From Cirrosporium novae-zelandiae (taxonomy: Eukaryota), in NCBI GenBank assembly GCA_026023565.1, contig JAPETS010000029.1:248001-312000 (forward strand): a stretch of DNA of 64,000 bases, given 5' to 3'. Positions 1 through 64,000 of the stretch are shown here, one piece after another. Made by a program: the position numbers and the translations under genes. Under the pieces are notes generated by a model. It saw only the letters and a list, made by a program, of their open reading frames with translations. It was not told the origin of the DNA and searched no databases. Each line of letters begins with the position of its first letter. Position 1 is the first letter of the stretch.

Positions 1-242
1 CGATAAAGCAAACTCATGAACTCCATTTCAAATTTTTTTTTTTTTTCAGAAATAGAGAAAGAGAATTAAAACAAATCCATGATACATTTGTATACCAAAA
101 TTATAAGCTTCCAAGTACCCTTCCAAAAATTGAAGCCCAACATCTAAAGTACCCGCATATATACGATGATGACCTCACCACAAAAATTTCACATCCCATC
201 CAACAAACTCAATTCAAATCAAATGAAAAGAAACACACGTAC

Positions 243-303
243 CTCCAAGTTTGATATCGAAAAAAACGATGGGATTAGGTTCTGCTGCTGGACTGTCTGC
301 CAT
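243..303 (-). CDS. First exon of a cyclophilin-type peptidyl-prolyl isomerase; gene runs off the left edge
   Basis: ATG at 303 gives MADSPAAEPNPIVFFDIKLG, then a GTACGT donor at 242. NPxVFFDIxxG is the typical cyclophilin N-terminus. No further exon recognised in the window. Confidence 0.75.
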
Positions 304-913
304 GGTTTTCGAGATCTTTGTTGTTTGAAAAAGCAAATAGATGGTTTCTTGACTATCTCTTAGAAAATGAGGAGGGTTGTGGGTTTGAATTGATGGGCTG
401 GGAATTGAGATGATATATAGAACGAGGGGGACGAGGGTGGGGAAGATTAGGGTTGGCGTTTGGATTGATACTTGGTGCAGGAGAGGATATTTGTAGGCTA
501 GCCGGATTGGCTTAGTCTATATCTATGCCTGAGGCTGCAATACCGACTGTTTTTGTTACTCTACTACCACAGTATCCAGACACTTTTTGAAGGCCTATGA
601 CGAAATAGTTTACTTATGATAATTGGAGCATCACTCGTTGTTCCATTTTTAACGCAAATGAAATTATCGTACAAATTATGACCGTAGAATTGCCCCTGTG
701 AAGTAGCTCCTTTTGTACGAATACAAAAGGAAAGCAGGAAAGCATCCAAGGATATCAAAATGAACAGAAATCATGTTGCAGGTTTCAGACCATAGTGCCC
801 GAGAGAGATGCTTCTCTCCGTATATTTATCCCCACCAGAACCTTACCAATTTACCTTCCTTTTCCCTTGATATTTTGTACCTTTGTTTTTATTTTGCCTC
901 GCGCCTTGAACCT

Positions 914-2850
914 TTACACGTCATCCTGATAACTATCCCTTCCATGCCTTCCAGCAGATCCACTACCACTCCCACTTGTAGCGCCATTAGACTTCTTCGC
1001 GCGACCGGAGAGATCCTGCCAGGTCGCCCCAAATCTTCTCCCAGTGCTCGCCAGGAGACCTTCTTCCTCAGCTTCTTCAGCATCCTCATCAAGTTCACTC
1101 TCGTTGAGTCTTGGAGTTCGGAATAAAGATAAAAGAAAGACAATTAGGAAAACACCTATATCCACATAGTTAGCCAGTATTCTTTGAAGTAGTTAGGGGC
1201 TATAGGCTGGTAAATAGAGAAGAGACGAACCGAGGAAAAAGAACTGGCCCCAGAAATCGATAATCCCAAAGAAAGGAAAGTTAACAGTAATGCGGTTCAG
1301 GAACGTGCTAGCAACACTAGGTGTGCAGACATTCTTCGCTGCTGGACTATCAGTCACCTCAGTACAAGGTATGATGTGGCTCTTATGACTAGAACAGTCA
1401 GGTTGTTCTCCAGGGTGTCGTGGAGGATGATCGCAAAAGGTCTGTGGCCCGAAGGTGGCATATTGTGGAGCAACGAGCATGGCGAGAGCATAGTTGCTTG
1501 CGAGAGAGAGTAGGATAAGCATGACAGTCGCCATCAATAGAGCTTGAGGGGATGTATGTCCTTTACGTATTTGGAAAATCCGGACCCAAAGGAAACGAAT
1601 TCCAATGCTAGCAATACCGACAACGGATGCACTGAAGAACACGAGTGCCAGCAGCAAGAAGAGGACATAGTCAATTGGGAAAACCTTGGCGGACTGAACA
1701 AAAACCCAATTCATTGGCTGAAAGACATTGATGTGTCCAAGAAGGTAGCCACAGTGTCGTCCACAGATGGAATTCTTCGCCTTGTCGATGCCCGTGATGA
1801 GCATTGAAACCCAGATGATAATGGATAGAAGCATTAACAAAAGACCACCGATGAGCTTAAGAGGTCGGAAGAAGGCTTCAATCTTGAGCCAGGCACGCAT
1901 GAGCCGACTTTGGCCTTCACCAGTAGCTTCTGCCGCAAGTCGCTCTCGTCGCACCAATGTCCGCTCTTCACGTACCAGAGCATCAAGCTCGCGCCGGTCC
2001 TTAGTGGGAAGTCCATCTTCTCGTCCAGCATTACGGAGCTCAAGTTGACGCTGGCGCTCGCGATTTGCTTCTAGTTGGGATGCCGTGTTTTCACGGAGTG
2101 TTGGTGCGGATATACTAGGTGCAGATTTTATGAAGGAAATTGGGAGAAGGGCAAAGCCAGCAGAGGTATAGAGAATGTAAATAAGGGTACCGATTGTTAC
2201 GAGTAGCCCCAGTGAAAAAGTCAATGCGCGCTCGCCATCTGATTCAAGTACGTGAGTGGTTATATCAAACATGAAAAGAGTGGAATTGACTTACGGTTTT
2301 CCATCAACAAATTTTTGAAATAGTCGAGGTCATAGTGGGCTCCCTTGCGATCGCGCGCGACAGGGGCAAAGAAGCCGACAAGGAATAAAATGACAACTAA
2401 AATAATGAAAACGACTGTATATTTGAATGCGGCCCAAAACCTCTTGCCGATGGACTGTCCACCTTCTTCTGACTCGGCCTCCTCATATTCCTCATACCAA
2501 AAGTAAGTGAACGGCACAACGAGCAAGCATAGGAGGACATCCAGAGAGTAGAGTGCATAATAGACGATTTTTAAGGTGTACACAATGCTGTCAACATCAT
2601 CTTGGGTGGCCCAATCCTTCCTTCGTCCCAGTTTCGAAGAGGTCGTCGAAGAAACCAAGGCAACATCGACAGGTAGCAGTAATACTGTCGCAAGAAGCGC
2701 AGTAAGGGTGAATATGCAAACAACCGTCACGGAAGCGGAGCGATCGCGAGGGGTTTGGTAGACATAGACGAAGATGGAGGCGATGGCTAGCAAGAGGGCG
2801 ACTACAACAGCGTAGACGATCCAAATGAGGGATGTTTGAATGAGAGCCAT
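914..2850 (-). CDS. LMBR1-family membrane protein (probable lysosomal/vacuolar cobalamin transporter), 3 exons
   Basis: Exons 2850-2295, 2238-1231 and 1155-914 join in frame through GT-AG introns. Many TM segments; motifs [41 protein letters not shown]. Confidence 0.9.
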
Positions 2851-3462
2851 GGTGGGTGGCGTGAAAAGAAGTGAAAATGGTCTGTAATTGAAACCTCTCA
2901 GAGGATATGTCGAAACTAGATAAAAGTTTCTTAGAAGAAACGAGGGCGAAGGAAACAAGTTTGAAGGAGTGACGAGCAGATGCAGATGAAGCTCTGGAGT
3001 CTCAACTTTGACGCGGCACGGTACAGAGCTCCAAGAACGCCTCGGGATGACGCAACGACCAACTCCACTGCAGCCTAGAACAACGCCAAAGAGAAGCTTC
3101 TTTGTCAATACGAGATCTACAACAACAACATCATCGACATTTGATAAATATTGCTATCATCAATACAAGCCATGGAGTTTAGCTGCTTCCTTACCACTTT
3201 AAACCTTTGGCTCCCTGCAGGATTCCAAGTAGTCTTATCTCCTAAAACCCAAGTACTCGAGCTATATTACATACCGTACAGGAATGATAGGCACATTAAT
3301 AGTACAGGTCGATGAGTATAGTATATTGCAATTGGGTATATGTCATCATAATATATGTAATTCTACTTTGAATGTATTAAAAGTGTCGAGAGAATCCCTT
3401 CAATCTAGCTTTTTTGGGTACCATATCCTGAGTTACATAAAACCGTTGAAGATTACTTCAAA

Positions 3463-4159
3463 ATGCCACTGCTCTTATATCTTGCTTTCCGCTGGACTAA
3501 AGAAGAGCGTAAGAGTTAGTTTGAGATGCCTCATGACAGTGAGACCCACAGTCATTTGAACCACTGTGGCGATTTTCCGCTAACAATTCCTTGGCTAGAG
3601 CGAATGGATCGTCTCAACGCTGTTGGAGGGTACATCGAACCATCCACCCCGGTAATGGGATTTTCCTTCGATATAGACATGAGCCCTAGGAAAAACAATA
3701 ACCTTTCGGACTTGAATGGGTGGATCACAGGCGAAGAAGGAACAGGAAGCCCCAAGGTCATGATCATCTACGATCAGAAAAGAGTGTACATTGGTCGCAC
3801 CAAGGAAATCAAAGCCAAGTGCCTCAAACTACGTCAAACGGGAAGTAATTTTCCTATTGATCGCGTGGATCTAGAAAAGATCTCACATCTGCGAGTTTTC
3901 AAGAATGTCCCTGAAACACTCAAAGCAACTTTCAATGCAGATATACTAGGCAGATCCTATCTATGGAGCAATTTCTTAGTCGGATTAGAAGAGGTTCAAA
4001 TGAAGCAACTGGCCTTTGAAACCGATGACAGCAAACCTGGAAATGAGGAGACGACCAAGGTTAGTAGTTTATCATTGAATTGAAAAAGTTGCATGGAGAT
4101 GGTAATTAACTTGTATATAGAACGGAAAAGGGAAAGGGAAAGGCAAAAGCGCCCCTTAA
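3463..4159 (+). CDS. Hypothetical orphan protein of about 180 aa, 3 predicted exons
   Basis: ATG 3463; donor at 3509 or 3515; GCTAAC branch 3579; TAG acceptor 3598 in frame with the 3526-4083 ORF. Second intron 4060-4120 leads to NGKGKGKGKSAP-stop at 4159. No family recognised. Confidence 0.55.
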
Positions 4160-4449
4160 GGCTGAGGTTGGACCTTGAATATCTGGCGAGTATGGGCTTC
4201 CTAGGATCATCTTGGGTATTCATGAGGGTGTGCTTGACTTGTATTGGCAACAGGGTTTCCTTTGTGTATTAATACCTTTTGATATTGCCTACCTTACCAT
4301 CGCCGGGAGCTACTGGTGTGGACTTTTTTGAAGCCCCTTTGTGGGATATAATCCGCCTCGGGATCTCTGGTAAGTCGTTAGTTCATAAGCGATATTTCTT
4401 AAAACTAGAGCTAGTCAGTTGTTCGAGTGTGTGTTATGTGTACTCACTA

Positions 4450-6100
4450 TCCTCCTCCATCTCCCCTGCATTCCTCTTCTCCCTCTTTTGGGTATTTAAT
4501 ACCCTTAGAGTCCTATTATATAAATAAGCAGTTGTATTTTTTTGAGAACATAGAAAGAACGAATTTCTGTCTACAAGCTGGAAATAAATTAACTTACTTT
4601 TTGTTCTTCATCTTCTTCTTTGGGGGTCCCTCCTCCTCTCGCACCCCCATCCACAGCCATCCATCATCCCAAACCTTCCTTGATTTACTGAACCTACAAC
4701 GTTCGTAAGACTATCAGCCAGCAATTCCGATCTAAATCTTGATTTCAACTACCAATAACCCAATGTGATATGAAAATAATATCCAAGATTTTAGAAAATT
4801 ATCGATGTGACTTACCTGGTCGTCCAGGGGTTTGTCTACTTCCCCTGCATACTCAGACGATGTTCATCACCTAGTCTCATACCGAGGACAGAAAAGGCAG
4901 CATCTGCTGAGGAACCTACTGTTATGTTATCGGTTTGATGGTTGCAGACATTAGCATAAATGTTGGGATGACTTACCATGGCTGGAGGCTCAAGGGTTGT
5001 AATTTTGTTCTGTTATCAACGATCAACTGAACATACTCACAGCCTCAAGGATAACATAATATATTCTTACCGAACATTCTTATTGTCGTTCCTCTATGGC
5101 TATAAATTCGCTATATCCCACATTATATTTCTATACTGGCCATTTTTCAAGTGCGTGACCCTTGACTTCTAGTTGGGATAGCAAGTGATGGTAATTAATT
5201 ATGAAATTAGAGCTTTATCTAATTCCGTACAACTTGAATTTGCTATGGTTAATTGTATAGCGGAAGTCTGGGACCGTATTTCAAAACTTAGGAGAGTTTG
5301 GTTTCGCGAAAAATAGCATTTGCTCAACACTTTATCTCACAGAGTACAATGAAGTCTCGAAGTTTAATGGTATTGCCTATTTATTAGAACAGAAAGAAAA
5401 CGGTGGGGGATAATAAGGAATCACTCTTCCTAGGTAGAACTAGTTCTTTATTTTTTATAAAGTATTCTGAATGTTTTTTATATATATAGTGTCGGAATAG
5501 TTTGTATTATATATTATTGATGGGGCTTGGTTGTTCTCAATGACTGAGACTATTTCAAAATTAAGAGCAAGTGAGAAAGGATGTGATGAATAAGAAAACT
5601 GTGACTAGGAGTATAGTCTGAAGAATTTAGGGAAGAGTGAGGGAATAAATATTTTCAAGGGACAAGCGGGCTTCTTAAAAGCACACAAGGAGTAAATGCT
5701 GGCTGGGCTATATTCACTGTTCATATCTATTATATAGGAATATGCATATAAAACAAGAATTCTCATGCGAGGCGGTGAATCGTAGAATGAGTGAATGGCT
5801 CACATTTACTACACAGGTAACCTCCTTGTTTGAGATGAAGGCTGCCATTTTTTTATCTAGCGATTCTAACTTAGCCTTCCAAGTGTCAATGATCTGTTGT
5901 CGCTCGATGTTGTCTCATCCCTTACACTTCGAGTTTAGTCGAAAAATATCTTTGTGGAACATCACAAAACAAAGGATCAGACATATCCTTCCTCGTGAAT
6001 CAAGTAATTGCAATAACTGTCCTTGGGCTTTCTGAAGATTAGGCAGCTTATGATCCTGCTAATGTTGAGGAGGAAGTTGTCCTTATTTTATTTGAGCTGC
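4450..6100 (-). pseudogene. Possible decayed multi-exon gene or spliced non-coding transcript
   Basis: Minus-strand GTAAGT donors at about 4976, 4815 and 4597 with plausible branch and acceptor sites, but the exon at about 4816-4915 has stops in all three frames. A protein-like frame at about 5800-6030 is interrupted by TGA. Confidence 0.25.
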
Positions 6101-6482
6101 CTAGCTTAATTTTATAGCGTTAATAATCGATTCATGGGGGCATGTTTGACCTATTATTATCATTCTATTATCGGAATATAGCCTACCATCGTGAAATCTA
6201 TATAATAATGCTTAGTCTATAAGAATTAAGAAATAGATATCTATGCTAAGATCTCAGACTGTCGTGCACAAAGAACCTTTTTAATCCACCAATTATCACG
6301 ACACCTAGGATATGCCTCTTATGACCTATAAGGCACAAATCTAGATATATGACTGGTGTGGATATGCTGACTTAATGTCTAATTTAAGGTGCGAGGTTAG
6401 GAAATCTGTATAAGGTGGAATCATGGAACCTAGGTCACATGAAGTCACGTGAATGCGGCTTGGCATCCGTAATACCAATAAT

Positions 6483-8360
6483 TCATCCGACAACCCCCTT
6501 ACCATCCGTAGTCTTTCCCTCCAATTCACCATGTTCAGGCAGGCCTCGCTCTCTTTTGACGACAACCTCCTCCCCGTGCACAATTTCCGTCACCTCGCCT
6601 GTTTCTGGCCCGGTAAAGTTCTTCCTCCCATCTACAACCCACGTGACTGCGCTAATAAGCATGATGATGCCCACCGCCGCACATGTGTAGTTCATATTTT
6701 CCCGATCGACAGGATAAACCGTGGGGAAGTTGAACGTGATGGACGTGAAGACTAAGTATAGGAATCCGACTATATTGAGTGGTAGTCCCCAGAATCCAAG
6801 AGAGTAGGGCCCAGGAATGACTTTAAAATGCCCTGTCATGTATGAAAGAATGCGTGCGAGAAGAGGAATAGCATAACTAAGGAAGAAACCGAAAGTCGCG
6901 AGAGATATGATTGTTTCGAAGCCGGTGGTTGTGCCAAAGTAGATTGAGTTGAATGCCATTTGTACGATAACAGTTAGGCAGATCGCATAGACCGGGATCT
7001 GTCGTTTCTTCTCAACTCTGGAGAAGAGAGATGAGAACGGAAGGCCATGATCACGAGCAAAGGCGTATACAGAGCGTGATCCTTCTGCCAATAAAGAATT
7101 GCTGGCTACAAGAACGATCACGGTGATGAGAGAGCCGAGAATGCAGGAGCCGACAACGGAGCCGGTGGAGTTGATGAATATTTCAATCAAAGGAACACCC
7201 GTTGACGAGTCTGCAGTGGCAGCAATGTCACCGATACAAAAGGAAGCCGCAATAAGGAAGACCAAACCGGTTATAGCCCCGAGATATACGGATAATATGA
7301 TCGCCCGTGGTGCCTGGTGTGTCGCGTCTTTGATTTCCTCGATCATGTGACTGGGACTATATAAATGTTAGCAATTTGTTCTTGAATAGCTTTCAATTGG
7401 AGACATTCGCGTCATAGCAGCATAAACCGAATGTACTCTGCAGAATACCTATTATAGCTATAGGAAATTAGTTATGGGACTAGAAATGTGTTTTGGGAAA
7501 GCACCTGTATAGCTTTTGCCGAAGCCGGTGAAGTTTTGGAATTCGGAGAAAACGAACGAAGCAGATTGCTTGTGATCATTACAAGCAAGGATAGTAATGA
7601 CAACAATAAAAAAGGAGCAGATATTCCAAATTAAAATGCCATTGGAGAGCTTGTTGAGGAGATGTGACCCCCAAAGGTTCATGGAGGCGGCCATCCATGT
7701 TATGAGGTAGCAGAGTAAGACAACGTGCCAACGCTGAATTTCATACTCTGGATGGGACAGGTTACTCAGTCCCAGTATGAATTCACTTCCAATAAAATTG
7801 TTCACGGCGCCCATGCCAAGAATTCCTACATTATCAGGTCAATAATGAATCTGATGGTGGTTGTAATTAGAGTCGGGGGACCGGAGGATCGGATTCCGAT
7901 ATTTCGGTATCCCGGAACGTACCAATGAGCATAAACCATCCACAAATCCAAGAAAGTCCTCTGGCAATTCGAGGAGGTGCCACTGCTGCTACCCAAGAGT
8001 ACTGTCCACCAGCAACTGGATAGGCGGCGCACATTTCAGCCATTGAATATGCAACAGCCAATGAAACAACACATATTCCAATCCAACTCCAGATCATAAC
8101 AGGTGGACCACCCGATTCGACGCCTATGATCAACGTTCCTCCAAGAGCAGTCCAGCATGTTACAATACTGAAACTAAAACCAATTATACCAAGAGGGCCG
8201 AAGGAACGTTTAAGCTCTAGAGAATCGATTAGTTGCTTGATTATGGGTAGGTGGACAATAGTTCCCAACCCTGATGATAGCCTAAGCCCTCTAGCACTGC
8301 TGCCTGGGTTTCCTCAGTGTTGAGGATATTCGCCTCTTTGTCGGTTGTCGCAGCTGCCAT
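6483..8360 (-). CDS. APC-superfamily amino acid/GABA/choline permease (ACT family, Uga4/Hnm1-like), multi-exon
   Basis: ATG 8360 gives MAAATTDKE...LGYHQE spliced to LKRSFGPLGIIGFSFS. Motifs SMAEMCAAYPVAGGQYSW, EEIKDATHQAPRAI, SRSVYAFARDHGLPFS, NMNYTC. Confidence 0.92.
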
Positions 8361-8439
8361 GACTGGAAATAGACCGGACTGTCTAAATTAATTGAATCAC
8401 AGAACACCAAAATAGCCAGGGAAAAGAGGATAGGGCCTG

Positions 8440-9025
8440 GAGCTATATAAAAACCAGGCCCAGAGATAGAAACAAGCAATTGCATTTTAATTAGTTACAC
8501 AATCTTGTCACCCACTTATGTTTGTCACGGATCATCATCAACGGAGAACCCTGGAGCTGAGGCATGGCCAGTAAGAAGACAGCATGGTGGGATAAATGGC
8601 CATGCAGCATCAAAGTGGATGCGTCAGATCTAGTAATCAAGTTTCAAGCCTGCCTATTTCGTTGATAGCGGGTTGGACAATCATTGGTGTTTTTGGAATG
8701 AAAAGAAAAGCGTTATCATTATAGATTTTACTGTCGTATCTTGAGGAAAGTTTGACATGTAGCAATTGCAAAAAGCTTGGAGGGTGCTAGACGATAGCTT
8801 GGTCCGGTAGATCGTGAGCCCGGAGCTGTTCCCTGTCCTTGTCGGCAACATTTATGGTTTTAGGCCGGCTTTACCGCTGATAATTGATCTGTCCGACACT
8901 AATCCGATGATAACATGGAAATCCCTTTTTTAATGGCTAACAGTACAAGGAAAAGAAGAAGCATAAAATGTGTCTAGTTCCGAAACCACCCACCCGGGAG
9001 GCCTTTCTTTAACGACTCGATAAAA
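8440..9025 (-). promoter_or_regulatory. Permease upstream region with TATA-like element and clustered HGATAR sites (candidate AreA/NIT2 nitrogen control)
   Basis: TATATA at about 8444-8449. HGATAR matches on either strand at about 8464, 8663, 8713, 8792, 8878, 8908 and 9018. Function inferred from known GATA-factor control of nitrogen permeases. Confidence 0.4.
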
Positions 9026-9335
9026 GGTGCTACTTAGATTTTATAGCTATGTACAGGGTATGTTCTACAATCTCCAGTCATCAAAAACCTACCATCTCAA
9101 AGCCAGTTGAACATGGAAGTCGAAGTCAGATTCTGGGAGAATCACCTCATGAAAGATCTCAGCGACAATAATATCCCAAAATCGAGAATGTGACGCCATT
9201 AGGCTTATAGAGTCTCCTGGCTCATCCAATCTCTTGCATGTTAGACAATAGTTCCCACTGTTCTTTTGAAGCGTTCCGTACAACACCAATGCAGATGCAA
9301 CCATCCAAGACACTAGAAAACATATTCTGTAGGTG

Positions 9336-10902
9336 CTATGCTCTTCCCACCAGACTCCCGTCTAGGTATCTTTTGCCTCTTCCTTTCCCTTCCAACTCTA
9401 CAGGATCATCTATTACCGGCCTAAGCCCTTGTCTGGCATCTTCGTCAGGCCAGCCACGACGCCGACGAAGCTTAAGAATCTCTTCACGGATAAGAACAGT
9501 ACACTCCTTCCGGATCTGAACGGCTTCTTCTCCAAACATTAGATCTCCGCTTAGGACCCCAAGCTGGTTATCTTCTGACAAGGACCCATTAGGCATGGGC
9601 TTAATTTCAGGTGAATTATCTCGGGATTCTTCTGCCTTGGTCCAGAACCATCCTCCATCAACACTCTTCTCCTTCTCTACACCATTTTTCACCTTTTTTT
9701 CCAACTTTCTCCATCGCTCTCTCAACTCCTTCCATCGCTCATCACGCTCAACGTCTACTGCTTCTCCAAAGATAACAATCAGCCTCTTTCCGATCCTTGG
9801 GAGAAATCTAGGGAACGGTCGGTCTTCGCACATGATACCATCGAATCCTTCGATGAACATTGGGACAAGGAGAGGAGGCCTTGGAGAGGTTTCAAGAAGC
9901 AGACGTGAGACACCCCATTTTAGGGGAAGGAGAGAATAGTCGTTTTGGGACGATGGAGAATCGGGAGATGGGCCAATGGTGGAAGGTTGGTGAACTCTAC
10001 CTTCCGGAAAGGCATGGAGCCAGGCGCAGGAATTCTGGGCGTATGTCGTCGGGTGGTTCGGCAATGGAGGGTAGTCATACCTTCGAGGATCTCCTACAGT
10101 ACTCATGCTGCCCATTTTTTCCGAGACCAACCCCGATTCATTGTCCTTGAGCGTAGGTGGGGGGAAATTATAGGCCGGGAAAGGACCCTTTGAAAGCAAT
10201 CGAATTGCTTCGGTCATTATGGGCTGGGAAGGGCCACCTAATGGATGCGAATGTAAAAGACGGTGGGTTGGAAGGACTTGACCAAGGGAAAAGAACTTGG
10301 TTAATCCGCTGCAAATGCGTAGAAATGACGGTAAGTATGGGATCGCTGGCAGAACAATGATGAGAAGGGTTGCGCAGAAGCATACTTGCTCTGAAAACAG
10401 ATATCATGACTTCCTAGGCCCCAGCGTAGATTGGAAGGATCCCATTGATAACGTAGTGGTAGAGTCCCCCAAATTAAAGGGTCGTCAAGACTGTCTCCGG
10501 GTTAGGAACCGGTACTAGGCGTAGAGGTGCGGCAACTAGGAGGGAGGAAAGAATGGGTCGGTACGTACGTACACACTGAGATGGTTTGATACTGTTGAGT
10601 TGAGAGAATGTTAGCGTCTATGTATTTTTATAAAATACGGCTATAAATGCCCTCGGCGCAGCGGAAAGAAAATGTCATGGGTAAATTATGAACATACTAG
10701 TTAACAATCCCCTCTCCCTGAACTCGGGGCCTTTTCTCTCATCTAATATCTTCAAGAATCCCTCGAGTCCATAAACTTCCGTTCTATTAAATCCATGAAT
10801 AAAGCCGCGCGACAGGAGGCCAGTAATGCCCATGACGAGAGAGGACGAGAGGCGCCATAACAAGGAAGGAGAGGTAGAGAGAGAGTTCTCATGAGGAGCC
10901 AT
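9336..10902 (-). CDS. TAZ1: Tafazzin (cardiolipin transacylase), 4 exons including a micro-exon
   Basis: Spliced frame reads RERGLLT-VSNHLSV-LDDPLIWG...LRWGLGSHDICF...FFSLGQVLPTHR...WLHAFPEGRVHQ...LKWGVSRL. Contains the HxxxxD acyltransferase motif and FPEG. Confidence 0.92.
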
Positions 10903-11286
10903 TGGGACTAATGGCTCGGGGCGGAGGAAGGAATGGAGTGGAGATGGGGGCCGTAACGGCTATAGGTTCATCGTTATTGAATGAGGCGAGAAATAAAGAG
11001 GAAATAGAATTGTTGGGGAATCTTGGAATCTTTGAATCTTGGCATTTCCGGGGGGATTCAGCCTTGTAAGCGGAACCAGCCCACCAGCCCTATCATCACG
11101 CCCATTCCCGTCCCCAACTCTAAACTCCGAAAGTTCTACTTGATATCGGAAGTCCTTTAGTTACAATATCATATAGTTACAACCTTGGTGCTAATACCTT
11201 CCTTGTTTTTCAACTGCTTTAAACTATAAAGGTCCAATACTCTAGTATACACTTTAAACTAAGTGAGATTTTTGTCATCAAGAACT

Positions 11287-12137
11287 ATGCCTGCCCCGGC
11301 AGGAACGAAACGCGTCAAGGTGAGGTGGTCACCGCAATAACATCCATCTTCATCCTACTGACTTTAGTAGGGCGTCTCTATTTACAGACCCTTTGGTACG
11401 TTACTGGTATCCCCCCGCTCTCATGTTTTGGGAACTAATACCGCGCAGTCTATGGCAGCATCGCCCATCCGATAGACCCTAACAAACGTGAAGATAATCT
11501 GCCTGCAGAACATACCCACCGATGGACAATTTTCGTCCGTGGCGTCGATGGTGAAGACATATCCTACTGGCTTAAAAAAGTACAATTCAAACTCCACGAA
11601 ACCTATGCGAACTCTCTACGAACGATAGACAGTCCTCCTTTTGAGGTGTCTGAAACAGGATGGGGCGAATTTGAGGTCCAGATAAAGCTACATTTTGTGA
11701 GCGAGAGTATGGAGAAGAGTCAGAATCTATGGCATAATCTAAAATTACATCCCTATGGACCAGATGCGGAGAAGCAGAAGGAGGAAAGGACAGCAGTTAT
11801 CAGCCAAAATTATGAAGAAATCATCTTTAACGAACCAGTCGAACAATTTTATGAAATCCTGACAGGTGGTCCGCAACAGACTGGCCGTGGGAAGGGGAAG
11901 GGGAAAATGAAGATTGAGCAGAATACGAGAACCGCAGACATTCCTTATAGGAATACGTCAAACAACCAATATAGCCAAGAGACCGAGGCAAAGGAATTAG
12001 ATAGGTTGAACCAAGCTATCAAGACGGTAGATAGAATGTTAAAAGAGGAGAGAAAACAACTTGGTGACAGGGAAAAAGATCTGGATAAATTGAGAGAGGC
12101 GGAGGGGCTGCCGCCGAGAAGGCCCGATAAAAGATAA
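11287..12137 (+). CDS. YAF9: YEATS-domain protein Yaf9 (NuA4/SWR1 subunit), 3 exons
   Basis: [23 protein letters not shown]...[11 protein letters not shown]...[11 protein letters not shown]...[14 protein letters not shown], followed by a C-terminal coiled coil. Confidence 0.95.
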
Positions 12138-12990
12138 AGTTCGCTCCTGAGGATATCGATCTGGTATATATGAACTGGGGGTCTCCAAGGGCATCCAGAT
12201 AAACACGCCCTACAGTCCACTTAGCACAGCGCGTCGGATAAGAGAAGGCTATGGCCCACTCTAGAGACCTTAACAAAGCTATGCATGACTATTAAACATC
12301 TGTGCCGTATTTTTTGGACGTGACCGATAGCCAACGACCGATTTTCAATAACGCGCTCCAATCAACTTGGTGAGAATCTGGCACCGCGACCAGAAAGCCG
12401 CTGTTTGGAGAAGATTTCCAGCACATGGACCTCAACGAATTTGAAATGGGGAATTGTATGGCTACACAATAGCTATTGTCGAATGAGGGAGTGATGTTGA
12501 CGCTGTTGGCCATGAGAGATTTCCAAGGGCAAGCACCGATAAACCCATAATTAGAAAAAATCTACTTGGACTAAAAAAATCAAATAAATTTAATCGCAAT
12601 CCGATAGAAATATTCCGTCGAAGTGTAGCAATATCGATTAATTCCATCATCAGATATATATATTGGTCAGTCGTGTCGGTCCAAATTGTATGCAAAGAAC
12701 TCCGCAATTCTCGCATCTTCATTGGTCCCCACAACTCACCTCCGTCGGTAACTCGCAACTCTTCTTCCATCTCCATTCCTGACCCCACAACTTCATCGAC
12801 TCACAATTAGCCATCTAGACTCACAACCCTCCATTTCTACTAAAACATAAAGCGCACTTCAATAACGAGCTCTGTGTTCCTTATTTCAAGAAAACCCCGC
12901 CATCCCAACAAAAGAGAAACCCCATTGGCTCCGTGCCCCTAGAGCGCAACTCTATTTCAACCACAACCACAACCACACACGAACACCACC

Positions 12991-13684
12991 ATGTCCTATT
13001 ACTTTGCGATCATAAGTCCCACAGACCAACCTCTATTCACAAGCACATTCGGAACATCGAGGGCAGGAGGCGACGGCATAGCTCGGTTTCGCGAAGATGC
13101 TAGATACCTAAACCAATTTATCGTGCATGCGAGTTTGGATGTGGTGGAGGAAGTCCAATGGAGTAGTGGTTCTCTGTATGCACAACCCTCCTCCTAAAAA
13201 AAAGGAAAGAAAAACACTAACCAACCTCTCCCACAGCTACCACAAAAGAATCGACACCCACCCGCCAACCTCCTCCACCCTCTCACTCTTCCTAACCCCC
13301 TCCCAAACCCGCTTCATCCTCCTCTACACGCCCCCGCCCTCCCTCCTCCCCTCCACAACCTCGACCTCAATCTCAGCCTCCCATCACGTCTCCACGCCGA
13401 GCATCCTCTCCAGCACAACCTCCTCGTCCTCCACCCCCTTCTCCCGCACCTCCCTCTCGCGCACCACCTCTTCCAGCCTCGCCGCCACCTCCACCCAGAC
13501 AGACGAGGCTATGAAGAATTTTTTTACAGAGGTTTTTGAGCTGTGGGTCAAGACGAGCATGAATCCGTTTTATAGCTTTACGGGTGGGGGGACTGTGGGG
13601 AGTGGGAGTGGGGCGGGCGTGGGCGGGATTGATAGTCCGGTTTTTAGGGGGAGGGTTATTGCAGCGGGGAGGAAGTGGTTGTGA
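12991..13684 (+). CDS. TRS20: TRAPP complex subunit Trs20/sedlin, 2 exons
   Basis: MSYYFAII...NQFIVHASLDVVEEVQW, intron about 13176-13236, then FFTEVFELWVKTSMNPFY...FRGRVIAAGRKWL. Has a Ser/Thr-rich insert. Confidence 0.9.
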
Positions 13685-13728
13685 GGGGGGTGGGTTTGGA
13701 GACATGAAAGGGGGGTTGGGGAATAGAG

Positions 13729-13753
13729 GTGTGTGTATGTGTGTGTGTGTGTG
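13729..13753. repeat. (GT)n microsatellite
   Basis: gtgtgtgtatgtgtgtgtgtgtgtg seen directly. Confidence 0.9.
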
Positions 13754-14131
13754 CTAAGCTACTAATAGCGATTCCAAGATTTTTATTTCAAGCAGCGAAA
13801 CAAAAGGTCATGAAAATATAAGAATAAAATGCCGAACAATTATGTGCATATATTTATTTTGATATACTACTCCCATCCTAATCCATCACACAGCGAAGAG
13901 CATTGAGTTTTTTTTTTTTCCAAGAAATTATTATTGACCTTAGTTTACTGTCTTTTTGCCACATATCCACATATTCATATACCCATTTAAACCCAGATTT
14001 TCACATATGAAAAAGTTGGAGCCGCCTTTTTTTTAGAAAGAGAGATATAGAGGAGAGATAGACAAAGATATCTTAACATTTTCCAACTCCAGACACCGAA
14101 CAAATGAGACAGGAAATAAACACAATAGCCC

Positions 14132-17100
14132 CTATCCCGATTTCACCTGAAAGGCCTCCCCAATTCGCCATAACCACCCCCACCTCGAACTTGGCATTGT
14201 CCCCCGCTTATCCTTATCCTGATCCTGATCTCCATCATCCAAGCTGACATCGGTATTGGAGCTGTGCTCCGAAATAGCTAAAGGGGAAAGGAAAGAAGAG
14301 CTCGAAAGGGATGGTGATGTTGTTGAGGTCGGAGGGGATAGGCTATTGGTATTTGTGGTGTTGGTGGAGCTAGATCTATGGGAGCGCGTGTCGTCATCGT
14401 CGTTGTCGTTATTCGGGTTTCGTTTAGCAGAAGCCGAGGTAGTCATTCCCGTTCTCGTAAATGCTTTTGTGGTTGTTATTACTTTTTTCGCTTCTGCTTC
14501 TGCTCTCGTACCACCTGGTCTCAGAATGAACCCGATAGCCTGCAAAGTTTCGATGTTCTTGCAGATGGCAGCTTCGATTCGAGTTTGAGTTTGGATCTGG
14601 GTTTTTGAAACTGCCGGATGCAACTCTTGGGCTGGGGTTATATTAACGTTGTCGGGTTTCTTTGAGCCCTGCGTGCCGAGTGTGAATTCCGGGTTCTCGA
14701 GCATGGACATTACGGACCAGAGGATGTGTTTCTCTTTTTTGCATGCGACATCTTTTTGTAAGAGGATAAGCCATTCTTTGTGCGGTTTTGGTTGGAGGTT
14801 GTAGCCTATTTTGGCGGTAAGGGTGCTCCAAAAGTCCTGGACTGTGAGACCTTGATTGAGAGTTATGGTGTTGTCTTTACCAGAATGGTGGTTATTGTTG
14901 CCCTGACCGAGACAACTTTCAAGGATGGTGCTAGCGACTTGTTCAACATCCATGACCGACAGATATGAATCCGCAGACTCTTGTGGGTATGCGCCGATAT
15001 CTATCACAGCCGTGACAAGCCTCCAGAGAAAATCATCAAGATTTGGGATTCCCTCCTTCGGGGTGCCTATAATGAGACCCGGTCGGACGATAGAAATGCC
15101 GTGTGAAGCGGCAGCAGGCATTTCTGCAAATCTTCTAACTAGCATTTCTGAGACGAACTTGGTTTGGCTGTATCCATTTGCGGAGCTGAGTGTTCTTGTA
15201 AATGAAATATCGTCACCATTTTCATCATCCCGCTGCACACCGCCAGATACGTATGTGAAATTTCCAGGCATCGGCCATGAGCTGACTGCTTCGAGGAGCT
15301 CTAGAGTGGAATCGACGTTGGCCTGTTTTAGGGCCGCGAAGGGGGCCACCCAGTTGACGGCAGCGCCGTTATGGATTATGCAGTTGACTTGTTGGCCAAA
15401 AGGACAGTTGCCTTTCAATATCTCCCACTGATCTGGGGTTAACCCGAGGTTAGGTTCAGCAAGGTCACCTTTCCAGCATTCAAGCTTGGATAGATATTTC
15501 TCTGACCACCATCTTCCCAGTTCTGCTGCCTGAATGACACGACGCAGAGCAGTGCTGTTAGACTCGGCCCGAACATGAACAATGACCTTTTTGACCGTTC
15601 GTTGCTCAAGTAGCTGTCGCAAAATCTGAGATCCAAGGAATCCAGTTGCTCCTGATAGGAAAACAATCATTTGAGGTGGTTCAGGAGTCACACACCGTGA
15701 AGAAAGTTGTGAACAAAGATTTTCAGCCTCCTTGATGAGGTCAAACTTGAAATCCTGATGAGGTTTTGCCCCTTTAGCCGCGCAGATCAATTGAGATAGG
15801 CTCAATACTGTCAGATCCTTGCTATAGAGGGTGTCAACACTGATCTTGACATCGAATTCCCCTTTGATGAAGCTTAAGATGGAGATTATCTGAATGGAAT
15901 CTAGTCCAATCGTTGAAATCATCACATCGCGCCTTCCCAACGCCAAAGAATATTCAACATCTCTTGAATGAAAGAGACTTGCGATCTTATCAGCTAGTTT
16001 CAGAGCTGTATACTCGTGATCTGGAATCATTGGCCGTTTTATGATAACAGAATTTCTGAAATCGCTACTCTCAAAGCGCTTAGTCTTCATTTGTAAGGCC
16101 TGCTGGCGGAGACTCTTTCGATCAATCTTGCCTGATGCTAACACCGGGAGCTCGTTAACACAAAAAAACCTAGAAGGTATCATATAAGACGGCAAGAGCT
16201 GTGCCAATCGGGAGTGCAGCTCGGCATTGTCAAAAGTTTCTGACCCTGTCAACTGTGGCAGAGTGCTCTCAAAGCCGCAGTCTGTAGAGCAGCTATCCAT
16301 ACAAGCAACAAAAGCAACCAAAACTGCTTCTTCGGACCTTTTTGATGCCAAGGCAATTTCAACAGCGACATTTTTAGCGTTCTGAAAGATGTCCCGTAAA
16401 TGATACTCGACCTCACTTAGTTCGATTCTCTGGCCTCGGATCTTTACTTGCGTATCTTTCCGCTCTTCGAAGTTCAATGTTCCATCTGAATTGTATCTCA
16501 CGAGGTCTCCTGTTTTATAGAACCTTCTTTGCTTGGAGTCCGAATTGCGGGCCCATGTTGGATCATGGATAAAAACTTCTGCAGTCTTCTTTGGATTGTC
16601 AAGGTAGCCGCGGGCCAGATGTGGCCCTTCCAAGAGAAGCTGGCCGACTGAACCGATTGGAACCAGTCGATTGTCATCGGTCGGGTCAACAATCCAGGAT
16701 GCACCAACAACTGCTTTACCTATATTTGCAGGATCGGAAGACCTCTTTAGGCCCTTCTGAACGGTACTGACGACAGAGCACTCACTGGGTCCATAGCCGT
16801 TAATTAAACAGACTTTATCAGCCCAAACCTCAATTTGGTCCTTTGCAAGTGCCTCCCCCATCAGAATCAGTGTTCTCAAGCTTGGAACATCGTCGGGACA
16901 AATCTGTCTTGCAAACGATGACGTGAGTGCTGCGAAATTCACTTGCATAGAGCGAATCACACCAACAATATCACCGATTCTATCAGCTTCTGAAGGCATG
17001 CAAATACAGCCACCAGCCATTAGTGTTGATACAATATCCACAATACTTGCGTCAAATGAAGTCGAGGCAAACTGGAGGGCTCGGGAATTAGGTCCTAAAT

Positions 17101-20100
17101 CATATACCTTGATGTGATTTATAGCGTCTACATAGTAGGACTTATGCTCAATGACGACGCCTTTTGGTTGCCCTGTTGAACCGGAGGTGAAAACTATATA
17201 CATTGCATTCTCCGACTTCAGGGGTCTTTTGACGAGCTGATTATCACGTTCAGCCTGTGAGATAGTTATGTTTAATATGTCGTCAGTGAAGCGTCCCGAT
17301 TCAAACGTAGCTGCATTGACGGCCAGAGAATCAACGAGGGTACTTGAGAATCTAGTAAGATATTTCCGTGATAGCATAATGAGAGGAGCCTTTGTCTGTT
17401 GAATAATAGATTCCAATCGTTTAGTCGGATATGAGGGGTCGAGTAACACGAAGCAGCCCCCAGCCTTCATAACTGCTAGCAAGGCCACAATTGTCCAAAG
17501 AGACTTGTCAAAGCATAGAGGTACAATAACTTCAGGCCCAACACACCATTGTATAGTTAGTTGACTGGCCAGCTGCCCAGACAGGCGGTCAAGATCAGCA
17601 TACGACAGTTCTCCATCCCAAGAGCATATTGCAACCGCATTGGGTCTCTCATTAGTTCGTCTTTCGATTTCATGATGACTGAAGCTAGTGAAGTCCTCTT
17701 GGGCTTGAGGGTTTTCATTCCATGTCTTGCACTCTTCCAGATCTCTCGGATTAATACAGCTAACCTCCCTAAGTGTCTTGCTAGAATTTTTGGGACAAAG
17801 TTGCTGTATAACGTGTTCAAATTGATACAAAATTCGCATCGCTTGCTCTTGGTCAATGACACTGCTATCAAAAGTAGAAGTAAACTTGATATCATTTTTT
17901 GAAAGTGCGCATTGTATGGTCAAGGCGTATGTGTCGAAATTCGCCTGGCTTGCTGAACTATCACAGGATAACCAAGAAGAATTAGAATTAAGAAATGCTT
18001 GAACTTCCGGGGGTTGGATGACTAAAAGATTCTGAAAATTGCAGGCGGATTGAACCTTAGGTCCCAGTTGTTTGATTTCCCAAAGTCCGATGTGTTCGAA
18101 TTCAATCATGTCGATGAACTTTTTTTGGACACTATCCAAATAAGATGCAACCGTCTGTTCATAGTTCATCTGGATTCGCACTGGAACTGTAGATAGGGTT
18201 GGACCTGCCAAATTTTCGATCCCCTTGATAGGCCTATTTCGGCCATTCAGGACTGTTCCATAAACTACATCATTTGAGTCTAGGTAATTAGCTATTACCA
18301 AGCCCCAAGCTCCCTGGATTACTGTTGACATAGTAAAGGCAGATGATGCTTCGTTGATCACAGTTCGATGCTTTATCATTCTATCTGCATTGGGTTTGTG
18401 GTCCACCCTTCGAGGATTTGGAAAAGAGAGTGTATTGGCACCAGACAGCTGAGTGGTCCAGAAAGATTCGCAAGCGGTGTTTTGTGTACGTCTTGCGTGT
18501 TCGATAAAGCATTTGAATGAAAGCCTGCGAGGCAAATCAATCCCAAAATAGGCTCGTTCAATGTCTTCCATGATAAGGCGCAAGGACCACCCATCATATT
18601 GACTATGATGTGCAGTCCAAACAAAATATATTTGCTGGCCCTCTGTTACGAGCGCAAGACGTGATAATGGTCCACCAAACTGTATTTGAATATTCCTATC
18701 CGTAGTTAGGTAAGAATCAAGGTTCTGTTCAGTCAACCACCTTAAAGGGTGATCTTTTAGAACAACTTGAACGGCACCGTTTCCTGACTCAAGCTCAATG
18801 ATCCGTGTTCTTAACAAGGCGTTTGACCGTGCAACGGTTTCCCACGATTCACGGAATCTTTCGAGATCTATATTAGCTGGGAGTTTAAAGACATGTTGAG
18901 CAACATATGATCCTGGAGAAGTCATGGATAGTGCAAGCAAACCTCGCTGAAGGGGAGTGCAGGGATATATATCTTCAATAGAACTGACGGATACGTTGCA
19001 TTGTCTAGATGCATCCAAAGTTGTATCTGTGATAGAGTTGCTATCAAGCAAAGCAAAAGTCTCGATATTATTATCGTCCTGCATATATGCAGGTGGGCTA
19101 ATGAGGGCTATTTCACGAGCGAGATGTAATAGCCTCGGATTTTGGAAGATATTTGCAACTGTAAAGAACAAGCCCTCTCTACGCGCCAATGACGCCAGCC
19201 TCATTGCAGTTATTGAGTCACCGCTTAGCTCGAAAAAGCTATCCTCGACCCCAATTGATTCGGGAGGAAGGTTTAACACACTCGCCCAGAGCTGCTGTAG
19301 CATTTTCTCCGTTGTTGTGGATGGCGATTTCTTTCCGCCTCTAGACTCACGCTCCGAGATGGAAGCTAGGATCTCGGCGGGAATAGTGAAAGCAAGTTGT
19401 CGTAGTCTACGGCGATCGGTTTTACCACTATTCATAATCGAAATCCTGGAGATTGGTATAAATATGGAGGGAATCATATGGGCTGGTAATGAATGTGATA
19501 GGGAGGTTCTTAGCTCCTTGATAATGGTCTCGAAACATTCATTGGGTATGTGATCGGTAGTTGCTTCCATTTCACTCTCATCAATGCCGGGCCCTATGGA
19601 GTCTCGGTCCCCAGATATAAAAGCAGCAAGTTTTGAGGGTGCATATAAGTTTGAGTCCAACTGAGAATTTCCTGTGGAACTGTTGCTTTTACTCGGCTGG
19701 AGCCTGATCACGTCTGCGACAACATTTAGGTTTGTCGGTAAATTAAGTCTTAGATGGTATTCCACCTCTTCGAGCTCAATTCGCTGGCCTGACAATTTGA
19801 CTTGTGCATCCTTTCGTCCTACATAGCATATCCTCCCGTCGGAGTCGTAACGAGTTAAATCGCCTGTCCGGTATATGCGGAGGGGATCCCGAGACCCGTT
19901 TAGAGTCGGTGTAAATGGACTTTCAATAAATAAATGGGATGTTTTTTCTGGGTCTTTGATATATCCGCGAGCAAGGGTCAAGCTTTCCACAACAAGCTCA
20001 CCTATGGCACCAATTGGACAGAGTCGAGTTGTATCTGGTTCTACAATCCAACAGTTCCCCCCCACTGGGTGACCAATGGCGCCTGTAGCAATTGATTCCG

Positions 20101-23100
20101 GGGTGGTTATATCTCCAACAACACAAACAACACATGTCTCAGTTGGCCCATATCCATTCATCATTTGAACATGACCAGCCCATTGCTCAACGACGTCTTT
20201 TGTTATTGCTTCCCCTACAAACACAATTTTCTGTAGGGTTGGAACTTCTTTAGGTTTCAAGAGTCGTGCAACTGTGGGCGTGAGCAGGGAAAAGTTCACG
20301 CTAGCTGAATGGATAAATCCAGCGAGGTTATTCAGTCGTTGTGTCTCCGATGGTATGCACACACAGCCCCCATAAATCAAGGTAGTGAGGATTTCGGCAA
20401 TACAGGCGTCAAATGTAAAGTTGGAGAATTGCAACATGCGTGTTTCGGGTCCGATTCCCATTACCTCTCCATGCTTAATTGCGCTCAAGCATAATGCCTT
20501 GTGCTCAACAACAACTCCTTTGGGCACGCCAGTACTCCCAGAAGTAAACATAATATATGCAGCTTGGTAAGAATTCATGGGAGTATTAGGGGATTTAATA
20601 GCTGGCGAAACAAAAAGGCTGTTAATAAATTCTAAATCAATAACAATTCTCTTCACTCCAATGGTCGCTAAAGCAGCGGGGCATTGTGATGATGTCAGGA
20701 CAATATTTGCTTCAACTTGAGTTATTATAAATTCAAGACGACTTTTTGGATGCGATGGATCAAGAGGTACGAAGGCTCCCCCAGATTTCATAATTGCTAT
20801 CATTGCAACAACAGCCCATCCAGATTTCTCAAAGCATATAGGAACAAATGTTTCTGAGCCTATGCCCAAACTTGTAAGATAATCCGCTAAAACGGTTGAG
20901 AGTTTATCGAGTTCACTAAAGGTCAAATCGCCATCAGTTGAAGTTATGGCTTTAGCATTAGGGCGACTCAAAGCTGGGCGAAGAATTAATTCATGAGCAA
21001 GAGCTTCTATCGTCTCTGGTGGATTCATCGAGTTCCATGTGGCGAGGGTTTGTTTATCTTCGGGGCTAATTGTTTCAATATCTTCGATGCTCCTTGTAGG
21101 TTCCTCAAGGCATAGTTGATGTATGATATGTTCAAACTGGCCAAGCATTCTTTCCAGCTGTTCTGGTTCAACTATAGCTGTATCGAACATAGCAACAGCC
21201 TTTGCCCCAAAGTGTGTCAGCTCGCAAGCTAGGGTTAAGGGATATGTTGTATAATCCAACATATCCGTGGGATTTAGATCTAGCCCAATCTGGCTATCCT
21301 TTTCCTCCGAGGCCTTCTTTGGGTGTATGACAAGCAAATTTCGAAAGGACAATGCCTCCGTCTCGGAGTTAATTTTCGTGATATTCTGAAGACCAAAATG
21401 CTCAAAAGGAGTCATTTCCGTATATTGTGCTTGGAGTTCATGGAGGAATCTATTAACCTTTTTTGAGGGATCCACGTGAAATAGTATTGGTACAGTAGCT
21501 ATTGTTGGTCCTGATATCTCGGTAATCCCAATCACTGGTATGTCCCGGCCGCTCATAGTTTCGCCGAATACAGTCATTTCGGAATTAGTATAGCGGGCCA
21601 GCAGTAAACCCCAAGCAGTTCGGACCACCGTAGGGACTGTTATTGGCGAGCTCTGCTTCGAGAAATATAGATCCCGTCTCCGGTAGGCGTTAGCGACTGA
21701 TCGGTATCCAGTCAGTGGAGGTGTGGGAAACGTTGAAGGGATACCACGACCTGCTTGGTTCTTCCAGTATTCACGGCATGCCTGCACATCCATTTGACTC
21801 AAGTGATTAACAAACCGATTGAAGTTGGGAGCTCTGTTCAGCCTTGAACTATGATACATTTGTTCAACTGATTTCAAAAGAAGTGCGATTGACCACCCAT
21901 CGAAAATAGAATGATGAGCTGTCCACACAAAGAAATTTTGAGTCCCAGTCTTAACAATTGCATAGCGAGTCAAGAGCTTGATCAATTCCATTGGGATTTG
22001 TTTATCCTGCTGGAGGAATGAGTCCAGGTCTTTGGATTGCCTCCATCTAATTTGGTCTCTGGCAACAACTTGGAATAAACGCGTTGTCTGTACCTGTACC
22101 AGCCTCGTTCGGAGGATGGGATTATATTCGTAGATAGAATCCCACGCAACGCGAAATCTCTGTAAATCAATACCAACAGGTATTTCAAATACATGCTGAG
22201 TAACATATGCCCCTGATTGTTTCGCCGATAACACTAGGAGCGCCTCTTGCAAGGGGGTTGAAGGGTAAATGTCTTCAATTTCAGTCACATTAAGACCACA
22301 TTGGAAAGCAACATTACTCCGAATCTCCTCTACGTTTCCATCTAAAAGGGCTAATGGAGCAATCTCAGCTATTTCGCAAAGGGGACAAGCTACCAGGGCT
22401 CGCGCCAGGACTTCAATCTGAGGATTTTGAAATATCTCTGCAACGGTGAGTGACAGTCCTTGTGCTCGCAGAGCTGCAACAATTTTCATTGCAGTAACGG
22501 AGTCGCCGCCACAAGCAAAGAAATCTTGATCGATACCGATATTATGACCATCCAGACCTAGAAACTGTGACCAAAGGCGATGTAATATTAATTCATTATC
22601 CGTTGAGGGCTGTTTTGTATTCTCGAGGGGGCCCATTAAGGAGAGAAGCTGTTTAGTTGATAACTGAGAAGCATTTCTCACAATCTGTTTTCTGTCTGTC
22701 TTACCAGAATACGTTTGGGGCATCGCGTTTAAAGCCACAAACATCGTCGGGACCATATAAGCAGGAAGGGAACGGCGCAGGAATACTTTAAGTTGCGGTA
22801 GTTCTGTTTGCAAGAGGTACCTCATTTCGGATGTAGTTCCATTAACATCCCGCTCAGTCCCTGGAACATCTTCAACGCATATAAATGCGACCAGAATGTT
22901 GTTAGCTTCTTCTTCACATGGTGTTACAATATCGACCATCACGTCACGAGCTTTCGGTAGACCTCGTCGCAGATGATACTCGATTTCGCCGAGTTCGATG
23001 CGCTGACCTCGAAGTTTGATTTGCGTATCTATCCGCCCGACATAGCGAATAGTTCCATCCGCAGACCCTTGGACCAAGTCCCCAGTTCTATAGAAGCGAG

Positions 23101-24409
23101 TTGACCCCATTTTGTCATTAAACCAGGATGGGCTTTGAATAAAAGCTGTTTCTGTCTTGGCCTTATCGTTGAGATATCCTGTTGCTAAAGTAGGTCCGCC
23201 TATCAACAGCTCCCCAGTAGCACCAACTGGAAGAAGCTCGTCAGGATTTTCGGGGTTCGTAATCCAGCATGTTCCACCAACCGCAGTACCAATCACTTTC
23301 GGATCACGGGAGGTTTCTCCAAATGAAAACATTACGCAGAAAACGCAACATTCTGTTGGCCCATATCCATTTATCAATTTTCTCCCCATCCATGTATTAA
23401 CGATGTCTTTAGATATGGCTTCTCCACCAACAACAAGTGTTTCGAGATGGGGGACTTCCTCCGGTCTAAGGAGCCTGACCATAGTAGGCGTGAAAAATGC
23501 CCAGGTGATACTTGCAGAGTTGATATAGCCCGCAAGATTATTCATGCGGTCAAAATCAGAAGGAATGCAGATACAACCTCCATAGATGAGGGCAGTAATA
23601 ATCTCAGCAATACTTGCATCAAAAACATAATTGGCAAACTGCAAAACCCGGCTTTTACGACTGAATCCCATCGCCCGACCATGCGCTATAGTACTGGAGC
23701 AGACCGCTGAATGCTGAAGAATCACCCCTTTAGGCGTTCCCGTGCTTCCAGAAGTGAAAATAACATAAACAGCATTATCTGGTTGTACGACAATAGAATT
23801 CAAAGTAACGAGATCCAGATCATATGGTTGCGGGATAGCTCCCATCGATGAGCTATCAACCACCACGACATCTAGATCCAGATGTTCGAGTAATTGTGAG
23901 GTTTTGCATGATGAGAGAATGATGTTGGTTTTCAGTTCAGAAATGATGTGTGCTATTCTGCTAGGGGGGTGGGAAGGATCAAGTGGAACGAATGCTCCGC
24001 CAGCCTTCATAACGGCCATTATTGCCACAATCATCCATTTTGACTTTTCGAAGCAAAGTGGAACATATGTCTCTGGTCCTACATCTTTAACGGTTGCAAG
24101 ATAAAAAGTCAACCTAGATGAAAGATCATCGAGTTCCTTGTATGAGAGTTCTCCGTCCCAAGAACTTACAGCAGGCGATGCTGGGTCGTTTTGGAGCTGT
24201 TTGGAAATCAGATGATGTACGCAGTCATATATCGACTTTGGTTTGGTAGAGTTCCATCCCCATAGCTGCATTTCAGGTCCCGGACAAAAACCACATGCCT
24301 CACTCGGGTCGAGTTTTGAAGTACTATCAGGAGTTATGGATTGTGGAGGATTCGTCTCAGTGTGGAGCTCAAGGAGGGATAAAGGTTGAGGGGAAGCGTG
24401 GAGCGCCAT
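14132..24409 (-). CDS. Trimodular non-ribosomal peptide synthetase, A-T-C-A-T-C-A-T-R, 3425 aa, intronless
   Basis: Three A domains (FTSGSTGxPKG, NGYGP[TS]E, [RK]TGDL). T domains GGDS (about 22500), SGDS (about 19220) and GLDS (about 15900). C domains HHSIFDG (about 21900) and HHSQYDG (about 18600). Terminal reductase with GATGFLG (about 15640) and YSQTK (about 15165). Confidence 0.97.
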   Translation of the reverse strand: MALHASPQPLSLLELHTETNPPQSITPDSTSKLDPSEACGFCPGPEMQLWGWNSTKPKSIYDCVHHLISKQLQNDPASPAVSSWDGELSYKELDDLSSRLTFYLATVKDVGPETYVPLCFEKSKWMIVAIMAVMKAGGAFVPLDPSHPPSRIAHIISELKTNIILSSCKTSQLLEHLDLDVVVVDSSSMGAIPQPYDLDLVTLNSIVVQPDNAVYVIFTSGSTGTPKGVILQHSAVCSSTIAHGRAMGFSRKSRVLQFANYVFDASIAEIITALIYGGCICIPSDFDRMNNLAGYINSASITWAFFTPTMVRLLRPEEVPHLETLVVGGEAISKDIVNTWMGRKLINGYGPTECCVFCVMFSFGETSRDPKVIGTAVGGTCWITNPENPDELLPVGATGELLIGGPTLATGYLNDKAKTETAFIQSPSWFNDKMGSTRFYRTGDLVQGSADGTIRYVGRIDTQIKLRGQRIELGEIEYHLRRGLPKARDVMVDIVTPCEEEANNILVAFICVEDVPGTERDVNGTTSEMRYLLQTELPQLKVFLRRSLPAYMVPTMFVALNAMPQTYSGKTDRKQIVRNASQLSTKQLLSLMGPLENTKQPSTDNELILHRLWSQFLGLDGHNIGIDQDFFACGGDSVTAMKIVAALRAQGLSLTVAEIFQNPQIEVLARALVACPLCEIAEIAPLALLDGNVEEIRSNVAFQCGLNVTEIEDIYPSTPLQEALLVLSAKQSGAYVTQHVFEIPVGIDLQRFRVAWDSIYEYNPILRTRLVQVQTTRLFQVVARDQIRWRQSKDLDSFLQQDKQIPMELIKLLTRYAIVKTGTQNFFVWTAHHSIFDGWSIALLLKSVEQMYHSSRLNRAPNFNRFVNHLSQMDVQACREYWKNQAGRGIPSTFPTPPLTGYRSVANAYRRRDLYFSKQSSPITVPTVVRTAWGLLLARYTNSEMTVFGETMSGRDIPVIGITEISGPTIATVPILFHVDPSKKVNRFLHELQAQYTEMTPFEHFGLQNITKINSETEALSFRNLLVIHPKKASEEKDSQIGLDLNPTDMLDYTTYPLTLACELTHFGAKAVAMFDTAIVEPEQLERMLGQFEHIIHQLCLEEPTRSIEDIETISPEDKQTLATWNSMNPPETIEALAHELILRPALSRPNAKAITSTDGDLTFSELDKLSTVLADYLTSLGIGSETFVPICFEKSGWAVVAMIAIMKSGGAFVPLDPSHPKSRLEFIITQVEANIVLTSSQCPAALATIGVKRIVIDLEFINSLFVSPAIKSPNTPMNSYQAAYIMFTSGSTGVPKGVVVEHKALCLSAIKHGEVMGIGPETRMLQFSNFTFDACIAEILTTLIYGGCVCIPSETQRLNNLAGFIHSASVNFSLLTPTVARLLKPKEVPTLQKIVFVGEAITKDVVEQWAGHVQMMNGYGPTETCVVCVVGDITTPESIATGAIGHPVGGNCWIVEPDTTRLCPIGAIGELVVESLTLARGYIKDPEKTSHLFIESPFTPTLNGSRDPLRIYRTGDLTRYDSDGRICYVGRKDAQVKLSGQRIELEEVEYHLRLNLPTNLNVVADVIRLQPSKSNSSTGNSQLDSNLYAPSKLAAFISGDRDSIGPGIDESEMEATTDHIPNECFETIIKELRTSLSHSLPAHMIPSIFIPISRISIMNSGKTDRRRLRQLAFTIPAEILASISERESRGGKKSPSTTTEKMLQQLWASVLNLPPESIGVEDSFFELSGDSITAMRLASLARREGLFFTVANIFQNPRLLHLAREIALISPPAYMQDDNNIETFALLDSNSITDTTLDASRQCNVSVSSIEDIYPCTPLQRGLLALSMTSPGSYVAQHVFKLPANIDLERFRESWETVARSNALLRTRIIELESGNGAVQVVLKDHPLRWLTEQNLDSYLTTDRNIQIQFGGPLSRLALVTEGQQIYFVWTAHHSQYDGWSLRLIMEDIERAYFGIDLPRRLSFKCFIEHARRTQNTACESFWTTQLSGANTLSFPNPRRVDHKPNADRMIKHRTVINEASSAFTMSTVIQGAWGLVIANYLDSNDVVYGTVLNGRNRPIKGIENLAGPTLSTVPVRIQMNYEQTVASYLDSVQKKFIDMIEFEHIGLWEIKQLGPKVQSACNFQNLLVIQPPEVQAFLNSNSSWLSCDSSASQANFDTYALTIQCALSKNDIKFTSTFDSSVIDQEQAMRILYQFEHVIQQLCPKNSSKTLREVSCINPRDLEECKTWNENPQAQEDFTSFSHHEIERRTNERPNAVAICSWDGELSYADLDRLSGQLASQLTIQWCVGPEVIVPLCFDKSLWTIVALLAVMKAGGCFVLLDPSYPTKRLESIIQQTKAPLIMLSRKYLTRFSSTLVDSLAVNAATFESGRFTDDILNITISQAERDNQLVKRPLKSENAMYIVFTSGSTGQPKGVVIEHKSYYVDAINHIKVYDLGPNSRALQFASTSFDASIVDIVSTLMAGGCICMPSEADRIGDIVGVIRSMQVNFAALTSSFARQICPDDVPSLRTLILMGEALAKDQIEVWADKVCLINGYGPSECSVVSTVQKGLKRSSDPANIGKAVVGASWIVDPTDDNRLVPIGSVGQLLLEGPHLARGYLDNPKKTAEVFIHDPTWARNSDSKQRRFYKTGDLVRYNSDGTLNFEERKDTQVKIRGQRIELSEVEYHLRDIFQNAKNVAVEIALASKRSEEAVLVAFVACMDSCSTDCGFESTLPQLTGSETFDNAELHSRLAQLLPSYMIPSRFFCVNELPVLASGKIDRKSLRQQALQMKTKRFESSDFRNSVIIKRPMIPDHEYTALKLADKIASLFHSRDVEYSLALGRRDVMISTIGLDSIQIISILSFIKGEFDVKISVDTLYSKDLTVLSLSQLICAAKGAKPHQDFKFDLIKEAENLCSQLSSRCVTPEPPQMIVFLSGATGFLGSQILRQLLEQRTVKKVIVHVRAESNSTALRRVIQAAELGRWWSEKYLSKLECWKGDLAEPNLGLTPDQWEILKGNCPFGQQVNCIIHNGAAVNWVAPFAALKQANVDSTLELLEAVSSWPMPGNFTYVSGGVQRDDENGDDISFTRTLSSANGYSQTKFVSEMLVRRFAEMPAAASHGISIVRPGLIIGTPKEGIPNLDDFLWRLVTAVIDIGAYPQESADSYLSVMDVEQVASTILESCLGQGNNNHHSGKDNTITLNQGLTVQDFWSTLTAKIGYNLQPKPHKEWLILLQKDVACKKEKHILWSVMSMLENPEFTLGTQGSKKPDNVNITPAQELHPAVSKTQIQTQTRIEAAICKNIETLQAIGFILRPGGTRAEAEAKKVITTTKAFTRTGMTTSASAKRNPNNDNDDDDTRSHRSSSTNTTNTNSLSPPTSTTSPSLSSSSFLSPLAISEHSSNTDVSLDDGDQDQDKDKRGTMPSSRWGWLWRIGEAFQVKSG

Positions 24410-25860
24410 TTTTTAGGTTAATGCAATGAAGGAAAGTGTCGAATTGAAAGGAGGAGGCTCCTAGCTCAAAATGCAACTGCTAACATTGATAATAGATTTA
24501 TGGGAGAAGGGCAACAATATTATGATAATCGAAAGCACCAAGTTGACTTGCCTGCACCTACCATTACCATTTATTAAAACGTGAAGTAGCCCTTTAAAAT
24601 ATATTTGTGGCCATAAGTAAGGTATCCTCACCCGAATCGTTCTATACAAATAATACCAGGATACCCCTGAGCACAAATCTACGTTAACAATGAAACTCTA
24701 ACGGCTGAAACCTAATATAAACTTTATAGTAGGGCTAAGCATTAATCAAAAATGCAGGGTTCTCATCGTAAATGTTGTGTAAAAAGCTGGGGTATCTGAT
24801 TCATCGAGTTCACTGAGCTAGAGGAGCATTATTCATGACAGCTGCGCATATGTTGGATGGCGGTGAGAGACTTTCTCTCTATCAAATGCTCGAAGGACGT
24901 GCCTAGGTCGATGACTACCGAGTTATTGCTAACTGCTAAATTAGAAACATTTCTCCTGTCTCCTGATCTAAATTCCTAACCTGATGGCATATAAGTGCCA
25001 TGAATCCTATGAAAATCGAAATGAGCATGCCTAGAGGTCATTAAGTCCAAAATCCTAGCTCCAATTTTCAGATACCATCAGCCAGAGACGTACTATATGA
25101 TCCCCAAGTGGTTAGAGAACATGACTGATATCGGAGCTCCAACCTCCCCACAAAAGATGACTTCACCGAACAGCTTATATCAGCTCATCCTTCAATAGGA
25201 TTTTTAAACAAGATGTTCAGCTACACTCGACTTTCGTAAATCTTAGAACTAATATCTTCAATTTAGTAAGATTTTATAGGTTCTTAATGTAACGTTGACT
25301 TGCAACTATAAGGTCGTAAAAGATGAAGGGCTTACTAAGTTAACAGATTTTTCTTCTCCGCCAAAATAACTGCCATATGTGGTGTAACATTCGCATCCAC
25401 ATCGTGGCGGTAGATCACGGGCACGCCGTTTGGAACTAAGTTGTACCTTCAGGGGACTCAATTATTAGTTGGATTTAAGCTTGCCATCATGGTCAGCTGC
25501 ACGGACACTATCGCTTAATCCAATGCAGCCTCAAGGGATAAATCTCAAAGCAAAGTGAAATTATGTAGAGTTAGCCGGCCGCCCAAGTGCTTATGGTAAC
25601 GCAAGAGGATTCTAGGTACCTGTAGAATAATCCTTAAAACAGGGACTAGGGTACGCCATTTTATCGATTGGTTCTTCGGATCTGTGAGTTGCGGAAATTA
25701 TAGCCCTGTCTTGTTCTAGGAATAGATAAACAGTGCCAGGCCATATTTTTTAAGCTGGATATTCCCACATTCAAGTAATATTTTTAGGACCTTTGATGGT
25801 GATCTTTTATATTTCTTCTTCTCCTCTTATTTAGCGAGTATATTCAAAACCAATTCCCCA
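24410..25860. promoter_or_regulatory. Shared divergent intergenic/promoter region of the NRPS and MFS transporter
   Basis: Head-to-head ATGs at 24409 (-) and 25861 (+) with no credible gene between. No specific binding site identified. Confidence 0.55.
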
Positions 25861-27975
25861 ATGGATACACAAACAAAACCAGCAAATGCCAAGGAGGATA
25901 CTCCGATGAAAGGTAATATGGATAACAATGAAGAGACTGTGACCGAAGAAGAAGAGGTTATATATCCTGGGCATTTCAAATTCGGGCTCATTTTTGTAGC
26001 TCTCTGTCTCTCAATATTTGAGGTGACTTTGGTGGGTGGCATTGAAGACATTGATGACAGGGAACCCGAGCTAACAATGACAGGACGAAACCATCATTGC
26101 TACAGTGAGAGATTGTCAATTTTGATGAAAATGGTAGATTTTGGAAATTGACCAGAAACATAGGCTGTTCCCACAATCACAAATGAATTTAACTCCCTCA
26201 AGGACGTTGGCTGGTGTGTATAACTTAAGGAGAAGCTTTATAGATGGAGGAGATTACTGAGACAACGTCAAATCTAGGTACGGGTCGGCTTATTTACTAA
26301 CCGTAAGTTGATTTGACCCCTGTAAACTATGCAGACCTTGGCATCTTCAGGTACCCCAAGCCCCAAGCTCTAGCCTCAGGTCCCCCAAATTTAAGGCTCC
26401 GATATTAATCAAAAGCTTAGCTCTGCTCCTTCCAACTTCTGTTCGGCAAGATTTATACAATTTATTCCACCAAACTCACTTTTCTTGTTGCCCTTGGAAT
26501 CCTACAAGTAGGCTCGATTATTTGTGCTGCTGCTCCTAACTCAATTGCTCTAATCTTGTAAGAAAATAAATCCTCCCACTTCTCAGGACCAGCGATATTA
26601 ACTATTCATTAGTGGCAGGTTGATTGCTGGATTAGGAGCCAGTGGTATTTGGTCTGGAGCAATTACTATTCTCTCACGTTCTGTTCCACGAACTAAAATT
26701 GCTCCCTTCAATGGCCTCCTCGGTGCTGTAGCTGGTGTTTCCTGGATCAGTGCTCCGCTGGTTAGTGGTGGTATCATAAACAACCCTAATTTATCTTGGA
26801 GATGGATCTTCTGGATAAACCCAATCGTTGCATGCCCAACCTTGTTGGTTATTGGAGCCTTTGTTAGCCTCCCTCCCCCACCAGCAGCACCCTGGAAACA
26901 AAAGTTAGCCAAAGTTGATCTGCTTGGGTTCTCAGTCTTTCTTCCATCAATTATCTGTCTCTTGCTCGTCCTGCAGTGGGGAGGCTCAGAATATGGTTGG
27001 ACCAATGCACGTATCATCGTGCTGTTCATACTGTTCGGACTCTTGCTAGCGGGCTTTGTCGCGATTCAGATCTGGAAACAAGATGGAGGAGTTCTCCCTC
27101 CACGCATCGTGACCCAAAGAAGCATTGCATTCGGAATATTCTTTTCCCTCTGCTGCTCTGGTGCCTCATTCATTCTTGACTACTATGTTAGTACAAATGT
27201 CATCTTCCATCCTATTATTCATCGAGCTAATCTGTGCATTTCCTCGTAGTTGCCCATCTGGTTCCAAGCAGTGAAAAGGTCAACAGCCTTGGAGTCTAGT
27301 GTTGACATGCTACCCCACATCTTGAGCTCCATTATTATGACCACTGCCTCAGGTGCCGTCGTTCCCATAATCGGATACTACGTCCCAATGATGATAGCAG
27401 CAACCATCCTTCTCTCCATTGGAATTGGCCTAATCACAACCTTCACCCCCTACACCAACTCTCCCAAATGGATCGGCTACCAAGTCCTCACAGGCAGTGG
27501 CCTCGGTCTAGCTCTCCAGCAAACTGTTCTCGCTGCCCAAACAATCCTAAAGCTTGATGACATTCCGATCGGTATCGCCGTTATGACACTCGCTCAAGCG
27601 TTAGGCGGCACTATTTTCCTCTCTGTTTCCGAAGCCGTCTTTACATCCAAGCTTTCTTCGGGGCTGTCTGCCGCCATTCCTGGCCTAGATAAATCCTCCA
27701 TCCTGAATGCAGGCGCCACGGATCTGAGGACCCTCATCCCTGCCAAGTATCTCAAGACTGTGCTGAGGGTCTATAACGATGCCGTTATACAAACTTGGTA
27801 TGTCGCGCTAGCTTTGGCATGTCTTTCAATTCTCGGTGTCATCGGTATGGAGTGGGTGTCCGTCAAACCAGAACAGCCAACCAAGGAGTCCTCACGCAGT
27901 GAATCTAGATCTAGCGAATGCATCTCGGAGGAGAACGAACATACAGAAAAGGCGAAAACTGACATTGAACAATAG
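25861..27975 (+). CDS. MFS drug:H+ antiporter (DHA2, 14-TMS toxin-efflux type), 7 exons
   Basis: Spliced frame [49 protein letters not shown]...GRLIAGLG...SWRWIFWIN...LQWGGSEYGW...LPIWFQAVK. The frame appears intact. Confidence 0.93.
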
Positions 27976-28764
27976 TGAGATAATGTAAAAAAACCCTTTC
28001 AGATAGATTAGAATTTTCGGTCGAATTGGATTGAATAATAGGAAAACGGCAAACAGAGCATATCGTGCTGCAAATTTTACTCTGTATAACTTTTCTATCG
28101 CGCGCTACGCAATGAATCTGAGCCATTCACTTATTCTACAATCCGCTACCTTGCATGAGACCTCATCCATGCATCTCCCCGCGCAATGAATGTAAGCAGT
28201 GAAGGTGACCTACCTATTATTCTCTACTTGTGTGCATTTAAGAAGCCCACTTGTCCTCCTCGCAACTATTCTCAGTCTCACTCTTCCCAGAACTCCTCAT
28301 ATTATCTTCTTACTCATTATACTATCTTCCTTACTCATTATTCTCATCCTCATTTGTATATGTCAAAGGAATCTCGACACCATTTATAGTGGCTACACTT
28401 TCCTCTTAGTAATATATAACACAAAACCATCAAGACATTTTTATATAACATAAATCACTAATGCACTTTATATAAACTCAATATCTAGTTATCCAGAGTA
28501 GAGCAGATTTTAATCTCTAGACATCACATCCCCCTCCACAGGCATTGATTTTAATGTTCCCTAGAATGCCTGAATATGTTGCTCTCTAATCCCGATATTC
28601 TCTTTCACGCCTACTCGCGGGCTCAAGAGGTATACCTGGTACACCTATTCTCGTGGTGGGTGGGGTATCTAGGGGAAGAAATCCCAAATGGGTTTCCCTA
28701 CAACTTCCCACAGTTGATATGATACCTTCGGAGGGCCTTCCACGAGCAATAGATAGTATGCAAG

Positions 28765-29325
28765 ATGACACCTCAAACTTTTAGTATATACAAACATCCC
28801 AAAAAAAGCACAAAATATATAATTAGGCAAGCCGACATTTCAAACACTTACATATCTCAGTCAAAAAGGGGGCTGGTGAATGGGTTTAGAAGCATGGGGA
28901 AGGAGATTGTTATACCCTTAGGCAATCGGCACCCTATAGGTAATTATGTTTACACAACGCACATGTGGACTATTGAAGAAAAGGAAGCCTCCGATCGATA
29001 TGGGAGAAGATCTCGGGAACTATTCCAACTAGATATTAATCAAACAGCAGTTGTCGTTATCAGCTGGATCCGGATGCGTTCGTCACCTTTCAACGTAACT
29101 GTCACCCACCTTCCCACTTTCTTCTCGAAAACAGAACTCATACGCCAAAACAGCTACGATCCCCCCGATCTTAACCTTGTCGATTTCTTGGAACATGCTA
29201 CCTTGGATGAACCTTACACTTTATTCTTTAACATCATCGAAGCTGCTACCGGGATCATTTGTGGCCTACTTCTCTTTCCTTCCCCTCCCTTGCCAGTATG
29301 CGTACTAAAGGACAAGTCACCTTAG
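28765..29325 (+). CDS. Uncertain hypothetical ORF (186 aa)
   Basis: Open ATG-to-stop frame only, with no recognised motif, in a degenerate-looking intergenic region. Confidence 0.2.
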   Translation: MTPQTFSIYKHPKKSTKYIIRQADISNTYISQSKRGLVNGFRSMGKEIVIPLGNRHPIGNYVYTTHMWTIEEKEASDRYGRRSRELFQLDINQTAVVVISWIRMRSSPFNVTVTHLPTFFSKTELIRQNSYDPPDLNLVDFLEHATLDEPYTLFFNIIEAATGIICGLLLFPSPPLPVCVLKDKSP

Positions 29326-30430
29326 GCATCATAGATAGTGTCTAAAAGTTGGCTTCCTAATGTTCGTCCTCCTCGGTCTTTTTGAAGGGAAATCAATGCC
29401 AGTCGGATTGGAACGATTAGAGGTAGATATAACTGGAATGAAAGTGAAAGAAAGTGAGCAAGCTTTACGAGGTAACACTCCTCGCCTTCGAAGATAGGCC
29501 CACCGGAGGAGGTTACTGGAAGGTTTAGGGATCTGAGGCTTTCGCAGGACTTTTTTTTTTCTATATATCGGGGTTGTGCTTGACCTGCATTAACAGCAGG
29601 GTTACCTTCTTGTGGCTACAGTCTAGAAATGGGAATTCGAGTCATCGGTTAGGAACAATACAAGACATATATTTTAACATATAAGTAAGTAGGTAGTCAA
29701 CCTAGGGTTTTAGCATCTGCTTGTAATCGGATTCTCAAAATTCCTAGGAGAGTGATTGTTTTAAGTATTTCGTAGGTAGGGTATTTAGGAGGACTTCCCG
29801 TTTAGAAAACATTGTAGAATGTTCAATAGACTTAAATATTTAGCTGTATGCCCAATAGGATATTCGGTAGGATACTCGGTAGGAACCCAGCAGGGCTCTC
29901 GTGAGGGTGTCCCGTAGAATATAGATTTTGAATATGGAGAGTGGTGAAATTCTATAAGTGGGTCGATACTTGAAAACGACCTAGGTTAACTATAGATATG
30001 TACATCAGATGAGGCGTGAAATCCTACCAGTTACGTAAGTAATCAGAATAAAAAGGTAGAAGTAATATGTAGGTAGAATATAACCATACTGAGAAAACCT
30101 ACCTTACTCGCCGACCTACCACCAGTGCTACAGAACCCAACCAGCAAAACACTTAATAATGTCCATGCACTTCCAATTCAAATTATCACTTTAATATTTG
30201 CTATGCACAAAAAAGAGCTATTGTATTGCAATTATTTTCGGCAATATGTCCATCATAGGGACGCACGATGCTTTCATTGACTATCGTTGAAGTAGTTTCA
30301 TGCAATACCCAACCCGACTCCCCTGAAGTCAACTCCTGGAGCCCGTCTTAATGCTTTTGGCATTCCTTTCGCCCCGTAAAAAGTATTATGGAAAAAAACC
30401 TAGAACGCCTGAAAGAGGAGATACTGAGAG

Positions 30431-32598
30431 TTATTGGGCGCTAGGCCCTTCTGCCTGCTTCTTTTCGTCGTCATTGGTAGGTTCCTCTTTCTTGTCCTTT
30501 CCACCCTCTGCTACTTGAATGCCTTCCATCTTATCGCCATCATCTATAGCACTGGTGCTAGTTTCAGCGGGTGGCTGTGCTGAGGCGGCAGGTGTAGGGA
30601 GAGATTCGGTGGCAGGTGCAGAAGCAGTAATCGTTGTATTCGATACTGGAGGAGAAGCAGGTGGAGTATTTTCTTGTGGGCCGTTAGCAACAGCCGCAGG
30701 TGGCGCAGTGGTTATGGCTGCAGGGGCTTCAGCATCGCCCATCTGAACATCTTCATCCTCAGGTGGTGCATGAGACTCTGTATGAGATGCTGCAGATGAA
30801 TCGGGATTCTCGCTTGCAGCAGGAGTGGCAGAGTCGTCTTTCAGCGCTGATTCATGATTGATGCCATTTGTGTGGGCCACACCATTTAACCCATCATCAG
30901 CTTCCGAGGCGCTTTGATGGTGGGGGCTTGCAGCACCACTATTGATACCGTCGTCGGCAGCATGGGAGTTCTTGAAATCGGTGATATTCCGACGCCTCTT
31001 TTGACCTGGTTGACGGTGGACTCCGTGTCGCTCGCTCTCCTCTTCATCTTCACTTTCACTGAGCTCCCCTTCCTTCTCCACGTACTGATCCCAGCGACGT
31101 TTAGTATATCTCGAGTCCTTGTGTTCATCCGAGTCAAGGTCATCGAGAATCGCGTCGGCTTCGTCATCCATGCCAATTGGGTCTCGGGGAACATCAGTCA
31201 TCTGGACGGAGGGGGCATGAGCGGTCCGCTTGAGATTTTCTATGACTTGGATCTTGATCTTCTCAAGGTATTCCCGAGAATTGGCATTTTCCATATTGGA
31301 AGCCCTGACGTTAAGCTCGTAATCGGGAGCGAAGTACTGCCTTGAAGTTAGTCACTGCAAGTTTCAGAGATCCTTGATCAACCTACCTCGTAATAGTCAT
31401 TGTAGGGCAGTTTTGGGTCCATGGTTTCACCGACCACGACACCCGTCTCGAAAGCCCAAGTACGAGCGACATTTCGCATGGTATACCCGCCACCGCCAAC
31501 GACCAGAGTTGGGAGACCAAAGCTCTTGACGAAGTTGACACAATTGGCATGGCCTCTCATTGTCAGGTTGAAAGCACCAAGTCGATCGCCAGATAAGCTA
31601 TCCCCACCACATTGGCACACAACAGCCTCTGGGCGGTAGTATTCCATGATGGCACTGATGACAGGTTCGAAGATGGTACGATATGACCAATCGGTAATTC
31701 CATCCCTGAGTGGGAAATTGACAGCGTAGTGCTTTCCAGAACCAACACCAATGTCTCGAAGCTCACCGGTTCCAGGGAAGTATTCACCATACTTATGAAA
31801 CGAGCAAGTCATCACTCGGTCTGTGGTGTAGAACGCTTCCTCGACACCATCGCCATGGTGAACATCAATATCTACATAGAGGACTCGTTGTTTGAACCTC
31901 AGTAGCTCTAGGATCCCAAGAACAATGTCTAACTAGGATTAGCGCCTGAAATTAATAATCGGGAGGTTAACCATACCATTGACGTAGCAGAAGCCACTGG
32001 CTTCGCTCTTCTTCGCGTGGTGGAGGCCACCAGCCCAGTTGACAGCGATATCGCATTTGCCCCGATTGAGCCTTGCGGCGCCTTCCATGCTCCCTCCAGC
32101 GCTGATACCGCAAAATTCGAATAGGCCGTCAAAAACGGGACAATCGCAGTCTTCTCCCACGTGAAATTTCCCTTGCTCCTTCCAGAACCCTTCCATATTG
32201 TCTGGAGTGATTTTGGATAAGAAGTCGATATACTCATCAGTATGAAACTGGGTCATTTCATGCTTTGAGGCTGGTTTCGCGCGCTAAAAAGTTGTTAGCT
32301 TTGAGTTACAGCATCTCTGGGTTAAAGCACAGCTTATGAGAAACGCTTCCCTCGCTGAAGCGAGGAGTGGACATGTGAACTTTTAGAATCGGATTAGACT
32401 TACATATATTTCCATTTTTTTGTATAGGCCGTAATTCATCACCAAGGAGTGGGCCATGCGCATTCGGTGAGGTTTCATGGGATGACCAGCATTATAAGCA
32501 TAGTTCCCGACATCTGAATCGTAAAAGTATGCGACTCGTTTCTTCTCTTGGTTATTGATAGTGAGGTCTTGCGCTGTAAAAGCGCCAGTACCACCCAT
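30431..32598 (-). CDS. RPD3: Class I histone deacetylase Rpd3/RpdA, 4 exons
   Basis: Exons 32598-32404, 32283-31977, 31928-31387 and 31336-30431. Motifs [58 protein letters not shown] and an acidic C-terminal tail. Confidence 0.97.
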
Positions 32599-33204
32599 GA
32601 TGGACTTATCAAACGTTTAGGGGCTATATGATAAATAGTTCGGTAGAGAGGACGTTATAGTATAACCAATGATGAGAAGAAAACTGAGGTAGTAACTGGT
32701 TAAAATCTTTGGGGGTGATGGTTAAGGTGAGGTAAAGTGAGGTGAGATGAAGAATATCAAAGGGAATGAATAAATGAGTGACGGAGGAAATGCACATAAA
32801 GGCCGCTTGGGAACCTGTTAAGCGACAAGTATAACACTGCTGAGAAACTGGGGGCTGGTTCTTATATTTTATAGGGTGTATTAACCGCTCACGTGGTATG
32901 GTCAGATATATAGCCGACATAGTTGTCCAGGAGAAGAAATAAAGTCACGTGGATAGCTTTTTTATGGTACCACTTTGCTTAGTCATAATAAACTAGTGAA
33001 TTTGCTACCTTATCACCCCGATTGCCTAAACTGAGCTTTGAACAGCTAAAGTGAATACCATCTTCACTGCAGCAAAATAAGGTCTCAACTTCACTTTCTT
33101 GCAACTCTCTTCTTCCAGTTTCTAGAAAGTATATTGAATTGAATAACTAAAGGCGCATTTCTAAAAACGGTGCCCGCCATTCAAAACTGCTTATAGACCG
33201 CCAA

Positions 33205-34457
33205 ATGGATCGCTTGAACCGAATACTTCAAGCTGCGTCGGGGATGGGTGGGATGAATGCTTCAAGTCCAGGTGGTGTAAGTCTTCTTTATATCTATCTA
33301 CAGGGCTATTTCCCGGTTGCCCACGTTGCTGGGACACAGAATTGCGGATTCGATTAATTTGGATTTATTACTTGCCGCTCCAATACTTTGACTAACACGT
33401 AATATGTAGGATACTCCAAACCTTATCGACAACTCCGAGACTGTATATATCTCCTCCTTGGCCCTTCTTAAAATGCTACGACACGGAAGAGCAGGTGTGC
33501 CCATGGAGGTCATGGGGCTGATGCTTGGGGGGTTTGTGGATGATTTTACAGTTCGCGTTGTAGATGTCTTTGCCATGCCACAAAGTGGTACTGGGGTCAG
33601 TGTTGAAGCTGTTGACCCAGTATTTCAAACCAAGATGATGGATATGTTAAGGCAAACTGGACGGTCAGTGGCATAATATTTCGCGAGATCATGATACTAA
33701 CTATTCTCAAGACAAGAGACTGTAGTTGGCTGGTACCATTCACATCCTGGTTTCGGATGTTGGCTCTCTTCCGTCGATATAAATACCCAACAGTCCTTCG
33801 AGCAGCTTACTCCTCGTGCCGTAGCTGTTGTTGTTGATCCTATCCAGTCAGTCAAAGGCAAAGTTGTCATAGATGCATTCCGGTTGATTCAACCCCAAAC
33901 ACTCATGATGGGCCAAGAACCACGACAAACAACATCTAACTTGGGACACCTTAATAAACCTTCGATACAAGCTCTTATCCATGGTCTGAACAGACATTAC
34001 TACAGCATTGGAATAAACTACCGAAAGACTGGCCTTGAGGAGAACATGCTTATGAACTTACATAAACATGTCTGGACTGACGCCCTTGAGATGAATGATT
34101 TCAAAGAGGAAGCACACCGGAATGAAGATAAACTGAAACGACTGGTTGATCTTGCCGAGGGCTATGAGAAGAGGGTCAAGGAGGAGACTGAGCTGACTAA
34201 GGAGCAACTTAAGACAAGATATGTTGGAAAGGTAGACCCAAAGAAGCGTACGTTTGCTAATTCTAACATTAACCACTATAATCCTCGTGCTAACTTTCAC
34301 TACAGATATCGAAGATGTCGGCCAACAACTTATCGAAGATAATATTGTAGCCGTGTCCCGCCAGATGATAGACAAGGAAGCATCAGTCGCAAAGACAAAT
34401 GGAGAAGCAAACAGTCGGCAAAATGGTGGGGACATGGAAATAGATGACGAACTTTAA
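33205..34457 (+). CDS. RPN11: 26S proteasome lid JAMM deubiquitinase Rpn11, 4 exons
   Basis: [35 protein letters not shown] motif [32 protein letters not shown]. Confidence 0.97.
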
Positions 34458-34766
34458 GTCTAGGGAAAACAATTCCGCTGAATATCATGACCATGGGTTT
34501 CATTCATTGTATCATAGCTCTACAGACGGAATAGAGACCTAATAAAAGAGACCTAACGCCACATGCTTGCTCAAGAACTAATATACGTGCTGTATTTCGA
34601 GATCAAATCCAAGAAACATCCAAATCGCAAAATCCAAGGCTCGTACAAGATATTTCTAGGGACTTTCATCCAGTCCAAGTTATGACTGAAACACGCCAAT
34701 GGAATATTCTGCTCTTGAGACCATTCAAGGTCACGCTAGTATTGAACAATGAAAAAACTACACCAC

Positions 34767-35639
34767 CTACTCTATCCCTGGTAGCACAACACCCCCGACT
34801 ACTAACCCTGCCATGCGAGCATTGAGAGATTCAATGGTTCCTTCATCACAAACAACGTCATCGTTCCACCCTCGCTCTGGACCCCACGTAACTTTTCTCC
34901 CAGCTAGCTTTGTCACCTCCAGCAATCTTGTCATTAGTGATGCCGTCCTCTCAACAGATGGATAACCATCGAACTGTACATTCTCCACGGAACCAATCTC
35001 CGCAAGGAGCCCTTCAAGTAGCGAGCCTGCGAAGCCGGTGAAGAAATCCTTGGAGATTCTGAAGCCTTTGAAGATGCTGTGGGAGGGGTCGCACTCCACA
35101 AAGACCTTGAGCGTCTTTAAAGACTCTAGATCAGGGAGTCCCAGGCGTTTATGCACATGCCACGATTTTGGTGGTGAACTCCACCCTGGTCCTAGGCGCA
35201 ATTCGAGGGTCCTGATTACTTTGCGATAATGTGGTGGAAGACGGGCTAGCAATGGCAGTTGTCTATTTCCCATGAAACGTCCATGGATGGGAAATAGACG
35301 GAAAGTAGAACTACCATAAAAGATGGGATATGCTTCGGCATGGATACGCTTGCAGGTGAGAAAAAGGTCTAAACGGGGAGCAATGCGTCGATAGTTTGTA
35401 GGGTCCATGTCGATCGTACGATTGACGCATAGAGCCATCTTGTAAATATTGTTGCGAATTTCTGATGGCAGGTCGAAAAAATATTTGAAACGTGGATGAC
35501 GACGACGCTGGATTTCCTCTTCAGATAGTTCCTCTGGGGCAGGTTCTGGAGGCTCCTCAACTATGCAGAATTCCGTTGCCGACTTTCTGACAAGTCGAGG
35601 AAGCCTGGACTTCGAGGGCTTTGTAGCTGGGTGTCCCAT
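34767..35639 (-). CDS. Conserved-looking hypothetical protein with F-box-like N-terminal motif (290 aa)
   Basis: Single ORF with FFDLPSEIRNNIY and LTCKRIHAEAYPIFYG motifs typical of fungal F-box-like proteins. Confidence 0.75.
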   Translation of the reverse strand: MGHPATKPSKSRLPRLVRKSATEFCIVEEPPEPAPEELSEEEIQRRRHPRFKYFFDLPSEIRNNIYKMALCVNRTIDMDPTNYRRIAPRLDLFLTCKRIHAEAYPIFYGSSTFRLFPIHGRFMGNRQLPLLARLPPHYRKVIRTLELRLGPGWSSPPKSWHVHKRLGLPDLESLKTLKVFVECDPSHSIFKGFRISKDFFTGFAGSLLEGLLAEIGSVENVQFDGYPSVERTASLMTRLLEVTKLAGRKVTWGPERGWNDDVVCDEGTIESLNARMAGLVVGGVVLPGIE

Positions 35640-36387
35640 AATAATACAAGATGCTTGTCAATGTGTATTATGAAAGATGAATATGTCCTGGGATCGACTT
35701 TAACTGGTGATGCGATGGATCGGGATATGTACTAGCGGTATAGATTTAGGGTAGCTTTGGGGACAGCCGAGGGATAGATAAGCAGGTTCGAAGGACTTTG
35801 GCACAATTCAATGCTACTTGCTCGAAATGGCTCCCAGTTGCATTGCTATGCATGATTTATATAAAAACAAGTCTGATTGTGATTCTAGGCCATGAATTTA
35901 TCAAATGGCCAGAAATAAATTAAGACATTTTGTATCGATACTAACGGAACAAACAGCTCAAAGGAAGCCTAGCTGTAGTTCTTGAGAGTACGACTGATGA
36001 GACATTAGTCTCCCCAGCTAATACAACTCTATGTCCATTAATGAATACCTGTTCTAGGTGGGACGTTGAGTCAAATTTCGTGATTCTGGGTGTGCAACTT
36101 TCATGAGGAAAAGAAGATTATTGAAGTGAAGAGAAGAAAGGAAGAAATAGGGAAAAAAAAATGCACAAGTGATTGACTTGGTCTGACGTAGCATAATTAT
36201 TCTCGAATGCACAGCTCCAAAATTTGGAGGGAGGATCTATCCATAATTGCAAATCATTTAACTCTACATTCATTCATTCCTTCATTCCCACTTTTGCGCC
36301 AATCAGTCTATTAATTTCGCCCCACAGGGTAGACTTTGTCTTACTCCACTCATATCCTCATGAGACCAAGTTTATAAAGTCTCCGTC

Positions 36388-38083
36388 ATGCTCTCCCGCG
36401 CGGCTATTCCGCTGCTTCGTCCTCTACCCAGACGCTTGCACATACCTCCACAGCTTGGGTTTGGAATACAACGTTGGCGCGGATATGCTTCCAAACCGAA
36501 AAGGCCCTCTGGCTACACCCAGTCCTCCCCTGCCAGCTCCTCGGGTAAGTTTGTACCAGGTTCCGCAAAGGGCCGCGCCGCCGCAGATGCGAAAGCGGAG
36601 TCTGCATTGAACCAAAAAAAGCAGGGCGAATCTTCGGAGAAGAAAGAGGAGTCTAGATCAGATAAAAATACCGAACCGCAATCTTCATCACCATCTGCAG
36701 TCGACCCTGCAGATGTCCAATCACAAAAGCCCTTGCCAGATCTCACCCACGGCATCCCATCTACAATAGGCATCGAGCTTGACCAGCTCAAGCAATCAGA
36801 CCAATACTCGGAATCTACAAGTGTCGCAAAAGTTACTGGACGGGGGGGTGGAGGGGGAGGGGGAGAACTTCCCAAAAGCGCATATGAATCGTCCATAGAT
36901 CGACGAAGGAATAGAAATTTCAATTGGGCATATATTGCATTCTTGCTCTTCGGAACTGGAGCCTGTGTCTACCTGGGAAGAAACTGGGAAACCGAGGAAG
37001 AGGAAAAGAAACATGGAGACGCACCTTCAGGGTGGGGTCTAGGTCTTTTCTGGGATCGAATAAAGGCTCGAACGGCTGATCAGCTAAACTACTACCGTGA
37101 ACCGTCTTTCCCTAAACTACTGCCAGATCCAGATCCATCATGGGCACGGCCGTATACCCTGGTGCTTAGCTTGGAGGATCTTTTGGTCTACAGCGAGTGG
37201 TCTCGAGAACATGGTTGGCGAACGGCCAAACGCCCAGGAGTTGATTATTTCTTGCGCTATCTAAGTCAATATTACGAACTTGTCATCTTCACCAGTGTTC
37301 CATTAATGATGGCAGATCCAGTCATCAGGAAGCTGGATCCATTCCGGTTCATCATGTGGCCCTTGGGAAGAGAAGCAACACTGTATAGTAAGGGCGAATA
37401 TATTAAGGTAAGAATATACAATGGCTTCAAATTTTTTGCCACAGACTCATTTGTCTTAGGATCTTTCCCACCTGAACCGTGACCTTTCGAAGGTTATTCT
37501 CATCGATACTGATCCTACGCATGCTAAATTTCAACCTGAGAACGCCGTCATCCTTCCAAAGTGGAAAGGCAATTCCAAGGACCGCGAGCTTGTTAAATTC
37601 ATACCATTTCTAGAATATGTGGCCTCGATGGGCTTCAGTGATGTAAGAGAAGTTCTCAAATCATTTGAAAATCAGTACATCCCCGAGGAATTCGCTAGAC
37701 GCGAATCGCTCCTCCGTAAGAAATTTGAAAAAGAGCTGGCGGAAGAAAGAGCAAAGAAACCAAAGCACACTGGCATGAGCATCCTTGGATCATTGCTCGG
37801 TATAAAACCTACTCCGACGATGGATGGCATGGAAAGCGCATCCGAAGGTATGGCGCAAGGCAAGATGCTTATTGATCTAATTCGCGAGAGGGGCCAGAAG
37901 TCGTACGAATTGATGGAAAAAGAAATTCAAGAAAATGGACAAAAATATCTAGCTGAAATGGCGGAAGAAGAAAAGAAAGCCCAAGAGGAGGCGATGAAAG
38001 GATATCGGCAAAGTGTCAGTGGAATGTTCACCAACTTGGGAACCAGAGGACAGGACAAAAAACCGGAAGGAGAAAGTAAATAG
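36388..38083 (+). CDS. TIM50: Mitochondrial import inner-membrane translocase subunit Tim50, 2 exons
   Basis: Arg-rich presequence and one TM segment. NIF domain PYTLVLSLEDLLV...WSREHGWRTAKRPGVDYFLRYLSQYYELVIFTS; intron 37408-37459, then DLSHLNRDLSKVILID. Confidence 0.95.
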
Positions 38084-38588
38084 AAGGACGGGCCTATTTT
38101 CGGTAGGTTCATGTTTTCATCTTCACTGAGAAACAATTCTGCTCTGTGTATGGATAACGGGTCTTGAAGTGATGAAATGTTGGAATGCCCCATGTATTGG
38201 CCTGGCAAGGTACCAGACCAGTGAGTGAAGAGTTAATATGTACGAATACTACGTAAAAACCAATACGACTGTATAATCAATAGCTATCGTGTAGTTGACC
38301 AGTAACTATGTGCGAACGGAAAATACGAGTAATTTGGGCGTTTAATATTGCCACGGATCTTAATTTAGAGGAAGTGGGCGAATTGGAGGGCAGTATCTCG
38401 GTGCATTGTTCACCATGGTTAACCATGATCCGCCATAGCTTCGCTCTGGGCACCTGCATCGCCATCACAGCCACAATTTCTCATGGAGTCCTGAGTGCGC
38501 TGCTTCAACATGGAACTTGATGCTCCTAGATGCCTTTTAGATCGATTTGGGCCTTCTTCAACATTATGCTTAATATGCTGCAATAATT

Positions 38589-41500
38589 ATGGACACCCGG
38601 GCTGATGAGGAATCCTTTAAGCCTACGAGTCCCCCGTCTGACCTGCACCAAATTACAACAACACCTTACCACCCAATAGAAGGGGATACTGGTAAGAAGA
38701 GAGTTCGACCTGCTTGGAGAGGATTAGGAGACCTTCCACCTACCATCATCGAGCAGTAGGTTTAATATCTCCATGAAAGAGCTTTTTATATGGTTTATCG
38801 CAAACGTTCAAACATCAGGCCCAGTTACTAATGCAGCCCCTCTATACAGCATATTGTATATTACAGATCCAAACTCATTCTCTTCCCTCGTCCTTTTGAA
38901 TCGTTGCTGGCACCAGACCTCCCAGAACCCTCATCTTTACGCCTATCAGCTTGCCAGGTGTTTCGCGTACTCTCTCAGCAACGATGCTATACTTGGTCCC
39001 TTTCAGTTAGATGACCTCCCACGACTGCGACAAAAATTCGCAATTGAGGTTAAACGAAACCTTTTTGAATCATATTTGAAACCCAAAGAAACAATAATAC
39101 GGCTTATATCTGTATCCACCAGTTCATCGGCCGCTTTCCCGCAAGGTGAAGCTTTCCGCTTCTCGTTCTCCCCCAATGGAGGTCTTCTTCTAGCCCTAAG
39201 CTCCTCTCGAATACATATAATCGATTTACGCTCGGACACGGTGGAGGTCATACGGGAATTAAAGACTCCAAGGAGACCTGTTTTGGCAGAGGTATTGGAT
39301 GATGGGTCTTTACTCGCCGTTTTATCCGACAACCATCAAATGAACATATATGACCTAAGTCACGGTGATGTTCACCTTATTCGATCCCTTGCCTTGGAGA
39401 GCACGCCTAGAGCAGTCGCGATATCACCGGCGGGAACTGTTCTAGCGGCTGCTTATGCTGGAGGGATTGAGGTTTACTCATTAGCACCTTCGGCGCTCTC
39501 AACGGATCGAAGGGCTGTTAAATGTGATCCTGTAGACTCGTTGGAATTTTCAAAAGATGGCAATACTCTACTCGGAACAACTACGAAGACATTACCACAA
39601 AGAACTGTACTGATATCAGCTCCCGGGCTCCACGAAGGTGGCTTAGATCTCTCGGATGATGAGCTTCAAAGTCGAATGTGGACGACTCAAATTCTATTCC
39701 CAGGCAATACTGGCACCTACAGCTATGCAAGTCTAGTACCCCGCCATAATGGCGAAGACGAGGAAGGATGGCTGATGCTTTATGACGGAACATCTGAAGC
39801 TTTGCGTATCGCACAAATAGATGATATGCAGAAAGGAAATATATATCTTACAGGCCTACGGACTGCAAATAATCATGCCGACTTTGCGCCAATAACATTT
39901 CCTTCTGTGACTCATGAGTCTGACCTGGCTGCCGGAGTATTCTGCGGGGATTCTATACGGTTATTCGGTTTGCCTGAAAGGCTGAACTTTGTACCGTATG
40001 CTGCTGGAATGTCATCTGGAGTATTTGACTGGAGAAGCCATCTAGAGTCGGCACGGAATCACGCAACAAATCACGAGGGAAGCAGCGAGGAACCCCAGGA
40101 AGATCTAGTACGGCCTCGCTGGAGCACCATGCAAGACAAGGACCATAAACTCCTCCTTGAAGGAAGGCTTGTTGGAACAATCTCTGGAATCTCGGGAATT
40201 AAATTTATTCGCCGAGATATCAAAGCTCGAGAAAGATTAGTTGCCGTTGCACCAGGAGGCGTCAACGAGTTTGAGGGAATGACTCCTGAGGGAGATATTC
40301 CAGCTGATGGGGGGCGAATTTTGGTCTATGATTTTGAATGGGGTTTAACTAATGGCGAACGGTCAGATTTAACAATCGAGGTTGGAGAAAAGGAGGCAGG
40401 TTTGCTTTCGGAGGAAAAGAGAACTCTGGAAACCGAGGTTGCTTTGGCTAGGCGTAGAACTGTGGCACAAAATCGAGGAGGCCTTTCAGTGAGGAGAAAT
40501 TCTGGGAGAAATGCAACCCCGAGTTCAGGTTCGATACAACGCGTACCCACAACTTCGAGATTGACCCCACAGCTTGCGATACCATCTGGTCCCAGTCGGC
40601 TTCGGATACCCCTGGATGATGAGAACCTCGAACAGTTAGAAGAGCCGTACTCCCACAACCAGCCACGTTCAAGAAGCGCGCTTCATAGAGCTGCGACTGT
40701 CTCGCCCAATCGAAATCCTCGCTATCCTATTCAAAATGCTCCCACCGATGGCCGCCAAATCCCCCATGAGAGTGATGCAGATAACTGGTCGCCTCCACCG
40801 CCACCCTATACACCCGATCCAGATGTTCCTTTGCCTCCCGATCTACAGCTTACGCTGATGCCTAGACGTACCGAGCCGTTGCAGCGAGTGCTTGAAATCC
40901 CTCCCCAGCCAGCCCGTGCAAATACGACATTTGATGATATCACCACTGCAGCGTTGCAGCGTACTAGGAGCACCATTGAAAGGACCGGCAGTAGGCTTGT
41001 TGCCAGAAGGTCAAGTCAGCGCACCGCTATAAGTAGTGGAATCATGACTGAAAGACGACCTAGTACTGCAATTTCAGGACCAAGTAGAACACATCAAAAT
41101 CAGAGGGTTTCAAGTGAGCCCACTGTGGGGGGGGCACGAAATTCCTTGATAACTTCTTCTTATTCGCTAGCTGAATCATCGTTAGCCAATCTGCCCCTTG
41201 CAAGTCCTAGTCAGATCAGCAGACGACCGGTTTCAAGGCAGACCCATGCACCGCCTACGATACATCATACATCCACATCAGTATCATCAAACGCCAGTGA
41301 CCGGTCAAGCATATCATTAACCGGGTCTAGTTTAAGGTCACGTCTGGATTATCCCGTTCCCCCGCCGCCTAATGAGGGTGCTCAGGAATTACCAAGAGCA
41401 GGATATCTAACATCAGCGCCCCCGAATGCTGAACAGATTGGGCAGTCTGACAGGCGATATTCTAGGCCACCATCTTCTATCTTATCTTCATCGACAACTG

Positions 41501-41970
41501 AATACCAAGCCTTTACTCAGGCGCGGGCATCACTGGGCGTTCCCAATGCAATAAGCCCAGCAAATTCGGGTCAAGCCCTTTCTCCATCGGGCATTCTATC
41601 ACACCGTGACTCGAGAGCCAGCAGAAATTCACGGGGAAGCGCATACTCATTTTCTGCTTCTACGCCCAATCTTCTAGCGCGGCCTAACAACCCCAGGCTA
41701 GATACTATCAGAAGCGAAGCGTCGACGCAGAGCAATAATAGCGGAGCTGTTCGTCAACGATCGAGGTCCAACTCACAATCTACTAGCTATGTTTCGACTC
41801 CAGTGAATATTGACTCGATGCGTCTACGGGGATATCTAGCGGATACGAGACAAGGGCGAAGGAAAAGTTTCAAGCTTCGCCTTGATTCAGCCGCGGGTGG
41901 GCATAGATATGGGAGCGAGGATTCGGAAAACCGATGGAGAAAGAAGGGCGGGAAATGCACGATGATGTGA
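38589..41970 (+). CDS. F-box-like / beta-propeller-like protein with disordered tail and C-terminal CaaX, 2 exons
   Basis: ATG 38589 and intron 38756-38849 give DLPPTIIEHILY (F-box-like). Propeller-like segments FSFSPNG, VAISPAG, LEFSKDG; PPPPY motif; ends RKKGGKCTMM. Confidence 0.8.
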
Positions 41971-42572
41971 AGATTTACGGGTGTGGGAAGTGAGGGGGTG
42001 GGTAACGATTGGACGACTTGGAGGAGCTGTATTGGATATAAGATTATGAAGCTGCACATAGGAAATAACTATGGAATATTAGACGCCTTAAAGTTTTAAA
42101 TAAGTTGATGCCTGTTTATCATGGCCTGAGAATCTTTATTAATTAGGAAAATGCCTAATGCTAGAATTAGCCTAAGGCAGATTTCTAGAATGTCACTGGA
42201 ATGCCACTAAGAAGAAGCTTGAAAATGGCCAATGAGAGACTAACAAACAAGCGTGCCTAATCGCCCTAGATTTTGTGGGGGAGCACTGAGGGGTACTGGC
42301 GCAAATGGAATATTGTAAACTGTAGAAAGTTGTATGGAAAATACTAAATATTATACCATAGGTACACAATACTAATACACAGTATTGATACACAATACAG
42401 ATTGGAGGATCTTTTAAGGGAATTCTACTCAGCCACCCTAATCAGCCTTATTCCAAGGATCCGTTTTATTCCTACATTTTCGTACAACTTCCACTTCTAT
42501 ATAACTAACACCGTTCTTATCCACCCATTTTCATATTATATCTCCTACTGACTATGCAACCATCCAGCGAAC

Positions 42573-44967
42573 ATGGCCTCCATCCCTGAAAAAGATGATG
42601 ATCGTCATTTCGACAAATCCTCCATAGAATCATCCCAGCAGTCACCAGCTTTACCACCAGCTTATACCCATCATGCTAATAACCAGCCAATCGATCTCAC
42701 CGCCAACTTTACCAACCTATCTCTGGAAAATGATCAGACTGATAAGCCTACTGTCAATCAATCCATTGTTCATCTTAAACTCCTAGAGGCCTTTTATGAA
42801 CTCAGAGATTCTATAGCTTCGACCGATGGCCTATTCGGTCTCCCAGACACTCTTGCTCTCCCTGCTTCTTCTAATAGTGTCTTGGTCAAGATACGAGAGA
42901 AGAGATGGGCTGTCTACGTAGCAAGGGCAGCCGATCGATTTGAAGCCTGGTGGAATGTCTGGAAACCAGATATGGAAATGATGAAGATGACAGATGTGAA
43001 ACATCACGGAGACTTTAATAAGATCACTAGTAGACCTATGGCTTTGATCAATAAGAAAGAATTGCTCCCCCCTCTTGGTACGTAATTACCTACATGAATG
43101 AATTCATCATGCTCTGAGGATAATTTATCTGAACTATAATACAGATGTCCTCATGGTATGGCATGCATATATGCTTAACCCCCATGACTTCCTCGAAGAT
43201 TGCATTCGTCAAGGGAAAATGGCATTATGGGCTGCAGGAATCCCCTGGAACGCTGTTAACCAGTCAATCGACAATGGAACCTTTGATTACAACCCTGGCG
43301 AAGAAGCTAAAGAAAGCTTCAGGAACCTAACAGGTCTCCACTGGGATAATCTTGATGATTCTGGAAGAAAGGTTCTTGGTTGTCCTGACTGTCATCGTGA
43401 AGTTTCTTGTCCATGGACTACCGGCGAACTAGGCAATCCTAAGGAGCCTTTTGAGAAAAGTTCGGGATATGCAGATAAAGCTTTCTTAGCTGAGTGTCCT
43501 AAATGCAAGCTTAGAATTACCCATGAGATATTAGCTATTACCAAATTCCGACGAGACCTCCAGCTCTTGCTCAAGGACAATGTCCCAATGCCCGGAACTA
43601 TCCTTTCTATCAATGGCCTCCCTGAGAAAGCTAGATCGAGTACTCTCGATTTGATGCAATTTTTTCCCAACAAGCTCATCCTAGAAGGTCTCAAGCTTGA
43701 TCTTCTCGACATGACAGATCTCAAAACCTCTACGCCTCCAAATATGTCCTCTGTACGTGCAGTGTTTGAAATTGGGATACGAGACCACCAACTCGTTCGC
43801 AAAGCCAGCATTGGGAGCTCTGTCATGCGTGTCGAACGCATCGCTCTCCGGCGCTTGATGTCTCGCTACTGGGACAATCACTCTCCGTTCTCTCTCGACC
43901 TTGTCGGTGCAGTCATTCGGCAAGGCATCTTCATCCAAAAAATGCACACCATCGATTGGCTACACTCTCCCGCCGTGTCCGCAACCATGACGCGCCTCTT
44001 AACCAAATACACCCGTTTCCTCACCCTGATGGCATACCACCCTAACCAAACCCTTGTTCCAACCCTTGACGTGGACCTCGCCTGGCATACGCACCAACTC
44101 TCCCCGCAACGCTATTTCAAATACTCTCTAGCCATAACCGGCAGATTCATCAGCCATGATGACAAAATCCCCGAAACGGACCTGAGCACGGCTTTCCAGT
44201 ACACCAGCAAAATCTACCAGTCCACCTTCAAGGCCCCCTATTCCGAATGCACCTGCTGGTACTGCAGTGCTATTCGCGAATCTCATATCCCTAACGCCAT
44301 CGTCCGTAAACTTTCTACCGCGGCTAGGGAAGTCCAATTAGCCCAGGACGCCCTACCCACCTGCCCTGAAAACCCCAACCCTGACGCCCTCCCCCACATC
44401 TCCACCCACAACGCCGTCCACGTCGAAACCACCAACTCCTCCGACACCCTCGCAGCCTCCCAGATTCTCTATCGCCAGAAACTCGAATCCCTTCACGAAC
44501 GGGCCTGCCGTCGAGCCCGCAAACGTGGGTTGCCTGAACCCCAACTCCCGCCCAAATCGCAACCGAGACGTTCTACCGACCCCTCGTACATGTACGCATA
44601 CGGTTTACCCATGTGGTATCCAATGTACATGCCATACATGGCGGATCCGTGCATTAGCAACACCGCGTATGTGGGTAATCCCGGGTGCATGGCTGTGGGG
44701 GTTGGAGCTATTGGAAATTGTGTTTCGGGCGCGTGTGGGGCCAATGTTGCAGCGGGAGGGTGTGGAGGCAAAGGTGGATGTGGAGGCGGATGTGGTGGTG
44801 GAGGAGGATGCGGTGGTGGGAGCGGATGTGGTGGAGGAGGACTTCATACTAGTGCTGGAGGAGGTTGTGGTGGGGGTGGTGGAGGTGGTGGAGGCGGCGG
44901 CTGTGGTGGCGGCGGAGGGGGAGGAGGGGGAGGTGGATGTGGAGGTGGAGGTGGAGGTGGTGGCTAA
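42573..44967 (+). CDS. Glycine-rich-domain (GRDP/DUF1399-like) protein, 2 exons
   Basis: Intron 43078-43144 gives LPPLDVLMVWHAYMLNP. Second repeat VPTLDVDLAWHTHQLSP...HDD, CxxC pairs and a Gly/Cys-rich tail. Confidence 0.85.
44756..44964 (+). repeat. GGN/TGT low-complexity coding repeat (poly-Gly with periodic Cys)
   Basis: Encodes GGCGGKGGCGGGCGGGGGCGG... at the end of the GRDP gene. Confidence 0.9.
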
Positions 44968-46210
44968 ATGGCTTATAACGGTGATATTAGGATTGGAACA
45001 TGGATTATCCCGATGATTACGGACCTATGAGTTAACCATACATGGCAGGCTAAAGAAAAGCAAAGGACGGAAAGGAAACCAAATCAGATTAGATCAGATC
45101 CGATGATCTTTTGAAGGGGAAATGGAAGGGATTCCACAATTCACATTACTGAATGTGATATGAGTATGAGCATGAGCTACCTTGATATAATTAGTCATGA
45201 CTTAATTATTATTTTTATTTTTATTATCGTTATTCGATGTCTCATCGTTATCATCAATCATCATCAATCCAATCCCGATGTCAATCCGGAGTGGATGAGT
45301 GTTAGATTAGATTAGATGGTATGGTATGGCATGGCTAAGCTCAAAGACGGTGATGGTGATATATCCGCCCTCTTCAGAGAAAAGGAAAGGATCCATCCAT
45401 CTATTCCATCATCATCACTATTAGGTGCCTATTGTATGTCAGCGTAGGGAATCTTCAACTGTCCCCAAACATCTTGGCAATAGTAGAAAAAAGGTCCAAG
45501 CTACTTCTCCGTTAAATACCTTACCTTTTATCATCCTCAAGAAGGACAAAGAAATATAAAGAAGGAGCAGAGAAAAACAAACACAACACACCACGCCACC
45601 AATCAATCATACAAGCAGTGGAAAAAAATTTATTTTGAATGCTCTCTTTGGTTTTTACCATAATATCCGGGGGGAGGGTGAGAAACGCCTAATTTCCATA
45701 GCGTAGCCCATGCTCCCTTTGCTTCAAACCCAAACCCCTTCCCCCAACTCAATTGTACCGTACAATATGCCTGCCATGAACGCCAGAACAGAACAAAGAA
45801 AAAAAAACAATATGAAAACTCCTCTTTTTGCGTGATAGAGAGATCCGCAATATCGTACCCCCATCCAGTCACTGTTGAAAACTGTTGGTCGATACCAGAA
45901 CAAATATTTGCGCCTGACCCCCTAAGTCGATTTACGCCGAAACCCCCAGAAACGATGTACATAGATTCAAGACGCCTGTAGCCATGCATGCTAGAAAGTA
46001 GAGCATCAAACTTGAAACCCGGATGAAACTTATAAAAGAAACGGTAGTGAAATCGTGACATGCTGTGGATGAAGTCGTGTGTGCATGAACGTATATATCA
46101 TGAGGTGGAGGATGATGAAACGGAAAATAAAGGTGCATGTACTTGATTAGGAAATTATTATTTGTTCCCTAGGAGCAAAGATGAAAGCCAAGACGTCTTC
46201 AATCTAAATG

Positions 46211-47541
46211 TCATTGAGCAGTGCCAGTTTCCAAGTCCCGTGGCTGTCTGTTAGAACTGCGAGTAAGCCTAGGTATTCTTAATCTACTCAACCGTGATCG
46301 CCACGAATTTTCTTGAGGCTGACTGGGAACAGCAGATGGATTGTTTGACCGAGCTCTTGGAGGCCTATCCTGTCTTACGATGACAGGGAATCCACCATTC
46401 TCTTGACGACGGTCGGGATATACAATAGCCATAAAGCGGCCAGGGAGTACCATTCTTGGTCTACTAGTGCTTCCATGACCTCCTAAGTAAGCAAACTGTG
46501 GCGACTGAGGAAGGTTCATTCTCTGGGCAGCCCGTGCCTCCTCTTCCTGTGTGCGTGGTTTGGGTGTATAATAATCGGCCTTGCAGAGAGGACAGCATGC
46601 TCGACGAGTTGTAAGCCATGGATCCAAACACGGCGAATGAAAAGCGTGTCCGCAGGTCAATCCTCGAATATCATCATTGTCTTCAATGTTATCGAGACAT
46701 ATAGCGCATGCATCACCAGGATTGTTTAATAGCTCATTGGGAACAGCTGAATGTATTTGATCCTCTTCGTCATCATCATAATCATCATCTCTTCCATCCC
46801 CTAGCGTTGTACTGGCCATGGTCTTCGTATGTTCCAGATTTTCAAGTGAAGGACCCTCATCTTCAGCTGTTTTCTTTTCAGATGCAGCGAAGATGCTTCC
46901 TCTTACTGTTGTTGGGCTCACTGGTGGAGAGAGTTTGGCTTCTAATTCTTTACCAGAGACGTTTGTATGACCTAGAGACTCGGATGGTTCTTGATTCGGA
47001 GGCCCAGCAGTCCCCGTCCTATCGCTTTCGGTTGATGTCCGACCACCCACCATAGGTACAGATACAACCGTATCCTGTCCATCTTTCATACTAGGAGCTC
47101 GACTGGGCGGAGATGTAACTCCACCAGCTGTTGGTAGACCCTCCTCTGCCCGAGTAGATCTCCAAACTTTGTACTTCATAGAGGGGAACCGTTCATTAAC
47201 TTCGTCAATTGGCATCAACTTCTTTTCCCTCCTACGCCGATGCGGCCGGGGTACCGCAACAAGGTCTATCGGGTCACCAGTTTCACCTGGACGTTGTCGA
47301 TTTCGATTGTAACGGAAGCAATATTTGACGCCGACAATAATCCTTGAAATTATTTCCATTAGCTCAAAAGGCTTATAGAACATTTGTAATAGTCATACCA
47401 TAAGTTCGTAAAAACCACGCCAAATCCCAAGGCCACAAAAAATAGTAACGGCGAACTTGTTGGGCCACTGCTTCCACTTCCGCTCCCAGAGCTGGAGGTA
47501 CTAGTGGCAGCTGTCACTGCCGATGTCGTCGCGGCTGACAT
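46211..47541 (-). CDS. Membrane-anchored RING-H2 E3 ubiquitin ligase, 2 exons
   Basis: TM segment PLLFFVALGFGVVFTNLW-IIVGVKYCFRY across intron 47398-47343. RING-H2 pattern CAIC...CGHAFHSPC...CPLC. Confidence 0.9.
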
Positions 47542-49095
47542 GATCGTAGATGTTATGGAGGATAATCCTATTGCAATGGCGTTGTGAGACTCGAAGGCGC
47601 GTAATCACCATGAATGATTAGTCTGCCCAGTCCTTATTTTTAAAGACCGCCCGACCAGATTTATGATCGCGGAGGCGATGTGATACTCCAGGATGTGATA
47701 ACTCCGAGGAGAATGCAGGCGATAGATATGGAGAGGCAGATGGATAAGCTTTTAGTTGTAAAAGGATATGAATTATCCGACAACTAAAATTGCCATGCGA
47801 TTGGGGGGCAGCTGATGAGGAGATGGAAATGAGGGAAGGGATGGAGAGAAGGTATCAGTGGCACCGAAAGTGAGACGACGCAGGAGTAGAATTGGTGGTT
47901 GATGGTTGGTAGTCGGTTAGGGGACCAGAGGGAGGATGAGGTGAAGGAGACGAAATGTCACTGAAGTCACTTGAAGCTAAGCAAGAGTTCAGAAGCTCAT
48001 TACGATTAGAAGGATTTAAAGGTTAGAAATTGAGCAACTACCAAAGACGAAGATTTGGATAAATGGATCGAAGCGATTCTGATTGTTGAGTGTTTGCCGA
48101 TAATGCCGACAAGACAAGGACAGGACAAGGACGTCAAAGACGTCAACCTTAATTCATCGACCCTCGATTTGATGAGGATGGTGTGAGGAGAGGGGGGTAT
48201 GTAGCGAAAATAAAAGTGATCATTTGAGGAGAGGAAGAAGAGAAGGAGGAGGTAGAGGGTAGAATATAATTCAATGAAGTAGATGATGTGTTAATGAGTA
48301 GCCGACGATAGATGAAGTTTGATGATAATGGTTGGTGGTTGGTGAGAATGGTGATGTTTAGAGTAGACCTGGAGGGTAGTTGAGTGGGACAGGACCTGAA
48401 CCTGAACCTGGAACTGGCGCTGAATAAGGAATGGGAATGGAAAGGGTGGTGTATCCGCACTAAAGGTTAGAGTCTGGAAACAAAGAGACGGCAATACTTT
48501 TCTAACATTTGACTCGCCTCAATGTGGCGTTTTCGTCCTTAGATTTTAGAGGTCTCAGATTTAACAGCTTCATTTTAACTATTTAGGTAGTTGTTCTTCA
48601 GAAAAATAAAAAAAATAAAATGTGAAAAAATAAAACCTTCTTTTCTAGAACTTCCGACCGTATTACCTTTTCTCCGAGATCAACATGACTACCCTGAAAT
48701 TAACATGCTTTTATAGCGATTGGTGTGGCTACAACCCGATAGCTGACGATAGTGAGGATGATGATGAAATATCTCTAATCTCACAAGCACAATCTTGTCA
48801 CGCGCTTTGTCTTCGCCTTCGAAATCTCCCCATAAAAAATTATACATACACCTTTCCATCTTTATATTTTCATCTATTTTTATTTTGTCTGGTTTCGAGT
48901 TATCGCATTGATTTTCTATATCAGGGGTTTGTAGTAAAGTGCCGCAACTACTGAAAGGTTATGCCACATATACGCCAAGGTAAGGAACAGGTGGGATAGC
49001 GGTGTGCCTCTAGCATAACTAGTCAATGCTACTAACATGGTTGCTGGTTTGGGTAAATCTGTTGCATGTATTTCCCTATACACACACCAAATGCT

Positions 49096-49140
49096 CGTAA
49101 GTTGTAAGTTGTGAGTCGTAAGTCGCAGGTCGCAAGTCGT
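49096..49140. repeat. Degenerate 7-bp tandem repeat, about 6.5 copies
   Basis: cgtaagt tgtaagt tgtgagt cgtaagt cgcaggt cgcaagt cgt. Confidence 0.8.
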
Positions 49141-51248
49141 GTCTGTACGAGAGGTCGGCTGCAGCAGATACACCGCAATTATGCATCCATCCTTCGTTTT
49201 ATTGTCTCCTTACAATCAGCTACTTGAGCAAGTGGGATGTTGAAAGTCACTATCACTGTGGCTCAAAGGCGCTTACGCTATGTTTGAAGTTTAAAGTGCT
49301 TTTCTACTTCAGGAAACGAATCTTGGATCAGTGCGATAAAAAAAGACATTGCTCAAGGACCCAATTTCAATTTATATAAAAGTCCGTTCCCTGACTGAGG
49401 AACACGGGATTTTTTTTACAAGGATCAAATTAATATCCATTCAATATCAAGGGTCATCTCTGGGCATTGACGATCCCCCGCAGTCATGTATTACAGATCC
49501 TGTTGCTAAATGATTAATCCTTAACTACTGATCACTATTTTTTTTATGTCTACGCCACAAAGTATGCTACAGCGCTTCTGGAGCTCTTGAATGCTACAGT
49601 ACTTCTAGCTTACTGTGTCGTGGCTTGTATACTGAAATATGACTAAAATAGGTAATTAACAGAAATAATTGAGACGGCAAAGCCTTAATTTATAAAGACA
49701 CCATTGTACATGTACCATCCAAGCACGCATGGTTAGATGAAAAAAATCACTTTTAACCGAGTCAATTCTTTGTGAGATTTGACATCTCTCATTTTTTTTC
49801 TTGAATGCTCTACCCATGTTAAAATAATAACTGGATGAATTTGCTCAGTTTATTTTCTCCCGGCCGATTTCGGATGATCAAACACTTGAATTCAGAGGAA
49901 TGAGAGGATGGATATGGTTAACGGTGATGGCCACATGAATAGGGTCCAATGGCACTAGGATATCAGGTGTACCAAGGTACTTAAAGTAGTACTGCATCTC
50001 GTCAAAACTCTCCACCCTACTTTATATGAATGGAGTAATTCTTGCGCAAGAAATTTTAAGCGTCAATGTCAAGTGGACGAGGAAACACAACAATTGGTCG
50101 AGTGGGTCATAACACTAATGTAGGCAATCCTTAGAATGCTTGACAAAGCTTGAACTGCAAGGTCAGCTTGACGGATATCGGATCACATAATTGCCTCACC
50201 CTTTACTTGTATGTATGTACCTGATGAAATAATTGGAATCCATTCTATGTATACTTGGATAGGTGAGAAAGCTAAATCTATCCTTGTTGTTTCTGGACGT
50301 CCTGTTTGAGATAATCTCCATTATTTTGATCCTGATGCTGTGTGGCCAATTATATATATATGAAGTCAATAGGATCCTAAACAAGAGTGACGTCATGATA
50401 GAACGGAGGAATATCGACTTGACTGTGCTGTGGACTTCGTAGAAAGCAATGTAATTCAAAGAGTCAAGGTGCACAAGGTGGTACGTGGATCACATGGATC
50501 ACATGGATTTAACCGACACATGGTTCTATCGCCTCTATCAATCAGTCAGTCATTAAATTGCAAATTTCACGTCCTTTGTAATTCAATATTAGAACCATGT
50601 TCCCAGAGACAATGATTCCATTATCAATCATAGGATTCACGACAGCAAACCTACCGACTGCAAACCCACTAAGAGGAACCTGAAATTGACACCAGCGCTG
50701 AAATCCGACCTCCTTCTCCCTCATCCTTATCAATCCAATCCAGATAGATACAGATCTCTGTTTATTTCCCCCATCTTGAGGTATTATTCTTATGAAACCG
50801 TGAAAAGAAAGCAAATTGTTCCATTGTACATGTACCACTTACAATATACCCGCTCTTTATATACCTCTATCTACATATCGTCTATTTTGTGCTGTTATAA
50901 ATTCCATGTCTTCGTGTTTTCGGACAGAAGGAATCCTCCGAACAAAACCCTTGAATGATAGGAAAACATCGTCTTCCTATCTCTAGTTATACACATTACC
51001 TCTATAGCCTATTCCCGTTGAATTTTGACCCTTATCTGTAATAAACGTCTAATCAAGCCTCAATCAACTGCTACTCTATCTTAAAGATAATGGTACGGAT
51101 AGTATATCTGAATTGGACAAAATGCCATTCTTGAAAGTCTCTTGCTTTTCACAAGGGCTAGCTATACATTCTCCCCTTACCACGGGTTTACGAGTCATTT
51201 AGAACTATCAGCTAGGCTTTCACGCTTTGCACTCTTCTTTTGTCCATC

Positions 51249-52944
51249 ATGTCTGGGACCGATATCAAAAGCGGCGGCGATATGCCTCATGAATCCAATT
51301 CAATCGAAGCCAAAGATGTAGCAATTGGTGATGTCGCATCTATCGACGAAAAATCCGACCTTGACTGGATGGATCCAAAGGAACAGAAACTACGGCGGGA
51401 TCTTGGGGCTAGACAAATCTTCATGATCAGCCTTGGTACTGCTATAGGCACGGGACTTTGGATTGGAAGTGGATCTGCCCTTGCTAAAGGTGGTCCTGCT
51501 GGATTATGGCTTGGCTTTACTATTGTTGGGTTCATGGTACTCGTTTTCGTCCAAAGTCTTGGAGAGATGGCCACCTTGTTTCCAGTTCCGGAATCCTTTA
51601 CTTTGTTTGCGACTCGGTTTGTTGACCCCTCGGTTGGGGTTGGACTTGGATGGTTATATTGGGTGGATCGAACGCTAACCATTCCCACTGAATTTGTTGC
51701 GGCAAATATTGTTATTCAATACTGGACAGAACAGGTGCCAGTAGCAGCATGGCTCGCTATTTTCATGGTTCTTACATTTTCTATCAACTATATGGGAGTG
51801 AGGGCCTACGGCGAAAGTGAATTTATTTTTACTTCAATCAAAGTTACTGCCATCATCGTGTTCATTATCATCGGTATTGTCATTGCAGCTGGAGGTGCCC
51901 CCGATCATGAATATCTTGGATTTCACTATTGGTATGATCCAGGGTCATTTGCACACGGCTTCAAGGGATTTCTGTCTGTTCTTATCACTGCTACTTTCTC
52001 ATATGGAGGTATTGAGTTAACAGGTATTTTTTTACCACTACTACTTGCAAATTGAAGTCTAACTTGAATTTATAGCCATTGTTGCTGGGGAGACATCCAA
52101 CCCTACCAGGAACGTTCCAAAAGCCATCCGAAGCGTCTTCATACGATTGTGTATGTTTTACATGGTTGGGACTTTGATTGTTAGTATTATTGTCCCATAT
52201 ACCAATAAGCAGCTTCTAGGAGGCAGCGAGACAAATGCTTCGCCTTTCGTGATCGCTTTCAAGGACCATGGCCTGGCTGGATTATCTCACCTAATGAATG
52301 CGATCATCCTCATCTCCGCACTATCTTGCGGTTCCTCGGCGGTCTATGCCTCTTCTCGAGTCCTGGCAGGTCTCGGCCGCCTTGGAATTGCTCCTCGGTT
52401 TGTTGCCAAGACAGACAAATACGGCAGGCCATACTGGGGTATTATCATTGCTACCGTTCTGGGTGGAGGACTATCTTTCCTGAATATTAGCGACACTGGC
52501 GCTGAAGTATTTTCCTGGTTCTCGTCCTTGGTTGGACTTGGCCACACACTTGAATGGATAACTATCCTGATCACATCCCTGCGTTTCCGCGCTGGTTGGA
52601 AGGCTTCTGGTTACTCTCCCAAAGACTTGCCGTATTGCGGCCCAATTCTCTTTCCTTGGTCCGTCTATTTCGCAATATTGATAGGTATTCTTATTGTCAT
52701 CTCTAAGTTCTACCTATCAATCTGGCCTCTTGGGGACGAACAAAGTGCTGCCACGTTCTTCTCGAACTTCATATCAGTTCCTTTGTATTTGATACTAATC
52801 TTAGGATATAAGCTCATCGTGCGTCCTAAGTTTGTGCGAGCGAGCGAGATGGATGTTGTTAGTGGTCAGAGGGTGGTTCGGGACGGGAAGCCGGAAGAGC
52901 GAGCGTGGTGGCAGACAATCTTTGCATATTTTATTTGGGCATGA
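51249..52944 (+). CDS. YAT-family amino acid permease, 2 exons
   Basis: LRRDLGARQIFMISLGTAIGTGLWIGSG, SLGEMATLFP, YGESEF, FSYGGIELT-AIVAGETSNP across intron 52024-52075, SPFVIA. Confidence 0.93.
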
Positions 52945-53350
52945 AAATAGGGCCGCTGATCTGCCTATGCAAATGTCAGGAAGGCTCCTCGACATCCCAT
53001 TGGCTAATATTTATTAATAAACCTCGAAGGAATAGTAGTATATAGAGAATTATCAAATGTTTCGACAACTTATGATAAGCAGGAGGCCTACAGATGATGA
53101 TATAGAGGTCTGTCACACTGTATAGTGACGCCCTAGGATATTAGAAAGAGTCCAATATTGAAGTATTGGGAGTGCATTTATAATATATGTAGGTAGCTCG
53201 ATCTGGATTATCAATGCCTAATGCCTCAGGCAACAAAGTAAGATGAGCTCATCTCCACTCTTGTTCGGGGCCGGACTTTAATTAAACCCCGTGCCGACTG
53301 GGTAATGTCTTTGTGACGAATGGTCACATTGCTGGACTATGCAAATGACT

Positions 53351-53380
53351 GAAGAAATCTAGAAGAAATCTAGAAGAAAT
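53351..53380. repeat. 11-bp tandem repeat (AGAAGAAATCT), about 2.7 copies
   Basis: gaagaaatct agaagaaatct agaagaaat seen directly. Confidence 0.8.
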
Positions 53381-53796
53381 TCAAACATAATTATCATAAA
53401 AGGTACTATATAGTAGTATAAGCGTTTGCAAGGAAGTCAGTCAGTCAAGTCAAGCAGAGAGAGTCCAGACAGCCACTACTCACCCTCTCCAATGACATAG
53501 ACTCCGAGGCCGTCTTCGCAAACTCCGGGTTTTGAACGACTAACGTCACTCGATCTGGACCGATGTAAAACCCCCCAACACTCTCTTTCTCCACGACAGT
53601 CGTTATTACTTACCATTCGCCAAACCCCTGTGCCTTAAACATATCTAAGACCTTGACTACCTACCTTACTGTTCGCAGAAAATCTGCCCCTTCGGTATAC
53701 TTTGTGTAGCCGCCGTTATCAAAGTCTTTGCTCTGGGTCTCAAATTGCACATTTTCTTCGGTCTCCAGGCTCATGCCTGCCTGATCCTCAACAAAC

Positions 53797-55821
53797 ATGA
53801 ACGCAATGAACGCAGTTAAATTGCCTTTGGGACACCATGGCCGTAGACGGTCATCTCTCACTAGTATAAATCTCCTTCGTTCGATCAAACTTTTCATGCG
53901 CTGACTGTCATGCTCACTAGGCAGCCGATCCTCTATTGATGACAAGGAGTCAACAGGAGACGACGAAACTATCGTCGAACCAGATCAGGGCAATGGTCAG
54001 TAGCTACGCTTCTTCAGCCAGGTTATGGGAATCTGGTTGTTGCTGATGCTAAAGCTTGTACTGACGCCCTGTTTGCCCTGGACAGTTCTGTCACATATTA
54101 TTTCCCAGTTGCGACCTGGAGCAGATCTGAGTAGGGTGACGCTACCCACCTTTATATTGGAACCAAGGTCCATGCTAGAGAGGATTACAAAGTACGTTAT
54201 TTTGGAGAGAAAAAATCATACAGGAATTCCTGCTGATTTGATATAAAGTTTTATGGCTCACCCAGAAACTCTACTTCCAATGCCAAAGATCGATGACCCT
54301 GTCGAGAGATTTGTGTCTGTGGTCAAGTTTTATCTAAGTGGCTGGCATATTAAACCTCCGTAAGCATTGTCATTAAATTCTTAACCTATATCAGTGGTAC
54401 GGTTGGATATTGACTAGTCTTAGCGGTGTAAAGAAGCCCTTGAATCCTATCTTAGGCGAGACATTCGGTTGCTATTGGGAATACCCTGATCATACCCGAG
54501 GATACTATATTTCCGAACAAACATCGCATCACCCTCCCAAGTCGAGCTATTTCTTCATGGCCCCTGAACATTATATCCGAATAGATGGTACCTTGAAGCC
54601 GAGAAGTAGGTTCCTTGGAAACTCTGCAGCTAGTTTGATGGAAGGAATTGCAATTCTCAGGTTAACAAATAGAGGCACGTCGCGAGGTGGGGAGAGATAG
54701 TATGTGGTCCATTTGCTCCCCTACTAGTGGGCAGTGATTTGACTAATGACTTGCCGTTTTCGCATAGTATTTTGACACAGCCGAATATGTACGCCCGCGG
54801 TATACTTTTTGGAAAAATGAAATATGAGCTTGGGGATCATAGTTTTGTGAGGTGCCCAGAACACAACCTTGTTGCCGATCTCGAATTCAAAACAAAAGGC
54901 TATTTTGGGGGGACTTATAATGCCATCGGAGGTATCATAAAAAATGAAAAGACGGGAGAAGCTCTCTACGAGCTTTCCGGACTTTGGACCGAGCAGATGT
55001 ACATTAAAAACCTTCGGGTATGTATCACCGTTTCAAGCAACAAGAAATTAAGACTAAGGATGGTTATAGGACGGACATAAGGAACTTCTTTTTGATGCCA
55101 CTCATGCTAAGCACAGTCCACCGCTTACCCGACCAATAGAGCAGCAAGACGAGCGAGAATCACAAAGATTATGGATGAGCACTTGTCAAGCCATTAAGAA
55201 ACGAGATCACGATGCTGCAACAGAAGAAAAAACCAAAATAGAAGATAGGCAAAGAGAGGAAGCAGCTAAAAGAGCAGACGAGGGGCTAGACTGGAATCCA
55301 AGGCTGTTCCGAAGGGTCCGAGGTGGTCCTAGTGGTTCCGAGGAAGGTGACGAGGATTTGGACTGGATCATCAATGCCAAAGTGTTCGTGTGCCTTAATG
55401 GCTCTATTTATTTCTTAAGATGCTAACATATGGAATTAGAGATGGCCCCACCCCTGAAGCACAGGCTCAACAAATACTTTCCATAACTCCAATCCTCCCA
55501 AATCAAATTCAGAAACGTCTTGAAATTCCACCCCGCCGCTCAAGCCAGATATCTCCAGAACCTTCACCGGTAACCAACAAACCCGCACAGGCGACGAACG
55601 ACGTAGGTGGCGATCTCATTGATTTTGGATTTTCAGAACCTGCTTCGACTCCAGCTCCGGGTCCTACTAAATCCCATGAAACGACGCAGAAACAATCTAC
55701 GAATCATGATCTACCACCAGGACTACAGGCACCACTGATACCAACGGTAGCCCAACCGATTAAGCGACAGGACACGGAGAGCAGCGACATAGACGTATTT
55801 GTGGATGCAGCGGAAGGCTAG
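53797..55821 (+). CDS. Oxysterol-binding protein (Osh6/Osh7-like), multi-exon
   Basis: QLRPGADLSRVTLPTFILEPRSMLERIT, KKPLNPILGETF, OSBP signature EQTSHHPP, EKTKIEDRQR. Start codon inferred from splice signals. Confidence 0.92.
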
Positions 55822-56357
55822 GATGGGTCAGTGGGTTTCACGTGAAACCGATTGGATTGATATAGCGGCGTCTTTGCAAGATGCCGACGACGAAAGAAAC
55901 GATTATCAGGAATATTTTTGTCGTTTTGGTTGACTCGCGTTCTATAGCTCAGGGTGGCGGGGGAAAGGGTCTAGTTAGATGGGAACTTGATTAGAAAGAG
56001 GATCTTCCGACCGGGTCTGGTCTATCTATGTCAGTAATGGCTATATAGGGTGGTGGCCTTGATACAGGTAGCAAATACGATGGCATGCAATTGAGGATAG
56101 CGGATAGCATGTACTGAGAACTAAACATAGTAGATTTAGGGTTTAGGGTATGGGCGGAGGGATGAGGGGCCGAGGTGGAGTCTGCCAAGCGGGAATATCC
56201 TTGGCGGGCGTCACAGGTGAGAAGCATTCAGGTTGTTGGCAGGAACGATTGGAAAGGCCCTTGTCTCATCCCACTTCCAATTCACTTCTGACCACTCCTG
56301 GTATTTGCTTCTTCTGCCCCTCCCTCGCCCTACGAAAAACCAATCCTCTTCTCTTTC

Positions 56358-56395
56358 ACCACACTTCCTTCTTCTACCACACTTCCTTCTTCTAC
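56358..56395. repeat. 18-bp tandem duplication in the pyrimidine-rich 5' region of the Het-C gene
   Basis: accacacttccttcttct occurs twice in tandem. Confidence 0.75.
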
Positions 56396-56476
56396 TCTTC
56401 CTATTCCTCAAACAAACTCATCCTATTTATGAATCTTCCTACTTTTTCTAAAGCTTAGAACATCAACAGCAAAACC

Positions 56477-59470
56477 ATGGCGCTGAATAGCTCCCTCTTG
56501 TTGCTATCCAGTCTTGTCCTGGTCCTCCTCCTCGTTCATCCTGCTCATGCCTTTGGAGCTGGCAACATTGCATCTATTGCTCGTGTTGAAGGAGTGAATT
56601 GGCGTCATGGCGATATTGAAGATACTCTCTTGAACATTATTATGGCTCGTGCTGCTGGCGGCAAGAAATTCTCCAAACTAGATGTCAAACGTGTTTACTT
56701 CGGAAATTGGTTACGTGATTACAGTCAAGCTGTTGACGTTGGTACTGTCAAATATGTTTCTGCAGAAGCCATTCGTATTATGCTCTGGGTTCTTGGTTTC
56801 ATGAGCTTTGGTTATGGTACCAAAGAATTCGAGGTTACGTCGGCACGTCTCGGCGTATACAGACCCGAAGAACATATTGATAACCCAAAGGACTATGCTG
56901 ACAACCTGGATGCAAGACAATATGACGAAAGACTGAGAGGCCCCGTTGATGAAGAGCGCGAGTTGGCCATCGATGAGCGAACTGGTCTTAAGAATTACAT
57001 TGCCAATGAGGATGTGGGAATCACGACCTCTGCTGGTCTGGTGAGGAAATTGTTTCGCAAATGCATTGAGCTTGGCAGGCGTTACTCTCGTAACAATAAC
57101 AAGGATGATCTTTATGAGGCCCTTCGGCTTCTGGGAACCGGGTGTCACTGTCTCGAAGACTATGCTGCGCACTCTAATTATACTGAATTGGCTTTGATTG
57201 AACTTGGCGAAAGAGATATATTTCCTCATGTTGGGAGAGATACCAAAGTTAATCTTCAAGGTGCTCGTCGTTCTGTCTATCCGCTTGTCACTGGTACCTT
57301 TGGTGGTGTTGATTTCTTGCACTCGGTTATGGGTGAACTGTCCGACAAGGTCACGCAATCCGAGATTCAAGAGTTGGAAGGTTCTCTCCAGCAATCTCAG
57401 AACAACAAACAAGATATCAGCCTTCTTCAGAACCTTTTGAATCAGGTCCCAGAGGGTATCTTCGGTGGCAAGGATGAAGCCGGCAAAGCGGACGAGCTCC
57501 AGCAAAATGCTCATTCAGCTCAAGTCCAGAGCATGCATATCACCCCCAAAGAACCTGAAGAATTTACACAACAAATTGAAGATATCCAGAAACAAATTTA
57601 TCCAATCCTCCAATGGCACGACGAGGTTATGCAATCCATCAATGAGATGATTGAGAAAATCCCTATCCTTCCAGACTTGCTTGAGCAACTGCAGGAACAG
57701 ATCAACGTATTCGTATTCTCTCTTTTGGCTCCATTCGTCATTCCAATCGTCAATCAAGTTAAGAATGAGCTTCGCACCGGCTCTTCTGAAGTTATCCAGT
57801 CCAGTCTTGCTCAGCAGATGATTGTTTTCAATGACGACTCTTCTAGCAACCCAACCCACTCAATGTTGTCCAAAGATCATTTCTCTAATGTCCTTAATGA
57901 GCCCGCTGGAAAGATTGCTTCCGCTACCATCAGTTGGGTCGTTCCTCAGATCATGGCTGCTTGGGATGATGAGAGTGTTGATATTAGGCGTACTAATGAC
58001 CGCATCATTCATGCAGTCTTTCATCACCCCGCTCTTCACGGCCAAGGTCAAGATGGCGCTGCTGAGGGCCGTAAGAAAATGTTCCAAGTTGTTGAAGAGT
58101 GGTGGTCCAACAAATCCGACCGTGAAAAGAACGGACTCCGGAACCAGTTGAGTCGGGATGGTGTTGAACAAGGTCGCAATCATAAGGAAGGAGTCTCAGA
58201 TTCCGGTCATGGTTGTGGAAAACCTCTTGGGATGCCAACTACCAGCACGGCTTCTAGCTCGGGTGCTGCTGGTGGTGTTAATGTTTTAGGATCACTTCTC
58301 GGAGGTGGGTCGGGATCACGTCCTTCGAGTTCCTCAAACCAGTTCGGAAAGATGGCTGGGGAGGCTGTTGGCGGTGGCGCCTTGGGTACCGTTGTCGGTG
58401 GCCTCGTTGGAGGTGTTGGTGCAGACCTCCTAGCAGATTCATTTGGCGGAAAAAGTGACAAGAAAAAAAAATCTAAGCGTGATAGCTATGGTGAAGATGG
58501 AAGTCATACTCAAAAATACTCTGAAACAGGCTATTCTGAGGATTCTCGCACTGACTATCCCAGTGGTGGACATAAGAAAGAGCATAAAAAGCATGAACAG
58601 CGTGAGGAAAGTGGCTATAGTGGAACCTATTCCAGTGAACAAACGACAACATATAGTGAATATGAAAGTCGCACTCAAGAAACAAGCTACGGAGAATCTG
58701 CAGGGTATTATGGTAGTGGGCAGGAAAAGGAAAAAGAAAAGAAGAGAGAAAAGGAAAGGAAGGAAAGGGAGAAAAAAGAAAAAAAAGAGAAAAAGGACAA
58801 ACATCGCTATAGCACTGGCAGTAGGGGCTCTGGGGGCTCAGGTGATGAGTACCCGAGATCCCATAAGCATGGCGAGAAGCACAAGAAGCACGGAGACCGT
58901 GGCAACTTGGATGAGAATTCGAGCGGGGAAGATAAACCGCCTCGTCAGGCCTATGGGGAATCGTATGGAGGCCGCCCTGAGCGTGATGAGTATGGAAATC
59001 GTCAAGAACCAAGCTATAGCGGAAGCAGGTTTGGTGGTAATCCGGAACCGAGCTACGGAAGCCGTCAGGAACCGAGTTATGGAGAAAGCAGGTTTGAAGG
59101 TCGTCAAGAGTATGGCGGTGGTGAAGGCTTCGGTGGTCGTCATGGAAATGGAGGTCATGGAGAGTTTGGAAGGGAAGCAGAACCTCGCCTCGATGAAGGT
59201 GGATACGGTGGTGGGTTTGGTGGACGCCGGGAAGACGAATTTGGTGGACGTCAGGAAGGCGGATATGGTGGTCCTCCTCGTGAAGAATTTGGTGGCGGAT
59301 ATGGTGGTGGCTTCGGCCGTGGGGAACAAACTGGATATGGTGAACCTCCTCGTGAGGAATTTGGTGGTCGTGGAGGTGGAGGAGGTGGCTATGGGGATGA
59401 GGAGTTTGGTGGGGGACGTGATAGGGGATATGGGGGGGAGGGTGAAGGGTATAGTGAAAGGCGGTATTAG
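56477..59470 (+). CDS. Het-C domain protein (heterokaryon-incompatibility Het-C/TinC family), 997 aa, intronless
   Basis: Signal-peptide-like N-terminus, then FGAGNIAS...WRHGDIED, RVYFGNWLRDYSQAVD, YRPEEHIDNPKDYADN, HCLEDYAAHSNY, PTHSMLSKDHF. Gly/Tyr/Glu/Arg-rich repetitive tail. Confidence 0.93.
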   Translation: MALNSSLLLLSSLVLVLLLVHPAHAFGAGNIASIARVEGVNWRHGDIEDTLLNIIMARAAGGKKFSKLDVKRVYFGNWLRDYSQAVDVGTVKYVSAEAIRIMLWVLGFMSFGYGTKEFEVTSARLGVYRPEEHIDNPKDYADNLDARQYDERLRGPVDEERELAIDERTGLKNYIANEDVGITTSAGLVRKLFRKCIELGRRYSRNNNKDDLYEALRLLGTGCHCLEDYAAHSNYTELALIELGERDIFPHVGRDTKVNLQGARRSVYPLVTGTFGGVDFLHSVMGELSDKVTQSEIQELEGSLQQSQNNKQDISLLQNLLNQVPEGIFGGKDEAGKADELQQNAHSAQVQSMHITPKEPEEFTQQIEDIQKQIYPILQWHDEVMQSINEMIEKIPILPDLLEQLQEQINVFVFSLLAPFVIPIVNQVKNELRTGSSEVIQSSLAQQMIVFNDDSSSNPTHSMLSKDHFSNVLNEPAGKIASATISWVVPQIMAAWDDESVDIRRTNDRIIHAVFHHPALHGQGQDGAAEGRKKMFQVVEEWWSNKSDREKNGLRNQLSRDGVEQGRNHKEGVSDSGHGCGKPLGMPTTSTASSSGAAGGVNVLGSLLGGGSGSRPSSSSNQFGKMAGEAVGGGALGTVVGGLVGGVGADLLADSFGGKSDKKKKSKRDSYGEDGSHTQKYSETGYSEDSRTDYPSGGHKKEHKKHEQREESGYSGTYSSEQTTTYSEYESRTQETSYGESAGYYGSGQEKEKEKKREKERKEREKKEKKEKKDKHRYSTGSRGSGGSGDEYPRSHKHGEKHKKHGDRGNLDENSSGEDKPPRQAYGESYGGRPERDEYGNRQEPSYSGSRFGGNPEPSYGSRQEPSYGESRFEGRQEYGGGEGFGGRHGNGGHGEFGREAEPRLDEGGYGGGFGGRREDEFGGRQEGGYGGPPREEFGGGYGGGFGRGEQTGYGEPPREEFGGRGGGGGGYGDEEFGGGRDRGYGGEGEGYSERRY

Positions 59471-60006
59471 ATGGATATGATGATAAGCCAGCCATGAGCT
59501 GATGAAATGACGGGACAATGGATTGATGAGATGAGATGAGGGATGGGAGACGGTTTCTAGAATGCAACTACTCACGAATTCCCATATCACGGTTTGATGT
59601 CTACAGCTAGTCTGGTACTAGAAAGGAAAGTCATAACTGAAGACATTTTGTTGTAAAAATTTAAGATGCATGATTGGATTATATGACGGTCGGCCTGTCC
59701 ATAACACTTGACAAACCACAAAGTCTATTTACTTGTAAAAAGTAAACAGCTCTTAGACCGGTCTTTCGTTTCAGCTAAGCCAGTATTGTATGTAGGGTTT
59801 CAAACGCCCGTTATCCTTCATATCATTTGAAAAAATACTGCCAACTGCTAGCTAGCTAGGAAACACTCGCAGATATGTATCCGCTCTTCTTTTTTTTGTA
59901 TCCATGCACGTCTTTAGTTTAGAGTAAGAAAATCCATCGCCTGCGTAATTTCCGAAGCGTCCCACGTATCCATAGCAAGAATGTCGATGTTCGATGCTGA
60001 AGGAAT

Positions 60007-60966
60007 TTACATCACCACGCCCGAGTTACTTGCGATACGCTGTATATATCATCAGTAACATGTTCTTTCTACACCCACCAAAAACATAAAAAAACAAACT
60101 CACCGGCCACAACTCCGCCGCCTCCTTCCCCACAGGTCCCGTAATCGCACTCCCCTTCATCTCCCCCTTCGGATTGACAATAACCCCAGCATTATCCTCG
60201 AAATACAAAAATACACCATCTGGCCGCTTCCAGGGTTTGCTCTGGCGCACCACTACGGCGGGCATGACCTTCTTTCGGAGTTCGGGCTTTCCTTTCTTCA
60301 CGGTCGCCATGACCATATCGCCGACGCCGGCGGCGGGAAGGCGGTTCAGGCGCGCACCGATGCCTTTGACGCTTATTATGTAGAGGTTTCGGGCGCCGGA
60401 GTTGTCAGCGCAGTTCATGACGGCCCCGCTGTGTGGAGGAGGTGGGGTTAGTTTTTCAAGGTTTTTTTGGAACTTTTTTTGGTTGGGGGGTGGAGGGTTT
60501 GAGGTTTAGGAGATGAAGGATATAAGATGAACGTACACTGGAAGACCAAGGGTCATCTTGAGCTTGTTGCCGGAGGCACCACCGCGTCTAGAGAAAATAT
60601 AGATGTTAGCTTTTTCTGGACCTGAATAGAGATATAGGAGGTGACTTTTGATGGTGGTGGCGATGGAGGGAGGGAACTCAAGCTCAAGATCCCCAAATGG
60701 AAATAATCGTCGTAGAAAACATTCAAGAAACTGAGCTCAGGTGATGCATCATAGACATGGGACACCACCTTGAGCTAGGCTCTCATTATTTCTCTGATCC
60801 AAGATTATCCCAATTCTTTCTTCTTGAGGATTCATCGAGGGATCTTGAGCGAGCTTTGTCCCAGTTCATTCGTTCACCGACCCATCTATCCATCATTCCC
60901 ATCATTCCCATTCCCATCACTATCATCAAGATGGGATAGCGGTTCAACATACCCTCTCTTAGACAT
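60007..60966 (-). CDS. RPL23: 60S ribosomal protein L23 (uL14), 4 exons
   Basis: MSKRG (60966-60953), 365-nt intron, [17 protein letters not shown], then [16 protein letters not shown]...[25 protein letters not shown]...WP, then [14 protein letters not shown]. Confidence 0.96.
60647..60930 (-). other. Nested inverted repeats (predicted long hairpin) inside RPL23 intron 1
   Basis: Perfect 12-bp pair 60682-60693/60839-60850; 7-bp pair 60723-60729/60821-60827; 10-bp pair with one bulge 60734-60743/60766-60776; imperfect outer pair about 60647-60666/60914-60930. Confidence 0.7.
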
Positions 60967-61929
60967 CTTGAATTATGTGTGGTGTGAGAAATTTCCTTCC
61001 TGGACGAAAATATGTCGATGGGGTTGTAAAAAGCAGCGGATTTAACAGCTGCCTTAGAAAGGGGATTTTTTTTTTCGTTGTGGGTTGGTGCGAAGATGTG
61101 GTGGTGGTGAGGGAGGGTGGGAGTTGACGTCGCCGGAGCTGGGTTGGCTGAATTTTGGGTGCTTTTCTTCCCTTTTCGGTGGTTTGTGGGTTTGCAAGTC
61201 TTGGCGTGTGAGGGTTTTGCCGAGGAGGGTGGCACGTACTTAAATTACCACTTCGATACTTGACATTCTTACACTGTACCTACCAGGTATTTAAAATACT
61301 TTTTTCCTTATTTGTGACCCGATCTTTGCTTTAAAGGTGTCTAACTTTCTTTCCCTAGCTGATAGTCTACTTATATTGTCTGGTTATTATTCCTTGGATA
61401 TTTATCTCAAGTATTATTTCCTTAGATAGGGGTTAGTGGAATTCGTCTTCCCAAGCCAACACCAACCAATATTCTTAAATGCCAAAATCTACCATTCTTG
61501 CTTTCCTACAGGAGGCTTGTATTTGTACTTACTCCTGCCATGAATAGCTAGGTAAGGTCCAAGAGTCTTTATTTGTTTGTATGCGTGGATGAGCCATTCA
61601 TGTTATCTTCAACTACAAATACGAAGAGCAATAGGCGATTTTAAATTCATAACTATTTGTTTCATAAATAGTAACTATAGTAAATATGGTATATACGTTC
61701 AAGGTGCAAGCGTACATGGTTGACAGGAATTGGATGGCTAGACTCCTTTCCTTGGAATCAATTGAAACTAGGAATTCCCACCAACCAGCGGAATCATCAC
61801 CAATGCCACCATCATCACAACCATTTCACACATAAAACGCCGCATTCCTATTTGCCATTCCAAAACCCGAACTCATTCAAGCCTCCCGTCCGGCGCCTCC
61901 CTCGCTAGTTAGTGAACACATGGTAGCCC

Positions 61930-63524
61930 TTACACCTCACCAACATAAACCTGGAGCGGATGCCACAAACAAGGATATGGACCCACCATCGCTTCTCGAT
62001 AATGAGCGAGAGCACCCGCAGCCCGACCGATGGTGCTGAAAAGCATGTGGAAGTTTGGTGAGATGCCCCTATTTTTTTGCAAAGTAAAGATTAGTCACAT
62101 ACATAAATCGGAGAGAGAGTAGGAAGGAGCGTATAAGACGTACATAGCCTTATAAACAAAACTGGCAAATAAATCGGCATTACACCTCAAATGGCGGCTA
62201 GTAAAATACTCATCCTTATTCGCGATGCGATCGATTTCCATAGCTGTATCGAGTGTGGGATCGTTCGTCGGGTATTTCTCGCGCAGGTCCGCGAGGATGC
62301 GGCGGATGATGACGGAGCGGGGATCCGTAGTTTTGTAGACACGGTGACCGTATCCAAAAAGACGAAGTTCTTTTCTTTTTACTTTTTCAATGAGCGCCGG
62401 GACGTTCTCGGGGGAGCCGACAGCCTTGATCTGCGTGTATGCCACTTCAATTGCACCGCCGTGGAGGATTCCATGGCCACATAGGAGACAGGAAGCAACT
62501 GATGATAGCGGATCTGTGAGACTGGAGGCGGTGTTAAGAAGTTGGTTTGTGGAATTTGTGAGTTCGTGATCGGCGCTCAAGAGCCACATTTTCTCAAGGG
62601 CGTGCACATGCACGGGGTCTGGGCGACCGGTTTTGGGATCGTCATGACCGATCATGTGAAGGAAGTTTTCAGGGTAGCTGAAAGAAGGGGAGGGGGGCGT
62701 AAAGGGGATGTTGTGGGCATGGCAGTATGCGATTGCAACGGTGGTTACGTAGGTTGATAGGGCGCGGGGCAATTCCTGGTCTACGCGAGACAGGTTGCCG
62801 AGGTAGATGTTCTTGCCGGACATGGAGGGAACAGAGGATGGCTTTGAAGCAATGGCGGCTGAGAGGCCGGCGATTACCATCATTATTGGGGAGTCATTTT
62901 GACTGGAGAGAGTTGTTAGTAGGGGGGTGGGTTTGAGGGTAAAGATTTTTGGAGGCCTACTCGAAGCCCCTGATGACATCAAAGACTGTCTGAGGCTGAG
63001 GAGGTACTGCGCTGATGCTGTTGGCGAATCTTGTCGCTTCTTGGGGCGTGGGAAGATGACCGAAGATGAGAAGACTGGCAACTTCGAGGTAGGAATGATC
63101 CCATACGAGATCTTGGAGATGGATTCCTCGGAATTGAATGGTACCTTTCTTTCCATCTCTATGGTTGGTATTAGTGGATTTTCAAGATTACTAGGGATGC
63201 TTTCAATACTGACACGTAGGTAATCTCGGATTTCGTGACTGCAGTGTTCATGAACCCAGGGTCAAGCACACGAATACCATTTTCGGTCTGATCAGCAGGG
63301 TGTCTGGGATCTGATGGAGCTATCATCTGCTTGAATGCAGTCGCAGGGATGGAGTTTTGTTCGATAGGAATCCTATATGTTCGACCGGTGCGGTGATCCT
63401 TTACCGTGAGATATAGGCCTGAGGCGATTGAACCCACCAAAGAGACTTTGTGGTAAAAGGTAGCCTTGTATGACATATACCTCTTGTAGGCATATTGGAG
63501 AAATTGTGTATGTGATTGAAACAT
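61930..63524 (-). CDS. Citrate synthase-like enzyme (bacterial-type / alkylcitrate-synthase-like), 4 exons; start at 63524 or 63476
   Basis: VLDPGFMNTAVTKSEITY-VDGKKGTIQFRG, ADHELTNST, LHGGA, FGYGHRVYKTTDPR, NADLF and a final exon RAAGALAHYREAM...LWHPLQVYVGEV-stop. Catalytic His, His and Asp are present. Confidence 0.85.
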
Positions 63525-64000
63525 CTTGACCAATTGACCGACTTGAATACCAAGCCAAATGTAGATGAATGAAGAATATGAATAAGGAGAGCTACTTGAG
63601 AGATTCAAGCTGTGTGTAGTAAGAAATGTTAGAGCTCGACAGCAATCCTCGAGTGTTTAAATACTCGATTTGAACGCCATATAAGGCCATATATATCAAG
63701 GAGAGCGCCGAGATAGGATCAAACAGTAGTATCATAATCAAGACTAGCGAAAAAGACAGTAAACTTGAGATTTTGACCGAGCATGATCTGACCAAAGGAC
63801 TCATTATCCCGCTCATGTCTGCTCCTCTAGAGCAATAGATGCATGTATTCGTGGCATAACTGACTTGGCAAAGCTTTGAACATTGGCTAGATGTGGCAAT
63901 CGAGTATTCGCGATTGAGCAACAGATAACGGGGATGCAAATATCTCCTTAGGGCTTTGCACAGGAGTTGTTCTCACGTCCTTCAGAATATGATAGTGGGG

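What the first reader, a model, noticed from the sequence alone, without database searches (positions are those of the whole stretch)
32140..32151. Two-residue insertion in the inhibitor-binding L2 loop of the RPD3 deacetylase next to an NRPS
Seen: the gene encodes [20 protein letters not shown], whereas class I HDACs normally read (F/Y)NVG(E/D)DCPVFDG. The two DC copies use different codons (GAC TGC, GAT TGT), which argues against an assembly slip or very recent duplication. Established: this loop carries the rim aspartate (human HDAC1 D99) that binds substrate backbone and peptide inhibitors. Apicomplexan class I HDACs have a two-residue insertion at the same place (GE-AT-DCPVF), and substitutions there alter Toxoplasma HDAC3 sensitivity to the fungal cyclic peptide FR235222. 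Inference: this Rpd3 may have altered inhibitor sensitivity, possibly self-protection against the product of the NRPS about 6 kb away or of another cluster.
Basis: partly seen in the sequence, partly recalled or inferred. Interest (0 to 1): 0.8.

Follow-up and report, generated by a model that had tools for sequence, protein, structure and literature searches.

The report
Rim-loop insertion in a fungal deacetylase
A little-studied fungus has two extra amino acids in the loop at the mouth of its main histone deacetylase, where substrates and cyclic-peptide inhibitors dock, but nothing found here ties this to the neighbouring peptide-synthetase gene.

Summary
Window 32140..32151 (minus strand) reads GAC TGC GAT TGT in the middle of exon 2 of a four-exon RpdA/Rpd3 class I deacetylase gene. 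It gives [15 protein letters not shown]. The protein is 100% identical to an NCBI model named for a Cirrosporium novae-zelandiae MAG.

An independent assembly of a run that holds this DNA reproduces the stretch with no difference at word depth 356. All 275 homologs fetched read N[VIL]G[DE]DCP[VI]FDG, and none has extra residues or His for Asn. Catalytic residues, fold and C-terminal tail are intact, and no second RpdA-type copy appeared.

The loop-L2 site matches where Toxoplasma HDAC3 carries its A98-T99 extension. At least 18 of 150 unnamed class I representatives also carry two extra residues there, so the site tolerates length changes outside fungal RpdA.

The link to the NRPS is not supported. 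That enzyme is A-T-C-A-T-C-A-T-R paired with an MFS transporter, unlike the four-module, C-terminated synthetases of cyclic tetrapeptide inhibitors. No close relative is available for a co-occurrence test.

Best reading: a real, old, lineage-specific codon duplication in the only RpdA found. It probably changes rim geometry. Whether it is adaptive is unproven.

The parts
32140..32151 (-). Two tandem Asp-Cys codon pairs: GAC TGC (D110 C111, 32151..32146) and GAT TGT (D112 C113, 32145..32140). One pair is extra relative to every homolog.
   Evidence: sequence. (two-residue gap against yeast Rpd3). (0 of 275 homologs have extra residues).
32125..32169 (-). Loop-L2 motif [15 protein letters not shown]. 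It includes His106 (32163..32161, Asn in all others) and Glu109 (32154..32152, Asp in the fungal orthologs, Glu in human HDAC2).
   Evidence: 179 of 179 aligned orthologs have N and D at these columns. (the HDAC2 alignment shows rfnvge--dcpvfdg).
30431..32598 (-). RpdA/Rpd3-type class I histone deacetylase gene, 649 codons. Exons are 32598..32404, 32283..31977, 31928..31387 and 31336..30434, with the stop running to 30431. Introns are 120, 48 and 50 nt, all GT..AG.
   Evidence: exon map reproduces P0003. (100% identity to P0003). (E 5.6e-214 to yeast Rpd3). (TM 0.98 and rmsd 1.1 to 7yi0_B).
14132..24409 (-). Single-exon NRPS of about 3,425 residues with domain order A-T-C-A-T-C-A-T-R (terminal NAD_binding_4 reductase). 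It is a neighbour and is not shown to belong to the finding.
   Evidence: 3 AMP-binding stretches, 2 Condensation stretches, PP-binding, NAD_binding_4 at 2919-3163. (translation; motif order read directly).
25861..27975 (+). MFS transporter gene transcribed divergently from the NRPS, with introns and approximate ends. It lies between the NRPS and the deacetylase.
   Evidence: MFS_1, E 2.9e-12, on 26602..27246. (open reading frames).

Best explanation
The window carries the housekeeping RpdA/Rpd3 class I histone deacetylase of a Cirrosporium lineage, the only copy detected. Its L2 rim loop is two residues longer than in every other fungal RpdA examined. The simplest origin is a 6-base tandem duplication of the Asp-Cys codons. 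Two synonymous third-position changes followed, so the event is old and the added residues have been kept. An Asn-to-His change lies four residues upstream, and an Asp-to-Glu change lies next to the duplication. The catalytic machinery is intact, so the enzyme should be active. The extra residues sit where Toxoplasma HDAC3 has its A98-T99 extension, on the rim that contacts substrate backbone and the cap of macrocyclic inhibitors. The expected effect is therefore a changed rim geometry, with some shift in substrate or cap-group binding. Shown: the insertion is real, unique among fungal orthologs, at this position, and in an intact enzyme. Inferred: the duplication origin, retention under constraint and an effect on binding. 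No functional tie to the neighbouring NRPS is indicated.
For: Sequence and codons.
Independent assembly at word depth 355.7 with 0 differences.
Identity to the annotated model P0003.
Uniqueness: 275 of 275 homologs are canonical. In the search restricted to residues 88-132, the protein itself scores 97 bits and the next best 71 bits among 989 candidates.
Two-residue gap against yeast Rpd3 and human HDAC2.
Intact enzyme: H153, H154, D189, H191, D277 and Y316 are invariant across 60 aligned sequences. The AF2 model has pLDDT about 90 over residues 101-120. Foldseek gives TM 0.98 and rmsd 1.1-1.2 to yeast Rpd3 and HDAC2.
The site tolerates length change elsewhere: at least 18 of the 150 listed representatives carry two extra residues at the same spot, and two carry three.
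Among 180 aligned orthologs, the only columns invariant in all the others where this protein departs are the four in L2.
Relevance of the site to cyclic-peptide inhibitors: PMC2715132, passages read.
Against: No biochemical data exist, so an effect on binding is inference.
The three L2 events cluster only weakly. A simulation gave P about 0.1 for 3 of 12 events falling within 5 conserved columns.
This protein has the most substitutions at conserved core positions of 180 orthologs: 11, against a median of 0 and a 90th percentile of 3. The L2 changes could therefore be part of a generally faster or relaxed rate and not a specific remodelling.
Run X1 may be the window's own source, so there is no second specimen.
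No RNA run was available.
The whole genome is not held, so a second copy cannot be excluded directly.
Confidence: 0.7

Rival explanations
1. Target-site self-protection against the product of the adjacent NRPS. On this view the NRPS and MFS pair makes an HDAC inhibitor, and the neighbouring RpdA has been remodelled at its rim to escape it.
For: Physical adjacency: 6.0 kb, with only the MFS transporter gene between them. By my rough estimate, an essential gene lying this close to a backbone gene is expected in only about 1-2% of cases (inference, not computed from this genome). The changed loop is the one that governs cyclic-peptide sensitivity in Toxoplasma. Fungi that make HDAC inhibitors do show inhibitor-resistant deacetylase activity of unresolved basis (PMC2442719, passages).
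Against: The NRPS has three A domains, two C domains and a terminal reductase. Such an enzyme releases a linear tripeptide reductively. The known fungal peptide HDAC inhibitors are cyclic tetrapeptides closed by a terminal C domain. No fatty-acid-synthase-like, aminotransferase or P450 genes for an Aeo-type side chain lie between 11 and 30 kb. Both sides of the NRPS-MFS pair are housekeeping genes: Sedlin, YEATS, RpdA and RPN11. Known cluster resistance genes are extra copies, and only one RpdA is seen here. The window was picked from very many, so a coincidence of this kind is expected now and then.
Confidence: 0.06
2. Adaptive target-site resistance to a cap-binding HDAC inhibitor made elsewhere, either by another cluster in the same genome or by competing fungi in the habitat.
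For: The only departures at columns invariant in all 179 other orthologs are in L2. His for Asn accompanies a two-residue D-S extension in three unnamed representatives, P0403, P0404 and P0413, which hints at a coupled solution. Substitutions at this position change cyclic-peptide sensitivity in Toxoplasma.
Against: No inhibitor or cluster is known for this organism, and the genome could not be searched. In Toxoplasma, drug sensitivity depends on the extension and resistance comes from substituting T99 within it, so the direction of any effect here is unknown. The fast overall rate of this protein offers a neutral alternative.
Confidence: 0.15
3. The new His-x-x-Glu-Asp-Cys-Asp-Cys cluster forms an extra metal-binding or redox-sensing (Cys-x-Cys) site at the mouth of the active site that regulates activity.
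For: Six potential ligand side chains fall within eight residues, two of them new Cys/Asp and one a new His. A second private change, L272C, creates another Cys-x-Cys (VVCQCGG), and C286A removes a conserved Cys. This points to rearranged cysteine chemistry. That the Cys of the D-C-P motif is redox-active in human HDAC8 is recalled, not checked here.
Against: Purely compositional. No structure or covariation supports it. The AF2 model gives no metal information.
Confidence: 0.05
4. Sequencing, assembly or binning artefact.
For: The source is a metagenome-assembled genome according to the name of P0003. The only run that holds the stretch may be its own source.
Against: The insertion is in frame and mid-exon, and the two copies differ at two bases. 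It is reproduced by a second assembler in a 38.9 kb contig at word depth 355.7 with no variant. The flanking residues also differ from all homologs, which a slip would not produce.
Confidence: 0.03

Closest known systems
RpdA of Aspergillus / Rpd3 of yeast (class I histone deacetylase, catalytic subunit of Sin3-type complexes)
   Same: Hist_deacetyl domain, catalytic residues and fold. It has the long C-terminal tail with an acidic stretch typical of filamentous-fungal RpdA (consensus; PMC5090035, passages). It is 64-71% identical over the full length to the 44 named fungal orthologs in alignment A2.
   Different: L2 is two residues longer and has His for Asn, both absent from 275 of 275 homologs. 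It has the highest number of substitutions at conserved core columns among 180 orthologs.
Apicomplexan HDAC3 (TgHDAC3) with the A98-T99 extension
   Same: A two-residue extension in loop L2 beside the rim Asp. In Toxoplasma this position controls sensitivity to the cyclic tetrapeptide FR235222 (PMC2715132, passages). An unnamed representative, P0416, with G-E-A-T-D-C-P-V-F aligns column for column with the window's G-E-D-C-D-C-P-V-F.
   Different: The residues are Asp-Cys and not Ala-Thr. The origin is independent, because every other fungal RpdA lacks it. The paper calls the extension exclusive to Apicomplexa, which the representative search does not bear out. I did not see the paper's alignment figures.
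Inhibitor-resistant deacetylase activity of HDAC-inhibitor-producing fungi (Cochliobolus carbonum, Alternaria brassicicola, Diheterospora chlamydosporia)
   Same: It concerns how a fungus might protect its own class I deacetylases from a peptide inhibitor (PMC2442719, passages).
   Different: In those fungi no target-site change has been shown. According to that review, the favoured mechanism is an extrinsic, TOXE-dependent protective factor. Here there is a target-site change but no known inhibitor.
Cluster-embedded resistance genes (inpE in the fellutamide cluster, lvrA in the lovastatin cluster)
   Same: A gene for a potential drug target lies beside a backbone synthetase and a transporter (PMC10734572, passages).
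   Different: Those are additional, divergent copies of the target gene. Here it is the only copy found, and it sits among housekeeping genes.

Membership tests
Class I histone deacetylase, Rpd3/RpdA type | Hist_deacetyl (PF00850) domain with high similarity to Rpd3/HDAC1/2 | tested here: met
   (exon 3: E 2.4e-52). (yeast Rpd3 E 5.6e-214, HDAC2 1.2e-190, HDAC1 8.2e-189).
Class I histone deacetylase, Rpd3/RpdA type | Zinc ligands and catalytic His-His/Tyr present | tested here: met
   H153, H154, D189, H191, D277 and Y316 are invariant columns in A2. Their equivalence to HDAC1 residues 140, 141, 176, 178, 264 and 303 follows from the alignment offset. The roles of those residues are recalled.
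Class I histone deacetylase, Rpd3/RpdA type | Arginase/deacetylase fold | tested here: met
   AF2 model. Foldseek TM 0.98 and rmsd 1.1 to 7yi0_B, TM 0.98 to HDAC2 4lxz.
Class I histone deacetylase, Rpd3/RpdA type | Canonical L2 motif N-V-G-[DE]-D-C-P-V-F-D-G (conserved, not family-defining) | tested here: not met
   The window has [13 protein letters not shown]. 275 of 275 homologs are canonical. This departure is the finding itself. It does not remove the protein from the family, because other class I representatives also vary here.
Filamentous-fungal RpdA | Acidic C-terminal motif required for nuclear localisation and activity | tested here: inconclusive
   An acidic stretch (residues about 405-420) matches the A2 consensus. 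The motif's sequence is in a figure of PMC5090035 that I could not see.
Filamentous-fungal RpdA | Single essential copy | tested here: inconclusive
   Only P0003 bears the organism's name in the two best-120 lists. The whole genome is not held. Essentiality is known only for Aspergillus.
Apicomplexan-type L2 extension | Two extra residues between the G-[DE] and the D-C-P of loop L2 | tested here: met
   Alignment A1. Gaps against Rpd3 and HDAC2. Text of PMC2715132.
Apicomplexan-type L2 extension | Ala-Thr residues and shared descent | tested here: not met
   The residues are Asp-Cys. The extension is absent from all 275 homologs nearest to the window's protein, so it arose separately.
Cluster-embedded self-resistance gene | Extra, divergent copy of the target next to the backbone gene | tested here: not met
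   No second RpdA-type protein of this organism appears. Adjacency itself is met (6.0 kb).
Cluster-embedded self-resistance gene | Co-occurrence of the variant with the backbone gene across genomes | not testable with these tools
   The nearest full-length ortholog scores 966 bits against 1514 for self. No fungal genomes could be searched.
HC-toxin/apicidin-type cyclic tetrapeptide synthetase (for the neighbouring NRPS) | Four modules and a terminal condensation-type cyclising domain | tested here: not met
   Three AMP-binding stretches, two Condensation stretches (both between modules) and a terminal NAD_binding_4 reductase. The terminal C domain of the HC-toxin enzyme is described in PMC8102738 (passage).

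The most novel reading that the evidence does not exclude
The only RpdA of this fungus has been rebuilt at its rim (Asp-Cys duplication plus Asn-to-His) as a natural target-site defence against a cap-binding deacetylase inhibitor, made either by the fungus itself or by its neighbours. This would be the first intrinsic, sequence-encoded inhibitor resistance in a fungal class I deacetylase. It would parallel the apicomplexan loop that sets cyclic-peptide sensitivity.
Probability: 0.15. Interest if true: 0.75.

Novelty: new variant of a known kind. Interest (0 to 1): 0.4.

Why it matters
RpdA is essential in Aspergillus and is discussed as an antifungal target (PMC5090035, abstract and passages; PMC6905131, listing only). 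The L2 rim is where cap groups of selective inhibitors make contact. A natural enzyme that keeps its activity with a longer rim loop shows what this otherwise frozen motif can tolerate. It also offers a ready-made pair (with and without the two residues) for asking how rim length sets inhibitor selectivity. In addition, the representative search shows that the "Apicomplexa-only" two-residue extension is one of several independent length variants at this site. If the change proved protective, it would address the old open question of how inhibitor-producing fungi spare their own deacetylases.

Tried and rejected
1. Whole-genome search for a second copy or for inhibitor-type clusters: no genome is held.
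The Atlas gave only weak taxon leads for nearest clusters: Ascomycota and Basidiomycota commonest for P0361 and P0413 (one search did not complete).
4. Expression: no RNA holder was listed.
5. P0361, a 128-residue fragment that reads G-P-D-C-D-C-P-I-F, first looked like a second D-C-D-C case. It aligns without a gap to S. pombe Clr6 and follows an apparent intron read-through, so I treat it as a gene-model artefact.
6. Clustering statistic for the L2 changes: P about 0.1, too weak to carry weight.
7. Indels seen in other orthologs at query positions 65, 167 and 348 coincide with the exon junctions of this gene. I set them aside as probable gene-model errors.
8. The literature search for a deacetylase used as a cluster resistance gene returned 6 papers. 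I opened only PMC8102738, and the passages read there did not describe one.
9. A brute-force exon search timed out and was replaced by a direct mapping.

Full report
**What is at the coordinates**

Read on the minus strand, window 32175..32125 is CAA GGG AAA TTT CAC GTG GGA GAA GAC TGC GAT TGT CCC GTT TTT GAC GGC, which translates to [17 protein letters not shown]. The finding's twelve bases, 32140..32151, are exactly the two Asp-Cys codon pairs. They differ at both third positions (GAC/GAT and TGC/TGT).

The stretch lies in the middle of exon 2 of a four-exon gene:
- Exons are 32598..32404, 32283..31977, 31928..31387 and 31336..30434.
- Introns are 120, 48 and 50 nt, all GT..AG.

The conceptual product equals P0003, a 649-residue protein that NCBI names "MAG: histone deacetylase [Cirrosporium novae-zelandiae]", on a 422,444-base contig. 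A six-base segment in mid-exon cannot be an intron or a splice-site slip.

**Is it real**

One public run (coded X1) holds the stretch. Its Logan contig of 38,924 bases, word depth 355.7, covers 31300..32700 with no other letter and no gap. The run may be the sample from which the window was assembled. It therefore rules out an assembler slip but is not a second specimen. No RNA run was listed.

**What the gene is**

- Exon 3 matches Pfam Hist_deacetyl at E 2.4e-52.
- The whole protein matches yeast Rpd3 at E 5.6e-214, HDAC2 at 1.2e-190 and HDAC1 at 8.2e-189.
- In a 60-sequence alignment, H153, H154, D189, H191, D277 and Y316 are invariant. By the offset these are HDAC1 residues 140, 141, 176, 178, 264 and 303, which I recall as the catalytic and zinc-binding residues.
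- An AlphaFold2 model has pLDDT about 90 across residues 101-120 and a disordered tail.
- The model superposes on yeast Rpd3 (7yi0_B, TM 0.98, rmsd 1.1) and on HDAC2.

The enzyme looks functional.

**How unusual is the loop**

I fetched homologs in three ways:
- Exon 2 against longer proteins: best 120 of 5,701 hits.
- The full protein: best 120 of 7,963 hits among 8,000 scored candidates.
- Residues 88-132 alone: best 120 of 989 hits.

Together these gave 275 distinct proteins other than P0003. Most are RpdA orthologs from across Pezizomycotina. All 275 contain N[VIL]G[DE]DCP[VI]FDG, none has two extra residues and none has His at the Asn position. In the loop-only search, P0003 scores 97 bits and the runner-up 71.

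Yeast Rpd3 and human HDAC2 align with a two-residue gap. Because the inserted unit repeats its neighbour, the alignment cannot say which Asp-Cys is "extra". The adjacent Asp-to-Glu change is mild, since HDAC2 has Glu there. The Asn-to-His change is not.

**Rate context**

I aligned 180 of the 219 proteins then in hand. I kept those of 540-760 residues that start with Met and contain one PVFDG, and dropped 39. Results for the core, residues 19-390:
- This protein has 11 substitutions at columns where at least 95% of the others agree. That is the highest of the 180. The median is 0 and the 90th percentile is 3.
- The named MAG-derived and related orthologs checked (among them Thelocarpon, Candelaria, Chaenotheca, Sclerophora, Sarea and Trichoglossum) have 0-3.
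- Most of the 11 changes are conservative (I46M, V90I, K251R, V261I, S290T, L332V, D357N). L272C and C286A are less so.
- The only columns invariant in all 179 others at which it departs are the four in L2.

As a cluster, three events in five columns is only weakly unusual (simulated P about 0.1). The L2 change is therefore the most radical feature of a protein that is in any case the fastest-evolving of the set. That leaves both a neutral and an adaptive reading open.

**The same site elsewhere**

Bougdour et al. (PMC2715132, passages read) report the following for Toxoplasma HDAC3:
- It has a two-residue A98-T99 extension in loop L2.
- T99A or T99I suffices for resistance to the cyclic tetrapeptide FR235222.
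- The site is near HDAC8 D101.

I did not see their alignment figures.

A search of 1.84 billion cluster representatives with exon 2 gave 2,981 hits at E up to 0.001, with the best 150 listed. It shows that the site varies in length more widely than that paper states:
- At least 18 of the 150 carry two extra residues: G-E-[F/Y/T/A/M/S]-T-D-C-P, G-P-x-[T/S]-D-C-P, G-S-K-T-D-C-P, G-L-Y-T-D-C-P and, in three representatives, H-V-G-P-D-S-D-C-P.
- Two carry three extra residues (Y-C-P before D-C-P).
- P0416 reads G-E-A-T-D-C-P-V-F and aligns column for column with the window's G-E-D-C-D-C-P-V-F.

Three caveats apply. The library has no names, and the tool that could supply them was off. The ranking favours proteins that share the query's loop length. 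One apparent second D-C-D-C case, P0361, is probably an intron read-through.

The three H-V-G-P-D-S representatives are of interest because they also pair His with a two-residue, Asp-led extension.

**The NRPS**

The 3,426-codon frame at 14132..24412 (minus strand) is a single exon starting at about 24409. Pfam finds three AMP-binding stretches, two Condensation stretches, PP-binding and a terminal NAD_binding_4. The core motifs read in the order A-T-C-A-T-C-A-T-R in the translation. An MFS transporter gene (about 25861..27975, plus strand) is transcribed divergently from it.

Such an enzyme should release a linear tripeptide reductively. The known fungal peptide deacetylase inhibitors are cyclic tetrapeptides whose synthetase ends in a C domain that cyclises a tetrapeptidyl chain (PMC8102738, passage). 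I found no side-chain genes nearby. The pair is flanked by housekeeping genes: YEATS and Sedlin on one side, RpdA and RPN11 on the other.

Cluster resistance genes such as inpE are extra copies of the target (PMC10734572, passages). Here only one RpdA-type protein with this organism's name appears in either best-120 list. A canonical second copy would be expected to score within those lists, but the genome itself could not be searched.

The nearest full-length ortholog scores 966 bits against 1,514 for self and is 67% identical.

**Background on self-protection**

A review of fungal chromatin (PMC2442719, passages) records that producers of deacetylase inhibitors have inhibitor-resistant activity. 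It names Cochliobolus carbonum, Alternaria brassicicola and Diheterospora chlamydosporia. The basis is unresolved, and an extrinsic TOXE-dependent factor is favoured. A target-site change would therefore be new. Here, however, there is a target-site change without any known inhibitor.

**Verdict**

It is best described as a new length variant of a known, drug-relevant loop in an otherwise ordinary and apparently sole RpdA. It probably arose by duplication of two codons. An effect on rim geometry is likely. A role in inhibitor resistance is possible but unsupported. The proposed tie to the adjacent NRPS is weak.

Noticed in passing
window 14132..24409 (-) and about 25861..27975 (+): A minimal two-gene cluster: a trimodular NRPS with a terminal reductase (A-T-C-A-T-C-A-T-R) and a divergently transcribed MFS transporter, set among housekeeping genes. 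The predicted product is a reductively released tripeptide. Its identity is unknown.
   Followed up: partly
window 31387..31928 (-), residues L272C and C286A of P0003: Two further private changes rearrange cysteines in the catalytic core. VVLQCGG becomes VVCQCGG, which is a new Cys-x-Cys. The conserved Cys of LGCFNL becomes Ala; 7 of 179 orthologs share that Ala.
   Followed up: partly
P0403, P0404, P0413 (unnamed representatives): Three cluster representatives read Y-H-V-G-P-D-S-D-C-P-V-F-D-G. They have His for Asn together with a two-residue Asp-led extension, the same combination as in the window. The organisms are unknown; the Atlas's nearest clusters are mostly Basidiomycota and Ascomycota, which is a weak lead.
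   Followed up: partly
P0306, P0307 (unnamed representatives, 613 and 622 aa): Full-length class I deacetylases with three extra residues at the same place (G-[ED]-Y-C-P-D-C-P-V-F-E-G). This looks like a duplication of the D-C-P unit followed by an Asp-to-Tyr change.
   Followed up: no
window about 33205..34342 (+): An RPN11 (26S proteasome lid JAMM deubiquitinase) gene with introns lies head to head with the deacetylase gene, about 600 bases from its start codon.
   Followed up: no
P0079, P0080 (Aspergillus fumigatus, 836 aa); P0002 (Achlya hypogyna, 834 aa); P0004 (named as contaminant in a sturgeon assembly): Odd gene models among the homologs. Two are RpdA fused to a Ribosomal_L14 domain. 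One is an oomycete protein with two deacetylase domains, the first with a degenerate L2 motif. One is a two-domain protein flagged by its source as contamination.
   Followed up: no
window 56459..59470 (+): A Het-C heterokaryon-incompatibility family gene (Pfam E 3.6e-253). Two amino-acid permease genes are also present in the window, at 6483..7367 (-) and 51216..52944 (+).
   Followed up: no
orthologs P0005, P0038, P0115 (query position 65); P0078, P0084, P0181 (167); P0032, P0206 (348): Insertions in deposited ortholog models fall exactly at the three exon junctions of this gene. They are probably unspliced intron sequence in those annotations.
   Followed up: partly
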